In this document: positions 1-64,000 of the stretch, one piece after another | Numbering within the stretch: position 1 is the first letter of the stretch | How the letters are laid out: the number at the start of each line of letters is the position of its first letter | Assembly: GCA_030610885.1 (NCBI GenBank) | Contig: JAUWQW010000001.1 | Location: 5,317-69,316, forward strand | DNA length: 64,000 bases | Direction of reading: 5' to 3' | Source of the DNA: Candidatus Aminicenantes bacterium | Lineage (GTDB): Bacteria; Acidobacteriota; Aminicenantia; UBA2199 | Notes under the pieces: generated by a model | What the model was told of the DNA's origin: nothing | Databases searched by the model: none | What the model saw: only the letters and a program-made list of their open reading frames with translations | Position numbers and translations under genes: made by a program

Positions 1-599
1 CAGGAACAGCAACTGCATGGGTTTTAGTTAGATATGATTTTCCATTAAAAAAGACAATTAATGCGTTGATTGATATTCCTTTTGCAATTCCAACAGTTGT
101 TACAGGAATGATGCTTATTGTTCTATGCGGCCCAAGAAGTCTAATAGGTGATTTTTTTGGAAAACATGGGATTGAAATCATTTATAATAAACCTGGTATA
201 ATTCTGGCTCTTATTTTTGTCACATTTCCATTTGTTGTGCGCTCAGTTCAGCCTGTATTGATAGAAATGGAAAGAGATATGGAAGAAGCCGCGCAAACGC
301 TTGGTGCATCTAAATTTAAAATTTTTTTCCATATTGTTCTTCCCACAATTTTTCCTTCTGTTTTAACAGGTGCAGCCCTATCGTTCAGTAGAGCTTTAGG
401 GGAGTTTGGGTCAATTGTAATTGTTGCGGGTAATATACCTATGAAAACTCAGGTTGCTTCTGTATATATTTATGGAGAAATTGAAAGTGCTAATATTCAG
501 AGCGGTTTAGGAACAGCAGTTGTACTTTTATTAAGTTCTTTTATTGTTTTAATCTTTTTGAACTTTATACAAAGATGGAGCAACAAATATGGAAAATAA
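1..599 (+). CDS. cysT: sulfate/thiosulfate ABC transporter permease CysT-like (5' end outside window)
   Basis: The frame is open from nt 3 (GTATAWVLVRYDFPLKKTINALIDIPFAIPTVV...), so the gene begins upstream of the window. It is a polytopic permease with the EAA-loop region (EEAAQTLGASKFKIFFHIVLP) typical of CysT/CysW-type ABC permeases. A second permease and a CysA-like ATPase follow. Confidence 0.75.
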   Translation, partial: GTATAWVLVRYDFPLKKTINALIDIPFAIPTVVTGMMLIVLCGPRSLIGDFFGKHGIEIIYNKPGIILALIFVTFPFVVRSVQPVLIEMERDMEEAAQTLGASKFKIFFHIVLPTIFPSVLTGAALSFSRALGEFGSIVIVAGNIPMKTQVASVYIYGEIESANIQSGLGTAVVLLLSSFIVLIFLNFIQRWSNKYGK

Positions 600-1428
600 G
601 ACTAATTGTGTAGAAATTGTACGCAAGCAAAAACAAACAGGTAAATGGATTCTCATCTCTGTTGTATTATTATGGTTTTTTGTGTTGATAATATTCCCAT
701 TAATTGGAATTGTAATGGAGACTTTTAAAAATGCAATATCTGTTATTACTTCATCCTTGAGTTCTACAGCATCTACACATGCATTCTGGTTGACAATATT
801 AATAACATTTGTAGCAGTTATTATAAATACCATTTTTGGTACTATTATGGCAATTGTTTTTGCAAAGCAGAATTTTAAGGGAAAACTTTTTTTAGAAAGT
901 TTAATTGACCTGCCTTTTGCAGTTTCTCCTATAGTAGCTGGGTTTATGTTTGTAATACTGTTTGGGCCAGGAGGATGGATAGGGAGCTGGTTTTATTCAA
1001 TGAATATAAAAATTATATATGCTCTACCTGGAATGATAATTGCGACACTTTTTGTGACACTTCCGTTTGTGGCAAAAGAGATAATACCTGTTTTAAGAGA
1101 ATTTGGAATTGAGCAGGATGAAGCTGCATTGATTCTCGGAGCTTCTCAATGGCAGATTTTCTGGAAAGTAACACTTCCATCTATAAGATGGGGATTAGCA
1201 TATGGGGTTACTCTGACAATTGCTCGTTCCATTGGAGAATTCGGAGCTGTTCTTGTTGTAAGTGGAAGTATTATAAATAAAACTCAAACTGCTACATTGC
1301 GCATACATGACCAATTTACTGATTTAAATTATGCAGGTGCTTTTTCTGCAGCTCTTATCCTTGCATTGATATCATTTATTATTCTTAATTTAATACAGTA
1401 TGCACAGAAAAGAAAGGAGAGAATTTGA
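589..1428 (+). CDS. cysW: sulfate/thiosulfate ABC transporter permease CysW-like
   Basis: 279-aa polytopic membrane protein with an EAA loop ([22 protein letters not shown]). It overlaps the previous permease by 11 nt and is followed by the ATPase, the usual cysTWA order. Confidence 0.75.
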
Positions 1429-1429
1429 A

Positions 1430-2530
1430 ATGAGTGGAATTATGGTTAAAAATATAACCAAAAAATTCGGTGATTTTGTTGCAGTTAATAATGTTAGTTT
1501 TGATGTTAGAGAGGGTGAACTTGCTGCACTTTTAGGACCAAGTGGTTCAGGGAAAAGTACATTATTAAGGGTTATAGCAGGACTGGAAAACCCAGACATG
1601 GGGCAGATTTTTTTGACAGGAAAGGATGTTACTCCATTGAGAACACAAAAAAGAAATGTGGGTTTTGTTTTTCAACATTATGCACTTTTCAAACATATGA
1701 CAGTTGAAAAGAATATTGCATTTGGCCTTGAGATTCAGAAAAAAGACAAAAAAGAGATAAAACAAAAGGTAGAAGAATTAATTGATCTTGTAAAACTTAA
1801 TGGTTACAACAAACATTATCCTTCACAGCTTTCAGGAGGGCAGCGTCAGAGAGTAGCACTTGCAAGGGCACTTGCTACAGAACCAAAAGTTCTTCTTCTT
1901 GACGAACCCTTTGGTTCTTTGGATGCTAAGGTAAGGAAAAACCTGGCTCAATGGATAAGAGATTTGCATAGCAGGGTTAATGTAACAAGTGTTTTTGTTA
2001 CACATGATCAGAACGAAGCTATAGAAATTTCTGATAAAATTATTGTAATAAATAGGGGAAAGGTTGAGCAGATTGGCAATGCAACTGATGTTTATGAACA
2101 TCCTAAATCAAAATTTGTTGCAAGTTTTGTGGGAAATGTAAATGTGATTAATGCAAACATTAAGAAAAATTATATTGTAATTACAGGAACAAAAGAAAAA
2201 ATACAATTTAAAGAGAAAACAGGAATTAATTTTCAGAACATAGTGTTGCTTATTAGGCCAGAAGATATCATTATAAAGGATAATTCAACAGAGGATACTG
2301 TGCCTTGTATTATTAATGGAATATATTATAGAGGAAGTTTCTATGAGGTTGATTTAAAAGTCGGCACTAATAATGTGAAATCACTTGTCCCTAAAGAAAA
2401 TTTTTTTAAGTTCGAATGGCAGAAAGGGGAAAAGGTATATGTCAGGTTTAGAAAATTTAAAATATTTGAAGCTTCTGAAGGTCACAAAAAGGTTCATGAA
2501 ATGCTCAAGCAACTGGGCTATATTGAATGA
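1430..2530 (+). CDS. cysA: sulfate/thiosulfate ABC transporter ATP-binding protein CysA
   Basis: Walker [13 protein letters not shown] signature [15 protein letters not shown], Walker B LLLDEPF, and a C-terminal TOBE-like extension. A Shine-Dalgarno sequence AAAGGAGAG lies 8-16 nt upstream of ATG 1430. The N-terminus [24 protein letters not shown] is CysA-like. The track ORF extends upstream to 1400, but 1430 is the likely start. Confidence 0.85.
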
Positions 2531-2602
2531 AATCTAAAACACTCTTTTTTTGTTCCAAAATTAAGGTTTTATATTATATTAATAATTATTAAAAAAATTA
2601 TA

Positions 2603-2620
2603 AAAATCATCTGTGATTTT
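2603..2620. terminator. weak AT-rich hairpin between convergent cysA and the anti-sigma gene (possible bidirectional terminator)
   Basis: Inverted repeat aaaatca-tctg-tgatttt inside the 123-nt convergent intergenic region. The stem is only 7 bp and AT-only. Confidence 0.25.
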
Positions 2621-2653
2621 ATTTGCAATTATGATTAATACTATTTTTTTTTA

Positions 2654-3346
2654 TTAAATCTTATTGATTTTTTCTAGGATAGATTCGGCTTTTCCAGAAT
2701 AGGGACTGAACATTTTGGAGAGATTATTAAATAATTTTATTGCTTCTTTCTTTTTATTTAACCTTAAAAGAGCAATTCCTTTATAATATATTGCTTCATC
2801 ATAATAAGAAGGATTAGCATTTTTTATGATTAAATTAAAAATTTTTATGGCATTTTTATATTGATCATTTAATAGATAACAGATTCCTTTGAAAAACAGT
2901 ACTTTAGGGTTATTATCAATGAATTTAATTTGGTTTAGAGTATGAAGGGACTTACTAAACTTTGTGTTATTGTAATAAATCATTGCTTGAGAAAATAACT
3001 CATTACCTGATTGGTTTCTGGTTTCACTCTCTATATACACGGGAGGTGTGAAATATGAAATTTTCAATAATATATGTTTCTGATTAGATTCTTTAATTAT
3101 AAAAATAGATGATATTAGTATTATTAAAAAAGATGAGAATATTAGTAATGGTTTAAAAACCAATCTTGGTTTTTTGCCTCTTAAGACAATTTTAACCCTT
3201 TTTTTATTTAATTTTTCATTTAATTTTAATTCAAGGTAACATTTATCACATTCAAAATAATGCTTTTCAAATTTTTCTTTTTCTTTTTCACATAGTTCTT
3301 CTCTCAAGTAACTATCAATAAGAATTGAGAATTTCTTACACTCCAT
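2654..3346 (-). CDS. anti-sigma factor, zf-HC2 zinc-finger N-terminus, one TM helix, periplasmic TPR domain
   Basis: From the internal Met the protein starts MECKKFSILIDSYLREELCEKEKEKFEKHYFECDKC. HYFECDKC is the H-x3-C-x2-C motif of zf-HC2 anti-sigma factors. A hydrophobic TM segment follows (LLIFSSFLIILISSIFII), then TPR-like repeats (AIYYKGIALLRLNKKKEAIKLFNNL). The start ATG at 3344-3346 overlaps the sigma gene stop (3336-3338) by 11 nt. The track ORF extends to 3394. Confidence 0.7.
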   Translation of the reverse strand: MECKKFSILIDSYLREELCEKEKEKFEKHYFECDKCYLELKLNEKLNKKRVKIVLRGKKPRLVFKPLLIFSSFLIILISSIFIIKESNQKHILLKISYFTPPVYIESETRNQSGNELFSQAMIYYNNTKFSKSLHTLNQIKFIDNNPKVLFFKGICYLLNDQYKNAIKIFNLIIKNANPSYYDEAIYYKGIALLRLNKKKEAIKLFNNLSKMFSPYSGKAESILEKINKI

Positions 3347-3926
3347 TTTTTCTTCTCCATATACTATATAGATCTTTTTGTTTAAAAATCTCATTTTTTA
3401 TTTTTTTTAATGCCCTTATCTTTCTAACACTAATATAATGCTTTGATTTACCTAACAATTCTGCGATTTCATCAATTTTATTTTCTTTTAGATAGAATTC
3501 CTTTAAAATTATTTTATCGAGTTCAGAGAGTTTGTTGACAAACTTATTTATTATTTGAGTCATATTTTCTGATTCGAGTCTCTCGTTCTCTTTCAAATTA
3601 TAAGATAATTCAATTGTTTGACTGAATTTTTTTTGGATGTTTATATTTTTCTTTTTTTTATAGAAATAATTGTACAAGACTCTTTTTGAAATCCCGAAGA
3701 TATATGGAGCTATATATTTATCATCAATAATTTTGTTATTCTCAATTCCATTAAAAAAAGCAGCGAAAACTTCCTGGACAAGATCTTCGTGAGAGTTTTC
3801 TCCTTTTACCCTGCATCTAAAATATGAAAAAATTCTAGAATTAAATCTATTTATTAGTTCAACCTGAATATTTTTTTCCTTATTTTTTAATCTTTCAATG
3901 CAACTTTTATTTTTTGTCATTGTCAC
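3336..3926 (-). CDS. RNA polymerase sigma-70 factor, ECF subfamily
   Basis: Region 2 (HEDLVQEVFAAFFNGIENNKII..YIAPYIFGISKRVLYNYF) and region 4 helix-turn-helix (FYLKENKIDEIAELLGKSKHYISVRKIRALKKIK) are present. Size is 196 aa. It sits directly upstream of, and overlapping, a zf-HC2 anti-sigma gene. Confidence 0.8.
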   Translation of the reverse strand: MTMTKNKSCIERLKNKEKNIQVELINRFNSRIFSYFRCRVKGENSHEDLVQEVFAAFFNGIENNKIIDDKYIAPYIFGISKRVLYNYFYKKKKNINIQKKFSQTIELSYNLKENERLESENMTQIINKFVNKLSELDKIILKEFYLKENKIDEIAELLGKSKHYISVRKIRALKKIKNEIFKQKDLYSIWRRKNGV

Positions 3927-4315
3927 ATAAAATTTTTCTCCATAGAATTATTTATATAATTTGATTCAGGAATGGTTTTTTCTCTATTTATCTCTACTTT
4001 TATATTTAGGCTGGGTTGAGCTCTGAAGTTTGTTTTAAAAAAGATTGTAGAATTGTTTGTAAAAAGTTTTTTGTCTATATATTTCAATTTATATTCCGCT
4101 CTTTTTAATTTATTAATATATATTGTTAGAAAGATAATTTCATTTAATTCTGGCTTGATTTGAAAGTTAAAATTTGAGTTATTATTAATTTTTATATAAA
4201 TGAATTTATCTATATGTACCAGAATGTCAGTGACTTTAAAATCTGGAAGGTTATTAGAGAAAATTCCTATTGTAATACTTCCAATTAAAATTAAAAAAAT
4301 TATTATTCTTTTCAT
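3923..4315 (-). CDS. hypothetical exported protein, first gene of the sigma/anti-sigma operon
   Basis: 130 aa with an N-terminal signal/TM segment (MKRIIIFLILIGSITIGIF). Its stop overlaps the sigma-factor ATG (ATGA at 3923-3926), which indicates translational coupling. Confidence 0.45.
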   Translation of the reverse strand: MKRIIIFLILIGSITIGIFSNNLPDFKVTDILVHIDKFIYIKINNNSNFNFQIKPELNEIIFLTIYINKLKRAEYKLKYIDKKLFTNNSTIFFKTNFRAQPSLNIKVEINREKTIPESNYINNSMEKNFM

Positions 4316-4399
4316 AATATTTATATATATGTTTTTATCTAAAATTTCAATATTTTAATGAGTTGAATTCTTTTTTTTTTTAGTTTAAAATTACAATAA

Positions 4400-6082
4400 A
4401 TGAGATTTGGGAGAATGTTTTTCTTATTATTTTTTTTCTTTTCTATTATTTTAAGTGGAATAAGCATAGATCAGAATAGTTTAGAGAAAAATGTAAAAGA
4501 ATCAAATAAATATTTTTCTGATACAAATGATAGCAGATATTACTATATTTCTGAAAGAATAGAAAATATTTTTTCAAGCATTATAAGATATTTTCTTTAT
4601 TTATATGATAAAACTTGTAATAAGATATTTATAGATAAAGCTCTTTATTTTAGTGAGATAAAAAAAATATATATATATAATTTAAATTCCAAAAAAAATA
4701 AAATAGATTTACTTTTTAATATAAATATTAATATAAATAAAAATGGAAAGGAATATTTTTTAATAAATAATAAATATTTGAAAAATTTATTAAGTTTAAA
4801 TTTTAGTAAAGACAAAATTAGCTTTTTTGAAAATAAACTAAATTCGTTGAATAAGGAATATTTAGAATTGATGAAACTTATTTCAGATATTCCAATTACA
4901 CTAAGATTCAAAGATTTTAATACAAAACTAATTCAAAAAAGGATGAATCCAGGTCAGTTGATAATAAAATATACTGTTTTAAAAGAAGATGTTTTTGCTT
5001 TTTATATTACTAATAAATCTATAGGTTATATTAAGCCAAAAGTTAAATATAATCAAATTTTCAAGAAAATAAAGGATCTAACTGAACCTCTTGATGATTT
5101 TAAGAGTGGTAATGTTGATTATTTAAGAATTAACTATAACCTAAACATTGCAAATTATCTATACAATATACTTCTAAGGCAAGTATTAAAAAATCACAAA
5201 AATATGGAAGAGATTTTTATCATTCCAGAGAAGGAATTATTTAAACTGCCCTTTGAAGCCCTGGTAACAGGTTTTAATGATAAAGATTTAGATCCTGAAA
5301 TTATATTCTCAGAATATAGATCTGCTAACTACTTAATACAAAAATTTACAATTTCATATTATTTTTCTCTTTTTGATATTCAAAAAAGGTTCAAAGAAAA
5401 ATACAGGAAGAAATATATTGTTACTGCATTTGGAAATCCAGTAATTGAGGATAGGCTGAGAGAAAAATCAGAGAGTATGCTAATAAATTTTAAATACTTT
5501 AACAAGATTCCCTCTTCAAGAAGAGAAATACTTGATATAAAAAGAATATTTGTTGGAAAAGAGTGTAAAATTTTTTTGGATAAAGAATTTAATAAGAGAA
5601 ATTTTGAAAGTTATGCGTCTGAGTCAAAAATAGTGCATATAGCTACACATTTCATAAATAATATTGATTTTCCTAAATATTCAGCCTTGCTCTTTTCATC
5701 AAAAGATAATAATACGCCTTTTTATTATACTTATGAAATATCTGAGTTAAAATTGAATTCTGCATTGGTGATACTAAGTGCTTGTGAAAGTTTGGAAAAG
5801 GATATACTTGGTTTAAACGGATTAAACAGTATAAGTTTTTCATTCAAAAATTCAGGTGTTAAATCTGTTATAGTGAGTATGTGGCCAGTTGATGAGTTTA
5901 GTTCAAAGTTAGTACCATTGTTTTACGAAAATTATAAAAGAGCAAAAAAATTTTCTTTAGCATTAAGGAATGCTAAACTTAAGTTAATGAAAAAAAATAT
6001 AAAATTTAAAGAAGATATAAAAATTTCACTTTCTCATCCTTTTATATGGGCAAATTATATTCTTTACAATTTTTATTTTTAA
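4400..6082 (+). CDS. secreted CHAT-domain (caspase-like, clan CD) protease
   Basis: N-terminal signal peptide (MRFGRMFFLLFFFFSIILSGIS), then an N/K/I-rich low-complexity N-terminal half. The C-terminal approximately 350 aa have the CHAT pattern: IFIIPEKELFKLPFEAL, YIVTAFGNP, IVHIATHF (catalytic His), LSACES (catalytic Cys), GVKSVIVSMWPVDEFSSKLVPLFYEN. Confidence 0.7.
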   Translation: MRFGRMFFLLFFFFSIILSGISIDQNSLEKNVKESNKYFSDTNDSRYYYISERIENIFSSIIRYFLYLYDKTCNKIFIDKALYFSEIKKIYIYNLNSKKNKIDLLFNINININKNGKEYFLINNKYLKNLLSLNFSKDKISFFENKLNSLNKEYLELMKLISDIPITLRFKDFNTKLIQKRMNPGQLIIKYTVLKEDVFAFYITNKSIGYIKPKVKYNQIFKKIKDLTEPLDDFKSGNVDYLRINYNLNIANYLYNILLRQVLKNHKNMEEIFIIPEKELFKLPFEALVTGFNDKDLDPEIIFSEYRSANYLIQKFTISYYFSLFDIQKRFKEKYRKKYIVTAFGNPVIEDRLREKSESMLINFKYFNKIPSSRREILDIKRIFVGKECKIFLDKEFNKRNFESYASESKIVHIATHFINNIDFPKYSALLFSSKDNNTPFYYTYEISELKLNSALVILSACESLEKDILGLNGLNSISFSFKNSGVKSVIVSMWPVDEFSSKLVPLFYENYKRAKKFSLALRNAKLKLMKKNIKFKEDIKISLSHPFIWANYILYNFYF

Positions 6083-6144
6083 TTAATAAAATTGAGATTT
6101 TTTTTATTTTCTTTTATTTAATATATTAGTAAGGGAGGTGTTAA

Positions 6145-8481
6145 ATGAAAAAATTTTTTCTACTATTTTTTATTTTCTTTTTATTTTTAAATCTACAATC
6201 AACAGATATAAATATTAATCCGAATCAGATTTTTGTTGGAACTAATGTTCAATTTGATTTTATTCATTCTAATATAAGTTCAATATTAAACCCTGAATGG
6301 AATTTCGGAGATAATAGCCCTAAAGCAAATGGTATATCAACAAATCATTTTTATAAAGAACCTGGCAACTATACTGTAAAATTTACCTGGTCTGAAGAGG
6401 GTGAGAATAAGGAAATCACAAAAAATATAGTAGTAGGTGATAATAGAGAAGTATCAATTGAGGGGAGTGATTTTTTTGTTGGAAGAGTTATACAGTTTAA
6501 GACAAAAAATTTTGCTAGAAGTAATTTGAAGTGGGATTTTGGTGATAGTACAATTGAAAATGCCGAGAAAAATCATAAACATAAATTTCAAAATCCAGGG
6601 AATTATACAATCAAGGTTTATGATTTTGGAGGAAATACATCTTTTGCAGTAACCTGTAATGCGAATATTCAACCAGATACCAGGAGGGTTGATATCAATC
6701 CTTCAAATGTTGTAGTAGGACAGACTGTAACAATAAAATTGATAAATTCTATGGCTACAGATGTGGAATGGAACCTTGATATGGATGTTATATTGAAGAA
6801 TTCTCCCACTATAATACAGTATAAATTTCTAGATCCTGGGAAATATGAGATTATTTGTATGATACCCAATCAGACCCCAGTAAAAAATGTTATAAATGTA
6901 AGAGAAAATAGAAGCATTGATTTAACTCAGAAATATGTGTTTGAGGGTTCAAATGTTAAATTTAGAACAAAAAATTTTAATTCTTCTAACCTGAAATGGA
7001 ATTTTGGTGATGGTACTATACAAAGTGGAGGGCAAAATGTTTCCCATATGTTTTTAAGACCAGGAAATTATTTTGTGAAAGTCTTTGATTTTGATGGAAA
7101 ATCAAAGAAGCCTGTTCAAAAGAGATTAAATGTGTTAAGAGAGAACAGAAAAATTGATTTAAAGTACCAGGTTTTGTATATAAGTTCAGAGGTTGAGATA
7201 AGAGCAAAGGATTTTAAAAGCAGTTCAATTAAATGGGATTTTGGTGATAGCAGTACACGAATGGGAAGCAACTTGATCAAGCATATTTATAAAAGAATCG
7301 GGACTTTTACAATAAAGGCAATTGATATGGGAGGTAAAGACACAAAAGAAATAATAAGACAGGTCAATGTTATTAATGATAATAGAATAATTCAATTACC
7401 TGTAGAGATAATTGCAGGTGAACCTGTTGATTTGCAACTACAGAATGCAGAAATGGGTAATTTTATATGGGAATTTAGAGATAATGAGAAAAGATCTGGA
7501 AACTTTGTGAAATCTAAAAATTTCAAATTTCCCGGTTTTCAGACAATAAAAATTGTTGATAAATCTGGTAAATATCCTGACCTTATAAAAAAGATAGATG
7601 TAAAACCAGATAAAAGAAAGCTAAAAAGTTTAATAGATTACAGCCTCCCAAATGAGACAATAAACTTTGAAGCTTTTAATTTTAAGGGGCCTGGAATTAA
7701 ATGGGATTTTGGTGATGGGACAATAAAAGAAAATGGAAATAGAAATGAAAAGCATAAGTACAGATCAATTGGGAAATATAAGGTTAAAGCAATTGATTTC
7801 AATGGTAAGAGTGCTAAGGTTTTTTCAAAAGATATATATATTAGTGAATTGTTACCTGACTTTCAGGTAAAAAGTATAGAAATTGTATTTGACAATGGGA
7901 AATATTATAGAGTAGTCCCGAAAAGAAATATGCCACCTGATTATAGTGTTAAAATAAAAGCAAAGGGAAGAGGAATAATAAAGGGTAAATGGATTCTTGA
8001 TGGTATGACTGTCGGGCTTTTTGAAATAAAGTTGAAAGAGAACCAGATAAATGTTATAAAAGGGAGAAATGTCCCAAAATTGCCTGTTATTGATTTAGGT
8101 GTCCATAATTATACTTTTGATTTTACAAATTATTCATTTAATGGGGAAATACCTAGATTAAGATATTTTGTGACTGAATCAGGAATGCTTCAAATTAAAA
8201 ACCCATTGCCTGGAGCAAAAATTCCTGAGCAAAAAACAATAAAATTAAAGTGGTCATCAGTAAAAAGGAAAGTATCCTATGAAATTGTTGTCTCTAAAAT
8301 TCCTTTTCAATTCCTGAAAGACGAACAGATTAAGTGGATTAAGCTTGAGCAAAAAAAAGAATTCAATCTTGATTTATTAAAGTATAAAAAAAATACATGG
8401 ATTTATTGGATGGTAAGAGCAGTTAATGAAAATGGTAAAGTGGTTACTACTTCTGAGCCTTCATCATTTAAAATTTTGTGA
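6145..8481 (+). CDS. secreted multi-PKD-domain protein (approximately 7 PKD repeats) with a conserved C-terminal module
   Basis: Signal peptide MKKFFLLFFIFFLFLNLQS. A Shine-Dalgarno sequence AAGGGAGG lies 7 nt upstream. There are about seven 80-88-aa repeats, each with the PKD signature W(D/N)FGDG(S/T) (WNFGDNSP, WDFGDSTIE, WNFGDGTIQ, WDFGDSSTR, WDFGDGTIKE and two degenerate copies). The C-terminal region (DNGKYYRVVPK..GIIKGKWILDG..LPVIDLGVHNY..WIYWMVRAVNENG) is shared with the gene at 10511. Confidence 0.75.
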   Translation: MKKFFLLFFIFFLFLNLQSTDININPNQIFVGTNVQFDFIHSNISSILNPEWNFGDNSPKANGISTNHFYKEPGNYTVKFTWSEEGENKEITKNIVVGDNREVSIEGSDFFVGRVIQFKTKNFARSNLKWDFGDSTIENAEKNHKHKFQNPGNYTIKVYDFGGNTSFAVTCNANIQPDTRRVDINPSNVVVGQTVTIKLINSMATDVEWNLDMDVILKNSPTIIQYKFLDPGKYEIICMIPNQTPVKNVINVRENRSIDLTQKYVFEGSNVKFRTKNFNSSNLKWNFGDGTIQSGGQNVSHMFLRPGNYFVKVFDFDGKSKKPVQKRLNVLRENRKIDLKYQVLYISSEVEIRAKDFKSSSIKWDFGDSSTRMGSNLIKHIYKRIGTFTIKAIDMGGKDTKEIIRQVNVINDNRIIQLPVEIIAGEPVDLQLQNAEMGNFIWEFRDNEKRSGNFVKSKNFKFPGFQTIKIVDKSGKYPDLIKKIDVKPDKRKLKSLIDYSLPNETINFEAFNFKGPGIKWDFGDGTIKENGNRNEKHKYRSIGKYKVKAIDFNGKSAKVFSKDIYISELLPDFQVKSIEIVFDNGKYYRVVPKRNMPPDYSVKIKAKGRGIIKGKWILDGMTVGLFEIKLKENQINVIKGRNVPKLPVIDLGVHNYTFDFTNYSFNGEIPRLRYFVTESGMLQIKNPLPGAKIPEQKTIKLKWSSVKRKVSYEIVVSKIPFQFLKDEQIKWIKLEQKKEFNLDLLKYKKNTWIYWMVRAVNENGKVVTTSEPSSFKIL

Positions 8482-8573
8482 AATGTTGAATTCAAACTTA
8501 AATAAAAAAGTTATTTTAAAATTATGTTGAAAATTTTTATATATAATATAATTATATGATTAAGGGGGAAAAT

Positions 8574-10502
8574 ATGAGGAAAATCGTTTCTGTCTTTATA
8601 TTTATTTTTTTATTTATTAATTCTTCTGTTTTGTTTTCAAAATCATTTTCACATTCAAATTATCTACCAAAAATAATAAAATCTTCTAATAAGTTAGTTA
8701 TAGAAATAGATATTTTAAGCAACAATGGGGATTTTTTTATATATTATAAAACTGAAGGGTTAAAAAATTATCAGATTAGAAAAATGAAGAATGATAAAAA
8801 TGGAAAGGTTTATTATCAATTATCCTTAAAATACCTTTATGGTAAAGGTATTGAATATTTTATTGTTAATAATGGGAATAAAGATTCAAATTCTATTTCA
8901 CCTGTTTTTACTTTCCATAATTTCACAACAAAAGAATCCCCTGAGGTTTACTTTACAAGTGAAGACTCGCAATCTACAACTTCTTCAAAGAAAAGAGAAC
9001 CTCTTTTGAAATTTCAAGGCTCATTGTCAACCGCTTCCCGTTTACATGATACTTCAGATTACCCGGGAGAGAAATTCTCTGCCAATGCCAATATGAGAGT
9101 TTATAAAAATATTAATTCAGAAAAATATCAATTTGATTTTGATTCTAACTTTACTTATATGAACCATGTTTCAGATAAAGAGAAAAAAATAAATCTTACA
9201 AGCATGATGATCAGATATAAAAGGGGAAGCCATAAAATTGAGGCTGGTGATGTTAATGTGTCATCAAACAATCAATTGGCAATGGCTGGAATTAATAAAA
9301 GAGGCTTAAATTACGAATTTAAAAGTAAGAATTTTTATTTAAATTCATTTTATACAAATTCTCAGCAGAAAACAGGGTTCGATGGCTTTGGAATCCCTTC
9401 TTCTAATGCAAGTCTTTTTGGAACAACAATTGGATTTGATATTGGTAAGACTTACAATGAAATCATTAAAATAAGGGGATTATTTTTAACAGGAAAAGAT
9501 GATCTTGATAGTAAAACAGTGGTCTCTTCGGAAGAACCCTTTAGAACAGGAAATATGTATTCTTTTTGGGGTGAGTTAAGTCCTTTTAAGAGTTATTTGA
9601 AAATATTTGGAGAGTATGCTCACTGTAATTTTGGTAAAGGACTTGATAAAGAGAGTTTAAATAAAGAGAAAGATAATGCATGGAGAGCTGGGGGTAATTT
9701 TAATTATAAAGTATTGTCTGCCAGTGTAAATTATAATAAAATCGGCAGTAAGTTTAATTCTATTGCAAATCTATTTATGCAAAATGATAGAGAGGGTTTA
9801 AGCAGTAATGTTATGTTAAATATAAAAACATTTTCCTGCAGTCTAAATTATGTAGATCAAAAAAGTTATATGGAAAGCCCGGTCCAGCCTGAGCTACATT
9901 CAAAAAATTTGATGGCAAATTTCAACTGGTTAATTGCAAATCACATAAAAATAGGAGCAGAATATGGAAAAGATAATCTAGATTATGATGAATCTACAGG
10001 ATTACAGACTGGTGGAAGTGATATGGACACATTAAAGTATGGAGCAACTCTTGGATATATTGCAGGTTCTAATGGAATAAATGTAAGGATCGGTAAAACC
10101 GAGTCTAAAACCTTTACTTCCAATATTGATGCATCTGTTTCTATTAACCTGAGGCTTGGAAAATTTCTGAGTTTTAACCCCACATTCTCATATCAAAATA
10201 CAAAAAATTTAGCTGACAACAGTACTTCTAAAATTTATAATATCTATTTAAATTCGGAACTCAGCTTTATTCCTCAATTATTCACATTATCAATTTCAGG
10301 TTCTTATAATAAAAATAAAAGCACTTCTAATGAATCAGAATCTCTTACTGCAAATGGAAATTTTAATTTTTATATGGCAAAAATATTTAAGAATAAGATC
10401 CAGCCTATACTGTCTATTAGAGCAAAGTATCAGGAAACAAAATATGGAGGTACTAAGACAGACAGTGTGGCTTTATATCTACATTTTGATCTTTCATTTT
10501 AG
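8574..10502 (+). CDS. outer-membrane beta-barrel protein (predicted)
   Basis: Signal peptide MRKIVSVFIFIFLFINSSVLFS, with a Shine-Dalgarno sequence AAGGGGGAA 4 nt upstream of ATG 8574. The protein is long, with alternating amphipathic stretches, and ends in ...LHFDLSF with a C-terminal Phe, which is typical of beta-barrel outer-membrane proteins. It lies 8 nt upstream of the second PKD gene. The track ORF starts at 8556. Confidence 0.5.
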   Translation: MRKIVSVFIFIFLFINSSVLFSKSFSHSNYLPKIIKSSNKLVIEIDILSNNGDFFIYYKTEGLKNYQIRKMKNDKNGKVYYQLSLKYLYGKGIEYFIVNNGNKDSNSISPVFTFHNFTTKESPEVYFTSEDSQSTTSSKKREPLLKFQGSLSTASRLHDTSDYPGEKFSANANMRVYKNINSEKYQFDFDSNFTYMNHVSDKEKKINLTSMMIRYKRGSHKIEAGDVNVSSNNQLAMAGINKRGLNYEFKSKNFYLNSFYTNSQQKTGFDGFGIPSSNASLFGTTIGFDIGKTYNEIIKIRGLFLTGKDDLDSKTVVSSEEPFRTGNMYSFWGELSPFKSYLKIFGEYAHCNFGKGLDKESLNKEKDNAWRAGGNFNYKVLSASVNYNKIGSKFNSIANLFMQNDREGLSSNVMLNIKTFSCSLNYVDQKSYMESPVQPELHSKNLMANFNWLIANHIKIGAEYGKDNLDYDESTGLQTGGSDMDTLKYGATLGYIAGSNGINVRIGKTESKTFTSNIDASVSINLRLGKFLSFNPTFSYQNTKNLADNSTSKIYNIYLNSELSFIPQLFTLSISGSYNKNKSTSNESESLTANGNFNFYMAKIFKNKIQPILSIRAKYQETKYGGTKTDSVALYLHFDLSF

Positions 10503-10510
10503 GAGGAACT

Positions 10511-12523
10511 ATGAAAAAGATATTAATTGTATTATGCTTTTCTTTTCTATTTTTAAATTTGTACTCAATAGAAGTAACCCCAACAGCGCCTTATTATGTT
10601 GGGAATATATTAACTTTTAGCCCAACCAATCCAGGTTCATGGAAGGGTAGACCTGTAAGGTGGATTTTTGGAGATGGAAATTCAATGCAGGTAACAGGAA
10701 GTCAAAGTGTAACTCATTATTATAAAAATCCAGGAACATATACTGTAATGTTGGTAGATTTGACTGCTACCACGACTCCAAATCCAACACAAACACGTGT
10801 TATTACAATAGATGAGGATCGAAATATTCAGATCTCAACTTCCCAACCTTATGTTGGTCAACAGATTACTTTTACAGCTATTAATTTTAATACTCCTTCA
10901 GATATTTTTTGGGAAATGGGAGATGGTACTACTTATTCCAATCAAAGCAGTATAATTAATCACACATTTTCAAATGCAGGTACATATATTGTAAAAGCAT
11001 ATGACTGGAATGGAGACACAACAACAACACCTGTAACAATTACTGTAAATGTTACTCAACCTGCTCGTAGTATTCGTATTTATTATACTTCGCAAAGCCC
11101 AAGAGTTGATCAACCAATATGTTTTGAGGCACAAAATTTCATTACATCGAGCATAGACTGGAATTTTGGTGACGGGCATGTTGTATATGGAGGAAGCGTA
11201 AAACAGACACACAGATATCAAAATCCAGGTACTTTTACAGTCACTGCAAAGGAAAATTTAGCAACAGGTCAAGGGCTTATAACTACAAGCATTACAATTT
11301 TGCCAGAAAACAGATATATTACAGTTTCTTCGCCTGAAGTGCGTATAAATGAAGAGGTTGCAATAACTGTATATAATTTTAGAGGAGATTATATATGGTG
11401 GGATTTTGGAGATGGAACACAAAAATCAGGATTACATACAGAAAGATATACTTATAGAAGATCTGGAAATTTTACTATAACAGCTCAGGATGAAAACGGA
11501 GAGAGCCAGAAGAAATTTCAGGTAAATATTATTGTAAGAGGTATTGATGATATTGTTAATATTGGAATAGCAGAGATTAAACTGGATAATGGTAAGTATT
11601 ACAAAGTTATTCCAAAAAATTCTAAAAATATTCGTGCTGTTTTGAGGATGAAAATGAGGGGTACTGGTATTGTATCTGGATATTGGATTGTAGATGGTAA
11701 TCCATATGAGTTTTTTAATGAGGTTGCTCTACAGGGAGAGTTAAAAGAGATTTATACTAAAGATGTCCCGGGACTTCCTGTTTTAGAATCAGGGATACAT
11801 ACAATAACTGTAAAATTAACAAAACCAGTTGAAGTTCCAATAACATTCCCTGTATTAAAATATTTTGTGCTCCCTTATGAAAACAAAGTTGAAATTTTAT
11901 CTCCTGATGATGGATATGTGACAAAAGAAAAAGATATTCCAGAATTTTCATGGAAAGAGCCTAAAGGTGGTTCAAAGTATAAGATTGCCTTTTCAGACTA
12001 TTTGTATCCTATATTATATAACACTAATAGACTGAAATGGATCGATGTTAATGTAAAATTGAATTATAAACCGGAACCTGATGTTTGGAAGGACATTAAA
12101 CGAAACAGATGGACATATTGGAAAGTTAAGGCACTTGATAGTAACGAGAATATAATAGCTGAAAGTGACATTCAGGATATAAAGATTGTAATAGCTTCAG
12201 CAGAGATAAGTATTAGTAAGATTACAGATCTTGATGGAAATGAGATACAAATTAATAAGAATATAAATTCTGACAAAGAGGACATTTTAGTATACGGAAG
12301 TGTTAAATACAAGGGTGATTCAAAATATCTTATACTAAGGGTTTATGCAGATAATGAACTTGTAGATCAGCTTCTTTTTAGAGATGTAAAAAAGAATGAA
12401 GAGAGATTATTTGAAACCTCAATTCCAAATAAAAAGAAAGATACTAAAGTGATATTTCAAGTTCTTAACACATCTTCTCCATCAGTTATTATAGGTATAA
12501 AAAATCTGTTTCTAAAAAAATAG
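10511..12523 (+). CDS. secreted multi-PKD-domain protein (4 PKD repeats), paralog of the gene at 6145
   Basis: Signal peptide MKKILIVLCFSFLFLNLYS. A Shine-Dalgarno sequence AGGAGG lies upstream. PKD signatures are WIFGDGNS, WEMGDGTT, WNFGDGHV and WDFGDGTQ. The C-terminal module (DNGKYYKVIPK..GIVSGYWIVDG..LPVLESGIHT..WTYWKVKALDSNEN) matches the 6145 protein. Confidence 0.75.
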   Translation: MKKILIVLCFSFLFLNLYSIEVTPTAPYYVGNILTFSPTNPGSWKGRPVRWIFGDGNSMQVTGSQSVTHYYKNPGTYTVMLVDLTATTTPNPTQTRVITIDEDRNIQISTSQPYVGQQITFTAINFNTPSDIFWEMGDGTTYSNQSSIINHTFSNAGTYIVKAYDWNGDTTTTPVTITVNVTQPARSIRIYYTSQSPRVDQPICFEAQNFITSSIDWNFGDGHVVYGGSVKQTHRYQNPGTFTVTAKENLATGQGLITTSITILPENRYITVSSPEVRINEEVAITVYNFRGDYIWWDFGDGTQKSGLHTERYTYRRSGNFTITAQDENGESQKKFQVNIIVRGIDDIVNIGIAEIKLDNGKYYKVIPKNSKNIRAVLRMKMRGTGIVSGYWIVDGNPYEFFNEVALQGELKEIYTKDVPGLPVLESGIHTITVKLTKPVEVPITFPVLKYFVLPYENKVEILSPDDGYVTKEKDIPEFSWKEPKGGSKYKIAFSDYLYPILYNTNRLKWIDVNVKLNYKPEPDVWKDIKRNRWTYWKVKALDSNENIIAESDIQDIKIVIASAEISISKITDLDGNEIQINKNINSDKEDILVYGSVKYKGDSKYLILRVYADNELVDQLLFRDVKKNEERLFETSIPNKKKDTKVIFQVLNTSSPSVIIGIKNLFLKK

Positions 12524-12541
12524 TTCTGATATAAATTGGTT

Positions 12542-13600
12542 TTATAAAAAAAATGTTAAAATCTCATTGAGGACAAGGATTTTATCGGGGTTTACAGCAA
12601 CTTTACTTTTTTTCTTAACAAGAAGGTTATTGGAAATTAAAAAATTTAGAGCATTTTTGTAATTTTCAAAATTTTTTATTGAAATCCCATCAATCATTCT
12701 TAAACCTGTTATTATTCTTCTTTTATCATGTTCTATGGTTTGTGATTCTTTATAAGGAATTTTTTTATTTTCTATTTTATTAAAATAATTGTTAAAATTA
12801 CTAAAATTTTTATAATCAATCCTATTCTCATAACTTGAGGCAGAGAGCCCTATTCCTATATAATTTTTATCCTTCCAATACTTCAAATTATGTTTTGATT
12901 GGAATCCCTTTTTGCTAAAGTTTGATACTTCGTAATGAGTATAACCAATAGATTCCAGGTAATCTTTTGTAAAGAAATATAGCTCATTATCTCTATCTTC
13001 GCTATATTTCTTTTTTTTTACTTCTTCAAGAATGTATGCTGATACATGAGGGATCTCAAAATCCTTAAGCTTTAAGAAGTTATGTTCCAGAGTTTTTTGT
13101 GTTTGTATAGGTAACCCGATTATAAAATCAAGATTGATGTTTGAAAAACCTGCATTTAAGGCATTTTCAACTGCTTGTATTGATTGTTTTACATTATGAT
13201 TTCTTTTTAAGCATACCAGATCCTTTTTAACAAAAGATTGAATTCCAATACTTAACCTATTAACCCCAATTTTTTTTATATAATTTAATTTTTTATAAGT
13301 TACATCTTCAGGATTGGCTTCTATTGTTATTTCAGCATTATTTTCAATATTGAAATATTTGTAAATGGCACTCATGATCATTGAGAGTTGTTCTTCATTC
13401 AATAGAGATGGTGAACCGCCTCCAAAATAAATTGTCTCTATTTTGTAATTCAGATTGGATCTAAGATGAATCTCTTTTACAAGATAGTTTAAATATTTAT
13501 CAACAAGCTCCTTTTCATAATTAAATTTAGTAAAATGACAATAGAAGCACTTTCTTTTACAAAATGGGAAATGTATATAGATACTTGTAAATTTTCTCAA
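12542..13600 (-). CDS. hemW: radical SAM heme chaperone HemW (HemN-like, oxygen-independent coproporphyrinogen oxidase family)
   Basis: N-terminal YIHFPFCKRKCFYCHF (CxxxCxxC radical SAM cluster motif preceded by the HemW-type YIHxPFC) and GGGSPS. The size, 352 aa, is typical of HemW/YggW. Confidence 0.75.
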   Translation of the reverse strand: MRKFTSIYIHFPFCKRKCFYCHFTKFNYEKELVDKYLNYLVKEIHLRSNLNYKIETIYFGGGSPSLLNEEQLSMIMSAIYKYFNIENNAEITIEANPEDVTYKKLNYIKKIGVNRLSIGIQSFVKKDLVCLKRNHNVKQSIQAVENALNAGFSNINLDFIIGLPIQTQKTLEHNFLKLKDFEIPHVSAYILEEVKKKKYSEDRDNELYFFTKDYLESIGYTHYEVSNFSKKGFQSKHNLKYWKDKNYIGIGLSASSYENRIDYKNFSNFNNYFNKIENKKIPYKESQTIEHDKRRIITGLRMIDGISIKNFENYKNALNFLISNNLLVKKKSKVAVNPDKILVLNEILTFFL

Positions 13601-13613
13601 TTTTGAATCTTTA

Positions 13614-15005
13614 TTATTTTACGCTTTTCCATCTAACACCATCAGAAGTGTCGATTAGTATAATTCCCTTTTCTTTTAATTCTTCTCGAATTGAATCTGC
13701 GAGTTTATAATCTTTAGTTTTACGTGCATTTTCTCTTATTTTTATCTTATTCTCTATTTCATCTTCAAGAGGAATGGATTTCTCTTCTTTTATAATTCCT
13801 ATTACAGAATTTATTCTTTTTATATAAGCAAGAACATTTTCTATATCTTTTGCTTTTAGTTCTTTTAGTTTTAAATTTATTTGATGTAAGAAATCAAAAA
13901 AAACTCCAAGAGCACCAGAGATATTTAAGTCATTGTTCATGTTTTCTCTAAACCTTGTTTCATTTTGTTTTATAATATTTGAAATATCTTCAGATTCTCC
14001 TTTTATGCTTTTTAATCCCTTTAGAGAGAAGGTAAAGTCATTTATTCTATTTAGAGAATGAATAGCTCTTTCAAGACCCTCAAATGTGAAATTAAGAGTT
14101 TTTCTGTAGTGAGTAGATAGCAGTAAATACCTTATTGCCATGGGCTTATAACCTTTTTGAATCAAATCTTCCAAAGTATAATAATTCCCAAGGGATTTTG
14201 ACATCTTTTGATTATTAACTATTAAATGCTGGCAATGTATCCAAAAGTTCACAAATTTTTCTCCTGTTGCACATTCAGCTTGTGCAATCTCATTCTCGTG
14301 ATGAGGGAATATATTGTCAACTCCTCCCATGTGAATATCAAAATGATTCCCAAGATATTTCATGCTCATTGCAGAACATTCTATATGCCAGCCAGGTCTT
14401 CCCTCTCCATATTTTGTCTTCCAATAAGGTTCATCCTCTTTTTTTCCTTTCCATAAAACAAAATCCTGAACATTTTCTTTATCATATTCGTCTGAATCAA
14501 CACTCACACCTGTTTTTAGGTTTTCTTTTAAGATATTTGCAAGTTTGCCATAACCTTTAAATTTTTCAATATTAAAGTAAACTGAATTTTCTTTTTTATA
14601 TGCATATCCATTATTTTCCAATTTTTCAATAAGCTCAACCATTTCCTTTATATGCTCTGTTGCTTTCGGATAAATATCTGCTTTTAAAATGTTTAAAGTT
14701 TTTATATCTTTAAAGAATGCCTTTAAATATTTTTCTGTGATTTCATTAATATCAACACCCAGCTCATTGGATTTTTTTATTGTTTTGTCGTCAATATCTG
14801 TTATGTTCATTATATGTTTCACATTATATCCAAAATAGATCAGGTATCTTTTAAAAAGGTCTTCAAAAACATATGATCTGAAATTTCCTATATGTGCAAA
14901 ATCATATACAGTCGGACCGCATGTATATAAACCAATCTTTCCCTTTTTTATTTCTTTAAAATCCTCTATTTTATTGTTTAAAGTATTGTAAAGTCTTAAA
15001 TTCAT
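13614..15005 (-). CDS. cysS: cysteine--tRNA ligase
   Basis: Class I aaRS HIGH motif (YTCGPTVYDFAHIGN), KMSKS motif (KMSKSLGN), and zinc-binding Cys/His (GWHIECSAM). 463 aa. Confidence 0.9.
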   Translation of the reverse strand: MNLRLYNTLNNKIEDFKEIKKGKIGLYTCGPTVYDFAHIGNFRSYVFEDLFKRYLIYFGYNVKHIMNITDIDDKTIKKSNELGVDINEITEKYLKAFFKDIKTLNILKADIYPKATEHIKEMVELIEKLENNGYAYKKENSVYFNIEKFKGYGKLANILKENLKTGVSVDSDEYDKENVQDFVLWKGKKEDEPYWKTKYGEGRPGWHIECSAMSMKYLGNHFDIHMGGVDNIFPHHENEIAQAECATGEKFVNFWIHCQHLIVNNQKMSKSLGNYYTLEDLIQKGYKPMAIRYLLLSTHYRKTLNFTFEGLERAIHSLNRINDFTFSLKGLKSIKGESEDISNIIKQNETRFRENMNNDLNISGALGVFFDFLHQINLKLKELKAKDIENVLAYIKRINSVIGIIKEEKSIPLEDEIENKIKIRENARKTKDYKLADSIREELKEKGIILIDTSDGVRWKSVK

Positions 15006-15754
15006 TTTATCTCCCTCTCTTCCCCATCTGTTCTGTTTTCAATATACCATCTGACTTGCTTACATGCTCTATCTATTACTGCTAAATCAGCATTTGTCCA
15101 GTTCGTTCTCCCCATTGCGCGTTTTAAAGAGCGATGAAAGAGTCCGTTGTTATCTTCTCTTATTTCTAAAGATTTCATCAAGCTCCAAATATTGTTTGTT
15201 ACTCTTTCGAATTTTTGCTTTGTAGCCATTTTTGGGAAATCAGCTATTTTTTTATTCTCAGTGGAGAGCTTATAAATTTCATAAAGTATAACAATTACAG
15301 CTTGAGAGAGGTTTAGAGAAGGATAGATGACAGCAGAAGGTATATAAATTAAATAATTTGCAAGTTGACTCTCATCTATTGTAACTCCTGAATCTTCCCT
15401 TCCAAATACAATAGCAATCTTTTCTTTTAAGGTTCTTGGCAAAATTAGCTCAGCTGCTTTTTCAGGTGTTATGAAATTTTTTTTCCATTTACCTTTTTTT
15501 TGTGTTGCGAGAAATACAAGAGAAATATCTGCCAGAGCATTTGAAAGCGAATCAAATTCTTGGCTTTCTTTGATAATTTCCTGAGATCTGTAGCCCATTT
15601 TTTTCTGCTCTATAACCTCTCTATAATCAACGGCTCTAACTAATCGAAGGTTTGAAATCCCCATATTTTTCATTGCTCGCACAGAAGCCCCAATATTTCC
15701 TGGATTTTTAGGCTCAATTAGCACTACATAAACATTATTTAGTTTTTTTTCCAT
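15002..15754 (-). CDS. SpoU/TrmH-family RNA 2'-O-methyltransferase (TrmJ-like)
   Basis: VVLIEPKNPGNIGASVRAMKNMGISNLRLV plus SPOUT-class motifs (IVFGREDSGV, LNLSQAVIVILYE). A C-terminal extension is typical of TrmJ. Its stop overlaps the cysS start (ATGA). Confidence 0.7.
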   Translation of the reverse strand: MEKKLNNVYVVLIEPKNPGNIGASVRAMKNMGISNLRLVRAVDYREVIEQKKMGYRSQEIIKESQEFDSLSNALADISLVFLATQKKGKWKKNFITPEKAAELILPRTLKEKIAIVFGREDSGVTIDESQLANYLIYIPSAVIYPSLNLSQAVIVILYEIYKLSTENKKIADFPKMATKQKFERVTNNIWSLMKSLEIREDNNGLFHRSLKRAMGRTNWTNADLAVIDRACKQVRWYIENRTDGEEREIK

Positions 15755-15894
15755 TATTTTACCTTTAAGCTCAATTTAGATTGAAAATTATATTATAAAA
15801 AGCTTTGTTGAGCAAGAAACCTTAAGCATTTAAATAAATACAACAGAAAATTATAAGAATTCAATTCAAAAAAATTATTATGAATATTTTCTGT

Positions 15895-16374
15895 TTACTT
15901 GATTATTGGAATGTCAATTATTTTTAATTTTACATTAAGAGTTGCTTTAATTTTGCCTTTTGAGTTTCTAAAAACTAAAATGAATGGATTGTTTTTGTTT
16001 AAACAAGGTTCTATAAAACTAATATTCTTATGATAAGGTATAGAATTGAATTTAATACTATAAGGTTGATTGGAAGATGGCATGTATGTTGGAGTAAATG
16101 TTCCTAAATTGGCAATTATCTTCCCCATCTGATGTAATTCAATAATAACCTTTTCATTAATTCCTGAACCTTCTAACACTTTTTTGATTTCAATCATTTC
16201 AAATTCTGCAAAACAGGGTTGGTTCATTATTTTTATGTTTTTTAGAGTTTTTACTGCATTTAATTTTTCCCATGAAGATTTAATTTGGAGCCTTTCAGGT
16301 TCTCTTAAAATATTAGAGAATAGGGTTAGTACAAAAAAAATAAATAAAAAAATTATAGCAATCTTTTTTCTCAT
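15895..16374 (-). CDS. hypothetical exported protein
   Basis: 159 aa with an N-terminal signal/TM segment (MRKKIAIIFLFIFFVLTLFS). I recognise no domain. Confidence 0.4.
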   Translation of the reverse strand: MRKKIAIIFLFIFFVLTLFSNILREPERLQIKSSWEKLNAVKTLKNIKIMNQPCFAEFEMIEIKKVLEGSGINEKVIIELHQMGKIIANLGTFTPTYMPSSNQPYSIKFNSIPYHKNISFIEPCLNKNNPFILVFRNSKGKIKATLNVKLKIIDIPIIK

Positions 16375-16482
16375 TCTTTATTCCTTTCTTTATATTAAAT
16401 ATAATTTATACTGAAAAAATCTCATTTTTTTTCAACTTCTTTGCAAAAAAAAAACAGATAATATTGAAGAAATTGACTTATA

Positions 16483-17778
16483 TTATTTTTTTTTCTCCAA
16501 AATTGATTTGATTTTCTTCCAGTAATTTATTCTTTCTTTAATTTTTTTCTCGAATCCCATTTTGTTTGGAATGAAAAAATCTCTTTCTTTAACTTCATTT
16601 GGAAGAGTCTCCATTGCTGTGGTTTTCTCTTTAAAATCATGCGCATACAAATAGTTTTTCCCAGCTCCCTTTTGGGAAGCAATAAAATTTGAGGGATTGA
16701 TTATATGGATTGGAACTGAAACATTTCTATACTTATCAATAATCTTTTTCATCCTTTTTTCTGTTATGTAAAGAGAATTACTTTTTGGAGCAGAAGCTAA
16801 ATAGATTGCTGCTTGTGAAAGGAAGAGGTCTCCCTCAGGAGAACCTAAATATTCATATGCATCTTTTGTGTTCAAACATAATTTTAAGGCTTCAGGGTCT
16901 GCAAATCCTATATCCTCTACTGAAATCCTTATCATTCTTCTTATTATAAAAAGGGGATCTTCTCCTCCTTCAATCATTTTGTACAACCAGAATAAAGTTG
17001 AATCAATATCGGAATTTCTTACACTTTTATGAAAAGCTGAGATGAGTTGATATCTATCATCTCCTGTTCTGTCATAAGCAGTTATCTTATTTTGTATTAT
17101 ATCCTGGATAAATTTTTTATCTATTTTTTTGTTAGCATCATACACATTAAAAATGATCTCAACTAAATTCAACAATCTTCTTGCATCTCCATTACTGTAA
17201 TTTATTATAATGTTTTTTATATCTTCACATAGATTTATTTTAACCCCTGTTTTTCTATCTATTAATTTGATTGCTTTGCTCAGGATGTTTTTTAAATCTT
17301 TTGTTTTTAATGGGAAAAATTCTAAAATTTTTATTCTTGAAAGTAGTGCTCTGTTTATTTTATAAGCCGGATTTTCAATTGTGGTTCCAATAAGTATAAT
17401 GTCTCCTCTCTCAACATAAGGTAAAAATGCATCTTGAGTATGTTTGTTAAAATGGTGTATTTCATCCACAAAAATAACCAGAGGCTTGCCCTGTATCTTT
17501 TTTACTTCAACGGATTTTTTCATTATCTTTCTGATTTCATTTATTCCTGAAACTGTTGCAGAAAATTCAATTGAGGGAAATTTCAATTCATTTACCAAAA
17601 TTCTGGACAGGGTGGTTTTGCCTGTTCCAGGGGGTCCCCAGAATATTATGGAATTTAGTCTTTTGTTTTCTATAAATGATGTTATGATTTTCTTTTTTTC
17701 AACTAAATGCTCTTGGCCTACAAACTCATTTAAATTTAAAGGTCTTAGTTTATCAGCTAATGGGAATATATCTTTCAT
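16483..17778 (-). CDS. rarA: replication-associated recombination protein A (AAA+ ATPase RarA/MgsA)
   Basis: Walker A GPPGTGKTTL, Walker B IIFVDEIHHFNK, sensor/arginine-finger regions, and the C-terminal MgsA domain (GDARRLLN, AYDRTGD..YQLISAFHKSVRNSD). The likely start is MKDIFPLADKLRP at 17776-17778, 1 nt downstream of the purL stop. The track ORF extends to 17901. Confidence 0.8.
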   Translation of the reverse strand: MKDIFPLADKLRPLNLNEFVGQEHLVEKKKIITSFIENKRLNSIIFWGPPGTGKTTLSRILVNELKFPSIEFSATVSGINEIRKIMKKSVEVKKIQGKPLVIFVDEIHHFNKHTQDAFLPYVERGDIILIGTTIENPAYKINRALLSRIKILEFFPLKTKDLKNILSKAIKLIDRKTGVKINLCEDIKNIIINYSNGDARRLLNLVEIIFNVYDANKKIDKKFIQDIIQNKITAYDRTGDDRYQLISAFHKSVRNSDIDSTLFWLYKMIEGGEDPLFIIRRMIRISVEDIGFADPEALKLCLNTKDAYEYLGSPEGDLFLSQAAIYLASAPKSNSLYITEKRMKKIIDKYRNVSVPIHIINPSNFIASQKGAGKNYLYAHDFKEKTTAMETLPNEVKERDFFIPNKMGFEKKIKERINYWKKIKSILEKKK

Positions 17779-17779
17779 T

Positions 17780-20700
17780 TTATCTAAAGTAATCAATCCC
17801 TGATTCAAATAGTTTTTGATCTTTATTTCCCGGGATGTTTTTTGAAATATTATTACCCGTTCTTTCTGAATGGCACATTTTCCCCAGAACTCTACCATCA
17901 AGGCTTGTTATTCCTTCAACTGCATTTATAGAACCATTCGGGTTAAAATTAATATCCATGTTTGGGTTTCCATTAAAATCAACATATTGAGTTGCAATCT
18001 GGCCTGCACTTATAAGTTTGTTCATTAATTGTTCATTTGCTATAAACCGACCTTCCCCATGGGAAACAGGTATTGTGTGAATATTTCCTATGTTTGAATG
18101 AATAAACCATGGTGATAGGACAGATGTTACTTTTGTTCTAACCATACGTGATATATGTCTACCTATTGTATTAAAGGTTAGAATCGGGCTCTTTTCATTC
18201 ATCTCAATTATTTCACCAAATGGTACAAGCCCTAATTTGATTAAAGCTTGAAATCCATTGCAAATGCCCAGTATTAAGCCATCTCTATGCTTCAATAGAT
18301 TCATGATTGTATCTTTTATGTTAGGGTTTCTGAATACTGCTGCAATAAATTTCCCTGCCCCTTCTGGCTCATCACCTGAGCTAAAACCTCCAGGGATTAC
18401 AATTATTTGTGAGTTATGAATCTTACTTTCAAGTTTTTTTAGAGATTGGTTAATATATTTTGGGTTTAAGTTGTTAAATACAAATATGTCAACTAAACCC
18501 CCTGCTTTTTCAAATGCTTTCGCAGTATCATACTCGCAATTTGTTCCAGGAAACACAGGTATTAAAACTCTTGGTCTTGCAATTTTACTTGGAGGTCTTT
18601 TTGTATTTCTTTTTGAGAAGCCAAGGAATTCAGCATTCTTGTCAATTTTATGATTATTTATTACTTTTGTTGGGAAAATATCTTCAAAAGGTTCTTCCCA
18701 GACTGAAATTATCTCTTCTATTGATATTCCACTTCCATTTATTTCAATACTTGCTTTTTTTTGTGTTTTCCCAAGGTTTTTATAATTTATTCCTTTGAAT
18801 ATTGTATTTACATCCTCTTTTTTATCAATTTCAACCAGAATTGAGCCATAATCAGGAGATAATATAGAAATTATATTTTGCTTATCCTTAAACTTAAATC
18901 CAATTTTATTCCCAAAGCTCATTTTACTTAACGCTTCGATAAGTCCTGCTTCTTTTACTGTTTGAGCCGATAATATTTTTCCGTTTTTAACCAATTCTGA
19001 AATCCTTGTATAATTTTTCTTCATAAGATCAAAGTAAGGCAATTCATATTTATCTCTTTCAAGTTTAATGTATATGATATAATTATCAGGTTTTTTAAAT
19101 TCAGGAGATATTACTTTGTTAATACCAATTGTATCAACAGCAAATGCAATGAGAGTTGGTGGTACGTTTAAGTCATTAAAAGTTCCTGACATGCTATCTT
19201 TTCCACCTATTGCAGCAAGATTGAGTTCTTTCATCACGTAATATGCACCTAAAAGTGCACTAAAAGGCTTACCCCATTTTTTAATATCATGTCCAAGTTT
19301 TTCGAAATACTCCTGAAAAGAGAAATGGATACTTTTATAATTTCCACCACAGGAAACTATTTTAGCAATAGCTTCAACTATTGAATATATAGCTCCATGA
19401 AAGGGACTCCATTTTGATATCCTTGGATTAAAACCAAAACTCATAACTGTTCCGGTTTTTGTGTTTTGAGGAAAAGCTGGAATTTTTGCAACCATTGCTT
19501 CAATAGGAGTTAGTTGATATTTACCGCCAAAAGGAAGGAATACACTTCCTGCTCCTATTGTAGTGTCAAATCTTTCTACTAATCCTTTTTGACTGGCTAT
19601 GTTCAAATCTCTCATATTTTCCAGCCATATGTTTTTTAAGTCAGGGGATTTATCTTTTATATATTGCGTTCTGTTTTTAAAAAAGTTGTTGTTTTTAAGA
19701 GGAGCAGATACAAATATATTGGTATTTTGTCTCTTTCCATTTGTACTAATAAACCTCCTGCTTAAGTCAACAATCTTCTTGCCTCTCCAGAACATTTTTA
19801 ATCTTTTGTCTGATGTTACCTTTGCAATTTCTACAGCTGCAAGGTTTTCTTCAAAAGCATACCTTATAAAATTTTTAGCATTTTCTTTTGAGACAACTAC
19901 TGCCATTCTCTCTTGCGATTCTGAAATTGCCAATTCAGTTCCATTAAGTCCTTTATATTTTACAGGAATCAAATCAAGATTAATCTCAATTCCTTCTGTT
20001 AGTTCTCCAACTGCTACTGATACTCCACCAGCTCCAAAGTCATTACTCTTTTTTATCATTTTAGTTACTTGAGGATTTCTAAATAATCGTTGTAATTTTC
20101 TCTCTTCTGGAGGGTTCCCCTTTTGGACTTCAGCTTCTGCAGTATATATGGATTCTTCAGTATGAGTTTTTGAAGAGCCTGTGGCTCCGCCAATTCCGTC
20201 TCGTCCTGTTTTACCTCCAACTAAGATTATTGAATCCTCTGGTTCAGGTTCTTGTCTTATAATATTTTTTTTTGGAACAGCTCCTATTACAGCTCCGACT
20301 TCCATTCTTTTAGCAATATACCCTTCATCATATATCTCAGAAACCATACCTGTTGCTAAACCTACTTGATTACCATAAGAACTGTATCCATTAGCTGCTT
20401 CAGTTGTAATTTTTTGTTGTGGGAGTTTCCCTGGGAGTGTTTCTTCTATTTTTTTTTTCGGATCTCCACTACCTGTTACTCGCATTGCCTGAAAAACGTA
20501 GGAACGTCCTGAAAGTGGGTCTCTTATAGCACCTCCCAGACATGTGGCAGCTCCTCCGAATGGCTCTATCTCTGTAGGGTGATTGTGTGTTTCATTTTTA
20601 AACATAATTAGCCATTCTTCTTTTTTATCTTCTATTTCTACATCTCTTATAATACTGCATGCATTTATCTCTCCTGATATTTCTAAATCTTTTAAGCCGC

Positions 20701-21565
20701 CTTTTTTAAGCAATTCTTTCGCATTTATTGTAGCAATGTTCATAAGTGTGATATCTTTGTCTTTATCTTTATAAATAGATTTATATGATTTTAGATATTT
20801 TTCGAAAGCTATTTTTATAGGAAAGCTGAATATAGATTTTTCTATATGTACATTTTTAATTTTTGTATTGAAAGTTGTATGTCTACAGTGGTCAGACCAA
20901 TATGTATCAAGAACTTTTATTTCTGTTATTGAGGGGTCCCTTTTTTCATCCTTTTTAAAATATTTTTGACAATACAATATATCATCAAATCTCATTGCAA
21001 GGTTCAACTCTTTTCTGAGAGCTTCGAGCTCGTTTTTATTTTTATCTGTAAACCCTATTAATATTTTAACATCATCTGGGATTATAAAATTTATTTTTAA
21101 ACTTTCAGGTTTTGCAAGATTTGCTTCTCTTGAATCAACTGGATTTATTAGATATTTTTTTATTTTTAAAATTTCTTGTTTTACTAAATCACCTTTTAAA
21201 ACATATACCTTAGCTGTGCGAACTATTGGTTTTGATTTTTTTGTGGTAATTTGAATACATTGAGCTGCAGAATCTGCCCTTTGATCGTATTGGCCTGGAA
21301 GGTATTCAATGGAAAATACTATTTCATTTTTTTCTGTTTTAAACTCTTCATTATAAACCATATCAACCGGGGGTTCTGAGAAAATTGTTCTGATTGTTCT
21401 TTTAAATTCCTCTTCTGTTATCCCAGAAATATCATATTTATTTAATATTCTTACGCTATTTAATTTTTTTATATTTAAATTTTCTCTCAGGTTTTTTAAA
21501 AGAGTTTTAGCTTCAATAGCATAATCTTCTTTTTTTTCAACGTAAATTCTCTTTATCTTGTCCAT
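17780..21565 (-). CDS. purL: phosphoribosylformylglycinamidine synthase, large single-chain form (PurS-like N-terminus, PurL AIRS domains, PurQ glutaminase C-terminus)
   Basis: The 1261-aa protein has the FGAM synthase domain order. PurL ATP-grasp-like motifs are present (GGAATCLGGAIRDPLSG, VGLATGMVSE). The C-terminal class I glutamine amidotransferase has GICNGFQAL (catalytic Cys) and HSER. Confidence 0.9.
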   Translation of the reverse strand: MDKIKRIYVEKKEDYAIEAKTLLKNLRENLNIKKLNSVRILNKYDISGITEEEFKRTIRTIFSEPPVDMVYNEEFKTEKNEIVFSIEYLPGQYDQRADSAAQCIQITTKKSKPIVRTAKVYVLKGDLVKQEILKIKKYLINPVDSREANLAKPESLKINFIIPDDVKILIGFTDKNKNELEALRKELNLAMRFDDILYCQKYFKKDEKRDPSITEIKVLDTYWSDHCRHTTFNTKIKNVHIEKSIFSFPIKIAFEKYLKSYKSIYKDKDKDITLMNIATINAKELLKKGGLKDLEISGEINACSIIRDVEIEDKKEEWLIMFKNETHNHPTEIEPFGGAATCLGGAIRDPLSGRSYVFQAMRVTGSGDPKKKIEETLPGKLPQQKITTEAANGYSSYGNQVGLATGMVSEIYDEGYIAKRMEVGAVIGAVPKKNIIRQEPEPEDSIILVGGKTGRDGIGGATGSSKTHTEESIYTAEAEVQKGNPPEERKLQRLFRNPQVTKMIKKSNDFGAGGVSVAVGELTEGIEINLDLIPVKYKGLNGTELAISESQERMAVVVSKENAKNFIRYAFEENLAAVEIAKVTSDKRLKMFWRGKKIVDLSRRFISTNGKRQNTNIFVSAPLKNNNFFKNRTQYIKDKSPDLKNIWLENMRDLNIASQKGLVERFDTTIGAGSVFLPFGGKYQLTPIEAMVAKIPAFPQNTKTGTVMSFGFNPRISKWSPFHGAIYSIVEAIAKIVSCGGNYKSIHFSFQEYFEKLGHDIKKWGKPFSALLGAYYVMKELNLAAIGGKDSMSGTFNDLNVPPTLIAFAVDTIGINKVISPEFKKPDNYIIYIKLERDKYELPYFDLMKKNYTRISELVKNGKILSAQTVKEAGLIEALSKMSFGNKIGFKFKDKQNIISILSPDYGSILVEIDKKEDVNTIFKGINYKNLGKTQKKASIEINGSGISIEEIISVWEEPFEDIFPTKVINNHKIDKNAEFLGFSKRNTKRPPSKIARPRVLIPVFPGTNCEYDTAKAFEKAGGLVDIFVFNNLNPKYINQSLKKLESKIHNSQIIVIPGGFSSGDEPEGAGKFIAAVFRNPNIKDTIMNLLKHRDGLILGICNGFQALIKLGLVPFGEIIEMNEKSPILTFNTIGRHISRMVRTKVTSVLSPWFIHSNIGNIHTIPVSHGEGRFIANEQLMNKLISAGQIATQYVDFNGNPNMDINFNPNGSINAVEGITSLDGRVLGKMCHSERTGNNISKNIPGNKDQKLFESGIDYFR

Positions 21566-21683
21566 AGATGTTTAATTCATCTCTATTGGAAATTATAGCA
21601 TATTACAATTCTGTATTAAAATTTAAGATTAGATTGTTAATGCTTTTTGTAGCTATATATACCTAATTTATTTTATAACTTTG

Positions 21684-23321
21684 TTATTTTCCCATTTCTT
21701 CAATGCGTTTTTTATCTTCTTCTCTTTGAATTTGTCTTTTTCTTAATTTTTGGAATTGTTCAATCATCTCTTTATATTTCATATCCCATTCTTTACTTTT
21801 TAAGGGCTCAGTTATTTTCTTCTGATAATAAAGCAAAGCTTTATAAGACCATGGGAATGGATTTGATGGGTTAAATTTAGTGGATTTATCAAGTGCAGCA
21901 AACCCCTTGGCAATAAGGGGACGCCTCTCTTCATCTGACATTTCATCAGGTTTTGTCTGGTAACTTTTGTTCCAGCAAACATGTCCAACTCTATAATAAG
22001 CATCAGCTAATAATTTTTTCTTTTCTTCTGGGGAATTTATACTCTCTTCTTCTGATTTTTTTATTAGTTCTTGAAATTCGTTTTTCTTGATTTCTAATTC
22101 TTTATTAGCATTTTCTAAAGAGCCCATTTCTTCTAATTGTTTTGTTTTTTCCTTCATTAGTTTTGCCTTAGCTTCTTTTGGCAGGGTTCTATTCTTCCTA
22201 AGCACATTTTCAATGAAATCTTTGATCTTATTTATATCTTCAATTTTTTGTTCAATTTTTTCAACCTCTTTTTGTAGATCCAGGGTTTCAGGATTCAAAA
22301 TAGTATAGATTCTTTTTTCATGATATTTTATTGCTTTGTTCCATTGTCTTGAATCTCCATAATATTGTGCTAAAAACAGGTATGCTTGAGGGTTCTCAGG
22401 AGTCATTTCAATTGGTTTTTTATACATCATTTCAGCTTCAGTAAGTCTTCCATGATTTAAATAAAAATGAGCTAAAGTATAATAAGATTGAGGGTTAGTT
22501 TTGGCATTCTCTAAGATAGTTAGATAACATTTCTCACTTTCTTTATAATAGTTTTCCCTTTCTTCTTTTGTCTCTGTAGCTGATGATATTCTGTCATAAA
22601 TATCACCAAGAGCTAAAACGATTTTTTTATTATTTGTAGCTTCATCTTTAAGTGGCTCTTTAAATTTTTCTGGTAAATATTCTCTTATTTTTTCATTAAA
22701 CTCATGATCTGCCTTTTCTTTAATATCTTTTTTCTTATTATTCAGGCTATTTGTTAATCTTTTTTGAAGATTTTCTATCTCTGAATTTATTTCTTCCTTA
22801 ATTTCAGGTTTGGCTTCTTGTTCTGCCTTTTTTTGCAGCTCTTCAATATTGCTGTTATACATCTGTTTTGTCTCTTCTATGGTTTTTTGCTCAATTGGTT
22901 TATACTTTAATTCAATCTCTTCTCTGATATTATCTCTTTTTTCCTGGTTTATGCTATTTATTGCTTTATTTTCTAAATCTTCAATTTTTTTATCAGAAAA
23001 TTCTCTTGCTTTAAGCAAAAAATCTAAGGCGTTTTTACCATTTTCTTTATTTTTTTCCGTGGTCTTTGATGGATTATAAAGTAAAGCATAGCTTGAGCCG
23101 ATATAGAAATATGCTACTTTAAGGTCAGGATTAAGTTCCAGTGCTTCATGGTACTCATTTATTGCTTTTTTATATTTTTCCTCTGTATAAAACGTATTTG
23201 CTTTTTTTAGATGATTGTTTGCTTTCAAGTTATCTATTTTTAGTTTTTCACACCCTGAAAAACTGGTTATAAAAAATGCGGATAAAGTTAGTACTAATAG
23301 AATTAATAAAATTTTCTTCAT
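21684..23321 (-). CDS. TPR-repeat lipoprotein with coiled-coil region
   Basis: Signal peptide with lipobox (LTLSAFFITSFSGC). TPR repeats are present (YKKAINEYHEALELNPDLKVAYFYIGSSY, AYLFLAQYYGDSRQWNKAIKYHEK). There is a long charged coiled-coil middle region. Confidence 0.6.
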   Translation of the reverse strand: MKKILLILLVLTLSAFFITSFSGCEKLKIDNLKANNHLKKANTFYTEEKYKKAINEYHEALELNPDLKVAYFYIGSSYALLYNPSKTTEKNKENGKNALDFLLKAREFSDKKIEDLENKAINSINQEKRDNIREEIELKYKPIEQKTIEETKQMYNSNIEELQKKAEQEAKPEIKEEINSEIENLQKRLTNSLNNKKKDIKEKADHEFNEKIREYLPEKFKEPLKDEATNNKKIVLALGDIYDRISSATETKEERENYYKESEKCYLTILENAKTNPQSYYTLAHFYLNHGRLTEAEMMYKKPIEMTPENPQAYLFLAQYYGDSRQWNKAIKYHEKRIYTILNPETLDLQKEVEKIEQKIEDINKIKDFIENVLRKNRTLPKEAKAKLMKEKTKQLEEMGSLENANKELEIKKNEFQELIKKSEEESINSPEEKKKLLADAYYRVGHVCWNKSYQTKPDEMSDEERRPLIAKGFAALDKSTKFNPSNPFPWSYKALLYYQKKITEPLKSKEWDMKYKEMIEQFQKLRKRQIQREEDKKRIEEMGK

Positions 23322-23414
23322 AAAATCCTCCTCTTATGTTATAAGATACTTTTATAATTTAATATTTAAAAAAAGTCAAGTTAATTTAAAAATAAAATAT
23401 CCGAAATATATATT

Positions 23415-23759
23415 TTATTTAATTTTATAAAACCACATTAAGAATAACCACAGGTCCTGAATATAAGGGATAAGTTTATTATTTAAGTAAATTTTAGTAG
23501 TTTCCTGATTTTTTACCAGTTCAAATATCTGATATAATTCTTCCACATCTTCAGGATAGAAACTAACAAATACTTTATAAAAATCACCTTTACCTTGGTC
23601 CATAAAATATTTATTTTTTTTTGCAATTGTGATTGCTTTTTCGTAATTTTTTGATAGATGTTTTTGAAATCTTATTGTGATTTTGAAATCTCTATTTGAT
23701 TTTTTTGGATTTAGAATATTCCATAATTTTTCTTCCTGGATTGTTTTTTTTGTGTCCAT
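23415..23759 (-). CDS. hypothetical protein
   Basis: 114-aa ORF upstream of the uvrD-like gene. I recognise no domain. Confidence 0.35.
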   Translation of the reverse strand: MDTKKTIQEEKLWNILNPKKSNRDFKITIRFQKHLSKNYEKAITIAKKNKYFMDQGKGDFYKVFVSFYPEDVEELYQIFELVKNQETTKIYLNNKLIPYIQDLWLFLMWFYKIK

Positions 23760-23835
23760 ATTTGTATTTTAATACAAAAAACAGATAATTTAAAGGAAAA
23801 ATGATATAGAAATTTATTGTTTCCTTGATTTTTTT

Positions 23836-25896
23836 CTAAAAAAAAATTATTTTAACAATTGAAGTATCAATTATTTTTTCTCCCTCATCAGTAAAATCAA
23901 TAAGATATTTTTCATTATTTATTTCATTTATAATTTTACCTCTGCCAAAAATAGGGTGTTTGATATACTTTTCTTCTAATTTTGGTGACTCTACTACATC
24001 TTTATGTGAAATATAATGAATAAGTTCATCAATTGAATAAACTGATTTATATAGTTTGAAGTTTATGTCAAATAGAAATTTTGAAACTCTTTCTGAATCT
24101 GACGAAACAATCAATTGATTGATTGCTCTTGTTGAAGCTACATAAAGTAATCTTCTTTCTTCTTCAATTTCTAATCTTCCTTTTCTCAGGAAAAATGGCA
24201 TATATGAACTATTTACTCCTGCAGCTATCACTGTTTTAAATTCCATTCCTTTTGCATTATGCATTGTGAGAAGATAAGCTTTTTCTTTTATTTTTTCTTT
24301 TTTTTCATTTGAATTAATGGAAATCGTATCTAAAAGGTCTGTGAAATTACCTTTTTTATTTATTAGTTCCCATTTTTTTATAAAAGCTATTAATTCTTTT
24401 ATATTTAACACTTTGCTTTCTTCACCCTTATCTTTCAAAAAATTAATATAGTTTGAATGATTTAGAACAAGTGTTAAAATTTCCGAGAATGAAAAATTAC
24501 TCTTGTTTTTATTTAAGTCGAATATTTTTTTGAATAAAGTTTTTGCTTGAAATTTTTCAGAAAAGAATCTTTTTAAGGTTACAAATAAAGATAAATTTTG
24601 CTCTGATGATTTTTTGTTTAATAATTCAATGGTTTTAGTCCCAATTCCAAGAGGCAAAAAATCAATTATTCTTAAAAAAGAGATATTGTCTTGTAAATTT
24701 ATTGACAATTTTAAAAGCGCAATACTATCTTTAACTTCTTTTCTATCAAAAAATCTGATACCTTTAATGATTTTAAATTTTATATTCTTTTTTAAAAATT
24801 CAGTTTCAAATGCCAGAGATTGTGAATTTATTCTATATAAAATAGCAACAGGGAGCATGTCAGGTCTCATCTGATTGAGTTTTATTATAAGACCAGCTAT
24901 TTTTTCAGCTTCATCTTCCTTAGAGGTTGAATTTAAAATGTATACTATATTCCCATCTTTTTTTTCAGTCCACATTATTTTTTTTCTTCTAAATAGATTT
25001 TTATCAATCAAGTTATTGGCAAAATCAAGTATCTGTTTAGTTGAGCGGTAATTCTGTTCTAATTTTATGATTTTAGTACCTGGAAAATCATTTTCAAAAT
25101 CAAAAAGAAAACGTATACTTGCGCCTCTCCATGAGTAGATTGCCTGATCATCATCTCCAACTACAGTTATTTTATTATTTTTTTGTGCAATTAATTTTAT
25201 CAATTCATATTGATTTGGGTTTGTGTCCTGAAATTCATCAACAACCACATAATTGAATTTTCTGTTGTATTTCAATTTTATATCCTCATTATTTTGAAGT
25301 AATTTAACAGTAAGGGAAATTAGATCTTCATAGTCCCATACTTTATTTTTTTTTTGAAATTTAAAGTATAATGAGAAAATTTTGATTTCATCCTCATTAA
25401 AACCTTTATCGTACAGATCATCAGGGTTATTTGGGTAAACTGAATTCATTTTTGATGAATTGATTTTTACCCTGACGCTTTCTGTCATATCATTTGTAAA
25501 ATAATTAAAATTTTCTTTTATAATGTTTTCAATTATCTTTTTTTGATCTCTGTCATCAATTATCTGCCATTCGCTATCAAACCCAAGGGCATCCCCTGAT
25601 TCTCTGAGAATTCTTAATCCGAGAGAATGGAAAGTTGAGATGTTAAATAGATTTGGGTCAATTCCTGTTAAGGACTTTATTCTATTCTTCATCTCATTTG
25701 CTGCTCTATTTGTAAATGTTACTCCAAGAAGATTGAAAGGAGAGCAGATTTCTTTTTGTACCAGATAGGCAATTTTATGAGTAATTACTTTTGTTTTACC
25801 AGATCCAGCACCAGCAATGATGAGTAAAGGCGAATCAAATAATAGTACTGCCTCTTTTTGATCAGGATTTAAATTTTCAAATAAATTATTTCCCAT
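23836..25896 (-). CDS. ATP-dependent DNA helicase, UvrD/PcrA/Rep family
   Basis: Motif I AGAGSGKT, motif II VVDEFQDTN, motif III/IV (VVGDDDQAIYSWRGA, YRSTKQILDFAN), motif VI (VASTRA). The start overlaps the pcm stop by 11 nt. Confidence 0.85.
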   Translation of the reverse strand: MGNNLFENLNPDQKEAVLLFDSPLLIIAGAGSGKTKVITHKIAYLVQKEICSPFNLLGVTFTNRAANEMKNRIKSLTGIDPNLFNISTFHSLGLRILRESGDALGFDSEWQIIDDRDQKKIIENIIKENFNYFTNDMTESVRVKINSSKMNSVYPNNPDDLYDKGFNEDEIKIFSLYFKFQKKNKVWDYEDLISLTVKLLQNNEDIKLKYNRKFNYVVVDEFQDTNPNQYELIKLIAQKNNKITVVGDDDQAIYSWRGASIRFLFDFENDFPGTKIIKLEQNYRSTKQILDFANNLIDKNLFRRKKIMWTEKKDGNIVYILNSTSKEDEAEKIAGLIIKLNQMRPDMLPVAILYRINSQSLAFETEFLKKNIKFKIIKGIRFFDRKEVKDSIALLKLSINLQDNISFLRIIDFLPLGIGTKTIELLNKKSSEQNLSLFVTLKRFFSEKFQAKTLFKKIFDLNKNKSNFSFSEILTLVLNHSNYINFLKDKGEESKVLNIKELIAFIKKWELINKKGNFTDLLDTISINSNEKKEKIKEKAYLLTMHNAKGMEFKTVIAAGVNSSYMPFFLRKGRLEIEEERRLLYVASTRAINQLIVSSDSERVSKFLFDINFKLYKSVYSIDELIHYISHKDVVESPKLEEKYIKHPIFGRGKIINEINNEKYLIDFTDEGEKIIDTSIVKIIFF

Positions 25897-26593
25897 TTAT
25901 ATTTCTTATTAATGGTACAAACCTAACAGGTATCAAATTTGTTCTCTTCAGGTTACCTTTTGTATCTTTCTCAATCAAGATCAATTCTTGAACATTTGAA
26001 GTATAGCTGACTGGTATGACCATTCTTCCGCCAACAGAAAGTTGTTCAATCAATGGAGGTGGAATGTGGTCAGGAGAACAAGTTACAATTATCCCATCAT
26101 AAGGTGCGTATTCTTTCCATCCCAGATATCCATCTCCAATTTTGAATTTAATATTTTTATAACCAAGGGATTGGATGAGTTTTTTGGCTTTTAAGCCCAG
26201 GTTTTTTTTTATCTCAATTGTATATACGTTTTTTACTAATTGAGCTAATATAGAAGCCTGATATCCTGAGCCTGTTCCAATTTCAAGAATTTTTTTATTG
26301 TACTCAGGAGCTATAATATAAGTCATTATTGCAACAATGTAGGGTTGAGATATTGTTTGGTTTTCATCAATTGGAAGTGGATAATCTCCATAAGCCATGT
26401 GTCTTAATTCAGGTTTTACAAACAAATGTCTTTTTACTTTATAAAATGCATTAAGTATTCTCTTATCAGTAATTCCTCTTTCAAGTATTTGTTTTTCAAC
26501 CATATTTTTTCTTAGAACAGTGTAATCAATTTTTTTTGGAAATATAAATTGAGATATTAAAATTAAAATTATTAAAAGGTATTTGATTTTCAT
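25886..26593 (-). CDS. pcm: protein-L-isoaspartate O-methyltransferase
   Basis: TISQPYIVAIM and the SAM-binding motif ILEIGTGSGYQASILAQL are present. The C-terminal region is typical of PCMT. Confidence 0.8.
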   Translation of the reverse strand: MKIKYLLIILILISQFIFPKKIDYTVLRKNMVEKQILERGITDKRILNAFYKVKRHLFVKPELRHMAYGDYPLPIDENQTISQPYIVAIMTYIIAPEYNKKILEIGTGSGYQASILAQLVKNVYTIEIKKNLGLKAKKLIQSLGYKNIKFKIGDGYLGWKEYAPYDGIIVTCSPDHIPPPLIEQLSVGGRMVIPVSYTSNVQELILIEKDTKGNLKRTNLIPVRFVPLIRNINGK

Positions 26594-26691
26594 AAATATA
26601 TTTTAACAGAATTGTTTATTAATATCTATATTTTAAATAAAAATATAGTATTTGACTTGAAAGTTGTTCTTACAAATATTTTATTATATTT

Positions 26692-28245
26692 TTATAAAAA
26701 ATCTTTGAATTTTATATCGTAAGTTTTAAATGTTCTTGCAAGAATCTTATTAATTTTAGCTAATGTTTGGTTATAATTAATTATAGATTGTAATGCATTT
26801 GTTTGAGCTGTAGCGTATTGACGTTGATATGTTAATACTTGGAAATTTGTTGATAACCCGACTGAAAGTTTTTTCTCTTCAGCTTTGAGTTTTTCTTTTT
26901 CTAATTTCAATGCTATTTCATTTGCTATTACCAATTTGAGGTTTGTTTGAATCTCTTTTATTGCTTGTTTTACCTCAGAATATATATTGTTTTCAACCTT
27001 TTCTAAGTTTAAAAGTGACCTTTTCATGTTGATCTTGGCCTGAGCAAATTGAGCTTTTTCTTTTGAAAAGCTCAAAGGAACAGATAGTTTGAGTCCAAAT
27101 GAGTAATTTTTGTATAAATTGGAAACAGTGTCTTTCATTGAATCCCATATATCTCTTTTAATTGCACCTATAATTTCTCTCTCTCCAGTAAATGGGTTGC
27201 CAGGGCCATATATTATCTGAGTTCCTCCCTGTCCTGTGGTGTAATAGGATGCTGTTAATTGTAGATCAGGCAGCATCTGGTTTCTTGCATATTTAACCAA
27301 TATGTTATAATTTTTTAAATCTAATTTTGATTGTTCAATATCAGGTCTATTCTGCAGGGCTTCAAGTAAAAATTCATTAAGATCAGTTTCTGTTGTTTTA
27401 ACTTCAGGTATATCAGAAGGGATAATTGTTTTATCCTGTTTACTTAGATTAAGAATCTTTTTCAGGTTCTCTTCAGCTGTTTGAATTGATTGTTCTGCTT
27501 GAATTAACTGACTTTCATATGATGCAACATCTGCTTTTGCTTCAAGTATATCGATTGGAGCTGCAATTCCGACTTTCACCTTAATTTCATTTTGTCTTAA
27601 AAGATCTTTTGATCTTTGCAGGGCTTTTTTCTTGGCATCAAGGTTCTGATATGTATAGACAAGGTTCCAATATGCATCTTCAACACTGTAGATAAGATTC
27701 AAGATATTTTCTTTTAATTTGTATTTATTTATTTTGTAATTATTTGCAGCAATATATATATCTTTTTTTGTTGAGAAAGTACCAAATCCTTTTAAAAGGG
27801 GTTGTGATAGGGAAAATGTTAAACTTGAATATAAACTTGGATTTATTGTAGAATATATACTGTTTGTCTTATAATTAGTATTACTTAAATTAATGTTTAA
27901 CACACCTCCCAATGCTATTTTCTGTTCTAACCCTAGATTTAATGATGAGCGTTCATTCGTTTGAATATCAGCACCTCCAAATATGTCAGTACTAGGTCTG
28001 TTTGTTTCTGTGCTGATTACATCTACTGTAAATTTAGGTATAAAAATTGAATCATCTATCTTTAAAGTTTCCTTTGAGTATTCCATGTTGGTTTTTTCAA
28101 TCTTAAAATCAAGGTTATTCTCTAATGCCTGATAGATAGCCTCTTTTAAAGAGATTTTATCTGTTTTGTTTTCAGCCTTTATAGAAAAACTGAATAAACT
28201 GAATAAAAGGGTTATTAGTAATATTACTTCAAATGATTTTTTCAT
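26692..28245 (-). CDS. TolC-family outer membrane efflux protein
   Basis: Signal peptide. Two tandem outer-membrane efflux protein repeats with coiled-coil and beta-strand alternation (LKEAIYQALENNLDFKIEKTN..., LNEFLLEALQNRPDIEQSKLDLKN). 517 aa. Confidence 0.75.
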   Translation of the reverse strand: MKKSFEVILLITLLFSLFSFSIKAENKTDKISLKEAIYQALENNLDFKIEKTNMEYSKETLKIDDSIFIPKFTVDVISTETNRPSTDIFGGADIQTNERSSLNLGLEQKIALGGVLNINLSNTNYKTNSIYSTINPSLYSSLTFSLSQPLLKGFGTFSTKKDIYIAANNYKINKYKLKENILNLIYSVEDAYWNLVYTYQNLDAKKKALQRSKDLLRQNEIKVKVGIAAPIDILEAKADVASYESQLIQAEQSIQTAEENLKKILNLSKQDKTIIPSDIPEVKTTETDLNEFLLEALQNRPDIEQSKLDLKNYNILVKYARNQMLPDLQLTASYYTTGQGGTQIIYGPGNPFTGEREIIGAIKRDIWDSMKDTVSNLYKNYSFGLKLSVPLSFSKEKAQFAQAKINMKRSLLNLEKVENNIYSEVKQAIKEIQTNLKLVIANEIALKLEKEKLKAEEKKLSVGLSTNFQVLTYQRQYATAQTNALQSIINYNQTLAKINKILARTFKTYDIKFKDFL

Positions 28246-28380
28246 AAAACTCCTCCATTAAAATACTAAATACGAAACTATTAAAAAAAAGTTCTATAAA
28301 TATTGAGAAAGTTAAAATAGTTGAAGGTATTGTTTTCTGTTTTACAAAATCCATAAATTGTGATATTTTCTTTTCATAAA

Positions 28381-31300
28381 ATGGATGTATATTTTGACAA
28401 ACTTGAACTGCATGGCTTTAAATCATTTCCTGAAAAAACTGTAATTAAATTTCACAGAGGTATAACTGCTGTTATTGGTCCTAATGGTTGTGGAAAAAGT
28501 AATATTGTTGATGCTGTTCTATGGGTTCTTGGTGAGCAAAGGATAAAAAATCTAAGAGGCGAAAATAATGCAGATTTAATATTTAACGGCAGCTTATCAA
28601 AAAAACCTCTTGGAATGACAGATGTGGGAGCTTTTTTTGTCAATCATGGTAAGCCATTATATATTGCAAGAAGATATTTTAGAACGGGTGAGGGTAAATA
28701 TATTTTAAATGAGAAGTTTTGTAGAAACAGGGATATACAAGATGTTTTGTTTGATCTTCATCTGGGAGGAAGAAATTATTTTATATTTGAGCAGGGAAGC
28801 ATACAGAAAGTTGTTTCATTGAAGCCTTCAGAGAAAAGAGCTCTTATTGAAGAAGCAGCGGGTATTTCTCAGTATTTAGAACGAAAACGGGGTACAGAAA
28901 ATAAATTGATTATTACAGAGCAGAATCTTGAAAATGTTGATGTGCTTATTGCTGACAAAAAAAGTAGATTGAGAGAATTAAGTAATCAGGTTAATTATAT
29001 ACAGAGATATCGCAAATTAAAAAACAAAAAAACTGATTTTTTGAAAGCCCTATTAAAGAAGAAATATGATTTTTATAAGAATGATTTTGAAACTGAAAAA
29101 TCAAAAGTAGAGAATTTTATAGACCAGGAAGCAGGTGTTGTCAAAGAAATTTCTTTCATTGAAAAAATATTATTGAATCTTGAAGAACAAAGGTGGGCAA
29201 TTGATAAAGATTTAAAGCAAAACCAAAAGGATTTTTTTATAATAAATGAGGGAATATTATCTTCGAAAAATGAGATCGAGAAATTAGATCAACAAAAAGG
29301 TTTTAATAGCCAAAAGATATTTGAAATAGAGAATTTAATAAAATCTAACAAGAAAGAGATTGTAAATTTAGAAGAAGAGGTTGAAGTTGGAGATGAAAAA
29401 ATAAATAAATTTAAATCCGAACTTGAGTTAGAGAATTCAACATATGATGGAATTAAATCTAAATTGTTGTTGTTAAATAAAAATTTAGAGAATTTTACTG
29501 AGCATGATTCTGAGATGAAATCTGACATTTTTAATACTCAAGTAGAGATTTCTAAGATTAAAAATAAAATTTATGAAATTGATAGAGGAATGGTTAGAAT
29601 TGAGAATGAGATTCAAAGTAAAGAGAAGTTTGTTGAAGAATTAAAGAATCAGATTAGTATTGATGATATAAAAAGGGTTGAAAGCAATTATAATGATTTA
29701 AATAAAAAATATAAAGAAAAAGGGGTTGATTTTACAAGAATTGAGACAGAATACAGAAAAAATGTTGAAAAAACTGAAGAATTTAGCATGAAATTGAAAA
29801 AATATGAGAATGAAATTGAGAATTACTTAAATCAAAAAAACAAGTACATTGAGATGAAGAAAAAGATCACTGAAGGTAATTTAGAAAATCCGGGTATTGA
29901 TAATTTTGGTTCTTTACAGGATTTAATTAAAGCAGAGAAAAGTCATTATAAATTACTTGAGAATTTTTATTATGATGAGATGGATTCTATAATAATTGGG
30001 CAAAATGAAGATGTTTTAAGTATAGATTTCAATAAATTTTTATTAAAAAATGATAAAAATGATAATATACCGATTGGAGTAGAAAAAGAAGAGGGTTTTG
30101 TATCATTTGTAAAGAATTTATTTGTTTTAAAAGATGAAAACTTAAAATCATATTTTAAAAATGGTGTACTTGTTGATGATTTGAGAAATGGAATAAAAAT
30201 ATTTGTAAAATATAGAATTAATGTTGTAACAAAAAACTCTGAAATAATTACATCAGATGGAATATTGATTAAAAGTAGAGAAAAAGGAATACTCGATATA
30301 ATTGCCGAAATTAGAGAGATAGATAAAAAAGTATCGGAATTAAAAAAAGAGTCAGAAACTTTAAAAACGAAATTTGAAAAAGAGAAATTAAAGGGAAAAG
30401 AATTAAAAGGAAAAATTGAAAGGGAAACCTTAGAATTAAGTAAATTGAAGGAAGAAGCTATTTTTTTGAAAACTCAGGTTGAATCAATGAAAAAAAATAG
30501 AGAAGACAACCTGAAAAGAGTTAAAATAAATAAATCTGAAATTGAATTGATTTTATTAGAAAAAAAGAAGAATCAGGATGAATTAAAATCAGCTATAAAA
30601 GAGCAGGATGCACTGGACAAGAAATATGAAGTGCTTGTTGATAAAAAAACCAGATTTGTTGAAAATGAGGAAAATACTAAAGATGAAATAAACAGAGTTG
30701 AAAAGAATTTATTAAAGAGAGAAAGTTCTATAAGTTTATTAAATGAAAAGATTAATTCTATTAATACTAATAATAACAGGTTGAAAGGAAATCGATCAAG
30801 GTTTTTAACAACTATTAAATTTAAAGAGAAAGAAGTTTTAAAACTCAACATAGATTTAGATGAAATTGATATAAAAAAGAAAAAAATAAATGAAAGCTTG
30901 GAAGGTTTGGAAATAAAAAAAGAAGATTTAGAAAATTTAATAAAAAAACAGGAACAAGATTTTAAAAATATCAACTCTAAAATAAAGGATAATTCTGAGG
31001 CTTTAACCATTAAGAGAAAGTCTCTTGAGCATATAAAAGATGATAAAAGCAGGATTGAAATCAGGATTTCATCAATAAAAAAAGATCTTTTCCAGCTTGA
31101 AGATCTATCCTTTAGGGAATTAAATACAGAATTAAAGAACATTGTGGGCTCTGTAGAAATGATGGGTTTAGAGATATCAGAGCTTGTGCAGAAAACTGAG
31201 CTTTATAATGAGAGATTAGCTAAAATGAGAGATAGCAACAAGCTGAATTTTTCAGCTGAATCCGAGCATGAAATTTTGTCAAAAGATTATAAATTCTTAA

Positions 31301-31863
31301 ATGCTCAAAAGGAAGATATTGTAAAATCAATTTGTGACATGAATGATGCAATAAAAAGGATAGATGAAGAGTCAAAAGAAAGTTTCTTTAAGGCATTTGA
31401 TGAAGTTAATAATAATTTTAAAAAAAATTTCCAAATATTATTTGAGGGTGGTGAATCTGAAATTAGTTTATTGGATAGAAATAATGTTCTAGAAACTGGG
31501 CTCGAGATAAAAGCTCAACCTCCTGGGAAGAAACTTCAAAGTTTAAGGCTACTTTCTGGAGGAGAAAAAGCCCTAACATCTTTAGCATTCTTATTTGCTT
31601 TGTTTGAGTATAGGCCTTCTCCTTTCTGCATTTTTGATGAAGTTGATGCATCTTTAGATGAGGCAAATATTCAAAGATTTCTTAAGTTTCTTCATAAACT
31701 AAAAGAAAAAACTCAATTTTTAATTATTACACATAATTTTAAGACAATGGAAGAAGCTGATTATATCTATGGTATAAGTATGGATGAAAATGGTGTTTCA
31801 ACAATTTATTCAACAAAAATGAAAGAATCAAAAAGGGAATTACTGCAAAAATCTAATAATTAA
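28381..31863 (+). CDS. smc: chromosome segregation protein SMC
   Basis: N-terminal LELHGFKSF and Walker A GPNGCGKSNIVDA. Long coiled-coil arms with a central hinge. The C-terminal signature LSGGEKALTSLAFLFALF, the D-loop FCIFDEVDASLDEAN and the H-loop ITHN are present. The ATG at 28381 (MDVYFDKLEL) is preferred over the GTG at 28360. Confidence 0.9.
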   Translation: MDVYFDKLELHGFKSFPEKTVIKFHRGITAVIGPNGCGKSNIVDAVLWVLGEQRIKNLRGENNADLIFNGSLSKKPLGMTDVGAFFVNHGKPLYIARRYFRTGEGKYILNEKFCRNRDIQDVLFDLHLGGRNYFIFEQGSIQKVVSLKPSEKRALIEEAAGISQYLERKRGTENKLIITEQNLENVDVLIADKKSRLRELSNQVNYIQRYRKLKNKKTDFLKALLKKKYDFYKNDFETEKSKVENFIDQEAGVVKEISFIEKILLNLEEQRWAIDKDLKQNQKDFFIINEGILSSKNEIEKLDQQKGFNSQKIFEIENLIKSNKKEIVNLEEEVEVGDEKINKFKSELELENSTYDGIKSKLLLLNKNLENFTEHDSEMKSDIFNTQVEISKIKNKIYEIDRGMVRIENEIQSKEKFVEELKNQISIDDIKRVESNYNDLNKKYKEKGVDFTRIETEYRKNVEKTEEFSMKLKKYENEIENYLNQKNKYIEMKKKITEGNLENPGIDNFGSLQDLIKAEKSHYKLLENFYYDEMDSIIIGQNEDVLSIDFNKFLLKNDKNDNIPIGVEKEEGFVSFVKNLFVLKDENLKSYFKNGVLVDDLRNGIKIFVKYRINVVTKNSEIITSDGILIKSREKGILDIIAEIREIDKKVSELKKESETLKTKFEKEKLKGKELKGKIERETLELSKLKEEAIFLKTQVESMKKNREDNLKRVKINKSEIELILLEKKKNQDELKSAIKEQDALDKKYEVLVDKKTRFVENEENTKDEINRVEKNLLKRESSISLLNEKINSINTNNNRLKGNRSRFLTTIKFKEKEVLKLNIDLDEIDIKKKKINESLEGLEIKKEDLENLIKKQEQDFKNINSKIKDNSEALTIKRKSLEHIKDDKSRIEIRISSIKKDLFQLEDLSFRELNTELKNIVGSVEMMGLEISELVQKTELYNERLAKMRDSNKLNFSAESEHEILSKDYKFLNAQKEDIVKSICDMNDAIKRIDEESKESFFKAFDEVNNNFKKNFQILFEGGESEISLLDRNNVLETGLEIKAQPPGKKLQSLRLLSGGEKALTSLAFLFALFEYRPSPFCIFDEVDASLDEANIQRFLKFLHKLKEKTQFLIITHNFKTMEEADYIYGISMDENGVSTIYSTKMKESKRELLQKSNN

Positions 31864-31914
31864 AAAGAAATTCTAAATCAATCAACTGAGTCTTTAATAT
31901 GATATAATTAATAT

Positions 31915-32445
31915 ATGAAATTTAAGGGTTATGTTCAGGTTTATACTGGTAATGGAAAAGGGAAGACCACCGCAGCTCTCGGACTTGCCCTTCGTGCAGC
32001 AGGAAATGATATGAGAACATACATTGCACAGTTCATGAAGAAAAGAGAGTATAATGAACTTATATCAATAAATAGATATCTAAATGAATATATTAAAATT
32101 GAGCAGTTTGGTTTACCTGAGTTTCATCACACAGGAGAAGAGCCCTCTAAAGAGGAAAAAAAGTGTGCTATGAATGGGGTTGAGGCTGTTAAAAAAGCAA
32201 TACATAGCAAAAAATATAATATTATTATTCTTGATGAAGTGAATGTGCTTCTGCATTTTAAAGTAATTGACAAAAAGTACATTTTGGAGATTATTGAAAG
32301 TAAACCAGAGAATATCGAGTTGATTTTAACAGGGCGTTATGCTCCTGAAGAGATAAAGGAAAAGGCTGATCTAATAACAGAGATGAAGGAGATAAAACAC
32401 TATTTTAAAGAGAATGTGCAAGCTAGAGAGGGAATAGAGAAATAA
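31915..32445 (+). CDS. cobO: cob(I)yrinic acid a,c-diamide / cob(I)alamin adenosyltransferase (CobO/BtuR family)
   Basis: The P-loop GNGKGKTTAALGLALRAAG and the conserved YTGRYAPEE and ILDE regions are present. 176 aa. Confidence 0.75.
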   Translation: MKFKGYVQVYTGNGKGKTTAALGLALRAAGNDMRTYIAQFMKKREYNELISINRYLNEYIKIEQFGLPEFHHTGEEPSKEEKKCAMNGVEAVKKAIHSKKYNIIILDEVNVLLHFKVIDKKYILEIIESKPENIELILTGRYAPEEIKEKADLITEMKEIKHYFKENVQAREGIEK

Positions 32446-32668
32446 ACCACTTATCTTGATTAATGTCATAAAAAATTGTAAAAATTTTTTTATTCTTACA
32501 CAGTACTTTAAACCAATGTTGTGTTTTGTGATTTAAAAATGAATCTTTTGTGCTTCTACTTAAAATTTTATCAATTGTGAATTCCTCATTTTTGTAAATG
32601 AATTTTAGGGGTTTCTCATAAAGTTTATAGCCTGAATAAGCAGACACATCAATCTCTTCTACTTTCAT
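32423..32668 (-). CDS. hypothetical small protein
   Basis: 81-aa ORF between cobO and the GYD-like gene. Its 3' end overlaps the cobO end. I recognise no motif. Confidence 0.3.
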   Translation of the reverse strand: MKVEEIDVSAYSGYKLYEKPLKFIYKNEEFTIDKILSRSTKDSFLNHKTQHWFKVLCKNKKIFTIFYDINQDKWFISLFPL

Positions 32669-32697
32669 CCAATGTGTTTAATTAAATATTATTGAAA

Positions 32698-32997
32698 CTA
32701 TTCAACCTTTTTTATCATACTTAGAAAATTAGACCAGTTCATAGCAGGCCAGGTCTCAACAGAAAGAGCTCCATTAGCTCTTGTAATCATAGAGACCTTT
32801 GAAGCTGTTTTATTATTTTCAGCCTCATAGATATCCATAAAGTCATATGGACCAAGTAGAGAATAGTGAGCAATCCATTTCACATCAGGGCACAGCCTGT
32901 CTACTTTTTTTTTCCATTCTTTTCCAATTGCTTCACGCCTTTTAAGATCTCCTGAGATTTCAGGAGTTAATTTTGTCATTAAAATATATAACTCCAT
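32698..32997 (-). CDS. GYD-domain family protein (probable)
   Basis: 99 aa. The pattern is LMTKLTPE...LLGPYDFMDIYEAEN...ANGALSVETW, with LTPE and G-x-YD at the positions expected for the GYD family. Confidence 0.45.
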   Translation of the reverse strand: MELYILMTKLTPEISGDLKRREAIGKEWKKKVDRLCPDVKWIAHYSLLGPYDFMDIYEAENNKTASKVSMITRANGALSVETWPAMNWSNFLSMIKKVE

Positions 32998-33163
32998 ATT
33001 ATTACCCCCAATAATTATAATAATTTAATTTTATAAAATATTCAATAAAAATAAATTTTATGTAAAAAATTGGATTTGGAAAACTTGGAAAGGAAGCTTT
33101 GGCTGCCCCTATAATATCTTTTAATATCATATTTTTTATGATAAAATCTTTTAGAGGAATGAA

Positions 33164-34507
33164 ATGTTAGAAAATTTATCAGGGAGATTTAATAAGGTCT
33201 TAAGATATTTGAAAGGTGAAGCAAAGATCACTGAAGATAATATAAAACAAGCACTTAGAGAGATTAAACTATCTCTATTGGAAGCTGATGTTAATTTCAA
33301 GGTTGTTAAAAATTTTATTGAAAATATAAGGGAAAAATCCCTGGGAAAAGAAGTCCAGGAGAGCTTAACTCCTTATCAGCAAGTAGTAAAAATTGTAAAG
33401 AATGAGTTAATTGAAATGCTTGGTTCTGAAGATAAAGAACTAAATAAATCTTCAAGAAAACCCTCAATTATTATGTTAGTAGGACTTCAGGGAACTGGTA
33501 AAACCACAACTGCTGGAAAATTAGCCCTTTATTTGAAAAATCAAGGTAAATCATCAATTTTATGCTCACTTGATTTGAAGAGACTTGCTGCAGGAGAGCA
33601 ATTAGAGATTATTGCAAAAGAGGTTGGTGTAAATTATTTTAAAACAGATTCCAACAACCTTAAAAATATAATAAAAGGAATAATGAAATCTTCAAGAGAA
33701 TATGGGTATGATTATGTAATAGCTGATACTGCTGGGAGACTTCATATTGATGAAGAGTTAATGAAAGAGTTGAAAAAAATAAAAGATATATTAAGTCCGG
33801 CTGAAGTGATCTTTGTTGCTGATTCTTTAACTGGTCAGGATGCTGTTAATTCAGCACAGAATTTTTCTGAAAAGCTTGGGATTGACTCTATAGCTCTCAC
33901 AAAACTGGATGCAGATGCAAGAGGTGGAGCAGCTCTTTCTATAGTAAGTGTAACAGGTAAACCAATAAAATTTATAGGTGTTGGAGAACACTATATAGAT
34001 TTTCAAAAATTTTATCCTGAGAGGTTAGCATCTAAAATTCTTGGAATGGGAGATGTGTTAACTCTGATTGAGAAAGCTGAAAAGGAATTTGATGAAAAAG
34101 AATCCGAGCTTATTGCTAAAAAGATGATGAGAGATGAATTTACTCTTGAAGATTTTAAGTTGCAATTAAATCGAGTTCAAAAACTTGGTTCAATAAGCGA
34201 TATTGTAGGTATGTTACCTAACATACCTGCAATGGGAATTGGTCAAAATATTAACAACAATCCAGATATTGATGATAAAAAAATAAAGCATTTATGTGCT
34301 ATTATAAATTCAATGACAAAAAAAGAAAGGCAAAAGCCAAAGATTTTAAATGGGAGAAGAAGACTGAGGATTTCAAAAGGTAGTGGGAGGCCTGTTCAGG
34401 AAATAAATCAACTTATTAGACAATTTTTAGATATGAAGAAATATATGAAAAAACCATTTTTTAGAAAGATGATAAAAAAATTTGACTTTTTATCAAAAAT
34501 GGGTTAA
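33164..34507 (+). CDS. ffh: signal recognition particle protein Ffh
   Basis: N domain, then the G domain with GLQGTGKTTTAGKLA, DTAGR and TKLD. The C-terminal M domain is Met/Lys-rich. The conserved ffh-rpsP context follows downstream. Confidence 0.95.
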   Translation: MLENLSGRFNKVLRYLKGEAKITEDNIKQALREIKLSLLEADVNFKVVKNFIENIREKSLGKEVQESLTPYQQVVKIVKNELIEMLGSEDKELNKSSRKPSIIMLVGLQGTGKTTTAGKLALYLKNQGKSSILCSLDLKRLAAGEQLEIIAKEVGVNYFKTDSNNLKNIIKGIMKSSREYGYDYVIADTAGRLHIDEELMKELKKIKDILSPAEVIFVADSLTGQDAVNSAQNFSEKLGIDSIALTKLDADARGGAALSIVSVTGKPIKFIGVGEHYIDFQKFYPERLASKILGMGDVLTLIEKAEKEFDEKESELIAKKMMRDEFTLEDFKLQLNRVQKLGSISDIVGMLPNIPAMGIGQNINNNPDIDDKKIKHLCAIINSMTKKERQKPKILNGRRRLRISKGSGRPVQEINQLIRQFLDMKKYMKKPFFRKMIKKFDFLSKMG

Positions 34508-34540
34508 ATTTATCATCTAATTTAAAGTGGAGAAAATTTA

Positions 34541-34783
34541 ATGGTATCAATTAGACTTACAAGAAAAGGAACAAAGCATAAGCCCCATTACAGAATTGTG
34601 GTAATTGAAAAGGAAAAGGCAAGAGACTCTAATTACTTGGATTTAATTGGATATTATAAGCCAATGTCTGATCCAGTAGAAATTAAGATTGATTTAGATA
34701 AATATAATGAATGGATAAAAAAAGGGGCAAAAGCATCTCAAACAGTAAAATCGTTAATAAAGAAAGTTAATTCTGATAATTAA
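34541..34783 (+). CDS. rpsP: 30S ribosomal protein S16
   Basis: [21 protein letters not shown] is the canonical S16 N-terminus. Confidence 0.95.
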
Positions 34784-34793
34784 GGAGGACAAA

Positions 34794-35048
34794 GTGAAAC
34801 AACTTGTTGAAACAGTATGCAAAGCATTAGTTGACAATCCGGATGAGGTTAAGGTAACTCAGATTGATGGAGAGCAAACCACAATCTTAGAATTGAGAGT
34901 TAACCAATCTGATCTTGGAAAAGTAATTGGTAAGCAGGGTAGAACTGCAAGAGCTGTCAGAACAATTCTTGCTGCTGCTGGTATGAAGCAGAGAAGAAGG
35001 TTTAACTTAGAAATCATTGAAAATTTCGAAGATCGCGAAAAACGATAA
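34794..35048 (+). CDS. KH-domain RNA-binding protein (YlqC/UPF0109 family)
   Basis: KH motif [16 protein letters not shown]. Conserved position between rpsP and rimM. Confidence 0.85.
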
Positions 35049-35054
35049 GATTAT

Positions 35055-35545
35055 TTGATTTTTTTCGGGAGAATTTCAAAAATTAGAGGAAATAAGGGGG
35101 AAGTTGTGTATACACTTTCCCCTGATTTTATTTCTCCACCCTGTAAGGAAGGGGAAGAGGTCATATTAAAATCTGAAAAACATAAAAAAAAAAACGAATT
35201 GAGTATATTAAAGTAATTCAGGGCATAAGGGTATTAAAATTCTTTGGTATAAACTCAATCAATGAAGCCTATAAACTTGTTGGATATTCGATTTGTAGTT
35301 TAAGTGAACCAGAAAGAAAAATTGAATGCAATAGTTTAATTGGTTTTAAAGTAAAAGATTTTAAAGGCGATTTATGGGGAACTTTGGAGAATATAAGAGT
35401 TAGTAGTTTAAATATAATTTTAGAGATTACATATAAGAATGATATTGTCTATGTTCCATTTAATGATATAATAAAGATTAATAAAAAAGAAAAATTAATT
35501 ATTATTGATCCTTCAGAAGGGTTAAAAGATTTAAATAAAAGATGA
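35055..35545 (+). pseudogene. rimM: ribosome maturation factor RimM, interrupted by a -1 frameshift in an A11 homopolymer (35184-35194)
   Basis: Frame 0 from TTG 35055 reads LIFFGRISKIRGNKGEVVYTLSPDFISPPCKEGEEVILKSEKHKKK, the RimM N-terminal beta-barrel. It then reaches a stop at 35214-35216. The -1 frame continues from the A-run as (K)RIEYIKVIQGIRVLKFFGINSINEAYKLVGYSICSL...LIIIDPSEGLKDL, the RimM PRC-barrel C-terminus. It ends at TGA 35543-35545, overlapping the trmD ATG. Confidence 0.7.
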
Positions 35546-36192
35546 ATTTCTCAATAGTTTCGATTTTTCCTGATATGCTAAAAAATTTTATTGCTTATGG
35601 TTTAATTGACAAAGCTATTGAAAAAAAATTGGTTAATATAGATGTTTATGATTTAAGGAATTTTACTACAAATAAGCATAAAAAGGTTGATGACAAACCC
35701 TTTGGGGGCGGTTCTGGAATGGTAATGAAGCCGGAGCCGTTTTTTAATGCTGTTAATCATATTCAAAAAAAAATGAAGGGAAAGGTTATTTTATTTTCTG
35801 CTTATGCTGAATTATTAACACAAAAAAAGGTAAAAGAACTCTCTGATGAAGATCATTTAATCCTTCTTTGTGGAAGATATGAAGGGGTTGATCAGAGGGT
35901 TATTGATGAGATTGTAGATGAGGAGATTTCAATAGGAGAGTATGTTTTAATGGGAGGAGAGGTTGCTGCTGAAGTTATTCTTGAAAGTGTGAGCAGGATG
36001 ATATATGGAGTTGTTGGAAATCCTGAATCTGTTAAAACTGATTCATTTTTTTATGATAATCAATTTGCATTTCCCCAGTATACACAACCAAGGGATTATA
36101 AAGATTTAAAAGTTCCTGAAGTTTTATTATCTGGAAATCATAGAGATATAATTGAGTGGAGGAAAAGAAATATAAAAAGGAGAAAAACATGA
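35542..36192 (+). CDS. trmD: tRNA (guanine37-N1)-methyltransferase
   Basis: MNFSIVSIFPDM, LLCGRYEGVDQRV, ISIGEYVLMGGE and LSGNH are TrmD (SPOUT) motifs. 216 aa. Confidence 0.95.
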   Translation: MNFSIVSIFPDMLKNFIAYGLIDKAIEKKLVNIDVYDLRNFTTNKHKKVDDKPFGGGSGMVMKPEPFFNAVNHIQKKMKGKVILFSAYAELLTQKKVKELSDEDHLILLCGRYEGVDQRVIDEIVDEEISIGEYVLMGGEVAAEVILESVSRMIYGVVGNPESVKTDSFFYDNQFAFPQYTQPRDYKDLKVPEVLLSGNHRDIIEWRKRNIKRRKT

Positions 36193-37844
36193 GAAAAATA
36201 GTAGAATGTGTGCCAAATTTTTCAGAAGGAAGAGATTTGTCCATTATTGATAAAATAACTACAGAAATAAAAAAAATTCCGGGCATTGTTCTTCTTGATG
36301 TTGACCCTGGAAAAGATACTAACAGGACTGTTGTGACTTTCGCAGGTTCTCCTGAGGGTGTTAAGGAAGCAGCTTTTCAAGCAATTAAAAAAGCAGCTGA
36401 ATTAATTGATATGTCTAAGCATTCAGGAGCACATCCAAGAATGGGAGCAACAGATGTTTGCCCGTTTGTACCTATTTCTGGAGTTACTATGCAAGATTGT
36501 GTTGAGATTGCAAAACATCTTGGAAAGAGAGTTGCAGAGGAGTTAAAAATACCTGTTTATCTATATGAAGAATCTGCAACTTCAGAGGAGAGAAAAAGCC
36601 TTGCATATTTAAGGGAAGGTGAGTATGAAGCTCTTTCTGAGAAATTGAAGACTGAAAAATATAAACCTGATTTTGGGAAACCAATATTTAATAGAGAATC
36701 AGGCGCAACTGCAATAGGTGCCAGAGAGTTTTTAATAGCTTACAATGTTAATTTGAATACAAGAGACGTTAAAATAGCAAGAAAAATTGCTAATCGTATT
36801 AGAGAGAAGGGTAGGACTATAAAAGATATTAAAACAGGTAAAAGAAAAAAAGTGCATGGAACACTTAAAAAAGTTAGAGCTGTTGGTTGGTATATTGAGG
36901 AATATAATATGGCTCAGATTTCTATAAACCTTTTGAACTATAAAATAACGCCTCTATACAGGGTCTTTAAGGAAGCAGAGAGATTTGCTGCAGAATTTGG
37001 TGTGAGAGCAACAGGTAGTGAACTGGTTGGATTAATTCCTCTTGAAGCGATTCTTGATGTTGGAAAGCATTACTTAATAAAACAGGGAGCTTCAACAGGA
37101 GTTTCTGAAAAAGAAATTGTAAGGACTGCAGTACAAAGTCTTGGGTTAAATGAAATATCAGAATTTAAAATGGAGCATAAAATTATTGAATACAGGTTTA
37201 AAAAGAAAGGAAAATTAGTATCAATGGGTTTATATGAATTTGCAAATGAATTAGCTTCTGATTCGCCTGCTCCTGGTGGAGGAAGTATTTCCGCTTTAAA
37301 TGGGGCACTGTCTGCTGGTTTGAGCTCAATGGTTGGAAATCTCACATATAATAAGAAAGGATATAATGAAGTAAGGGAAGAAATGATTAAAGCATCAGAG
37401 GATGCTCAAAAATTAAAAGACTTTTTTCTTGAAGCAATTGATAAAGATACAGAAGCTTTTAATATGATAATGGAAGCTTTTTCTTTACCAAAAAAGAGTG
37501 ATGAAGAAAAAGAATTAAGAAATGAAAAAATTCAAGAGGGAACAAAAAAAGCTACTTTAATTCCTTTTTCAGTTCTTGAAAAATCAAAAGAGGTTGTAAA
37601 ATTGGCTTTGTGTGTTGCTGAAAAAGGTAACAAAAATTCATTGTCAGATGCAGGAGTAGCAGGTTTGACTGCATCTGCTGCATCAGAGGGAGCTCTTTAT
37701 AATGTTATGATAAATCTTCAGAGTATTGATGATAAGGATTTTAAATCAAAATTAGCAAAAGAAGCTGTGCAGGTAAATAAAGAAGTTCAACAGGTTGTAA
37801 AAAAGATAAAAAAAGTATTAAATTCTGAGTTAAATATAGATTGA
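36189..37844 (+). CDS. bifunctional glutamate formimidoyltransferase / formimidoyltetrahydrofolate cyclodeaminase (FTCD-like)
   Basis: The N-terminus MRKIVECVPNFSEGRD is the formiminotransferase start. The C-terminal approximately 200 aa have the cyclodeaminase pattern (ASDSPAPGGGSISALNGALSAGLSSMV). The ATG at 36189 overlaps the trmD stop (ATGA). The track ORF begins 33 nt upstream. Confidence 0.75.
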   Translation: MRKIVECVPNFSEGRDLSIIDKITTEIKKIPGIVLLDVDPGKDTNRTVVTFAGSPEGVKEAAFQAIKKAAELIDMSKHSGAHPRMGATDVCPFVPISGVTMQDCVEIAKHLGKRVAEELKIPVYLYEESATSEERKSLAYLREGEYEALSEKLKTEKYKPDFGKPIFNRESGATAIGAREFLIAYNVNLNTRDVKIARKIANRIREKGRTIKDIKTGKRKKVHGTLKKVRAVGWYIEEYNMAQISINLLNYKITPLYRVFKEAERFAAEFGVRATGSELVGLIPLEAILDVGKHYLIKQGASTGVSEKEIVRTAVQSLGLNEISEFKMEHKIIEYRFKKKGKLVSMGLYEFANELASDSPAPGGGSISALNGALSAGLSSMVGNLTYNKKGYNEVREEMIKASEDAQKLKDFFLEAIDKDTEAFNMIMEAFSLPKKSDEEKELRNEKIQEGTKKATLIPFSVLEKSKEVVKLALCVAEKGNKNSLSDAGVAGLTASAASEGALYNVMINLQSIDDKDFKSKLAKEAVQVNKEVQQVVKKIKKVLNSELNID

Positions 37845-37897
37845 AATTTAGATTTCCTCAATTCAATGTAGATAGATATTTAAATAAGGGTTAGAAA

Positions 37898-39331
37898 CTA
37901 ATTTTTTTTCTTTTTGAACAGGAAACTAAAGGGTGGTTTAGTTTTTTTTGAGTGCTTATTAGTGATTTCTTCTAATCTTTTTATTGCCAGAGCATGTTCT
38001 GGGTTTACTGATAATGCCTTTTTAAAATAGTTTTCAGCACTTTTTATCATATTCTCTGAAAAATATAATTTACCCAATGCAACAAGTGGTTCTGCGTTCC
38101 ATGGATCTATATCAACTGCTTTTTTTAGGTTTTTTTCAGCTTCTCTTTTCAATGTAGACACATTCATTTGGCTAAGTCCTAACAGGAGAAAATATGATGA
38201 TCTTGAGCTATCATATTTTACAGCTTCATTCATAACAGTTGAACTTTCCCAGTATCGTTGATTATTGTATAGAGTCTTGGCTTTCCTGTAGAGGATTTTT
38301 GCCCTTTCTATTAAGTTTTCATAAGTCTTATTTTTTGTCACAAGACTTTCTTTGTCATATTTTCTCTTTTGGTCTTCATCGCGTAATGTTTCAAATGCTT
38401 GATTTATGGAAGCAAACACAAGGTTTGCGATTTCCTGTATTTCAGGTTTAGAGGTAGTAGAAATTCTATCGGGGTGATATTTTTTTGCAAGTTTGAAATA
38501 AGCATCTTTTATCTCATCTTGGGTTGCATTATTTTCTATATTAAGTAATTGATATAAGTTAATTTTGTCTAATTTTATTTTTTCGTACAATTCTAATAGT
38601 TCTTCGATATTTTGTTCAAGATTCTCATCAATTTTAATTTCATAAAAGCTTACAATATTTAAGAGGTAGAATAGAATTGTTTTTTTCCAAAAAAATTCTT
38701 CTTTTATTTTTAATTCAGAAAATATTTGGTCAATTGACCTGTTTTTAAAATCAGATAATTTTTCGTAAAATTGACAATCTTCTGTAGACAGGGATTTTTT
38801 GATATTTTCTGGAATTGAGGAAACCTCAACTGCAAGAGAAAGGAATTTGTTTTTATAAAAAGAAAAATCACTTATTTTATTAATCCCTTCATTTATTATT
38901 TCTAATAAATCAATATCAAATTTTGAATTACTTGGAATGTTCAGGACATGTGAATTGAAATCCCATTCTACAGAGGGTAGAGAAAAAGTTGATATTGCAA
39001 TGGTTTTTATTTGATGAATGAGAGCAAAGTATATATCTTTATTATTTATTATCTTTTTATTTACTAGAATCCTTCCTAAATTATCTTTTTCTCCCTCAAC
39101 TAAATCTTTAATTTCTAAGAATTGTGATTGATTTATTTTTCTTAGCTCAAGTAAAATCTCACCAAATCTTTCCTCTTTTTTTGTGGTTTTAGCAAATGCT
39201 AAGTTTCCATTAAGAAAAAATAGGATTTTAGTAAAATCATGACCTCTTATAGTTAATTCACCATTCATTTTGTTTTTTAAAATGTCTCTATAAATTATTG
39301 GAACTGGAGTTTTATTTATTTGTTTTAGCAT
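37898..39331 (-). CDS. J-domain (DnaJ-like) protein with C-terminal TPR repeats
   Basis: Internal J domain with HPD (NATQDEIKDAYFKLAKKYHPDR). C-terminal TPR repeats (AKILYRKAKTLYNNQRYWESSTVMNEAVKYD, AEPLVALGKLYFSENMIKSAENYFKKALSVNPEH). The N-terminal approximately 230 aa are uncharacterized. Confidence 0.6.
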   Translation of the reverse strand: MLKQINKTPVPIIYRDILKNKMNGELTIRGHDFTKILFFLNGNLAFAKTTKKEERFGEILLELRKINQSQFLEIKDLVEGEKDNLGRILVNKKIINNKDIYFALIHQIKTIAISTFSLPSVEWDFNSHVLNIPSNSKFDIDLLEIINEGINKISDFSFYKNKFLSLAVEVSSIPENIKKSLSTEDCQFYEKLSDFKNRSIDQIFSELKIKEEFFWKKTILFYLLNIVSFYEIKIDENLEQNIEELLELYEKIKLDKINLYQLLNIENNATQDEIKDAYFKLAKKYHPDRISTTSKPEIQEIANLVFASINQAFETLRDEDQKRKYDKESLVTKNKTYENLIERAKILYRKAKTLYNNQRYWESSTVMNEAVKYDSSRSSYFLLLGLSQMNVSTLKREAEKNLKKAVDIDPWNAEPLVALGKLYFSENMIKSAENYFKKALSVNPEHALAIKRLEEITNKHSKKTKPPFSFLFKKKKN

Positions 39332-39622
39332 AATTTCTATAAGATTTCAGTCATCTCCTTCATTTTATATTATTATAGATTTAACTTTTTGTCAATTCAA
39401 CTTTATATTTGGTTTTTATTTAAATATAAGGAATAATTTTCTGTATTTATTAAATACTATAATGAAATTTCATATAAAACTTGACAAAATTTTAATTTTG
39501 TTTTATTAAAGTCTTGTGTAGGTTAAGTTTTTTACTAAAATGGGAGGTTGATATCCTCATTTATTTTATATGTAAAAAGTTTAATAAGGATGAATTATAT
39601 CGAGTATATTTAGGAGATTAAA

Positions 39623-40852
39623 ATGAAAAAAATCATTTATTTCTTTATTATTATGATGTTTTTTATAGTTCTTTTTTCAAAGGATCAAAAGAAGAAATAT
39701 AGTATTACTAAAGCTTATTCTTATAAAGAAGCTTCTCTTTTGATTTCTGAAACCGATTTGAACTGTACTTTTTTTATAAGAGAAAAGATAAAAAAAGATA
39801 TTGTAATCATTGGTGCAAAACAAATGGATTTAAGCAGAGAAGGATATTCTAATGGAGACAAGCTTTTTATTAATAAAGGGTCTGCTGATGGTTTACATAA
39901 AGGTGATATTTTTATGGTTCTTGAAAAAGGTCATAGTATATCCAATCCATTTAAAATACTGAAGAGTCTTGGCACTTATTATTTAAAGAAATCTCTTGCA
40001 GAGGTTTTTTATACTTATCCAGATAAATCTATAATCACCTTAATAAATGGATGTAATGCTGTAAATATTGGAGATATGTTAATTCCTTATAAAAAAGAAG
40101 AGATTGAATTTAAGAAAAAAGCTGAATATAAAAAATGCATACTCCCTAAATCGAAAGTCAAAGGGAAAGTTGTTTATATTGATTTATATACAAATTTTCA
40201 AAAGGAAATTGCAAGTACTTCAAGTTACATAGCTGTTGATTTAGGTAAAGCTATGGTAAAAAAAGGAGACTTCTTATTATTTTATAAAATGCTCAATAAA
40301 AAGCTCCCACCTGTAATAATTGGAACTGGAATTGTAATTAATGCACAGAATACAAATTCAACTGTTAAGATTTTAGACTCTGCATCTTGTATTGAATTAG
40401 GCACACTTGTAATTTTATTACCTGAAATAGAGCAGGAACAACCATTAAAAGAAGGTGAGAGTATTCCTATTGTGGAGGCTCTTAAAAAGGAGAAAGAGGC
40501 TGGAAAAATAGAATCTGTAGAACTAAATATTTTGTTTGGAATTGGTGAACATGAAATTAATGAAAAGTATAAGGATGAACTTAATAAGATTAAAGAGTTT
40601 ATAAGTGATAAATCTCAGTATGTTATAATTTTAAGAGGTTATGCTTGTAGTATAGGAGAGTTTGAATATAATTTAAAATTATCTCAAGAACGAGTGGAAA
40701 ATGTGAAGAGTTTTTTAATAAAAGAATATGGAATTGATGAAAATCTTGTTGAAACTTACTATTATGGTGAAAAAGAATCCATATATGATGATAGCATAGA
40801 ATTTGAGAGAAGAAAAAATAGGCGAGTAAATATTGAAGTAACTGGAAAATGA
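39623..40852 (+). CDS. OmpA-family protein (C-terminal OmpA/MotB peptidoglycan-binding domain)
   Basis: Signal peptide. C-terminal OmpA-like domain (ILRGYACSIGEFEYNLKLSQERVENVKSFL..YGEKESIYDDSIEFERRKNRRVNIEV). Confidence 0.7.
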   Translation: MKKIIYFFIIMMFFIVLFSKDQKKKYSITKAYSYKEASLLISETDLNCTFFIREKIKKDIVIIGAKQMDLSREGYSNGDKLFINKGSADGLHKGDIFMVLEKGHSISNPFKILKSLGTYYLKKSLAEVFYTYPDKSIITLINGCNAVNIGDMLIPYKKEEIEFKKKAEYKKCILPKSKVKGKVVYIDLYTNFQKEIASTSSYIAVDLGKAMVKKGDFLLFYKMLNKKLPPVIIGTGIVINAQNTNSTVKILDSASCIELGTLVILLPEIEQEQPLKEGESIPIVEALKKEKEAGKIESVELNILFGIGEHEINEKYKDELNKIKEFISDKSQYVIILRGYACSIGEFEYNLKLSQERVENVKSFLIKEYGIDENLVETYYYGEKESIYDDSIEFERRKNRRVNIEVTGK

Positions 40853-41442
40853 AAAAAGTGATTAAATCTTTTCTGTCAATTTTAGTTTGTTTCTTTTTTA
40901 TATTAAATTTGTCTTGTATGAGTCTTTATAGTAAAGGTGATGTTGATCTTGTAAAACTTAAAAAAAAGGAAGAAGAAAGGAGAAAGAAATTAAAAAAACC
41001 GAAACTTATTGTTAACAATGCTAATGTAAATACAATCAAAGTTCCTGTAAAAAAATATAGTTTTATTCAAATGGAGTCTGTTGAAGATGATGAACAAGAA
41101 AAACAAAGCAAGAAGGAACCTAATGGAAAAATAGAGAAAAAAGAGCCAAAAGATCCTGAGAAAACAAGAGAATATTGGCAGGAACTTAAAAAGAAATTGG
41201 AGTTTGATATAAGGACCTTAGAAGAGGGAGTTAGAAATGATCAGCTTAGGCTTAATAAAATGTATAGTGATTATTATTCCATGAGTTTACCTTTTCAAAA
41301 GATTAATATAAAAGATCAGATTGATAAGTTTTCAGATTTGTTGGAAAAAGATAAACTAAAATTACAAAATCTCAAGAAAGATATGGATTCACTTTCTGAT
41401 AAAGCAAGAAAGGCAGGTGTACCCCCAGGATGGATTAGGTAG
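40849..41442 (+). CDS. hypothetical lipoprotein, lysine/glutamate-rich coiled-coil
   Basis: Signal peptide with lipobox (LNLSCMS). Overlaps the ompA-family gene stop (ATGA). I recognise no domain. Confidence 0.4.
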   Translation: MKKVIKSFLSILVCFFFILNLSCMSLYSKGDVDLVKLKKKEEERRKKLKKPKLIVNNANVNTIKVPVKKYSFIQMESVEDDEQEKQSKKEPNGKIEKKEPKDPEKTREYWQELKKKLEFDIRTLEEGVRNDQLRLNKMYSDYYSMSLPFQKINIKDQIDKFSDLLEKDKLKLQNLKKDMDSLSDKARKAGVPPGWIR

Positions 41443-41510
41443 TAACCTGCATTTTTAGGATTTTTTTTACAAAAAATTATTGAGTAAAATCTATCAAATG
41501 AGGAATTACA

Positions 41511-42548
41511 ATGTATCCTGCTATTGAATGGAAAAATAATAAGGTTTATATGATTGATCAGAGGTTATTGCCATTGGAGGAGAAATTTATTGAACACTCA
41601 AAATATACTGAAGTTGCACAAAGTATAAAAAACATGGTTGTTCGAGGTGCACCAGCAATTGGGGTTGCTGCTGCTATGGGAATTGCCTTAGGTGTTTTAA
41701 ATGAAAATAAAAATTATTTAAAGGAGTTTCCTAAGATAATAAAAGTTATTTCTTCAACCAGACCTACTGCTGTAAATCTTTTCTGGGCAGTGGAAAGAAT
41801 GAAAAGGGTTTTTAATGAATTTAATTATGATTATGATATTTTAAAAAGGAAAATGGTTGAAGAAGCATTGTGTATTGATAAAGAAGATGTGAAAATTAAC
41901 AAGAAAATTGGTAAAAATGGCGAGGTTCTATTAAAGTCGGGTCAAAGAGTTTTAACTCATTGCAATGCGGGTGCTCTTGCAACTGCTGGATATGGAACTG
42001 CACTTGGAGTGATAAGAGCTGCTTATGAGAATAAAAAAGATATTTTAGTTATTGCTGGTGAAACAAGACCTTATTTACAGGGAGCAAGGTTAACTGTTTG
42101 GGAGTTACAAAAAGATAATATTCCTGTAAAACTAATAACTGATAATATGGCTGGATATCTTATGTCTAAAGGCTTGATAGATGCTGTTATTGTTGGTGCG
42201 GATCGTATTGCAGCAAATGGAGATACTGCAAATAAAATAGGGACATATTCATTGGCAATTCTTGCTAAATTCCATAAAATTCCCTTTTATATTGCAGCTC
42301 CTATATCAACAATTGATTTTTCAATTACATCAGGCAAAGAAATCCCAATTGAGCAGAGGCCTAAACATGAGGTGATTAATTTTAGAAATCAAAGAATTGC
42401 TTCACCTGAAACACAGGTATATAATCCTGCTTTTGATGTTACACCAAATAATTTAATCAGCGCAATTATAACGGAAAAAAGGGTTATTTATCCATGTTTT
42501 AAAAAAGAGATAAAAAAATTAAAGTTAATTGAACAAAATGCCTTATGA
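41511..42548 (+). CDS. mtnA: S-methyl-5-thioribose-1-phosphate isomerase (eIF-2B alpha/beta/delta-like family)
   Basis: MtnA-type motifs are present: IDQRLLP, VRGAPAIGVAAA, VLTHCNAGALAT, RPYLQGARLT, GADRIAANGDTANKIGTY. Confidence 0.8.
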   Translation: MYPAIEWKNNKVYMIDQRLLPLEEKFIEHSKYTEVAQSIKNMVVRGAPAIGVAAAMGIALGVLNENKNYLKEFPKIIKVISSTRPTAVNLFWAVERMKRVFNEFNYDYDILKRKMVEEALCIDKEDVKINKKIGKNGEVLLKSGQRVLTHCNAGALATAGYGTALGVIRAAYENKKDILVIAGETRPYLQGARLTVWELQKDNIPVKLITDNMAGYLMSKGLIDAVIVGADRIAANGDTANKIGTYSLAILAKFHKIPFYIAAPISTIDFSITSGKEIPIEQRPKHEVINFRNQRIASPETQVYNPAFDVTPNNLISAIITEKRVIYPCFKKEIKKLKLIEQNAL

Positions 42549-42585
42549 TTTCGTATAACTTTAAGATTATAAATAAGGAGTGCTT

Positions 42586-44727
42586 ATGAAAAAAAATTTT
42601 ATTATTTTATTTATATTATTTAGCCTTACTCTATTTGTTTTTGGAGAGGAAGGAATGTGGCAGTTAAATCAGCTAAAAGGATTAAATCTGCAAAAAAAAG
42701 GCTTGAAAATTGATATTTCAGAAATCTATAGTCCGGACAAACCCTGCATTGCAGATGCTATTGTTTTACTTGGAGGGGGGACTTCTGAATTAATCTCTTC
42801 TGATGGACTCATATTAACAAATCACCATGTGGCTTTTGGAGCTGTTCAACGTGCATCTATAAAAGGAACAGATTTTGTTACGAAGGGATTTCTTGCTAAG
42901 TCCTATAAAGATGAAATTGAAGCTCTTGGATATACGGCAAGTATTCTCCAGAAAATGGAAGATGTCACAAATCAATTTGTTAAGTTTAAGAGAATAAAGG
43001 ATCTTGTTAAACGTAAAAAGGAAATAGAAAGGAAGATAAAAAAGATAACTGATAAAATTGAGAAGGGTAAAGATGATATAAGAGCAACAATTGCAAGAAT
43101 GTATGAGGGTAAACAGTATATTTTGTTTGTGCACAAACGTTTTGATGATATTCGTGTTGTTTATGTACCACCTAAGGCAATTGGAAATTATGGAGGAGAT
43201 ATTGATAATTGGATGTGGCCACGTCATACAGGTGATTTTTCTTTTTTGAGGATTTATATGGCTCCTGATGGGTCAGGTAGAAAGTATAACAAGGAAAATG
43301 TACCATATAAACCGAAATATTGGCTAAAAATAGCAAAAGATAATTTAAAAGATGGAGATTTTACTTTTATTATGGGATACCCTGGAAGGACCAGCCGATA
43401 TAGAACATCTTATTCAGTTGATGAAAATTTAAACCATGTATACCCAACCAGGATTAAATTATATAAAGAGCTTATTGATTTGTTAGAGAAATATGGTAAG
43501 GATTCAATGATTGCAAAGATGAAGGTGTCAGGATTCATTAAGGGATTGAATAATGGTATGAAGAATTATCAGGGTAAAATTGAAGATATGAACCGTATAA
43601 ATTATTTGCAGAAGAAAATAGAACAGGAAAAGAAATTCATGGCTTTTTTGAATGAGAACAAGAAATTGAAGAAAAAGTATGGAAAAGCTCTTGAAAAAAT
43701 AAAAGTGCTTTATGAAATAAATAAAAAGACCAGAGATCATGATGAATTATTCTCCATGTTTGGCTTTTTAGGCGGTACAGTTCCTGGAATGGGTATTCAG
43801 ATATATAATACTGCAAGAGAGAGAGAGAAACCAAAGAAATTGCGTGACCCGAGATTTTCTGAAAAGGATATAAAGAGAGCTGTTTCACGTCTTCAATTTA
43901 GATTTATGTCTTTTTATGAACCTTCAGATAAGGCTTTTTTAAATAAAACTTTGAAAATGGCTTCCAAGCTCCCGGAAAGTTCACGAATTAAGGGCTTAGA
44001 TTATATTTTAAAGAATAAAACTAAGGCAATAGAGCAGTTTGTAGATAAGTCATACAAGAATACCAAACTTAAAGATGTGAAATATGTAAAGTCTCTTTTC
44101 AATAAGACTGTAAAAGAATTAGAAGCATTGGATGATCCTTTTATAAATATGGGCAAGAGCCTTTATGCTGAGAAAGAGGAGCTTCGTAAACGTAATGAGA
44201 AATTTAATGCAAATATAACTGAATTAAGAAAACAATACATCTCAGCACTTTCAAAATGGAAAGGTGAGACTATTTATTCTGATGCAAACAGAACCATTCG
44301 TTTTACATATGGAAATGTTGAAGGCTATAGCCCAAAAGATGCAGTTTACTATGCTCCATTTACAACTTTTAAAGGTATTGTAGAAAAAGATACTGGTAAA
44401 TCCCCATTTGATATGCCCAAGGCTTTAAGGCAACTTTATGAAAAAAAGGATTTTGGAAAATGGAAAGATCCAATTTTGAATGATGTACCTGTAGATTTTC
44501 TTCATAAATGTGATATAACGGGTGGAAATAGCGGAAGTCCTGTTTTAAATGCAAATGGTGAATTGATTGGTATTGCATTTGATGGAAACTGGGAAGCTAT
44601 GAATAGTGATTGGGAATTTAATGAAGCTAAACAGAGAACAATTTCTGTTGATGTGCGTTATGTTATGTTTATTACTGAAAAATTGGGAAAAGCTGATCGC
44701 ATTTTAAAAGAGGTCGGATTAAAATAA
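42586..44727 (+). CDS. S46-family dipeptidyl-peptidase (DPP7/DPP11-like serine peptidase)
   Basis: Signal peptide then GEEGMWQLNQL, the S46 N-terminal hallmark. Catalytic His region TNHHV. C-terminal GGNSGSPVLNANGELIGIAFDGNWE (catalytic Ser). AAGGAG lies 7 nt upstream of ATG 42586. The track starts at GTG 42580. Confidence 0.85.
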   Translation: MKKNFIILFILFSLTLFVFGEEGMWQLNQLKGLNLQKKGLKIDISEIYSPDKPCIADAIVLLGGGTSELISSDGLILTNHHVAFGAVQRASIKGTDFVTKGFLAKSYKDEIEALGYTASILQKMEDVTNQFVKFKRIKDLVKRKKEIERKIKKITDKIEKGKDDIRATIARMYEGKQYILFVHKRFDDIRVVYVPPKAIGNYGGDIDNWMWPRHTGDFSFLRIYMAPDGSGRKYNKENVPYKPKYWLKIAKDNLKDGDFTFIMGYPGRTSRYRTSYSVDENLNHVYPTRIKLYKELIDLLEKYGKDSMIAKMKVSGFIKGLNNGMKNYQGKIEDMNRINYLQKKIEQEKKFMAFLNENKKLKKKYGKALEKIKVLYEINKKTRDHDELFSMFGFLGGTVPGMGIQIYNTAREREKPKKLRDPRFSEKDIKRAVSRLQFRFMSFYEPSDKAFLNKTLKMASKLPESSRIKGLDYILKNKTKAIEQFVDKSYKNTKLKDVKYVKSLFNKTVKELEALDDPFINMGKSLYAEKEELRKRNEKFNANITELRKQYISALSKWKGETIYSDANRTIRFTYGNVEGYSPKDAVYYAPFTTFKGIVEKDTGKSPFDMPKALRQLYEKKDFGKWKDPILNDVPVDFLHKCDITGGNSGSPVLNANGELIGIAFDGNWEAMNSDWEFNEAKQRTISVDVRYVMFITEKLGKADRILKEVGLK

Positions 44728-44750
44728 CACCCCATTATTATACATATAAA

Positions 44751-44787
44751 GGGAGGTAGAAGATAAATCTTCTACCTCCCTTTTACT
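44751..44787 (+). terminator. rho-independent terminator after the S46 peptidase gene
   Basis: Perfect 13-bp stem GGGAGGTAGAAGA-taaa-TCTTCTACCTCCC, followed by TTTTACTTT. Confidence 0.75.
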
Positions 44788-44924
44788 TTATTCACAAATA
44801 TAATATTCAAAATCTTATAAAAAACACACATATTTATTGAAATCCATATATATATCATATAATATTTAAATTATGTCTGAAAAGAAATTTTGTATAAGTT
44901 ATAATTTCAGACACATATGCAAGT

Positions 44925-46475
44925 TTGAGTGTAATGTTTAATAAAAAGCTTTCATTTCTTATAGGAACAATAATCATTTTAATGATCATTATGGCATACC
45001 TTTCAGCCCTCAATATTTACCTTAGGGGAGATGACTTTGAATGGCTCAACTCAATATACGGTTGTTGGGAACAGCCATTAAGTTTATTTTCGACAATCAA
45101 CAATTTTTTCAGACCAATGGTTAAGCTTTCTTACCTATTGAATTATACTCTGTTTGGCACAAATACCCCTTTTTATGCAGCAACAACAATCTTGATTCAC
45201 CTTGGGAATGTTTTATTATTGTATATCTTGATTTTGAGAATCACACGCAGAATAATTCCTGCTTCAATCACCTCACTTGTTTTTGGTATTTCCCCGCTAT
45301 ACAGCGAAATTACTTTATGGTCAGCAGCAAGGCCGGACTCTATTATGCTTTTATTTATACTAAGCTCTTTAATCGTAGTAGCCAAACCCGGGAAACAAAT
45401 TAAAAAAAGGGATTTTTTCCTATTATTTATATTTGGATTAGGGGCAGCTTGTTCAAAAGAAACCTGGATTATCCTTCCCTTTGTTTTAATAAGTTTTCTG
45501 ATTTTAATAAAAAAGTATACAATTAGAGATGCAGTAAAGAGCTCTTTTGTGATTATCTTTTTGTTAATATTATATCTGGTTTTTTTTATAGTAGTGCCTA
45601 TAATTTCAAATGCTCCTTCTCCAACAAATTATGCTGACTATGACATGAATTACGGATTGAAAAAAGTAGGGTATTTAATTTTTAAATATACTGGATTTGG
45701 GAATTTATATACGGGTGAAATCTGGCAAATATTGCTTGTTTTTGTATCATTTAGTGGGTTTGGGTTTTTACTCTTTTGTCAAAAAAATAGACTGGCTTTC
45801 TGGGGTATGGCTTTTATGATTCTTTCAATGCTTCCCACTATTCTTATAAAGTATGCACCATCTCGATATAACTATCTTCCTCTTATGGGATTCTATATAA
45901 TGGTAATTGCCTTTTTTGAAAAAGGGATAGAATGGTTATCAAAAAAGTATAAAATTAAGAAAATTTATATATCAATCGTTATTATTACTACCTTAGTCTT
46001 TTATTTATCTTTTCAGTATATTATGTTGCAATGGGAAATAAAAGACTATAAATATTTTGGAAATTCACACAAACAAGTGGTTAATATGTATAATAAGGTA
46101 AAAGATAAATTATCTCTCAATCAACCTATAATTTTTATAAATGCAGGCACTAAAAAAGCTGTAAGTGAAGCGTCACAAAGTGTTCAAGGATATTCCAAAT
46201 TATTATTTGTAAGAAGGCATGGAATATGGCAGATGGTCTATCTTGCTTCTCTGGCAAATTTTTCAGGGAAACCTTTCAAGTATTTGATGATCCCTATTCC
46301 CAAAAAGGAATTGGAAAGTGTAATTAAAGGAAAGTTTAGAGTACTTGTATTTAAAGATAATGGTTTTTCTTTTACTGAAAAATATAATACAAGCCTTAAA
46401 GAATTCTATAATAGATATCACTGCCTTCCAGATCAAGTCAAGGCTCTACAGTTTGTAAACATAAAAAGAGAATGA
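44925..46475 (+). CDS. polytopic membrane protein, GT-C fold PMT/TMTC (DUF1736-type) glycosyltransferase-like, no TPR domain
   Basis: After TM1 there is a DD motif (YLRGDDFEWLNS), then FRPMVKLSYLLNYTLFGTNTPFYAATTILIHLGNVLLLYIL. This is the same pattern as the TMTC-like protein at 55736 (YMPIVILSHTVEFHFFNLNPLPYHTHNLILHLINCILIFYL). There are more than 10 predicted TM helices and a C-terminal soluble domain. Confidence 0.5.
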   Translation: MSVMFNKKLSFLIGTIIILMIIMAYLSALNIYLRGDDFEWLNSIYGCWEQPLSLFSTINNFFRPMVKLSYLLNYTLFGTNTPFYAATTILIHLGNVLLLYILILRITRRIIPASITSLVFGISPLYSEITLWSAARPDSIMLLFILSSLIVVAKPGKQIKKRDFFLLFIFGLGAACSKETWIILPFVLISFLILIKKYTIRDAVKSSFVIIFLLILYLVFFIVVPIISNAPSPTNYADYDMNYGLKKVGYLIFKYTGFGNLYTGEIWQILLVFVSFSGFGFLLFCQKNRLAFWGMAFMILSMLPTILIKYAPSRYNYLPLMGFYIMVIAFFEKGIEWLSKKYKIKKIYISIVIITTLVFYLSFQYIMLQWEIKDYKYFGNSHKQVVNMYNKVKDKLSLNQPIIFINAGTKKAVSEASQSVQGYSKLLFVRRHGIWQMVYLASLANFSGKPFKYLMIPIPKKELESVIKGKFRVLVFKDNGFSFTEKYNTSLKEFYNRYHCLPDQVKALQFVNIKRE

Positions 46476-46498
46476 ATGAAATTCAAATGAGTAGTTAA

Positions 46499-47218
46499 AT
46501 GAAAAAAAATAAAATATTAATTATTATTCCCACTTTTAATGAATGTGGAAATATCAGTATTCTTATGAAACAGATCATTGAAACCGTTTCTAATATTGAT
46601 ATCTTAGTGATTGATGATGATTCCTTTGATGGAACTGCACAGGAAGTAATGGCTTTTTCAAAAGTTACTAAAACAAAAATTGATATTATTGTCCGAAAAG
46701 GAGTTCGAGGCCTTGGGACTGCATATACAACAGGATTCAAATATGGATTGAAGCATCAATATGATGTGATCATCACAATGGATGCAGATCTCTCTCATAA
46801 TCCAGATCATTTACCTGCTTTCCTGGATGCTATTGAGAAATATGATATAGTTGTAGGGTCGAGGTATATTAAACATGGTGGAACGATCAACTGGAGGATC
46901 CGCCGCATTTTATTAAGTTGGCTTGCCAATAAATTTGCCAGGTTTGTATTAGGACTGGGAGGACATGATCTAACATCAGGTTTTCGAGCTTATGGTAGAT
47001 CTATTCTTGAAACAATTGATCTGGATAAAATAAAGTCAAATGGATATTCTTATCTTGTTGAGATGCTTTTTCTTACAAAGAAAAGGGGTGCTCAGATCAC
47101 AGAAATCCCAATTATCTTTGTGGACCGCACAATGGGTAAATCAAAGATATCCAAGCAAGAGATATACAGGGGAGCCTTTACATTGTTGCGTCTCCGCTTT
47201 TTTAGTCATGAACGTTAA
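46499..47218 (+). CDS. GT2-family polyprenyl-phosphate sugar synthase (Dpm1-like dolichol/polyprenol-phosphate mannosyltransferase), soluble form
   Basis: ILIIIPTFNECGNI, DDDSFDGT and DADLSHNP are the GT-A DxD region. 239 aa with no TM segment, typical of a Dpm1/Ppm1 catalytic subunit. Confidence 0.75.
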   Translation: MKKNKILIIIPTFNECGNISILMKQIIETVSNIDILVIDDDSFDGTAQEVMAFSKVTKTKIDIIVRKGVRGLGTAYTTGFKYGLKHQYDVIITMDADLSHNPDHLPAFLDAIEKYDIVVGSRYIKHGGTINWRIRRILLSWLANKFARFVLGLGGHDLTSGFRAYGRSILETIDLDKIKSNGYSYLVEMLFLTKKRGAQITEIPIIFVDRTMGKSKISKQEIYRGAFTLLRLRFFSHER

Positions 47219-48125
47219 TCTAAAATTTGTCAGATGTCCGCTTTGTAATCATAATAACACCCGGCTTATCTATCCAGCAACATCAAAATCCAATCAAATA
47301 AAGCACAAAGACTCTTATATATGTACGAGCACAGGTTTATCAAATCATGGTGATATTGTTCAATGTAAGAACTGTAAAATGGTTTATAATAATCCTCAGC
47401 CAGATGCGGATCAATTGATAAATTTCTATAAAGAGGTTGTGGATCCATCCTATATACTACAGAGTAAAGGAAGGGAACTTACATTTAAACATACTATCAG
47501 TCAACTTCAAGAATACATGAAACCACCCGGGAATTTGCTTGATGTTGGATGTTATACTGGAATTTTTATGGAGACTGCAATTGCTTCAGGTTGGACAGTC
47601 TATGGTGTAGAATTGAGTTCATGGGCAGCATCAATTGCACAGAAATTGGGAAAAGGGGCTGTATTTGAGTGTGCTCTTGATCAGATCCAATTACATTCAT
47701 CCAGTATGGATGTAGTTACAATGTGGGATGTAATTGAACACCTTTCTAAACCAACACAAATTTTAAAAAAGGTTGCTTCTTTGCTCCGGCCAGGTGGTAT
47801 TTTGGCATTAAGTACATATATGATTGATAGTTGGGCAGTAAAAGTGCTTGGAAGAAGATATCCTTTTTTTATGGATATGCATGTTGTTCATTTTTCAAGA
47901 GATACTCTATCTCGTATGTTATGTATGTTGGGTTTTGAAATCCTAAGTATAAGAAAACATAAGCGTACGATTATACTGGATTATCTTTTGGACAGGACAT
48001 GGAATTTATTACCTGTGTTAAAACCAATGCTCAAACCTTTAGCTCGCTGTCAATTGATTAAAAAGCCAATAAATCTTAGCTTTATGGGACTTGTAAATGT
48101 CTATGCGCGCAAAAAAAATTCTTAA
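47208..48125 (+). CDS. class I SAM-dependent methyltransferase with N-terminal Cys4 zinc ribbon
   Basis: The zinc ribbon is CPLCNHNN...CKNCKM. The SAM-binding motif is LLDVGCYTGIFMETAIASGWTVYGVELS. Motif II is VVTMWDVIEHL. ATG 47208 overlaps the upstream GT2 gene by 11 nt. The track ORF from 47040 is an out-of-frame overlap artifact. Confidence 0.7.
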   Translation: MNVNLKFVRCPLCNHNNTRLIYPATSKSNQIKHKDSYICTSTGLSNHGDIVQCKNCKMVYNNPQPDADQLINFYKEVVDPSYILQSKGRELTFKHTISQLQEYMKPPGNLLDVGCYTGIFMETAIASGWTVYGVELSSWAASIAQKLGKGAVFECALDQIQLHSSSMDVVTMWDVIEHLSKPTQILKKVASLLRPGGILALSTYMIDSWAVKVLGRRYPFFMDMHVVHFSRDTLSRMLCMLGFEILSIRKHKRTIILDYLLDRTWNLLPVLKPMLKPLARCQLIKKPINLSFMGLVNVYARKKNS

Positions 48126-48209
48126 ATTTTTTAAAACATTTCTCTGAAACCCTGTACAATTAATAAATTCGTTTTGCTTTTATGGGAAAAATTTAATAGA
48201 ATTGTAAGT

Positions 48210-49481
48210 ATGAAAAAATTTTCAGTAGATCTTATTGAGGATAATTTTTTTCATGATTTCACTTATGATTCATATAATAGAAAAGAGTATATTTTTAAGA
48301 AAAAAACGGGAATATTAAAAAGAGAATATAATGAAAGCTGGCTTAGCAGTTCTTTTGAGTTAAACTCAATAAATGATGCAAAAGCATATATTTCAAAGGG
48401 TTTTAAATCTTCAAGTTTTAAAAACTTTAAAACCAATAACATTGAGTTTAGCCCAGGTAAAGTGTTAAGAGACAATGAATTTATTTTAAATTTTTTACGA
48501 TCACTTGATTTAAAAGAATGGAAGATCGTATTTAGAGTAAAGGCATTAAACCGCCTTATTATTAACAATAAAAATAAAGGATTGAGAAATGGATTTACAC
48601 ATTATAGTATTATAATAAAATTAAAATTAAATAACTGTAGAAATTACATTGAGATTGGAGAGGGATCAACTGGTAGCTTTAAATTCAATCAAACAGGGCT
48701 TAGCTTGAGAATAAAAGATGTGATTAATAATCATAATAATAAAATAAAAAATGATTTTAAGGATAGAATTCCAGTAATTCTGAACTCAGGTGATGGAGGT
48801 ATAATCTTTCATGAAATCCTTGGGCATTCATTAGAGGTTGATTATATTTATCAAAAGTTGTCTCCAATATCAATATATGATGTGGGACATCAAATAATAT
48901 CAAAAAATGTAAATTTAGTTGCTGATTACGAAGGAGATATGTTTTTCTCAAACAGAATGTGTGATGATGAAGGAGTATCCTCAAAATCTTCTATGTTAGT
49001 TGAGAATGGAATATTAAGGAACTTTATTTCAGACATTTATTATAAAAATCTGTTAAATATAAAAAATTCTGGTTATTCAAGGGTAGAAGATTTTTCAAAA
49101 GTTCCAATGCCGAGAATGTTTGCAATTTACTTAAAACCAGGCCCCTATAATGCTCAAGAGTTAATTGAATCAACAAAATATGGAATATATGCAAAAGAAT
49201 TTGGTGAGGGAAAAACTTATTTTAATAAAAATTCATTTTTCTTTAATATAAAAGAGGCATATTTGATTGAAAATGGTAAACTTACTTCTCCTCTTGGTGA
49301 TGTTATTGTGAAAGGAAATATTATGGAAACCTTAAACTCAGTTGATATGGTAGCTGATGATTTCAGATATGACAAGGGTATCAGTTATTGTTTCAAGAAT
49401 GGCCAGACATTAAATGTCAGGGTTGGTCAACCAACAGTTAAGATAAATAACCTTTTTGTTAAAAGTGGTTTAAATGATTGA
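48210..49481 (+). CDS. tldD: TldD-family metalloprotease
   Basis: TldD/PmbA fold with HExxxH (FHEILGHSLE) and the conserved GxC..DDEG region (MCDDEGVSS). An alternative TTG start lies at 48174. Confidence 0.7.
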   Translation: MKKFSVDLIEDNFFHDFTYDSYNRKEYIFKKKTGILKREYNESWLSSSFELNSINDAKAYISKGFKSSSFKNFKTNNIEFSPGKVLRDNEFILNFLRSLDLKEWKIVFRVKALNRLIINNKNKGLRNGFTHYSIIIKLKLNNCRNYIEIGEGSTGSFKFNQTGLSLRIKDVINNHNNKIKNDFKDRIPVILNSGDGGIIFHEILGHSLEVDYIYQKLSPISIYDVGHQIISKNVNLVADYEGDMFFSNRMCDDEGVSSKSSMLVENGILRNFISDIYYKNLLNIKNSGYSRVEDFSKVPMPRMFAIYLKPGPYNAQELIESTKYGIYAKEFGEGKTYFNKNSFFFNIKEAYLIENGKLTSPLGDVIVKGNIMETLNSVDMVADDFRYDKGISYCFKNGQTLNVRVGQPTVKINNLFVKSGLND

Positions 49482-50766
49482 GAAAATACTCTTACAAGGA
49501 AAAGCTGCCGGGTTTTCAACAGTTGAGGTTTTCCATGAAAAAAGGGAGAAACAGGAATATGAGAAACTTTTAGATTATAATGCTTCTCATTTCGTAAAGA
49601 ATGATAATATATCAGTCAGAGCTTTCTGGGAATTTGGAGAGCCTGTTGGATTTAATTTGTCAAAACCTGATATAAAATCAATTAAAACAGGATTTTCAAG
49701 TGTTTGTTCTTTAAATATTCCAGGAAGAAATAAAAATTATGCATATTTATTACCCTCACATGCTCAAAAAGTAAAGATAAATATTTTTGATGATTCTATA
49801 AAAAGCTTTGATATAAAGAAATTTGATGAGTTAGTAGAAAAGATCAAAGAAATTCTTGTATCTTTTCCAGGGCTTTCTCTAAAAAGAATTAAGTTTTTTA
49901 AAGTGTTAAAGAAATGTTATATTTCAAATACTAAATGGCTTAATGCTAAATATAAAAAAACAAATTTCAACCTGACTATTAATTTTGAATATAAAAATAA
50001 TTCAATTGAAATAAGTGAGAATGAGATCTATTTTAATCGAATAAATCCATTCAGAATGATTTCAAGAGCGTTTAATTTATTAAATTCTCTTACAGATAAT
50101 AATATACATATCAAAAAAGATTGTGCTTTAATATTTTCTCCTGAAGCATCTGTTTTTGTCTTAAGAGAGTTTTCTGATAATTTTTGTTTAAGCTTTGAAG
50201 GGAGTTTAAAAAAAATAAGTTTCCCATCAGTATTAAGTATTATTGAAAATCCTAATCTGGATTATCAGACTGGTTCTGTGCCGTTTGATGATGAAGGCGT
50301 TCAATCAGGAGAAAGATATTTAGTAAATAAGGGTGTTTTTTTGGATCGGATTTCAGATATAAAGAGAGCTTTTTACAACAAAAGAGCTTGTTCTACAGGT
50401 AATGGTTTTAGGAGTGATAAGTCAATATTTCCATTTCCAAGGTTTTCCAACTTTTTCATTAAACCTTCGGTTTTAAGTTTAAATAAATTAATGATGGATG
50501 CAGGAAAAGGTATTCTTGTTTCTTTAATTAAATTAAAAAATATTGAGAATGATGAATGGATGTTTTCTGCATATGGTTACAGGTTTGAAAATGGAGATAT
50601 CAATGAGCCTGTCCATTTTTACTTTAAAACCTCTTTTTTTTCATATTTTCTGAATATATTAAAAGTATCAAAAGAGATAAAATTTTTTAATATAAATTAT
50701 AATATTGGATCTCCATATTTGCTGGTTAATGCAAAGCATTTGTATGAAAGTGTTCTTCAAATTTAA
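49474..50766 (+). CDS. TldE/PmbA-family protein, partner of TldD
   Basis: Second TldD/PmbA-family paralog, lacking HExxxH. Conserved PFDDEGVQS region. It overlaps tldD by 8 nt, the usual TldD/TldE pairing. Confidence 0.6.
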   Translation: MIEKILLQGKAAGFSTVEVFHEKREKQEYEKLLDYNASHFVKNDNISVRAFWEFGEPVGFNLSKPDIKSIKTGFSSVCSLNIPGRNKNYAYLLPSHAQKVKINIFDDSIKSFDIKKFDELVEKIKEILVSFPGLSLKRIKFFKVLKKCYISNTKWLNAKYKKTNFNLTINFEYKNNSIEISENEIYFNRINPFRMISRAFNLLNSLTDNNIHIKKDCALIFSPEASVFVLREFSDNFCLSFEGSLKKISFPSVLSIIENPNLDYQTGSVPFDDEGVQSGERYLVNKGVFLDRISDIKRAFYNKRACSTGNGFRSDKSIFPFPRFSNFFIKPSVLSLNKLMMDAGKGILVSLIKLKNIENDEWMFSAYGYRFENGDINEPVHFYFKTSFFSYFLNILKVSKEIKFFNINYNIGSPYLLVNAKHLYESVLQI

Positions 50767-50814
50767 GTGTTATTCTGTATGTAATGTAATTAACTAATTA
50801 AGAATCAGAGCAAT

Positions 50815-51831
50815 TTATGTACATAGCTTTTTTATATTCAAAAATTCTTCATTAGCTTCATATATTAGATCTTCTATTAATTTTTTTACAGGCTTTATTT
50901 CATTTATAAGCCCTACACTCTGTCCAGCCATTAATGAACCATGTTCAATGTCTCCCTCCTGCACAGCTTTCCTTAATGCTCCGATCCAGAAATTTTCCAC
51001 TTGGAATTGAGCCTCTAATCGTGATATTTCATTGTTTTTCATTTTTCTAAGTAAATTGAGCTGTAAATTCCCAAAATCTTCAATGCCTTTGTTTTTTAAT
51101 GCTCTTACTGCTACAACTGGTAGAGATGAGTCATATTGTGGAGTGGCAAAGGCTTCCCTTGCTCTTGCTGTTTTGAATTTTTCTTTGAATGCTGGATGTG
51201 CAGGACTCTCTTCTGCCATTGCAAATATTGTTCCCATCTGAACTCCGGAAGCACCCATTAAAAAGAGATGGCAGATCATTTTACCTGTAGCAATCCCACC
51301 TGCAATAAAAATGGGAATTTCAGGGAATTTGAAAAGTACTTGCTGTATTAGAACAATAGTTGAAACATGGCCTATATGTCCACCTGCTTCAGAACCTTCG
51401 AGAATTAATGCGTCGGCTCCATAATCGATCATACGTGTTGCAATCGATTCAGTTGATGCAAAACAAAGGACTTTAGCTCCAGCCTGTTTTGCTATCTTTA
51501 CTTCATTTTTTCTTGGGAAGCTTCCAGCAAATACTATAAATGGGGCTCCCATATTGCTTGCTTTATTTAAATGTTCTAAATAATTAGGTGATATTGTTAT
51601 TAAATTTACTGCAAAGTTTGCTTTTTCTTTCTTTAAAATTTTTATCTCATTTTCAAAAATACTTACAGGCATATTACCTGCAGCAAGAACTCCAAAGCCT
51701 CCAGCATTGCTAACTGCTCTTACAAGGTTTGAATTACTTATCCATGTCATAGCTCCTGAAATTAAAGGGTAATCAACCTTAAGAAACTTTTGACCTCTTT
51801 TCCAAAATTTTAGATCTTTTAAATTTTTCAT
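50815..51831 (-). CDS. NMO-family FMN-dependent oxidoreductase (FabK-like enoyl-ACP reductase II / nitronate monooxygenase family)
   Basis: GAMTWISNSNLVRAVSNAGGFGVLAAG, GGHIGHVST and IAGGIATGKM are motifs of the TIM-barrel FMN-binding NMO family. Confidence 0.65.
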   Translation of the reverse strand: MKNLKDLKFWKRGQKFLKVDYPLISGAMTWISNSNLVRAVSNAGGFGVLAAGNMPVSIFENEIKILKKEKANFAVNLITISPNYLEHLNKASNMGAPFIVFAGSFPRKNEVKIAKQAGAKVLCFASTESIATRMIDYGADALILEGSEAGGHIGHVSTIVLIQQVLFKFPEIPIFIAGGIATGKMICHLFLMGASGVQMGTIFAMAEESPAHPAFKEKFKTARAREAFATPQYDSSLPVVAVRALKNKGIEDFGNLQLNLLRKMKNNEISRLEAQFQVENFWIGALRKAVQEGDIEHGSLMAGQSVGLINEIKPVKKLIEDLIYEANEEFLNIKKLCT

Positions 51832-51974
51832 TTGTAAATTTTATCAAAAGATTTGTTTATTGTAAAATAAAATTTTTTTTAAAATTGTGACAATTTTTGT
51901 CTATATAAGTAACATATTTTATGATTTTTTATATTTATTTTTATCAAAAGACCTATTAAATGGGAATATTGCTT

Positions 51975-51991
51975 TTGGTATGATAATTGCT
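51975..51991 (+). promoter_or_regulatory. candidate sigma-54 (-24/-12) promoter for the pilin gene
   Basis: TTGGTATGATAATTGCT matches TGGCAC-N5-TTGCW at TGG (51976-78) and TTGC (51987-90), with correct 12-nt GG-to-GC spacing. The predicted transcription start is near 52002. The Shine-Dalgarno sequence AAGGAGG lies at 52015-52021, upstream of ATG 52029. Confidence 0.4.
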
Positions 51992-52028
51992 ACATTATAA
52001 GTGTAAAATTTAAAAAGGAGGTCTTTTT

Positions 52029-52493
52029 ATGAGAAAAATAATGAAAAGCAAAAAGGGTTTTACTTTGATTGAGCTGTTAATCGTTATTGCAATTATTGGT
52101 ATTATTGCAGCTATTGCTATTCCAAATCTATTAACTGCTCTTCAGAAAGCTAAACAGAAAGCAACAATGGGTGATATGAAATCTATTGGAACTGCTGTTG
52201 AGTCTTATATGACTGATAATTATTTGGCACCAGGTACTATTACTGACGCTGATATTACAGTTTTTTACATGAAAAAAATACCAATTTCAGATGGATGGGG
52301 TAATGGATGGAACTATACAAGAGGCGGAACAGCTTTCGATGAATATTCAATCGGTTCAGGTGGAAGAGACGGAAGTTTTGGCGGTTTTGGTCAGTTTCAG
52401 ACAGTACCTTACATTGTAAATACTCTGTCTGGTTTTGACAATGATATCATCTTTTCGAATGGAACTTATACTTTCGGTCCAAGAGTAAAATAA
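52029..52493 (+). CDS. prepilin-type N-terminal cleavage/methylation domain protein (type IV pilin or GspG-like major pseudopilin)
   Basis: Class III signal peptide MRKIMKSKKG|FTLIELLIVIAIIGIIAAIAIP, with Gly-1, Phe+1 and Glu+5. GspG-like LTALQKAKQKATMGDMKSIGTAVESYMTDNYLAP. No Cys residues. Strong Shine-Dalgarno sequence and its own terminator. Confidence 0.8.
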   Translation: MRKIMKSKKGFTLIELLIVIAIIGIIAAIAIPNLLTALQKAKQKATMGDMKSIGTAVESYMTDNYLAPGTITDADITVFYMKKIPISDGWGNGWNYTRGGTAFDEYSIGSGGRDGSFGGFGQFQTVPYIVNTLSGFDNDIIFSNGTYTFGPRVK

Positions 52494-52507
52494 TTTAAAA
52501 ATCCTTA

Positions 52508-53950
52508 ATGAAAAAAAGCAGCTGGATGATTGTTCCAGCTGCTTTTTTTTTTCTCTTTAATTTTTCTATAAGTTCATATAAAACTCTCTTTTTTTTACGT
52601 TTAATATATTTTCTCTTTTTGATTTTTCTCTTCTTTTTTTTAAGAAGATTCAATTTGAAAAGGATACTTATACCAATTGTCGGGGGAATTTCTCTAATTT
52701 TGTTTGTATATGGTATCCTTCAAAAATTTATTCTGTTTCCTTATTATTTAAGAAACTTAGGTAATGAAAATAATTTCTATTTCCAGGCTTTTAAAACAAG
52801 ATTGGAGACAGGAAGAGTTTTCTCATTGTTCACATTACCCTCTCTGTATGCAATTATATGTGCAGTATTGATCTTATTTATTTTTCACTATTTTTTAAAA
52901 TCAAAAAAAAATAAGATTTTTTGGGCTATATTATTAATTTTAGGTATAATCAATATAGTTTTAACCCAATCTTTTGGGGGAATCTTATATTTATCCATTG
53001 GTATTTTAATTTATCTCTTCTTATCAAGAATTTTAAGTTTCAAGTATCTTGCACCTGTTATTATGGTTTTATTTCTCTTTTTTTTCATAGTAACAGGATT
53101 AAGATATTCAGAGGCAAAAGAACTCGAACCTGTTAAATTAAGATTCTCAAACTGGAAACAGGCTTATAGAGCAATAAAATCAAGCCCCATTTTGGGAATA
53201 GGGCTTGGGAATTATGAATCAAAAATCTCTTATTTTACTTTTACCGGAGAGGCAAAGTCTGTTTATGCACATAATTTTTTCCTTCAGTTTATTTCAGAAC
53301 TGGGCGTAATTATTTCTCTTTTTATTTTACTGATTTTATTTTTGTCAAAAAAGAGGCTAAAACCTGAAAATTCTAACGAAAAGGTTTTGTATATTTCAGC
53401 TTTCATTATTATGTTAGTGTATAATTTAATTGATATTGGGTTTTATTTCTTTTCTGCTGGAATAATAACTGTTGTGCTTGTTTCTCAAATATATGAAAAA
53501 AAGAATAAAAAGTATAAACTAAACCTTGGTATTCTTATATTATTATCAATTTGTTTAATGGTGCAAACTTTTTCGGATAATTATCAAAAAAAAGCCAGTT
53601 TTCTTTTAAGTCAAAAGAGTTTTGAAGAAGCGGAAATTTATTATAAAAAGAGTCTTAAAATAAATCCATTTAATTTTAAATCTTTAACTGGTTTGGGAAA
53701 CATCAATTTCATTAAGAACAACTATTTGGAATCTGAAAAGTATCTAAATAGATCATTGAAACTATATCCGGATTCTGCTTTTGCTAATTACTTGAAGTCA
53801 AGGCTTGATTTTAAGAAGGAACACTTTTTGAATTCTTTATATCGCGCAAATTTAGCATTTAATAAAAACAGATTAAATTTTGAATACAAGAGGTGGTATG
53901 AGTTTATCAAGAATAATACACAAATTGAACTCAGTAAAACAGGAATTTGA
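52508..53950 (+). CDS. O-antigen ligase (Wzy_C) family membrane protein fused to C-terminal TPR repeats (candidate O-oligosaccharyltransferase)
   Basis: About 10 TM helices with the Wzy_C loop motif (YAHNFFLQFISELGVI). C-terminal TPR repeats (FEEAEIYYKKSLKINPFNFKSLTGLGNINFIKNNYLESEKYLNRSLKLYPDS). The annotated ATG 52508 lies inside the pilin terminator hairpin. The true start may be downstream, for example the in-frame TTG near 52661 (LKRILIPIVGG). Confidence 0.55.
   Translation: MKKSSWMIVPAAFFFLFNFSISSYKTLFFLRLIYFLFLIFLFFFLRRFNLKRILIPIVGGISLILFVYGILQKFILFPYYLRNLGNENNFYFQAFKTRLETGRVFSLFTLPSLYAIICAVLILFIFHYFLKSKKNKIFWAILLILGIINIVLTQSFGGILYLSIGILIYLFLSRILSFKYLAPVIMVLFLFFFIVTGLRYSEAKELEPVKLRFSNWKQAYRAIKSSPILGIGLGNYESKISYFTFTGEAKSVYAHNFFLQFISELGVIISLFILLILFLSKKRLKPENSNEKVLYISAFIIMLVYNLIDIGFYFFSAGIITVVLVSQIYEKKNKKYKLNLGILILLSICLMVQTFSDNYQKKASFLLSQKSFEEAEIYYKKSLKINPFNFKSLTGLGNINFIKNNYLESEKYLNRSLKLYPDSAFANYLKSRLDFKKEHFLNSLYRANLAFNKNRLNFEYKRWYEFIKNNTQIELSKTGI
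52517..52553 (+). terminator. rho-independent terminator after the pilin gene (bidirectional A-run/T-run flanks)
   Basis: AAAAAAA-AGCAGCTGG-atgattgtt-CCAGCTGCT-TTTTTTTTTTT. The 9-bp GC-rich stem is followed by 11 T. Confidence 0.75.
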
Positions 53951-55709
53951 ATTTTTTATAATTCTGAGTTGGATTCTTTTTTTTCCTAAAAAGGAATCTC
54001 TCTTCTATTTTTTGATATTTGCACTTTTAATTATTTTATTTTCTATTAGAAATATTTATTCAATCAAAAATATAGTAGAATCTTTATTTTTGTATGTTCT
54101 TGTATTTTTAAACTTATTATTCATAATCAGTATATTTTTTTCCTCATATAAACTCAAGTCAATTCTTCTGCTTTTAGACATTTTTCTTATTTGTATTTAT
54201 TTTGCATTATTTTTTTATGATAAAAATGATGAACAAAAATATTTCTTTTTGATTTTGTATTTAATATCTCTTTTTTCTATTATAAATATTCTTAATTATT
54301 CTTTTTCAATATTTGAGGAGAAAAATCTTTTTTTCTCAAATCCAATCATGCAGGGGCTTATTTCTGGTATTGGTTTGCTTATAGCTTTTTATTATATATT
54401 AAAAAGATTCGATTGGATTTTCTTTGTATTAATGATTTTAAATTTAGCAGGAGTTTTTGTTTCAGCCTCAAAAGCAGCTTTTATAGGAGTTGTGATTTTT
54501 TCTTTTGTATTGATCATTCTTAAAAGAAAGAGATTAATCCCTTTCTTAATAATCCTTATTATATTGACATTTATTATTCCAAATCCCATAAAAAATATGT
54601 TTGAGTTTTCATTAACAAAGGACCCATATGCTTTTAATAGGATCGATATATGGAAAATGTCTATAAATATTTTTAAAGATAATTTTTTGTATGGTGTAGG
54701 ACTCGGAAATTTTTCCGAGGTTTCAAAAAAATACAATTTTAAGCAAACAAAAGGACCTGCAAATTATTTCAAGGTTCCTCGAATTCCTCACAATGATTAT
54801 TTAAAGCTTTTGTGTGAAACAGGTATATTTGGATTGATAATTTTACTTCTATTTATATTTTTTATTTTAAGAAAGATATTTTCCTCTTCTTTATTTAATA
54901 TATCAAAAATAATAATCCTTTATTTATTATTTAATGCATTTTTGTTTAATATAATGTTTCATACATTTTTCTTTTTTATGTTTATCTTTTTGTTGAAAAA
55001 TTTATTCGAGGAAAATATTAGTTTTAAGAGTATAAACGGAAATTTTAAATTAATATTTTCACTTTTATTAATTTTTATTTTTTTAGTTGGCTATTTTGTC
55101 CCTTATATATCCAATAATTTAATTGAAAGGTCAAAAAAGAGTAAGAATATCATAGAAGCCTTCAAACTATTGAAGAGATCAGAGTATTTAAACCCTTTAG
55201 ATTATCGGGTATATTATCGCAAGTCTTTACTGCACTATAATTATTTTGAGAGAAAATCGGATCTGGATTCTTTTTCTTATGCTTTGAGAAATATAAAAAA
55301 AACTCAGATGTTGAATAAGCATTTTATTGAGTCTTATTTATTAGAATCTGATTTATATCTTGAGGTATTAAAAAAAGAACTTAAGTATATTTCTATGGAT
55401 AAGGAGATAATTGCTCCTTTAATTAAAGCTGAGTTTTATGCACCATTCGATCCATTCATTAAATTAAAAAAGGCTAAAATTTATTTTGAATTTAATAATA
55501 AAAATCTTGCAAAAAGAGAGGCTATAAAAGCTTTAGATATAGAACCGGAGTTTATTTCAGCCCTATATTTTCTTCACAATAGATTTAATTATTTTTCTGA
55601 TGAGGAAAAATTTAAAAATAGGATAGATAAAATTTTAGCTAAAGCTAAAAAATTAGATTATCAACATGGAACCTATTTGGATAATTTATTTAAGGTCCCA
55701 CAGAAATAA
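53898..55709 (+). CDS. second O-antigen ligase (Wzy_C) family membrane protein with C-terminal TPR-like region
   Basis: Polytopic, with the Wzy_C motif IPHNDYLKLLCETGIFGL. C-terminal TPR-like helical repeats (EAFKLLKRSEYLNPLDYRVYYRKSLLHYNYF..., AKREAIKALDIEPEFISALYFLHN). It overlaps the upstream paralog by about 50 nt. The start is uncertain (ATG 53898 or TTG 53880). Confidence 0.55.
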   Translation: MSLSRIIHKLNSVKQEFEFFIILSWILFFPKKESLFYFLIFALLIILFSIRNIYSIKNIVESLFLYVLVFLNLLFIISIFFSSYKLKSILLLLDIFLICIYFALFFYDKNDEQKYFFLILYLISLFSIINILNYSFSIFEEKNLFFSNPIMQGLISGIGLLIAFYYILKRFDWIFFVLMILNLAGVFVSASKAAFIGVVIFSFVLIILKRKRLIPFLIILIILTFIIPNPIKNMFEFSLTKDPYAFNRIDIWKMSINIFKDNFLYGVGLGNFSEVSKKYNFKQTKGPANYFKVPRIPHNDYLKLLCETGIFGLIILLLFIFFILRKIFSSSLFNISKIIILYLLFNAFLFNIMFHTFFFFMFIFLLKNLFEENISFKSINGNFKLIFSLLLIFIFLVGYFVPYISNNLIERSKKSKNIIEAFKLLKRSEYLNPLDYRVYYRKSLLHYNYFERKSDLDSFSYALRNIKKTQMLNKHFIESYLLESDLYLEVLKKELKYISMDKEIIAPLIKAEFYAPFDPFIKLKKAKIYFEFNNKNLAKREAIKALDIEPEFISALYFLHNRFNYFSDEEKFKNRIDKILAKAKKLDYQHGTYLDNLFKVPQK

Positions 55710-55735
55710 AATAGAGAATTTAATACGAAGAATGT

Positions 55736-57484
55736 TTATTTGTGTTTAATATTTCTTTTGTTATGGTTAAGTTTTGAAATCTTTTTATATATTATTTTTA
55801 GTTTATCATTTGATTGTTCTTTTTTATAAATTTCTATTAAACAATAGTAAGAGGGGAGAAACTTAGGATTAATCTTGATTGTTGAATTAAAATCAGAGAT
55901 AGCCTGTTTAAAATTGCACTTGTCACTATATGCAATTGCTCTATTAAAGTAAGCTATAATATAATTTGGAGCAAGTTCTATAGCAGAACTATAATCTCTT
56001 ATTGCAAAATCCAGTTTGCTTTTCTTTGCATAAGCAAATCCACGATTATTAAATGCTTTTGCATATCTTGGATTTAACTCAATTGACTTATTATAATCTT
56101 TTATTGCCTTTTCATAATTGGCCTTATTACTGTATGCAAGGCCTCTATTATAAAAGGTTTCATAATTAGGGTGAATTTTTAGAGCCATACTAAAATCTGA
56201 AATAGCATTGTTTATATACCCTTTTTTTGCAAAAGCTGATCCTCTATTGTCATAAACAATATGAGTTGGGTAACTTTTAAGAGCATCATTCCATAATGTT
56301 ATATCATTTTTCCATACATGGCATTTTTGCCAGCTCAAGAAGGATAAAGTGAATAAGATTCCACTTAGAAATATTAACAATGGTATCCTTACTAACCATT
56401 TTTTCTTAAATTTTTTGTTAAATAAATCAATTAGTAATTTGCTTATTAAATAGAATATCCCAATAGAAGATATATAAGTATATCTGTCAGCATGTGGGAA
56501 ACCGTCTAATATAAGTGGGATTATTGGAATTAGCGTGATTAGTAAAAAAAGAAATCCAAAAATAAATTCTCTTCTGTATTTATTTGAAAAGTAGATTATA
56601 ATAATCAGAACAACTATTGTAAGAACAAAAACAGTAAGTGGGTTTGGGAAAATTTCATTAGCATGGATAGGATAACGTGGTGATAGCTTTAAAGGTAAAA
56701 ATATTTTGCTTAAATAAAAGGGTACACTAATTAAAACGTTTAAAATACGCTCTGAAATCGTTAAATATGTAGGTGGCTGGTCAATTTTCAGAACCCACAT
56801 TCCAATTATACCAAAGATAAATGAGATTTCAAAAAAGGGAACTTTTTCAATTATTTTTTTTTTATTTATATTTCCTTCAAAATAGAAATCAAAAAGTATT
56901 AATATTAAAGGGAAGATTACAGTTGTGATTTTCGATAATAAAGCAAATATAAAAATGATTAGACTAAAATAAAAAAAAATCCTTTTTTTTGGTTTTTCTC
57001 TATAAATCAGGTAAAGTATTAAAGCTATTAAAAGGAAAATTGAACTAATAAGGTCCTTTCTATCTGAAATCCATGCAACTGATTCTACACGCAGGGGGTG
57101 AACTCCCCAGAGAAGTGTTGTTAAAAGAGATATTGAATAGGATTTACTTAATATTAAAATTAGATAAAATATGAGTATACAATTAATGAGATGAAGAATA
57201 AGATTGTGTGTGTGATAAGGAAGGGGATTGAGATTGAAGAAATGAAATTCTACTGTGTGTGATAAAATTACTATTGGCATATAGAGCCCCAAAAATGTAG
57301 AAGTAAAAATATTTTTCAGGTTTTTAAACGAGAGTTCTCTTATTGATTGATTTTGTGTGACATAAGCCTGGTCATCCCAATTGAGAAAACCATTATTTAA
57401 TGATGGAAGAAAAACAAGAGTAGTTATTATCAATATAAAACAGATTGAAATCAACCTTTTTGTAGATGAGCTCATTTTTATCAT
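55736..57484 (-). CDS. TMTC-like protein: GT-C fold PMT/DUF1736-type membrane glycosyltransferase domain fused to C-terminal TPR repeats (candidate protein O-mannosyltransferase)
   Basis: N-terminal polytopic domain with DD in loop 1 (NGFLNWDDQAYVTQN) and YMPIVILSHTVEFHFFNLNPLPYHTHNLILHLINCILIFYL. Four or more C-terminal canonical TPRs (YDNRGSAFAKKGYINNAISDFSMALKIHPNYETFYNRGLAYSNKANYEKAIKDYNKSIELNPRYAKAFNNRGFAYAK...). Confidence 0.6.
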   Translation of the reverse strand: MIKMSSSTKRLISICFILIITTLVFLPSLNNGFLNWDDQAYVTQNQSIRELSFKNLKNIFTSTFLGLYMPIVILSHTVEFHFFNLNPLPYHTHNLILHLINCILIFYLILILSKSYSISLLTTLLWGVHPLRVESVAWISDRKDLISSIFLLIALILYLIYREKPKKRIFFYFSLIIFIFALLSKITTVIFPLILILFDFYFEGNINKKKIIEKVPFFEISFIFGIIGMWVLKIDQPPTYLTISERILNVLISVPFYLSKIFLPLKLSPRYPIHANEIFPNPLTVFVLTIVVLIIIIYFSNKYRREFIFGFLFLLITLIPIIPLILDGFPHADRYTYISSIGIFYLISKLLIDLFNKKFKKKWLVRIPLLIFLSGILFTLSFLSWQKCHVWKNDITLWNDALKSYPTHIVYDNRGSAFAKKGYINNAISDFSMALKIHPNYETFYNRGLAYSNKANYEKAIKDYNKSIELNPRYAKAFNNRGFAYAKKSKLDFAIRDYSSAIELAPNYIIAYFNRAIAYSDKCNFKQAISDFNSTIKINPKFLPSYYCLIEIYKKEQSNDKLKIIYKKISKLNHNKRNIKHK

Positions 57485-57566
57485 TATAAAAGAATTTTAA
57501 AGAAAAATAAAATTATGAGTGTTTATATAAAAGTAGATAGAAGAATTGGTAATCTAAAAAAAATAT

Positions 57567-59423
57567 TTATTGGCTTATATAACTGATTTTAAAAACAAAG
57601 AGATTGTTTTTTCTGAAAATCGGTTTTAGAGTTCTTATAAAAGAGGAGAATTTTTTTAATTCATTTTCACTCATTCTTTTATAATCTTTTTGCAGGCGTA
57701 TGAATTCTCCCATATTAAATATAATGAAATTGATTTTGTCTTTTTTTAATTCATTAATAAATTCTTTTTTATTATTACTATTTTTTAAATATCTTTTCAA
57801 AATTGAGTAGTCATATGGAGAAGATACCTGATAGGCACGCTTTAGATAAAAGTTCCTGGATTCTCCCACAATAAGGATTTTTGACTCCTTTGTGGAGTTT
57901 TTATTGATAAAAGATATTGCAGGATAGGTTGGGAAGGTTAAAGTTTTGTATTCTTCAATGCTGAGCTTTCCTGAAAAGAGATAATATGAGCGAAAAATGC
58001 GCTCCATCAAAGCAAAAGATGTTAAGAGATTTAAAAATATAATGATAAAAAAGATATATTTTATGATCTTTTTTGATTGAGATTCATAAGCAATTACAAC
58101 ATATATTGATAGAAATAAAAAAGAAATATACCAGCAACGAATACTCATCTTAAAAAAAGCTCCCGCAAAAATCGTTAATAGAGAAAATATAAGTAAGAAG
58201 TAATTTTTTTCTTTTTTTAGTATAAGAAATGGTAAAAAAATCAAAAATAAAGCTCCAATAATTCCACCTGAGCCTAATTGGGAAAATGATATGTTGTAAG
58301 GGAATTTAATCACATCCTTGAAAGAGTGAAACACCTTGCTTGTATCTTTTGTCATTACAGCAGACCTTGAGGAATCCCAGAATTCACTTTTAAAAGAGTT
58401 GTGGAAAAATGGGAAAACGGGATTATTTGTAAAATTGTAATTTTTTATCATTAATGGCAATAGTATTCCTAAAACAATCAATCCGAAGATAATTGCTTTT
58501 TTTGAATCAAACCATTTTTCTTTTATAAATATGGCAATGAAAAAGATTCCCAGGGGAATTATATTTGTGTATTTCACACCTATACTGAAGCCCCAGAATA
58601 TAGCAGATATGTTCACCCTTTTTTTTAAAAAATATTTTATGCCAATAAAAATGAAAAACGCACTTAAAAGATCATTCTTAACTATTGATATAAGGAACAC
58701 ACTCATTGGCATAGAGATTATGGTTAATAATAATATGTTTCTTTTCTTTATTTTAAAATTTTCAATTGCAAAATCTATAATAGAAAATATTAAGATAATT
58801 CCTATAAAAAAGTGGAAAAAACGTGGGACCATATCTCCAGCAAAAACAGATGGTATTAATGAGATCTCATAATAGATAGAGGTGTTTGCGTATAAAAATT
58901 GTAGGGCTGAAATAAATCCCGAATTTTGAAGATAAAGGTTTGGTATTCCAAGGTGAAAAACTAAGGTGTCATAAAAAGAGGATGGAAGAGAAGCATATAT
59001 TAATGGGAAAACGAAAATAAGGTATTCAAGGGATGGTCTTTTAATAAAAGAATTTATTGTTTTATAAAAATTTGATTTATGATTTTTAATAATAAAAAAG
59101 AGAATTATTACTGGAATTAGATAAAAGAGTATAATTATCCAGGCTGAGAGAATTTTGAAGAATGATATTATAAAGAAGAAAAATGTTGTGAAAATTAATC
59201 CTGTGCCAAAGCTTTCTAATACTCCGATTTTTCCCTTATTAAAAAATTTTATAAAGAAAAAACCATAGATGAATATTTCAAAAATTAATAAAAGAGCCTT
59301 TAGAAAAGGAAGAATTACATAAATAGGGTATCTAAGGAAAAGTGCATTGATGGTTACTAAAATTGCAAAAATAATAAGAATATTTATTATAAATTTATTG
59401 GATTTGATATTATCAATATTCAT
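57567..59423 (-). CDS. large polytopic integral membrane protein, function unknown (possibly another GT-C-like enzyme)
   Basis: 618 aa with more than 12 hydrophobic segments across the whole length. I recognise no soluble domain. Co-oriented and closely spaced with the downstream radical SAM/GT2 genes. Confidence 0.4.
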   Translation of the reverse strand: MNIDNIKSNKFIINILIIFAILVTINALFLRYPIYVILPFLKALLLIFEIFIYGFFFIKFFNKGKIGVLESFGTGLIFTTFFFFIISFFKILSAWIIILFYLIPVIILFFIIKNHKSNFYKTINSFIKRPSLEYLIFVFPLIYASLPSSFYDTLVFHLGIPNLYLQNSGFISALQFLYANTSIYYEISLIPSVFAGDMVPRFFHFFIGIILIFSIIDFAIENFKIKKRNILLLTIISMPMSVFLISIVKNDLLSAFFIFIGIKYFLKKRVNISAIFWGFSIGVKYTNIIPLGIFFIAIFIKEKWFDSKKAIIFGLIVLGILLPLMIKNYNFTNNPVFPFFHNSFKSEFWDSSRSAVMTKDTSKVFHSFKDVIKFPYNISFSQLGSGGIIGALFLIFLPFLILKKEKNYFLLIFSLLTIFAGAFFKMSIRCWYISFLFLSIYVVIAYESQSKKIIKYIFFIIIFLNLLTSFALMERIFRSYYLFSGKLSIEEYKTLTFPTYPAISFINKNSTKESKILIVGESRNFYLKRAYQVSSPYDYSILKRYLKNSNNKKEFINELKKDKINFIIFNMGEFIRLQKDYKRMSENELKKFSSFIRTLKPIFRKNNLFVFKISYISQ

Positions 59424-59428
59424 ATTTT

Positions 59429-60862
59429 CTATTTAGTTTTTCTCATAAAAATCACTTTAAGCCCTGCTTTTGTCTTTCTTTTAAATTCTCCAAAAGAGCT
59501 TACTTTGAACAGATTTTTAATTATATAGGAAGGCCTTGTGTAGAATGTTTTGTACCCTTTTATAAGGAGCTTTTCAAGCTCTTGTCTTGTGAAATTTTCT
59601 TCCCAGCATGGAGGTTCAAAATTTTCATCCGGGTTCTCAGCAAATTCTTTCCATACATCATTTTTAAAAACCCCTTTTGATAAACCCTGTATATAAATAT
59701 CTGTTGCAGGAAATGGAGTAAGTATGGTCATATGAACAAAATCAGGTTTTAACCATTTTGATACTCTGAAAGTTTCAAAAATATCTTCTATTGTTTCATC
59801 AGGAGAACCTATCATAAAGTAAGCTAAAGTCTGGATTTTATATTTTTTTGTGAGTACGAATATTTCTTTTGCTTTTTGTAATGTAATACCCTTTCTCAAA
59901 ACTTTGAGAATTTTTTCTGTTCCTGCTTCAATGCCATAATGTATTCCTCTACATCCCGCCTTTTTTAATAATTGCAATAATTCTTCATCAAGAGTATCGA
60001 CTCGAGCTCTTATATCAAAGCCAATATCAAGGTCTTTTTTTATTATTAATTCACATATTCTCTTTACTCTATCTTTTCTTACTGTAAAAGTGTCGTCATA
60101 AACTAAGAATTCATGTATTCCCAGTTTCAAACATTCCTCAATCTCTTGTACAACTCGTTCAGCACTCATTGCCCTGAATATGTTTCCAAGATGAGGTCTA
60201 TTGCAAAATGAGCATTTATATGGGCATCCTCTGCTTGTGAAAAGCGTTGTTATTGGTGTTCTTTTGGCTAAAATGGAGGTGTATTTTTTATATGGAGTTA
60301 ATTCTCTTTTTGGAAAAGGGAGTTTATCAAGTTCATTTTCAGGAATTAGTACAGGCAATCCTGTGTGTACTATTGTCCCATCCTTGTTCTTATATACAAG
60401 CCCTTTTATGTCCTTTAATTTTTTAAAATCATATATATTATCAATAAGTTTAGCAAATATCTTTTCACCTTCACCCAAAACCACGAAATCAACACCTTTG
60501 ATGTTTATAGTTTCTCTTGCATATATATTTACATGAGGTCCGCCAAGAACTAATTTACATTCAGGTTTTATCTTTTTTACAATATTTATGGTTTTTATAA
60601 CATCAATAAGTGTAAATGTCATTGCTGTTATTCCCACTACTTCAAAATCTGTGTGTTTTATTCTTTGTTCCAAAGAAGCATAGGTTAATTCTTCTACTTG
60701 AGAATCAATTACATATACTTTGTGTGCTGTTTTTTCGAGTAAATAACCTGCAAGGAATAAAAGCCCCAGAGGCGGATTGTATCCTCTTTCTGATTCTATT
60801 ATAGATGGGTTATTCCCCATTAATTCATTAAAAGAGGGTGGATTGATAAGTAATATATTCAT
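59429..60862 (-). CDS. B12-binding domain radical SAM protein (class B radical SAM, candidate methyltransferase/sugar-modifying enzyme)
   Basis: N-terminal cobalamin-binding Rossmann-like region (ILLINPP...PPLGLLFLAGYL), then a radical SAM core with LFTSRGCPYKCSFCN (CxxxCxxC). 477 aa. Confidence 0.8.
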   Translation of the reverse strand: MNILLINPPSFNELMGNNPSIIESERGYNPPLGLLFLAGYLLEKTAHKVYVIDSQVEELTYASLEQRIKHTDFEVVGITAMTFTLIDVIKTINIVKKIKPECKLVLGGPHVNIYARETINIKGVDFVVLGEGEKIFAKLIDNIYDFKKLKDIKGLVYKNKDGTIVHTGLPVLIPENELDKLPFPKRELTPYKKYTSILAKRTPITTLFTSRGCPYKCSFCNRPHLGNIFRAMSAERVVQEIEECLKLGIHEFLVYDDTFTVRKDRVKRICELIIKKDLDIGFDIRARVDTLDEELLQLLKKAGCRGIHYGIEAGTEKILKVLRKGITLQKAKEIFVLTKKYKIQTLAYFMIGSPDETIEDIFETFRVSKWLKPDFVHMTILTPFPATDIYIQGLSKGVFKNDVWKEFAENPDENFEPPCWEENFTRQELEKLLIKGYKTFYTRPSYIIKNLFKVSSFGEFKRKTKAGLKVIFMRKTK

Positions 60863-60873
60863 TTTATATGATG

Positions 60874-61737
60874 CTAATTGTTCCTTTTATTTATCATATC
60901 TGCAAGCATTCCTATAGCAAGTATTTGAATAGATGAGATAAAAAGTATTGAAACAGTTGTATCCAATATTTTGGGAAGAGCTAAATAGCTATATATAAAA
61001 ACTATTAAAGAGATTAAAAGCAAAATTAAGCTAACAGGAACAAATATTTTTAGAGGATTAAAATACATTACTGTTCTGATAATGAGTTGAATAAAGTTTA
61101 ATGTATCACGTATTGGTCTTATCTTACTTTTACCCTTTCTTTTCATGTAGTTTATTGGAATATATTTAATTTGCATATCATTGGTTAACATTGCAAGTGT
61201 TATTGTGGTTGTAAAGGAAAAACCATTTGGTAAGATTTTGAAAAATCTTAAAGCATCTTCTTTTTTAAAAAGCCTGAGCCCTGAATTTATGTCTGGAATT
61301 TTAAATCCAGCAAGGTAATTTGCTAATTTTCCTATAAACCATTTTGCTGGTTTCCTTATAATTGGGATTTTTACACTTTTCCCTGTCCTGGAACCTACAA
61401 CCATATCATAATTTTTGATTTTATTATACATTTCAGGAATCTTTTCTATTGGGTAAGTGCCGTCAGCATCAGTAATTGCAATTACATTATATTTACTTTT
61501 TTTAATTCCTGATTTTATGGATGCTCCATATCCCATATTTCGTTCATGTTCAATTAAATTGAAGTTTATCTTACTCTGTTTTAGAGTTTTGTTTGTATTA
61601 TCTGTTGAACCATCGTTAACAATAATAATTTCATAATTTTTTAGATCACTCTTTTTGAGAATAGTATCTATTTTGGTAATTGTTTTTTTTATATTTTTTT
61701 CTTCATTATAAACAGGTACTATTATTGATAAGCTCAA
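60874..61737 (-). CDS. GT2-family polyprenyl-phosphate glycosyltransferase (GtrB/ArnC/Dpm1-like) with C-terminal TM helices
   Basis: LSIIVPVYNEEKNI, VNDGSTDNT and DADGTYP are GT-A motifs. There are two C-terminal TM helices (LKIFVPVSLILLLISLIVFIY, ILFISSIQILAIGMLA), typical of membrane-anchored polyprenyl-P-sugar synthases. Confidence 0.8.
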   Translation of the reverse strand: MSLSIIVPVYNEEKNIKKTITKIDTILKKSDLKNYEIIIVNDGSTDNTNKTLKQSKINFNLIEHERNMGYGASIKSGIKKSKYNVIAITDADGTYPIEKIPEMYNKIKNYDMVVGSRTGKSVKIPIIRKPAKWFIGKLANYLAGFKIPDINSGLRLFKKEDALRFFKILPNGFSFTTTITLAMLTNDMQIKYIPINYMKRKGKSKIRPIRDTLNFIQLIIRTVMYFNPLKIFVPVSLILLLISLIVFIYSYLALPKILDTTVSILFISSIQILAIGMLADMINKRNN

Positions 61738-61782
61738 AAAAGCCTCCTTTTTTGTTGAAACTTCTTATAAATTTATTTAGAT

Positions 61783-62421
61783 CTATTCTATTACCCATCT
61801 AATTACCTCGAATGTTTCCGCAAAATCTGTTCCAATTTGAGTACCTCTTGTTTTTGCCCAACTTATAACAAAATCTTCTGTTGCATAGTGTTTGTCTTTT
61901 TGTGAATTGTATGCTTTTAAAGCAAAAACCTTTTTTTCTATATGCTTTTTATTAAGTTTAACAAACATATTCGTATGAAATGTAATGTTATTCCATGGAA
62001 GTTCATACCCCACAATGCTCACCTGTTTGAAAGCCCTTATACTTTCCATAGCAACTGTTTGATGATCTTGATGAAGGTCATTGGGAGATGGGATGAAAAC
62101 CAGGTCAGGTTTAATATCTCTTTTTATTTTGACTAATTCTTCTAAGATCTCCTGTCTGATATAATTTAATTTCCTGACCTCATAATTATAGATTATCAAG
62201 TTATTTTTTGGAATACCAAGGCGTTTTGTTGCCTCTTTTACCTCTGTTTTAAGAATATCTTTAGGCCATCCATGGGGAAGTGATTCTTCAGCAGTTGAAA
62301 ATGCAGTATAGTAAACCTGTTTGCCCTGTTCAATAAATTTTGATATTGTACCGCCACACCCGAATTCTCCATCATCTGTGTGTGGAGCTAAGATAAGAAT
62401 TCTTTTAAAACTTTCTTTCAT
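61783..62421 (-). CDS. PIG-L/LmbE-family N-acetylglucosaminyl deacetylase
   Basis: ILILAPHTDDGEFGCGGT and the HQDH zinc-binding region (DLHQDHQTVAM). 212 aa. Confidence 0.8.
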   Translation of the reverse strand: MKESFKRILILAPHTDDGEFGCGGTISKFIEQGKQVYYTAFSTAEESLPHGWPKDILKTEVKEATKRLGIPKNNLIIYNYEVRKLNYIRQEILEELVKIKRDIKPDLVFIPSPNDLHQDHQTVAMESIRAFKQVSIVGYELPWNNITFHTNMFVKLNKKHIEKKVFALKAYNSQKDKHYATEDFVISWAKTRGTQIGTDFAETFEVIRWVIE

Positions 62422-62448
62422 TTTTCCCCCAGAAATTTTTCATAATAA

Positions 62449-63078
62449 TTAAAAATCATATAAATCCTTTTTATAGCAGAAAAGAATAAAATCATGAGGT
62501 ATGTATGTGTGATCAAATCTTACATTTCTACAGAATTCAAAGGTTTTTGAAATAATTTTAACAGGATCATAATAGAATGTTTCTTTATTTGGTCTTTTTG
62601 TTAATGAAGATGTCATAGAAATAGCAATGCCTATATTTGCTGTTTCATACATTTTTTTGATCAGTTTCATGGTTATATCAGTATTCGAATTTCCTTCAAA
62701 TCTAAGGTTTAATGGACCTATGGAAATGATGTAATCAAAAGTTTCATTCATCTCTTTTTCAATGATATCATGAACAAAAAAATGATTTTGTAATTCTGGA
62801 TACTTTCTTTTTGCAGCTTCGATCATATGCTTATTAATATCAATACCAGTATAGTCTGTATGTATCCCGTGTTGTTTTAAAAAACCATAAAATCCACCAA
62901 TTCCACACCCCACATCAAGTATTCTTTTATTGTTGAAATTGCCTAATTCCAATATTTTCTCAAATCTTTTTAAATGAGAGATTTCTGATTGTGCAACTGA
63001 ATGATGCTCATCTGAAGAACTTTTTAAAGTATTTGAAAAGAATCTAATGTTTTGTTCTTTTATTTTTTTATAATTCAC
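62449..63078 (-). CDS. class I SAM-dependent methyltransferase
   Basis: Motif I ILDVGCGIGGF, motif II (YTGIDINKHMIEAAKRK) and motif III (FDYIISIGPL). Confidence 0.75.
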   Translation of the reverse strand: MNYKKIKEQNIRFFSNTLKSSSDEHHSVAQSEISHLKRFEKILELGNFNNKRILDVGCGIGGFYGFLKQHGIHTDYTGIDINKHMIEAAKRKYPELQNHFFVHDIIEKEMNETFDYIISIGPLNLRFEGNSNTDITMKLIKKMYETANIGIAISMTSSLTKRPNKETFYYDPVKIISKTFEFCRNVRFDHTYIPHDFILFCYKKDLYDF

Positions 63079-63081
63079 TTT

Positions 63082-63801
63082 TTATGCTTCCTTTTCTATT
63101 AAAATTTTACCACTTTCATAGCCTAAATTAAATAACAGATCAATAATTGATAAACCCGGGATAAATTGACCCCATAATTGATTATATTCCGGATGCTTAA
63201 AATCATACACAATTAGTTCAATGTCATTCTTTTTAAATAGTTCTTTTTTTTGATATCTCTGCCCCCCAAATCCTGAAACATATTGTTTTGCACCAATTGA
63301 ATTACAGATTGAGATAAGCTTTTCTGTTGATTTCCCCTTTATATCTTTTAATTCAGAGGATTTGATAGTATTGGTTTTTATGTTCAGTTCATTAGCCAGC
63401 CATTTTAATAGATCAATATTTAAATCTACAAGAAATTTGTGATTTTTGTTTATTATATTTTCAAAATCATAGAAATATTTTTTAAAATGTAGAGCCTTTG
63501 CATAATTGGTTTTTATTGTTCCTAAAACCTTTTTTCCCCATTTGATATTATTTTCAATTTCAACTTCAGAAATAAGTTGTGGGTAGCGTCCCTTCTGTTT
63601 CACAGGTATGGTTAGCCATTGATCGCTTTTAATAGTTTTTATTTTAACCCTGCTAATAATACTTCCCTTTGTAAACTGAACATCATCAAGAAAGACAAAT
63701 GTATCACATTTAGACCATTTGTAAAAAAAACCAAGCCATGGCATAAAATTTGGTTGATGGATTCCTGCACACAGAGACTTTTTATTATTTTTCATATTCA
63801 T
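63082..63801 (-). CDS. WbqC-like family protein (polysaccharide biosynthesis-associated)
   Basis: GIHQPNFMPWLGFFYKWSKCDTFVFLDDVQFTKGS is the WbqC-family N-terminal signature. The start overlaps the upstream GT1 gene end. Confidence 0.65.
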   Translation of the reverse strand: MNMKNNKKSLCAGIHQPNFMPWLGFFYKWSKCDTFVFLDDVQFTKGSIISRVKIKTIKSDQWLTIPVKQKGRYPQLISEVEIENNIKWGKKVLGTIKTNYAKALHFKKYFYDFENIINKNHKFLVDLNIDLLKWLANELNIKTNTIKSSELKDIKGKSTEKLISICNSIGAKQYVSGFGGQRYQKKELFKKNDIELIVYDFKHPEYNQLWGQFIPGLSIIDLLFNLGYESGKILIEKEA

Positions 63802-64000
63802 CTAATATGTTTCTCAATAATATGTCCAGGTTTTTTAATTGTGATTCTGTGGAGTAATTTTTGATTTTTTGAGGATCAGGTATTATAGAGCTACATAGAT
63901 CAGGTTTTGTTACTAAGTCAAATATAAGGTCAGATATTTCTTTTGGCTTTTGGGGGTGAACAACCCATCCTGTTTTTGTATCTTCAATTATATCAGCAAG
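63785..64000 (-). CDS. glycosyltransferase family 1 (3' end only; gene continues beyond window end)
   Basis: The minus-strand frame is open from the window edge: ...LADIIEDTKTGWVVHPQKPKEISDLIFDLV...LLRNILDEYEK*. This is the typical GT1 C-terminal region. The stop is at 63785-63787. Confidence 0.55.
   Translation of the reverse strand, partial: LADIIEDTKTGWVVHPQKPKEISDLIFDLVTKPDLCSSIIPDPQKIKNYSTESQLKNLDILLRNILDEYEK

Follow-up and report, generated by a model that had tools for sequence, protein, structure and literature searches.

A candidate three-component extracytoplasmic glycosylation operon with a TPR-less GT-C protein in a Candidatus Aminicenantes bacterium

Results

A GT-C gene, a GT2 synthase gene and a methyltransferase gene form one operon

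We analyzed a 64,000-nucleotide stretch of a Candidatus Aminicenantes contig (JAUWQW010000001.1), referred to below as the window. The features of the locus and the reference gene used for comparison are the following:

44748..44783, plus strand: terminator-like hairpin of the S46 peptidase gene, of the intrinsic type, with a 16-bp stem and a T-rich tail
44877..44905, plus strand: sigma-70-like promoter match (CTGAAA-17-TATAAT, 10/12; consensus match only), 29 nt 5' of the GT-C ATG
44934..46475, plus strand: GT-C glycosyltransferase, 513 aa, 11 modelled TM helices, DD motif; the ORF opens at TTG 44925
46499..47218, plus strand: TM-less GT2, 239 aa, Dpm1/Ppm1 type, DADLSH metal/donor motif
47208..48125, plus strand: class I SAM methyltransferase (MT), 305 aa, N-terminal Cys4 zinc ribbon
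55736..57484, minus strand: GT-C paralog with C-terminal TPRs, TMTC-like architecture, outside the operon; the reference for paralogy

The upstream S46 peptidase gene ends at the hairpin, which delimits the operon on its 5' side. The GT-C and GT2 genes are separated by 23 nt (46476-46498), and the end of the GT2 gene and the start of the MT gene share 11 nt. Because of the upstream terminator, the short gap and the overlap, the GT-C, GT2 and MT genes represent a single operon. The promoter match is weak evidence taken alone, as 26 sites of this type were found against 22 expected in shuffles. The initial annotation had described the first two ORFs, and both their coordinates and the 23-nt gap were confirmed. 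Its size of 516 aa for the GT-C protein is correct for the ORF opening at TTG 44925, but database homologs begin at ATG 44934, giving 513 aa.

The operon is surrounded by the S46 peptidase gene and TldD/PmbA genes. The host is diderm, and OmpA, OEP and Wzy_C genes are located within the window, which also holds several further GT-C-like genes and encodes PKD-domain surface proteins that are conceivable mannosylation targets.

The GT-C protein belongs to a subfamily without a domain model

Hydropathy analysis of the GT-C protein gave nine peaks, and the AF2 model (pLDDT 88, pTM 0.89) predicts 11 TM helices in an N-in/C-out orientation and a C-terminal extracytoplasmic alpha/beta domain of about 120 aa (approximately residues 395-513). 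The pair D33 D34 in loop 1, the first extracytoplasmic loop, is invariant in all 44 family members, and both residues are at least 90% conserved in 85 more distant relatives. The catalytic Asp pair postulated in the initial annotation is thus retained. Besides this DD motif we found F58-x-R60-P61, E125, R133-P134-D135, K175-E176-T177 and R311-x-x-Y314 as well as conserved D371 and R427; the acidic and basic motifs of the family are invariant.

Neither TPRs nor any other Pfam domain were detected in the protein, in line with its earlier description as TPR-less. Scans against Pfam and NCBIfam at E<=10 gave no match for the GT-C protein, its TM part or its C-terminal domain, nor for the TM part of the TPR-bearing paralog. 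PF13231 (PMT_2) was the only Pfam match in the family; it was seen in 9 of the 44 members, the window protein not being among them. Comparison of the family profile with all PDB sequences returned nothing relevant. The GT-C protein represents an uncharacterised subfamily that lacks a Pfam or NCBIfam model and that falls into about 170 clusters when grouped at 50% identity. Searching with the profile at E<=1e-10 recovered 30,009 cluster representatives, and full-length TMTC homologs in many prokaryotes have already been noted in the literature; calling the finding unexpected in a Gram-negative lineage was therefore an overstatement.

The paralogy with the protein encoded at 55736-57484 held up. 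BLASTP aligned the two with 34% identity over 140 aa (E 7e-10), and the GT-C profile matched the paralog sequence over 317 columns from TM1 to TM10 (hhalign probability 98.2%, E 5.6e-14). Judged by sequence, the two proteins are true paralogs, far beyond chance. The paralog carries DD, YMP, RKD, K-I-T (with loss of the Glu) and DRYTY. The motif block that both proteins had been proposed to share stands as a loose consensus, although three residues rather than two precede 'LS' and 'NP..YH' fits the paralog better.

The predicted fold does not single out an acceptor

Foldseek searches with the GT-C model gave probabilities of 1.00 to ArnT, STT3, PglB, DPY19, Pmt4 and AftB (TMq 0.41-0.49), and the modelled structure places the protein in the GT-C superfamily (GT-C-A fold). 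The best match was ArnT over the full length (5f15, E 1e-4; 5ezm, E 3.9e-4), with OST, PglB, DPY19 and Pmt4 (E 3.7e-3) close behind and Pmt1/2 aligned over only about 270 columns. TM-scores to ArnT were only 0.46-0.48 and equal to those for OST/PglB. As the fold is about equally near to ArnT, OST/PglB, DPY19 and PMT, the search singles out no acceptor, be it protein, LPS or glycan. The initial annotation had taken a best structural match to ArnT as an argument against a PMT/TMTC function. ArnT did rank first, yet this outcome is not discriminating because the other families lie so close and because no solved structure is closer to the human TMTCs themselves than ArnT (PMC7801869).

We considered whether the GT-C protein might modify lipid A or the LPS core in the manner of ArnT, transferring a (methyl)hexose to the phosphate of lipid A or to sugars of the core and thereby changing envelope charge or permeability. 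The full-length ArnT match is consistent with this idea, as are the size of the protein, its C-terminal globular periplasmic domain and the diderm host with its OmpA, OEP and Wzy_C genes. A tailoring enzyme beside a synthase and a GT-C also parallels the ArnC/ArnD/ArnT layout of the E. coli operon. However, profile similarity to E. coli ArnT was not detectable (hhalign probability 0.7%, E 0.079, with a single-sequence template of limited sensitivity), the model has 11 rather than 13 TM helices, and the TM-scores do not exceed the OST/PglB level. Furthermore, the synthase is DPMS-like and TM-less instead of ArnC-like, and equivalents of ArnA/B/D/E/F are absent from the neighbours of the GT-C locus. 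We regard an ArnT-like function as unlikely. An ArnT ortholog in the strict sense was rejected, as the profile test failed and the gene context is unlike arn.

The GT2 protein is probably a polyprenyl-phosphate mannose synthase

The GT2 protein matched PF00535 (8e-27), and its closest solved relative is the DPMS of P. furiosus (5mlz; E 2.6e-28, 36% identity over 218 positions). Matches to ArnC (about 1e-11; 2.7e-11) and GtrB (5e-5) were both weaker. Ten of the 13 residues that contact donor, metal or acceptor phosphate in PfDPMS are kept (E12, D39, which contacts the guanine, D89, D91, H94, R117, R131, S135, R202 and K208), while Q93S, F177Y and K178S differ. No TM segment was found, the maximum 19-residue Kyte-Doolittle mean being 1.3 (none >=1.6), and homologs measure 235-290 aa. 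In lacking a TM domain the protein agrees with human DPM1 and with the catalytic domain of mycobacterial Ppm1. A membrane-anchor partner of the DPM3 or Ppm2 kind was not evident. The description of the adjoining gene as a TM-less, Dpm1-type GT2 was therefore accurate. The protein scores under all NCBIfam equivalog cut-offs, and the names of its homologs in the sources are automatic. Its sequence suggests that it is probably a polyprenyl-phosphate hexose synthase of the Dpm1/Ppm1 type acting on mannose. DPMS homologs can use other sugars: Haloarcula AepG, for example, is reported as a glucuronosyltransferase (PMC9943897).

Conserved synteny ties the three genes together

Besides the window, 11 distinct related loci show the order GT-C, GT2, MT, at identities of 38-86% for GT-C, 58-89% for GT2 and 42-92% for MT; these loci belong to Aminicenantes, Omnitrophota, Moduliflexus and other MAGs. 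Since this synteny is conserved, chance adjacency was rejected and GT2 is functionally linked to GT-C. The pairing of a donor synthase with a GT-C, as proposed in the initial annotation, is thereby upheld, but the third gene, the overlapping MT at 47208-48125, had been missed. The overlap between GT2 stop and MT start persists in different lineages, even where MT identity has dropped to 37-40%. Orthologous GT2-MT pairs also occur without this GT-C, either beside an unrelated multi-TM protein (L029/L030) or together with a second methyltransferase (L031, L033), which ties MT to donor synthesis and not to GT-C.

In a GT-C clade of about 31% identity, the partners are a synthase of the GtrB type (UDP-hexose type; 5ekp, E 3.7e-66) and an MT of 250 aa, both of them non-orthologous replacements of the same two enzyme classes. 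A more distant GT-C relative is neighboured by an epimerase/dehydratase, a hexapeptide transferase (acyltransferase) and a TM-less GT2. Such partner swaps are what one expects if sugar-tailoring enzymes provide a GT-C with its donor. These relatives, with their GtrB-type synthase or epimerase and acyltransferase, thus link the GT-C family to tailored lipid-linked sugars and not to mannose specifically.

Some GT-C members lack both neighbours (L004, L012, L021, L025). Proteins of 522 aa and 551 aa beside distant GT2-MT pairs were tested as members of the same GT-C family and do not belong to it; the 522-aa protein is homologous to a 579-aa membrane protein adjoining clade-B GT-Cs. Homologs of the recurrent neighbours of the relatives (unk579, unk286, unk470 and unk258) were sought in the window and none were found. 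Likewise, no flippase candidate was present in the operon, the window or the scanned neighbours. As to a linked GtrA-like flippase, the small multi-TM ORFs of the window are antisense artefacts only, and the scanned neighbours lack one.

The methyltransferase resembles NDP-sugar methyltransferases

The zinc-ribbon cysteines of MT (C10, C13, C53 and C56) are invariant. Searches with its AF2 model (pLDDT 92.6) gave MtmC (E 9.6e-16, TMq 0.63), KijD1 and TcaB9 as the best full-length matches (TMq 0.57-0.63; top entries 4rv9, 5t6b and 3ndi), so that the predicted fold is nearest to the NDP-sugar C3-methyltransferases MtmC/KijD1/TcaB9. Profile matches to TcaB9 and KijD1 (about 1e-10 to 1e-11) reach into the zinc ribbon. 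Like these enzymes, MT opens with a Cys4 zinc domain and continues with a Rossmann SAM domain; unlike them, it shares only 12-15% identity, is shorter and has no 4-keto-sugar pathway genes nearby. Its core resembles sugar MTs no more closely than it does UbiG or generic class I MTs, and at 305 aa it is some 110 aa shorter than TcaB9 (about 416 aa; TMt 0.44-0.47), so that a sugar substrate is only tentatively assigned. From the gene coupling and the fold we infer that MT is a donor-tailoring enzyme.

Alternatively, a housekeeping GT2 might serve several GT-Cs including the TPR paralog, while the substrate of MT is an unrelated lipid, for instance a polyprenyl quinone, and the operon is mere packaging. 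UbiG is indeed among the best solved relatives of MT by sequence (E 8.3e-10), homologs are named quinol methylases in the sources with a UbiG-type JGI annotation, other GT-C-like genes exist in the window and certain family GT-Cs stand alone. Against this, the GT2/MT overlap is kept over large evolutionary distances, the second GT-C clade has replaced both partners by members of the same two classes, and the three-domain zinc-ribbon fold of MT fits NDP-sugar MTs and not UbiG. We consider such a loose association highly improbable.

Protein O-mannosylation as an alternative

We examined the GT-C protein for the seven published TMTC motifs and found five. M1 corresponds to DD33-34 and M3 (RxD) to R133-P-D135. 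Three are partial: M2 (SHKSYRP) appears as NNFFRP (F58, R60, P61), M4 (KE(T/Q)xxT) as K175-E176-T177 without the last T, and M7 (ERxxY) as S-R311-Y-N-Y314 with E replaced by S. The DW of M5 is absent from the 226-262 loop, and DUF1736 (PF08409), the TMTC loop between TM7 and TM8, gave no match even at E<=10.

The initial annotation had read the locus as a protein O-mannosylation pair, in which GT2 makes polyprenyl-phosphate mannose and GT-C acts as a TMTC/PMT-type Ser/Thr O-mannosyltransferase; MT would then be irrelevant or methylate protein-linked mannose. The motifs DD, xxFRP, RxD, KET and RxxY and the DPMS-like GT2 speak in its favour, as do the modelled TMTC-type topology (11 TM helices, C-terminus out), a sequence far nearer to the TPR paralog than to E. 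coli ArnT (hhalign probabilities of 98% and 0.7%), and the PKD-domain proteins as conceivable targets. However, the GT-C protein has no TPR, MIR or DUF1736 signature and lacks the DW motif, PMT is not favoured by the fold (Pmt4 E 3.7e-3; Pmt1/2 about 270 columns), and bacterial TMTC-like proteins are without demonstrated function in the literature. The conserved MT makes the locus a triad that a plain pair leaves unexplained, and relatives use a GtrB-type synthase or epimerase/acyltransferase partners typical of glycan or lipid decoration. Nothing in the analysis identifies a protein Ser/Thr acceptor. We therefore view O-mannosylation by this operon as possible but doubtful.

Discussion

We lean towards the view that GT-C, GT2 and MT constitute a three-component extracytoplasmic glycosylation module encoded by one operon. 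Its probable role is to attach a tailored sugar to some component of the cell envelope, and protein O-mannosylation is only one of several possibilities for the target. Homology suggests that, on the cytoplasmic side of the inner membrane, the soluble GT2 would load polyprenyl phosphate with a hexose, most probably mannose taken from GDP-mannose. The translationally coupled zinc-ribbon MT would methylate that sugar in its nucleotide- or lipid-linked form, and a flippase, for which neither operon nor window offers a candidate gene, would carry the lipid-linked sugar across the membrane. Judging by the fold, the motifs and the predicted topology of GT-C, this 11-TM protein would then transfer the tailored sugar as a single unit to an acceptor on the periplasmic side. 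Catalysis may involve the invariant Asp-Asp loop together with the Lys-Glu and Arg phosphate/metal-binding motifs, and the family-specific C-terminal alpha/beta domain may recognise the acceptor. As this acceptor we consider a glycolipid or glycan of the envelope, such as LPS or another polysaccharide, somewhat more likely than Ser/Thr residues of proteins. A bolder version, which we hold to be improbable, is that the operon makes and uses an undescribed donor, methylated polyprenyl-phosphate mannose, from which the TPR-less TMTC-type GT-C would set methyl-mannose on envelope proteins as a Gram-negative TMTC counterpart.

The human TMTC O-mannosyltransferases have a great many bacterial homologs, none of which has a known function. 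The operon offers a compact system that is expressible in a heterologous host and whose donor pathway is suggested by synteny. It could give a first activity to a GT-C subfamily without a Pfam or NCBIfam model, could reveal if carrier-linked sugars are ever tailored by methylation, and would add to the envelope chemistry of uncultivated Aminicenantes and Acidobacteriota. If the acceptor is LPS or a glycan, it would be a routine addition to Gtr/Arn-type systems. Our literature searches yielded nothing pertinent on a system of GT2, methyltransferase and GT-C, on methylated lipid-linked mannose or on Aminicenantes glycosylation.

GtrA/GtrB/GtrC, ArnC/ArnD/ArnT and B. subtilis CsbB/YfhO are three-component polyprenyl-phosphate-sugar glycosylation systems. 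The operon resembles them in its clustered genes and in its predicted division of labour, with a cytoplasmic GT2 making a polyprenyl-phosphate monosaccharide that a GT-C uses outside; as with ArnD, its extra enzyme may tailor the carrier-linked sugar. It differs in that the synthase is TM-less and DPMS-like, the GT-C subfamily has no Pfam/NCBIfam model, a linked flippase is missing and the tailoring enzyme is an MT, for which the searched literature describes no precedent. The arn context, with a TM-containing ArnC, the deformylase ArnD, ArnA/B and the flippase ArnE/F, contrasts with the S46 peptidase, DPMS-like GT2, MT and TldD/PmbA found here.

In actinobacterial Ppm1 plus Pmt and eukaryotic Dpm1 plus PMT, too, the GT-C receives its donor from a soluble catalytic domain of the DPMS type. 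In contrast to these systems, the operon's genes are adjacent and coupled to MT and no DPM3/Ppm2 anchor partner is evident; unlike PMT/GT39 proteins, the window GT-C has no PF02366, MIR or PMT_4TMC match and carries DD instead of DE. Compared with metazoan TMTC1-4, the GT-C protein has its alpha/beta domain of about 120 aa in place of TPRs, lacks DW and DUF1736, and has relatives that use other synthases. It nevertheless shares with these TMTCs (PMC7801869) the 11 TM helices with the C-terminus outside, the DD, (Y/F)RP, RxD and KET motifs, the Arg and Tyr of ERxxY and, as predicted for the operon, a lipid-phosphate mannose donor.

A putative three-gene glycosylation module

We read three consecutive genes, located on a chromosome fragment of ~29% GC, as a probable three-component extracytoplasmic glycosylation module that would follow the logic of Gtr and Arn systems. 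Sequence comparisons and structural models underlie this reading, and its main support comes from comparative genomics. The genes and their surroundings are:

44748-44783, strong hairpin terminator 3' of the upstream S46 peptidase gene (terminator scan)
44934-46475, same strand as the next two genes, GT-C membrane glycosyltransferase, 513 aa (the ORF opens with TTG at 44925; homologs begin at the ATG)
46499-47218, same strand as GT-C, GT2 synthase, 239 aa, after a 23-nt gap
47208-48125, same strand as GT2, methyltransferase (MT), 305 aa, 11-nt overlap with the GT2 stop codon
48174-50766, + strand, TldD/PmbA-like metallopeptidase pair downstream of MT

Since no terminator-like site lies between MT and the TldD/PmbA-like pair, this pair may be co-transcribed with the triad; none of the other loci examined has it next to the triad. 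Among public sequences, a Candidatus Aminicenantes MAG is the most closely related; its GT-C (locus L008) is 86% identical to ours. In three related loci (L001-L003), a 350-aa radical SAM gene and a cysteinyl-tRNA synthetase gene lie directly downstream of the triad (9452-12960 in L001). The same genes are found in the window at 12542-15005 (- strand), ~30 kb from the triad, indicating local rearrangement.

The GT-C is paired with varying synthases and tailoring enzymes

We scanned 37 fetched loci using HMMs and tblastn. Besides the window, 11 distinct loci show the order GT-C>GT2>MT; they belong to Aminicenantes, Omnitrophota, Moduliflexus and other MAGs (identity to the window proteins 38-86% for GT-C, 58-89% for GT2 and 42-92% for MT). 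The initial annotation had proposed GT-C and GT2 as a protein O-mannosylation pair. The pairing is real and conserved across these loci, but protein O-mannosylation is unproven and the third conserved component, MT, had been overlooked.

Orthologous GT2>MT pairs, their stop and start codons again overlapping, are present elsewhere without this GT-C. In L029 and L030 the next gene encodes an unrelated 522-aa multi-TM protein; in L031 and L033 a second methyltransferase gene comes before the pair. In clade B, GT-Cs of Thermoanaerobaculia and Sulfomarinibacter with ~31% identity to ours, an ABC transporter is usually encoded upstream, together with a methyltransferase of 250 aa that is not orthologous to MT and a 307-aa synthase of GtrB type (5ekp, E 3.7e-66) whose C-terminus carries TM helices. 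The methyltransferase, the synthase or both are missing from some members. Upstream of a more distant relative (~25% identity; L036, 38-3797) lie genes for an epimerase/dehydratase, a hexapeptide-repeat transferase and a GT2 without TM segments; the end of this GT2 gene overlaps the start of the GT-C gene, and the layout is of the Arn/Lgm-like tailoring kind. Other distant relatives stand alone. Taken together, the triad loci, the separate GT2>MT pairs, clade B and L036 indicate that the lipid-phosphate-sugar synthases and the sugar-tailoring enzymes working with this GT-C lineage are interchangeable, and that a methyltransferase tied to the synthase would fill the tailoring role in the Aminicenantes-type clade.

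Two further gene sets accompany these loci:

L005, 1684-4228 (also L018, L020-L022, L025), ABC ATPase, ABC-2 permease and 286-aa protein
L005, 7473-9212, - strand, unannotated 520-580-aa multi-TM family
L029, 6968-8536, + strand, same family (28% identity, E 4e-28)

The first set always lies directly upstream of (MT)-(GtrB-like GT2)-GT-C in clade B, is kept even where MT and GT2 are missing, and could represent an export or flipping component. The multi-TM family carries an N-terminal 'ADPDFWWHL' / 'TSIGWHL' loop and a C-terminal soluble domain, and showed neither a Pfam match nor similarity to the homologs of our GT-C. It adjoins clade B GT-Cs and, in another lineage, the GT2>MT pair, and may act as a further GT-C-like partner in this donor pathway.

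GT2 resembles dolichyl-phosphate mannose synthases

GT2 matches PF00535 (8e-27, Pfam scan), and its best solved relative is the dolichyl-phosphate mannose synthase (DPMS) of Pyrococcus furiosus (E 2.6e-28, 36% identity over 218 positions), with ArnC (~1e-11) and GtrB (5e-5) as lesser ones. It falls far short of every NCBIfam equivalog cut-off. A hydropathy scan detected no hydrophobic segment. ORFs, hydropathy and the DPMS match thus bear out the initial description of a membrane protein followed, after 23 nt, by a TM-less Dpm1-type GT2. In the P. furiosus enzyme, thirteen residues are reported to contact the donor, the metal or the acceptor phosphate (PMC5526996). GT2 is identical at ten (E12, D39, D89, D91, H94, R117, R131, S135, R202, K208), including D39 for guanine recognition, and differs at Q93 (Ser), F177 (Tyr) and the mannosyl contact K178 (Ser). 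Its homologs (235-290 aa) are automatically named polyprenol monophosphomannose synthase or dolichol-phosphate mannosyltransferase. As judged by sequence, GT2 is Dpm1/Ppm1-like, and its proximity to DPMS, the ten retained contacts and the names of its homologs make mannose the most likely sugar. AepG, a haloarchaeal DPMS homolog, has been reported as a glucuronosyltransferase (PMC9943897).

MT resembles sugar methyltransferases

MT is a class I SAM enzyme (Methyltransf_23, 4e-25, Pfam scan) with an N-terminal zinc ribbon formed by C10, C13, C53 and C56, which are invariant across 45 homologs. Its confident model (pLDDT 92.6) was covered for the most part only by MtmC (E 9.6e-16, TMq 0.63), KijD1 and TcaB9 in Foldseek, NDP-sugar C3-methyltransferases that share its zinc-domain-plus-Rossmann layout. 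With the MT family profile, TcaB9 and KijD1 score 1e-10 to 1e-11, and its alignments to KijD1 and MtmC begin within the zinc ribbon. A sugar substrate is suggested, and no more than that because UbiG and generic methyltransferases match the Rossmann core about equally well and MT is ~110 residues shorter than TcaB9.

The membrane protein has a GT-C fold and a TPR-bearing paralog

GT-C matched no Pfam or NCBIfam model, and the profile of its family (44 aligned members) retrieved no solved structure by sequence. A confident AlphaFold2 model built from these homologs (pLDDT 88.3, pTM 0.89) predicts 11 TM helices with the N-terminus in and the C-terminus out, a long first outer loop with two short helices, and a C-terminal alpha/beta domain of ~120 residues. 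Foldseek against the PDB placed only GT-C enzymes at the top: ArnT (E 1e-4), then yeast and human STT3, PglB, DPY19, Pmt4 and AftB, all with TM-scores of 0.41-0.49. As far as the model goes, this settles the fold class and leaves the subclass unsettled. A best match to ArnT had been put forward as speaking against a PMT/TMTC-type enzyme; ArnT did rank first, but this has little weight because ArnT is the nearest solved structure even for human TMTCs (PMC7801869) and the comparison cannot discriminate.

The common ancestry proposed for GT-C and the TPR protein at 55736-57484 (- strand) held up: BLASTP aligned them with 34% identity over 140 residues (E 7e-10), and hhalign with the family profile gave a probability of 98.2% (E 5.6e-14, 317 columns). 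On these alignments they are real paralogs. E. coli ArnT went unrecognised by the same profile (hhalign probability 0.7%). Invariant or nearly so among the 44 members are D33-D34-F35, R60-P61, H89, E125, R133-P134-D135, K175-E176, R311, Y314, D371 and R427, so that the expected catalytic acidic pair (D33-D34) is kept. TMTC1-4 share motifs M1 DD, M2 SHKSYRP, M3 RxD, M4 KE(T/Q)xxT, M5 DW, M6 PxxP and M7 ERxxY (PMC7801869). GT-C has M1 and M3 in full and parts of three others (M2, (F)RP; M4, KET; M7, Arg and Tyr), as well as the 11-TM topology derived for TMTCs in that study, but lacks M5, a DUF1736 signal and TPRs.

The TPR paralog has K-I-T in place of KET (residues ~180-186); the lost Glu is a metal-binding residue in the TMTC model, and K-E is invariant in the TPR-less family.

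Among 1.84 billion cluster representatives, the profile found 168 at E<=1e-30 and 30,009 at E<=1e-10, which makes the wider family, by this search, very common in bacteria. Many poorly characterised prokaryotes carry full-length TMTC homologs (PMC7801869). The wider family is therefore unsurprising in a Gram-negative lineage, where the pairing of donor synthase and GT-C had been called unexpected.

Proposed mechanism and acceptor

By homology, soluble GT2 would load a hexose, probably mannose from GDP-mannose, onto polyprenyl phosphate. Gene coupling and fold suggest that MT would methylate this sugar while it is bound to the nucleotide or to the carrier. A flippase would then bring it to the outer face; neither the operon nor the 64-kb window contained a candidate. 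Fold, motifs and topology are consistent with GT-C passing the sugar to an acceptor chosen by its family-specific C-terminal domain, relying on the DD loop and on phosphate/metal contacts of K175/E176 and R311.

A protein acceptor is favoured by the TMTC-type motifs and by GT-C's similarity to TPR paralogs; we nevertheless consider it rather unlikely. A glycan or lipid may be somewhat more probable, given that GT-C lacks any protein-binding repeat, has an ArnT-like size and C-terminal globular domain, and has relatives in a sugar-tailoring gene context. Other loci in the window are:

52029-55709, + strand, type IV pilin/T2SS-G-like gene (N_methyl + T2SSG), then two Wzy_C proteins
55736-63801, - strand, second glycoconjugate-type cluster, including the TPR paralog
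4400-12523, + strand, CHAT-domain protein, then three large proteins, two of three with PKD and BiPBP_C domains

Directly after the pilin-like protein (154 aa) come the two Wzy_C membrane proteins, which are of the O-antigen-ligase type; one of them has TPRs. Protein O-oligosaccharyltransferases of the PilO/TfpO/PglL type show this arrangement of a pilin gene beside a Wzy_C gene, and by this analogy the locus may be a better protein O-glycosylation candidate than the triad. The second cluster also encodes a 618-aa LIC_10190-family membrane protein (NCBIfam 1e-10, below cut-off), a B12-binding radical SAM enzyme (HpnJ/BchE-like), a 287-aa GT2, a PIG-L deacetylase, a small methyltransferase and a WbqC-family protein. 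The two PKD/BiPBP_C proteins are likely surface-located or secreted.

By joining a GT-C subfamily that lacks a family model to a DPMS-type synthase and a donor-linked methyltransferase, the putative module would represent a variant on a known type of system.

Follow-up and report, generated by a model that had tools for sequence, protein, structure and literature searches.

A conserved cassette of a prepilin gene and two Wzy_C proteins with TPR arrays in Aminicenantes, a candidate pilin O-glycosylation system

The window analysed here, a 64 kb stretch of DNA from a Candidatus Aminicenantes bacterium, contains a prepilin gene followed directly by two genes, A and B (Table 1). The three open reading frames were verified at the coordinates given, all on the forward strand, and together with the Pfam assignments they bear out the arrangement described in an earlier sequence-only reading, a prepilin gene and then two overlapping Wzy_C paralogues. 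The pilin stop codon is separated from the ATG of A by 14 bp, and B overlaps the 3' end of A by 53 nt when read from its ATG. The B frame is open from a TTG at 53880 (609 aa); since its closest homologues are 601–603 aa long, the ATG at 53898 is the likely start. The pilin had also been called lone, which is true of the window, where a single class III signal motif occurs across all six frames. Neither an Rfam scan nor a tRNA scan of the window gave a hit.

Table 1. Features of the cassette and the adjoining gene, in window coordinates
Feature	Coordinates	Strand	Basis
Shine-Dalgarno AAGGAGG, 7 nt before pilin ATG	52015..52021	+	read straight from sequence
Prepilin gene, 154 aa	52029..52493	+	Pfam, family alignment
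Intrinsic-terminator-type hairpin	52510..52558 (stem-loop 52510-52550, then T-run)	+	terminator scan, folding, covariation
Gene A, 480 aa	52508..53950	+	Pfam, 44-sequence alignment, AF2, Foldseek
Predicted periplasmic TPR domain of A (aa 358-477)	53579..53938	+	Pfam, PDB profile matches
Gene B, 603 aa	53898..55709	+	Pfam, homologue lengths, invariant residues, hhalign, AF2
Predicted periplasmic, degenerate TPR array of B with about 5 repeats (aa ~418-598)	55149..55691	+	Foldseek, profiles
Neighbour gene C, 582 aa	55736..57484	-	TPR Pfam matches, homologue search

The pilin matches the Pfam families N_methyl (E 3.9e-10) and T2SSG (E 8.9e-8; 32.6 bits, cutoff 21), both above gathering scores. 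Its leader, MRKIMKSKKG/FTLIELLIV, has Gly at −1, Phe at +1 and Glu at +5, as in a class III signal peptide, and with its hydrophobic N-terminal helix the protein has the N-terminal hallmarks of a type IV pilin. The head is GspG-like, with the pattern DGWG...Y...D.YS.GS.GRDG, and sequence matches in the PDB are to Geobacter PilA-N at the N terminus and to GspG over aa 80–116. The protein is not a GspG equivalog: its TIGR01710 score of 68.6 bits lies below the cutoff of 88.85, and gsp genes adjoin it neither in the window nor at any of the 46 genome loci whose upstream flank is available. Within the pilin family the N-terminal helix has a median identity of 90%, and the head has a median identity of 50% to the window pilin, conservation at least equal to that of the enzymes. 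The C-terminal tail is conserved as S-N-G-x-[FY]-T-x-G-P-x-V-K. No pil or gsp assembly genes were found among window ORFs of at least 100 aa, and three other genomes showed no pilus assembly genes over ±10 kb, so assembly of the pilin into a filament stays putative; literature searches on Aminicenantes pili found nothing relevant.

As the earlier reading had noted, the window pilin is free of Cys and ends in ...GPRVK. A C-terminal disulfide-bonded D-region is therefore lacking, and most members of a 71-sequence family alignment contain zero or one Cys. None of these 71 pilins ends in Ser or Thr. Almost all end in Lys or Arg, and the others in Gln, His, Asn, Ile or Gly, which excludes a TfpO/TfpM-style C-terminal Ser/Thr site; the earlier reading had thought a TfpO-style C-terminal Ser modification unlikely. 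The conserved Ser and Thr residues of the family lie in the helix, a putative Ca-loop region or the tail, with no acceptor residue nameable among them; T148 is present in just 72% of members.

Gene A encodes a Wzy_C protein (E 1.7e-15; 57.6 bits, cutoff 31.7) with 11 predicted transmembrane helices and a periplasmic catalytic loop, from about residue 199 to 256, that holds R212, R221 and H255. An extra last transmembrane helix (aa 337–358) leads into three C-terminal TPR repeats. Residues R199, E202, R212, R221, G230/232/234, H255, N256 and D309 are invariant in a 44-sequence alignment, and the AF2 model has a pLDDT of 87.3 and a pTM of 0.85. Gene B also encodes a Wzy_C protein (E 8.6e-21; 74.7 bits, cutoff 31.7), with a model of pLDDT 92.6. 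Its sole solved relative is WaaL (7tpg), matched by the B profile with E 4.5e-8, and B residues K192, R248 and H298 align to R191, R265 and H313 of CmWaaL. R248 and H298 are invariant in 50 B sequences, as are R212 and H255 in the 44 A sequences, and the two pairs align together; the reference positions are R288/H338 in EcWaaL and R298/H349 in NmPglL. The position of EcWaaL R215 is Lys in B. In A, no basic residue occupies the position matching WaaL R191 and EcWaaL R215. Comparison of the two profiles with hhalign (probability 98.5%, E 1.6e-15, 22% identity) identifies A and B as distant paralogues. Wzy_C membership and the conserved periplasmic Arg and His of both proteins are thereby confirmed.

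The TPR arrays proposed for both C termini differ in how they are detected. In A, Pfam finds TPR_1, TPR_2 and TPR_8 over aa 358–422, PDB profile matches are to consensus TPR and to the OGT TPR domain, and Foldseek returns 3-TPR modules with TMt of 0.8–0.87. The B array is invisible to Pfam and stands on structure and profile comparison: AF2 with Foldseek places a TPR array in the C-terminal ~185 aa, with hits at E 8e-5 to 1e-3 to MamA (TMt 0.75) and to the TPR domain of OGT, the B profile matches TPR proteins, and the alignment of the A and B profiles extends into this region. The Fischerbacteria orthologue of B does have Pfam TPR matches. The arrays, about 120 aa in A and about 185 aa in B, are both predicted, by the number of helices and the positive-inside rule, to lie on the periplasmic side, with the catalytic loop.

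A terminator scan identifies a hairpin just after the pilin gene, made up of an A-tract, a 17-bp stem, a 7-nt loop and a T-run (dG −24.9, z −5.0). It covers codons 2–17 of A, and its arms encode KKSSW and PAAFF. All 47 distinct orthologous loci have such a hairpin 3' of their pilin gene, and in divergent ones the stems are wholly replaced. Across the alignment 98.3% of cells are paired and compensatory double changes occur in 10 of 11 pairs; none of 500 shuffles scored as high, and slid registers were 27–68% paired. A covarying terminator over the 5' end of A would leave A and B reachable solely by read-through from the pilin promoter, and A has no site comparable to the Shine-Dalgarno sequence of the pilin. 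The position of the terminator thus implies an abundant pilin, with A and B at what would be read-through level. A promoter scan of the window was uninformative (34 sites against 26 expected).

We compared the locus with 50 related genome loci, labelled mostly Aminicenantes or Acidobacteria and mostly from MAGs. A pilin orthologue lies just 5' of A in 46 of 46 loci with upstream sequence, B lies just 3' of A in 49 of 49 with downstream sequence, and the three genes are co-oriented in every recovered locus, an adjacency far beyond chance. Flanking genes vary: upstream of the cassette is prs-rplY-rpsF-rpsR-rplI-dnaB in other genomes and an NMO gene in the window, and clustering of flanking ORFs gave no further gene common to all loci, which led us to reject a longer conserved operon. 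The sequence-only reading had allowed that the pilin might be a GspG orthologue from a gsp operon with no ligase neighbour, or that the two enzymes might belong to an O-antigen locus. In the genomes compared the pilin always adjoins both ligases and never gsp genes, and A and B lie outside an O-antigen locus with wzx/wzz.

Wzy_C by itself does not distinguish between O-oligosaccharyltransferases (OTases), WaaL ligases and Wzy polymerases (PMC3643930). Gene context and architecture were compared with those of known systems. TfpO (PilO; P. aeruginosa group I and Acinetobacter) and TfpM (Moraxellaceae) are Wzy_C enzymes with an essential His and an Und-PP-glycan donor (PMC9829042). The characterised pilin-adjacent Wzy_C enzymes, TfpO, TfpM and PglS, all glycosylate the pilin of the adjoining gene, which for TfpO and TfpM is directly upstream (PMC9829042), and 21 of 31 PglL homologues adjoin pilin genes (PMC3643930). 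Gene A shares with TfpO and TfpM its place immediately downstream of a pilin gene in the same orientation. In contrast, TfpO and TfpM are 420–470 aa long, lack a large C-terminal domain and modify a C-terminal Ser/Thr, whereas the cassette encodes two enzymes, of 480 and 603 aa, that carry TPR arrays, beside pilins that never end in these residues. PglS (A. baylyi, beside comP) and PglL (Neisseria) extend the Wzy_C core by a larger periplasmic region at the C terminus, which presumably reads internal sequons. PglS, compared here by description, resembles the cassette enzymes in its pilin-adjacent gene and C-terminal domain and differs in size. PglL and probably PglS belong to sequence families separate from A and B, which form a tandem paralogue pair in all recovered loci. 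Assignment to the PglL family was rejected: PglL_A (PF15864) gave no match to the transmembrane cores of A or B at E up to 10, nor to the full proteins at E up to 0.01. No curated NCBIfam ligase or OTase family matched A or B.

A fusion of TPRs to enzymes of the TfpO/PglL/WaaL kind had been taken as undescribed, which does not hold. The combination of Wzy_C and TPR has precedent in WsfB, an S-layer O-oligosaccharyltransferase, and in PglL, both reviewed as having a C-terminal TPR motif beside Wzy_C (PMC2943079). In WsfB and WsaB-WsaA (Paenibacillus alvei, Geobacillus stearothermophilus), which act on a protein acceptor, the TPRs are in the Wzy_C protein itself for WsfB and otherwise in WsaA, the protein encoded just upstream (PMC2943079). 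These systems differ from the cassette in being Gram-positive, in using an S-layer protein as acceptor and in lying within an S-layer glycan cluster. TfpW (P. aeruginosa group IV) is, like A, a polytopic protein encoded directly 3' of a pilin gene, pilA; this pilin glycosylase has a large C-terminal TPR domain that is experimentally periplasmic (bioRxiv 10.1101/2020.04.19.049825), but it has a GT-C fold, in place of the Wzy_C fold of A and B, and a polyprenyl-phosphate-arabinofuranose donor. WaaL of Cupriavidus metallidurans (PDB 7TPG) acts on lipid A-core, lacks a TPR domain and is unlinked to pilin genes. Judged by the lack of a PglL_A motif, the pilin C termini and the protein sizes, the cassette appears to fit none of the four named classes.

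We read the cassette as most likely a new variation on the pilin-glycosylation systems already described. With modest confidence, we favour a model in which it serves O-glycosylation of a protein, the pilin, with glycans supplied on undecaprenyl pyrophosphate and the acceptor recognised by the TPRs; the acceptor and the transfer chemistry of A and B are those we infer. The pilin would be translated from its strong ribosome-binding site and the hairpin would end most transcripts, so that read-through alone reaches A and B, giving abundant substrate and scarce enzymes. The processed pilin would sit in the inner membrane with its head in the periplasm, where the Arg/His site of A or B would move a preassembled glycan from undecaprenyl pyrophosphate to a side-chain hydroxyl of the pilin ahead of filament assembly. 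The extra last transmembrane helix would place the TPR array in the periplasm as an acceptor-recognition module. A and B may differ in glycan or site, or may act as a translationally coupled pair. Points against the model are the absence of a nameable acceptor residue, of pilus assembly genes in the stretches covered, of an initiating phosphoglycosyltransferase or Wzx flippase in the window and of a match to PglL_A or a curated ligase or OTase family, together with the missing basic residue of A and the breadth of Wzy_C. A bolder version, to which we give a slim chance, would make this a fifth O-oligosaccharyltransferase class, a Wzy_C core with an extra transmembrane helix and a periplasmic TPR reader that always works as a two-paralogue relay. 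One enzyme (for example B) would build or select a polymer, and the other would load the GspG-type pilin via the tail SNGxFTxGPxVK, giving a glycan-sheathed filament or a pilin-anchored polysaccharide.

The TPR arrays could instead serve A and B as general PglL-like OTases, with many periplasmic or surface targets recruited through the arrays and the pilin as the most abundant or one of several. TPRs bind proteins generically, other genes for glycosyltransferase-like membrane proteins with TPRs occur at the locus and its relatives, and PglL-type enzymes are general OTases even though often encoded beside pilin genes (PMC3643930). However, strict adjacency to a single pilin gene and coupling to it by read-through point to a dedicated relation, and the absence of the PglL_A motif also weighs against general enzymes, which we regard as credible but unlikely.

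Glycan genes near the cassette in the window (two GT2 genes, PIG-L, WbqC, methyltransferases and a B12-radical SAM enzyme) fit another reading, in which a Wzy-like polymerase and a WaaL-like ligase, or two ligases, make a surface polysaccharide or O-antigen, the TPRs dock export or chain-length machinery and the pilin, rather than being the acceptor, is co-transcribed through shared regulation of pili and polymer. Wzy_C spans WaaL and some Wzy proteins, B has WaaL as its solved relative, and scaffolds for polysaccharide export also contain TPR motifs (reference cited in PMC2943079). We consider this distinctly unlikely. Unlike the pilin, which alone is constant, the glycan-type neighbours are not kept across genomes, and the varying flanks do not match WaaL in an LPS core or O-antigen locus. 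A cluster of Wzy with wzx, wzz and an initiating transferase is not seen either: the window has no initiating phosphoglycosyltransferase or Wzx flippase, and its ORFs of at least 100 aa contain no Polysacc_synt, MatE, Wzz or Bac_transf domains. Known WaaL enzymes are about 400 aa long and are not known to carry an extra domain. Position outside LPS loci is, moreover, a mark of OTases (Schulz et al., 2013; PMC3643930).

A pseudopilin role in a secretion or endopilus system, with A and B as structural or assembly partners that use the TPRs as scaffolds and whose Wzy_C fold is no longer a transferase, would suit the GspG-like head of the pilin and the pilin's conservation relative to the enzymes, but is very improbable, as a dead enzyme is not expected to keep the catalytic Arg and His invariant and gsp genes are near none of the loci.

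If pilin glycosylation by the cassette is true, it would add a distinct OTase class from an uncultured, environmentally widespread lineage. O-linking OTases encoded beside pilin genes (TfpO, PglS, TfpM) are tools for bioconjugate vaccines, and new classes have widened the range of glycans and sequons (PMC9829042). The likely TPR acceptor-recognition module would be modular and in principle engineerable, and the natural acceptor would be a small, Cys-free pilin that does not end in Ser or Thr. The cassette also predicts a cell-surface feature for Aminicenantes, a lineage without culture-based biology. The hairpin is a clean case of an intrinsic terminator inside the first codons of the next gene, where it may set substrate-to-enzyme stoichiometry.

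Downstream of B, gene C encodes a protein whose N-terminal domain is polytopic and bears a WDD motif in its first loop; C-terminal TPRs follow, which are its sole Pfam matches. The N-terminal domain had no Pfam or PDB match, even as a six-sequence profile. It has 931 homologues, and nearly all of those listed also carry TPR domains; PF13231 PMT_2 or PF02366 PMT occurs in several, and the name given to one is 'phospholipid carrier-dependent glycosyltransferase'. On this sequence evidence C is probably a lipid-carrier-dependent GT-C glycosyltransferase of TfpW/TMTC-like architecture, sharing the GT-C and TPR combination with TfpW. Genes like C come after a second pilin gene in two related loci (L011 and L012) and after B in a third (L053); C is possibly tied to the cassette, outside its conserved core. 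In keeping with the favoured model, a distant A/B-like pair in one further locus (L061) lies directly 3' of pilM-N-O-?-pilQ.

Homologues of A, the first of two Wzy_C-family membrane proteins with C-terminal TPR arrays (A and B) encoded behind a prepilin gene, are 45–60% identical to it, 480–540 aa long and mostly labeled Candidatus Aminicenantes or Acidobacteriota. The order pilin(s)-A-B was found in three of three genomes checked, in surroundings unlike those of the window and with prs-rplY-rpsF-rpsR-rplI-dnaB upstream. A scan with one genome per species yielded 64 loci, 50 of which hold an A orthologue. One to three pilin orthologues, 39–67% identical to the window pilin, lie directly upstream of A in 46/46 loci with upstream sequence, and B follows A directly on the same strand in 49/49 loci with downstream sequence. 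This order extends to divergent members (A at 29–35% identity) and to a Fischerbacteria MAG, and a comparison of flanking ORFs found no gene beyond pilin, A and B common to all loci. Because the order is kept in related loci while the flanks vary, neither of the two arrangements that the sequence-only reading had set against itself, a complete O-antigen locus or a gsp operon without a ligase, was found.

A distant MAG labeled Clostridia (locus L061, 1663–9988) holds a more distant A/B-like Wzy_C pair with TPR-like C termini, immediately after a pilM-pilN-pilO-(unknown)-pilQ run with a small lipoprotein-like ORF. Its pilQ is a secretin with an AMIN domain, and no pilin gene lies between the pilM–Q genes and the pair. 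Judged by gene order, this placement ties the clade of A and B to genes of the type IVa pilus, not to a T2SS. A second pilin paralogue, missing in the window, often lies directly 3′ of B in related loci; in L005 and L006, a 431-aa protein without a Pfam family precedes it.

Features of the window and, where a locus is named, second pilins of related genome loci
Feature	Position	Strand	Details
TPR protein, sigma-70-like fragment, small ORF	within 2654-12523	-	
CHAT-domain protein, then three large proteins	within 2654-12523	+	two of the three with PKD + BiPBP_C
Polytopic membrane ORF, 516 aa	44925-46475	+	no Pfam family; GDD motif
Upstream glycan-type genes	46499-48125	+	GT2, methyltransferase
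TldD/PmbA-like metallopeptidase pair	48174-50766	+	PmbA_TldD_3rd domains; between glycosyltransferase genes and pilin cassette
Shine-Dalgarno of pilin	52015-52021	+	AAGGAGG; strong
Pilin, 154 aa	52029-52493	+	first of three tightly packed genes
A, 480 aa	52508-53950	+	Wzy_C E 1.7e-15; Pfam TPR repeats
Hairpin, 17-bp stem	52510-52550, T-run to 52558	+	A-tract and T-run flanks
B, 603 aa from ATG 53898	53898-55709	+	Wzy_C E 8.6e-21; no Pfam TPR
Gene C, 582 aa	55736-57484	-	polytopic N-terminal domain, C-terminal TPRs
Polytopic membrane ORF, 618 aa	57567-59423	-	no Pfam family
Downstream glycan-type genes	59429-63801	-	B12-binding radical SAM enzyme, GT2, PIG-L deacetylase, methyltransferase, WbqC
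Second pilin after B, L005	13525-15283		
Second pilin after B, L011	11302-11832		
Second pilin after B, L012	8421-8960		
Second pilin after B, L019, L022-24, L026, L027, L035, L037, L043	about 11250-11800		

No Shine-Dalgarno sequence was found before A, which starts 14 bp past the pilin stop codon. A stable hairpin (dG −24.9, z −5) falls within the first ∼15 codons of A, its arms corresponding to KKSSW (also given as KKSGW) and PAAFF. The same element lies 3′ of the pilin gene in 47/47 distinct orthologous loci; in some it is apparently intergenic, not coding, and divergent loci build the stem from a wholly different sequence. Across 23 sequences, 98.3% of stem cells are paired, with compensatory double changes in 10 of 11 pairs; none of 500 shuffles reaches these values, and shifted registers are 27–68% paired. 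Compensatory changes are also visible in the protein, such as S4N with A12V in two related loci (L015 and L017). We read the hairpin as an intrinsic terminator at which most pilin transcripts would end, with a fraction reaching A and B. The reading frame of B is open from TTG 53880; since the nearest B homologues are 601–603 aa long, the ATG is the likely start, giving a 53-nt overlap with A that suggests translational coupling. This layout suits a structural subunit needed in abundance, with accessory catalytic proteins encoded after it.

The class III signal motif occurs once across the six reading frames of the 64 kb (G+C ∼28%), as the textbook leader of the pilin, MRKIMKSKKG/FTLIELLIV, and no pil or gsp assembly gene was found among window ORFs of at least 100 aa. 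The pilin matches Pfam N_methyl (E 3.9e-10) and T2SSG (E 8.9e-8), each above its gathering score, and scores 68.6 bits against the GspG equivalog TIGR01710, below the cutoff of 88.85. A PDB sequence search pairs the N-terminal helix with Geobacter PilA-N (E 1e-14) and residues 80–116 with GspG. Among 71 aligned family pilins, the leader is short, typically MNKKG/FTLIELLIV, and median identity to the window pilin, our reference, is 90% in the N-terminal helix and 50% in the head. The head carries the motifs DxWG...Y...D.YS.xS.GRD, which we take to resemble the GspG core, and the Cys pair is missing from most members. The C-terminal tail is conserved as D-I-x-[FY]-S-N-G-x-[FY]-T-x-G-P-x-V-K-(R). 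Because none of the 71 ends in Ser or Thr, last-residue modification of the TfpO/TfpM kind is excluded, which bears out an earlier judgement that TfpO-style modification of a C-terminal Ser was unlikely. Conserved hydroxyl positions lie in the helix (T46, S52, T55, S59, T62), the putative Ca-loop region (S107, S110) and the tail (S143, 96%; T148, 72%).

Profile alignment identifies A and B as distant paralogues, joined by hhalign (probability 98.5%, E 1.6e-15, identity 22%) through the membrane core, catalytic loop and last helix, up to the first TPRs. Invariant positions are R199, E202, R212, R221, a GxGxGNY motif, H255, N256 and D309 across 44 A orthologues, and K192, R248, W252, H298, D300 and E307 across 50 B orthologues. 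Among solved structures, the B profile picks out a single relative, the Cupriavidus O-antigen ligase WaaL (7TPG, E 4.5e-8), whose R191/R265/H313 align to K192/R248/H298 of B. R212 and H255 of A pair with R248 and H298 of B, and a basic residue at the position matching K192 is absent from A in this alignment. R215, R288 and H338 are reported to be essential in E. coli WaaL, with conserved counterparts R224, R298 and H349 in PglL (PMC3643930); TfpM cannot do without its corresponding His (PMC9829042). The residues so aligned in A and B are those reported essential in WaaL and conserved in PglL.

AlphaFold2 modeled both A (pLDDT 87.3, pTM 0.85) and B (pLDDT 92.6, pTM 0.89) with confidence. A ends in three TPRs that superpose on three-repeat peptide-binding modules, among them CTPR3, CHIP, HOP and SGT (TMt 0.8–0.87). 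The ∼5 degenerate repeats that end B match MamA (TMt 0.75) and also the TPR domain of O-GlcNAc transferase, and the B orthologue of the Fischerbacteria MAG has ordinary Pfam TPR matches. The TPR arrays that had been claimed for both enzymes are thus upheld, for A by Pfam and for B by structure and profiles only. In WaaL and PglL the catalytic loop is periplasmic. In A and B this loop is followed by three helices, a Lys-rich loop and one extra helix (A 337–358; B 381–409), and all predicted cytoplasmic loops are rich in Lys/Arg. From the helix count starting at a periplasmic catalytic loop, we infer that both TPR arrays are periplasmic.

The sequence-only reading had considered a TPR fusion undescribed in this enzyme class, which does not stand. 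Like A and B, PglL and WsfB, an S-layer O-oligosaccharyltransferase, combine Wzy_C with a C-terminal TPR motif, and a small TPR protein is encoded just upstream of WsaB (reviewed in PMC2943079). TfpW, a pilin arabinosyltransferase encoded downstream of pilA, shares the pilin-adjacent position and also ends in a TPR domain, placed in the periplasm by experiment, but has a GT-C fold (bioRxiv 10.1101/2020.04.19.049825). The cassette lacks defining features of each of TfpO/TfpM, PglL, WaaL and Wzy, and we therefore file A and B only under the Wzy_C superfamily; neither matches an NCBIfam ligase family or, even at E 10, the PglL-specific model PF15864. On its sequence features, we call the cassette a variant on the pilin-linked O-oligosaccharyltransferase theme. 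The TPR fusion is already known in kind, and the novelty lies in how the features come together: full TPR arrays on a Wzy_C core, a pair of enzyme genes always in tandem, a GspG-type pilin that has neither Cys nor a C-terminal Ser/Thr, a putative terminator embedded in coding sequence, and retention of the cassette in all 50 related genome loci recovered.

TfpO, TfpM and PglS are Wzy_C enzymes whose genes adjoin those of the pilins they modify, TfpO and TfpM lying directly downstream (PMC9829042), and 21/31 PglL homologues are themselves pilin-adjacent (PMC3643930). In PglS and PglL, the periplasmic region at the C terminus is larger and has been suggested to recognize internal sequons (PMC9829042). 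With these as direct precedents, we lean, by a modest degree, toward A and B being dedicated to pilin glycosylation. The processed pilin would be anchored in the inner membrane, its head facing the periplasm, where A and/or B would bind it through their TPR arrays; the Arg/His site of one or both would then pass a glycan as one block from its undecaprenyl pyrophosphate carrier to a pilin Ser, Thr or Tyr. The two paralogues might differ in the glycan or the site they serve, or might act together as a heteromer. General O-glycosylation, for which the pilin would be one target among others, seems unlikely, at perhaps a chance in several.

Slightly less probable again is a polysaccharide polymerase/ligase pair. 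Genes of glycan type do flank the cassette (two GT2, PIG-L, WbqC, methyltransferases and radical SAM), are not conserved with it, and include no initiating transferase or flippase among window ORFs of at least 100 aa. One related locus (L002) also has a methyltransferase and a homologue of this radical SAM enzyme close to the cassette. A non-catalytic role is very improbable beside the invariant Arg and His.

Gene C, the minus-strand neighbor, has the architecture of TfpW/TMTC. Its polytopic domain carries a WDD motif in loop 1, a conserved PLHxENxAWxSGRxDL stretch and LSKE; this N-terminal domain has 931 homologues, and nearly all among the matches listed carry TPR domains. Some of those listed are labeled PMT_2 or PMT, and one is named "phospholipid carrier-dependent glycosyltransferase"; a lipid-carrier-dependent GT-C glycosyltransferase is thus the probable identity of C. 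In related loci, C-like genes come after the second pilin (L011 and L012) or after B (L053). The window's 516-aa ORF shares the gene C N-terminal domain without TPRs and is 26% identical to the L011 C-like protein. Genes of 516 aa also lie near the cassette in L005 and L006, where they match TMEM260_N weakly, and in L002, where the gene is unannotated; BLAST of the window ORF found no match in these three loci. The 618-aa ORF scores 40.9 bits against the NCBIfam model for LIC_10190 family membrane proteins, a weak match given the cutoff of 100. Farther away, the genes at 2654–12523 may form a surface-protein or protease module.
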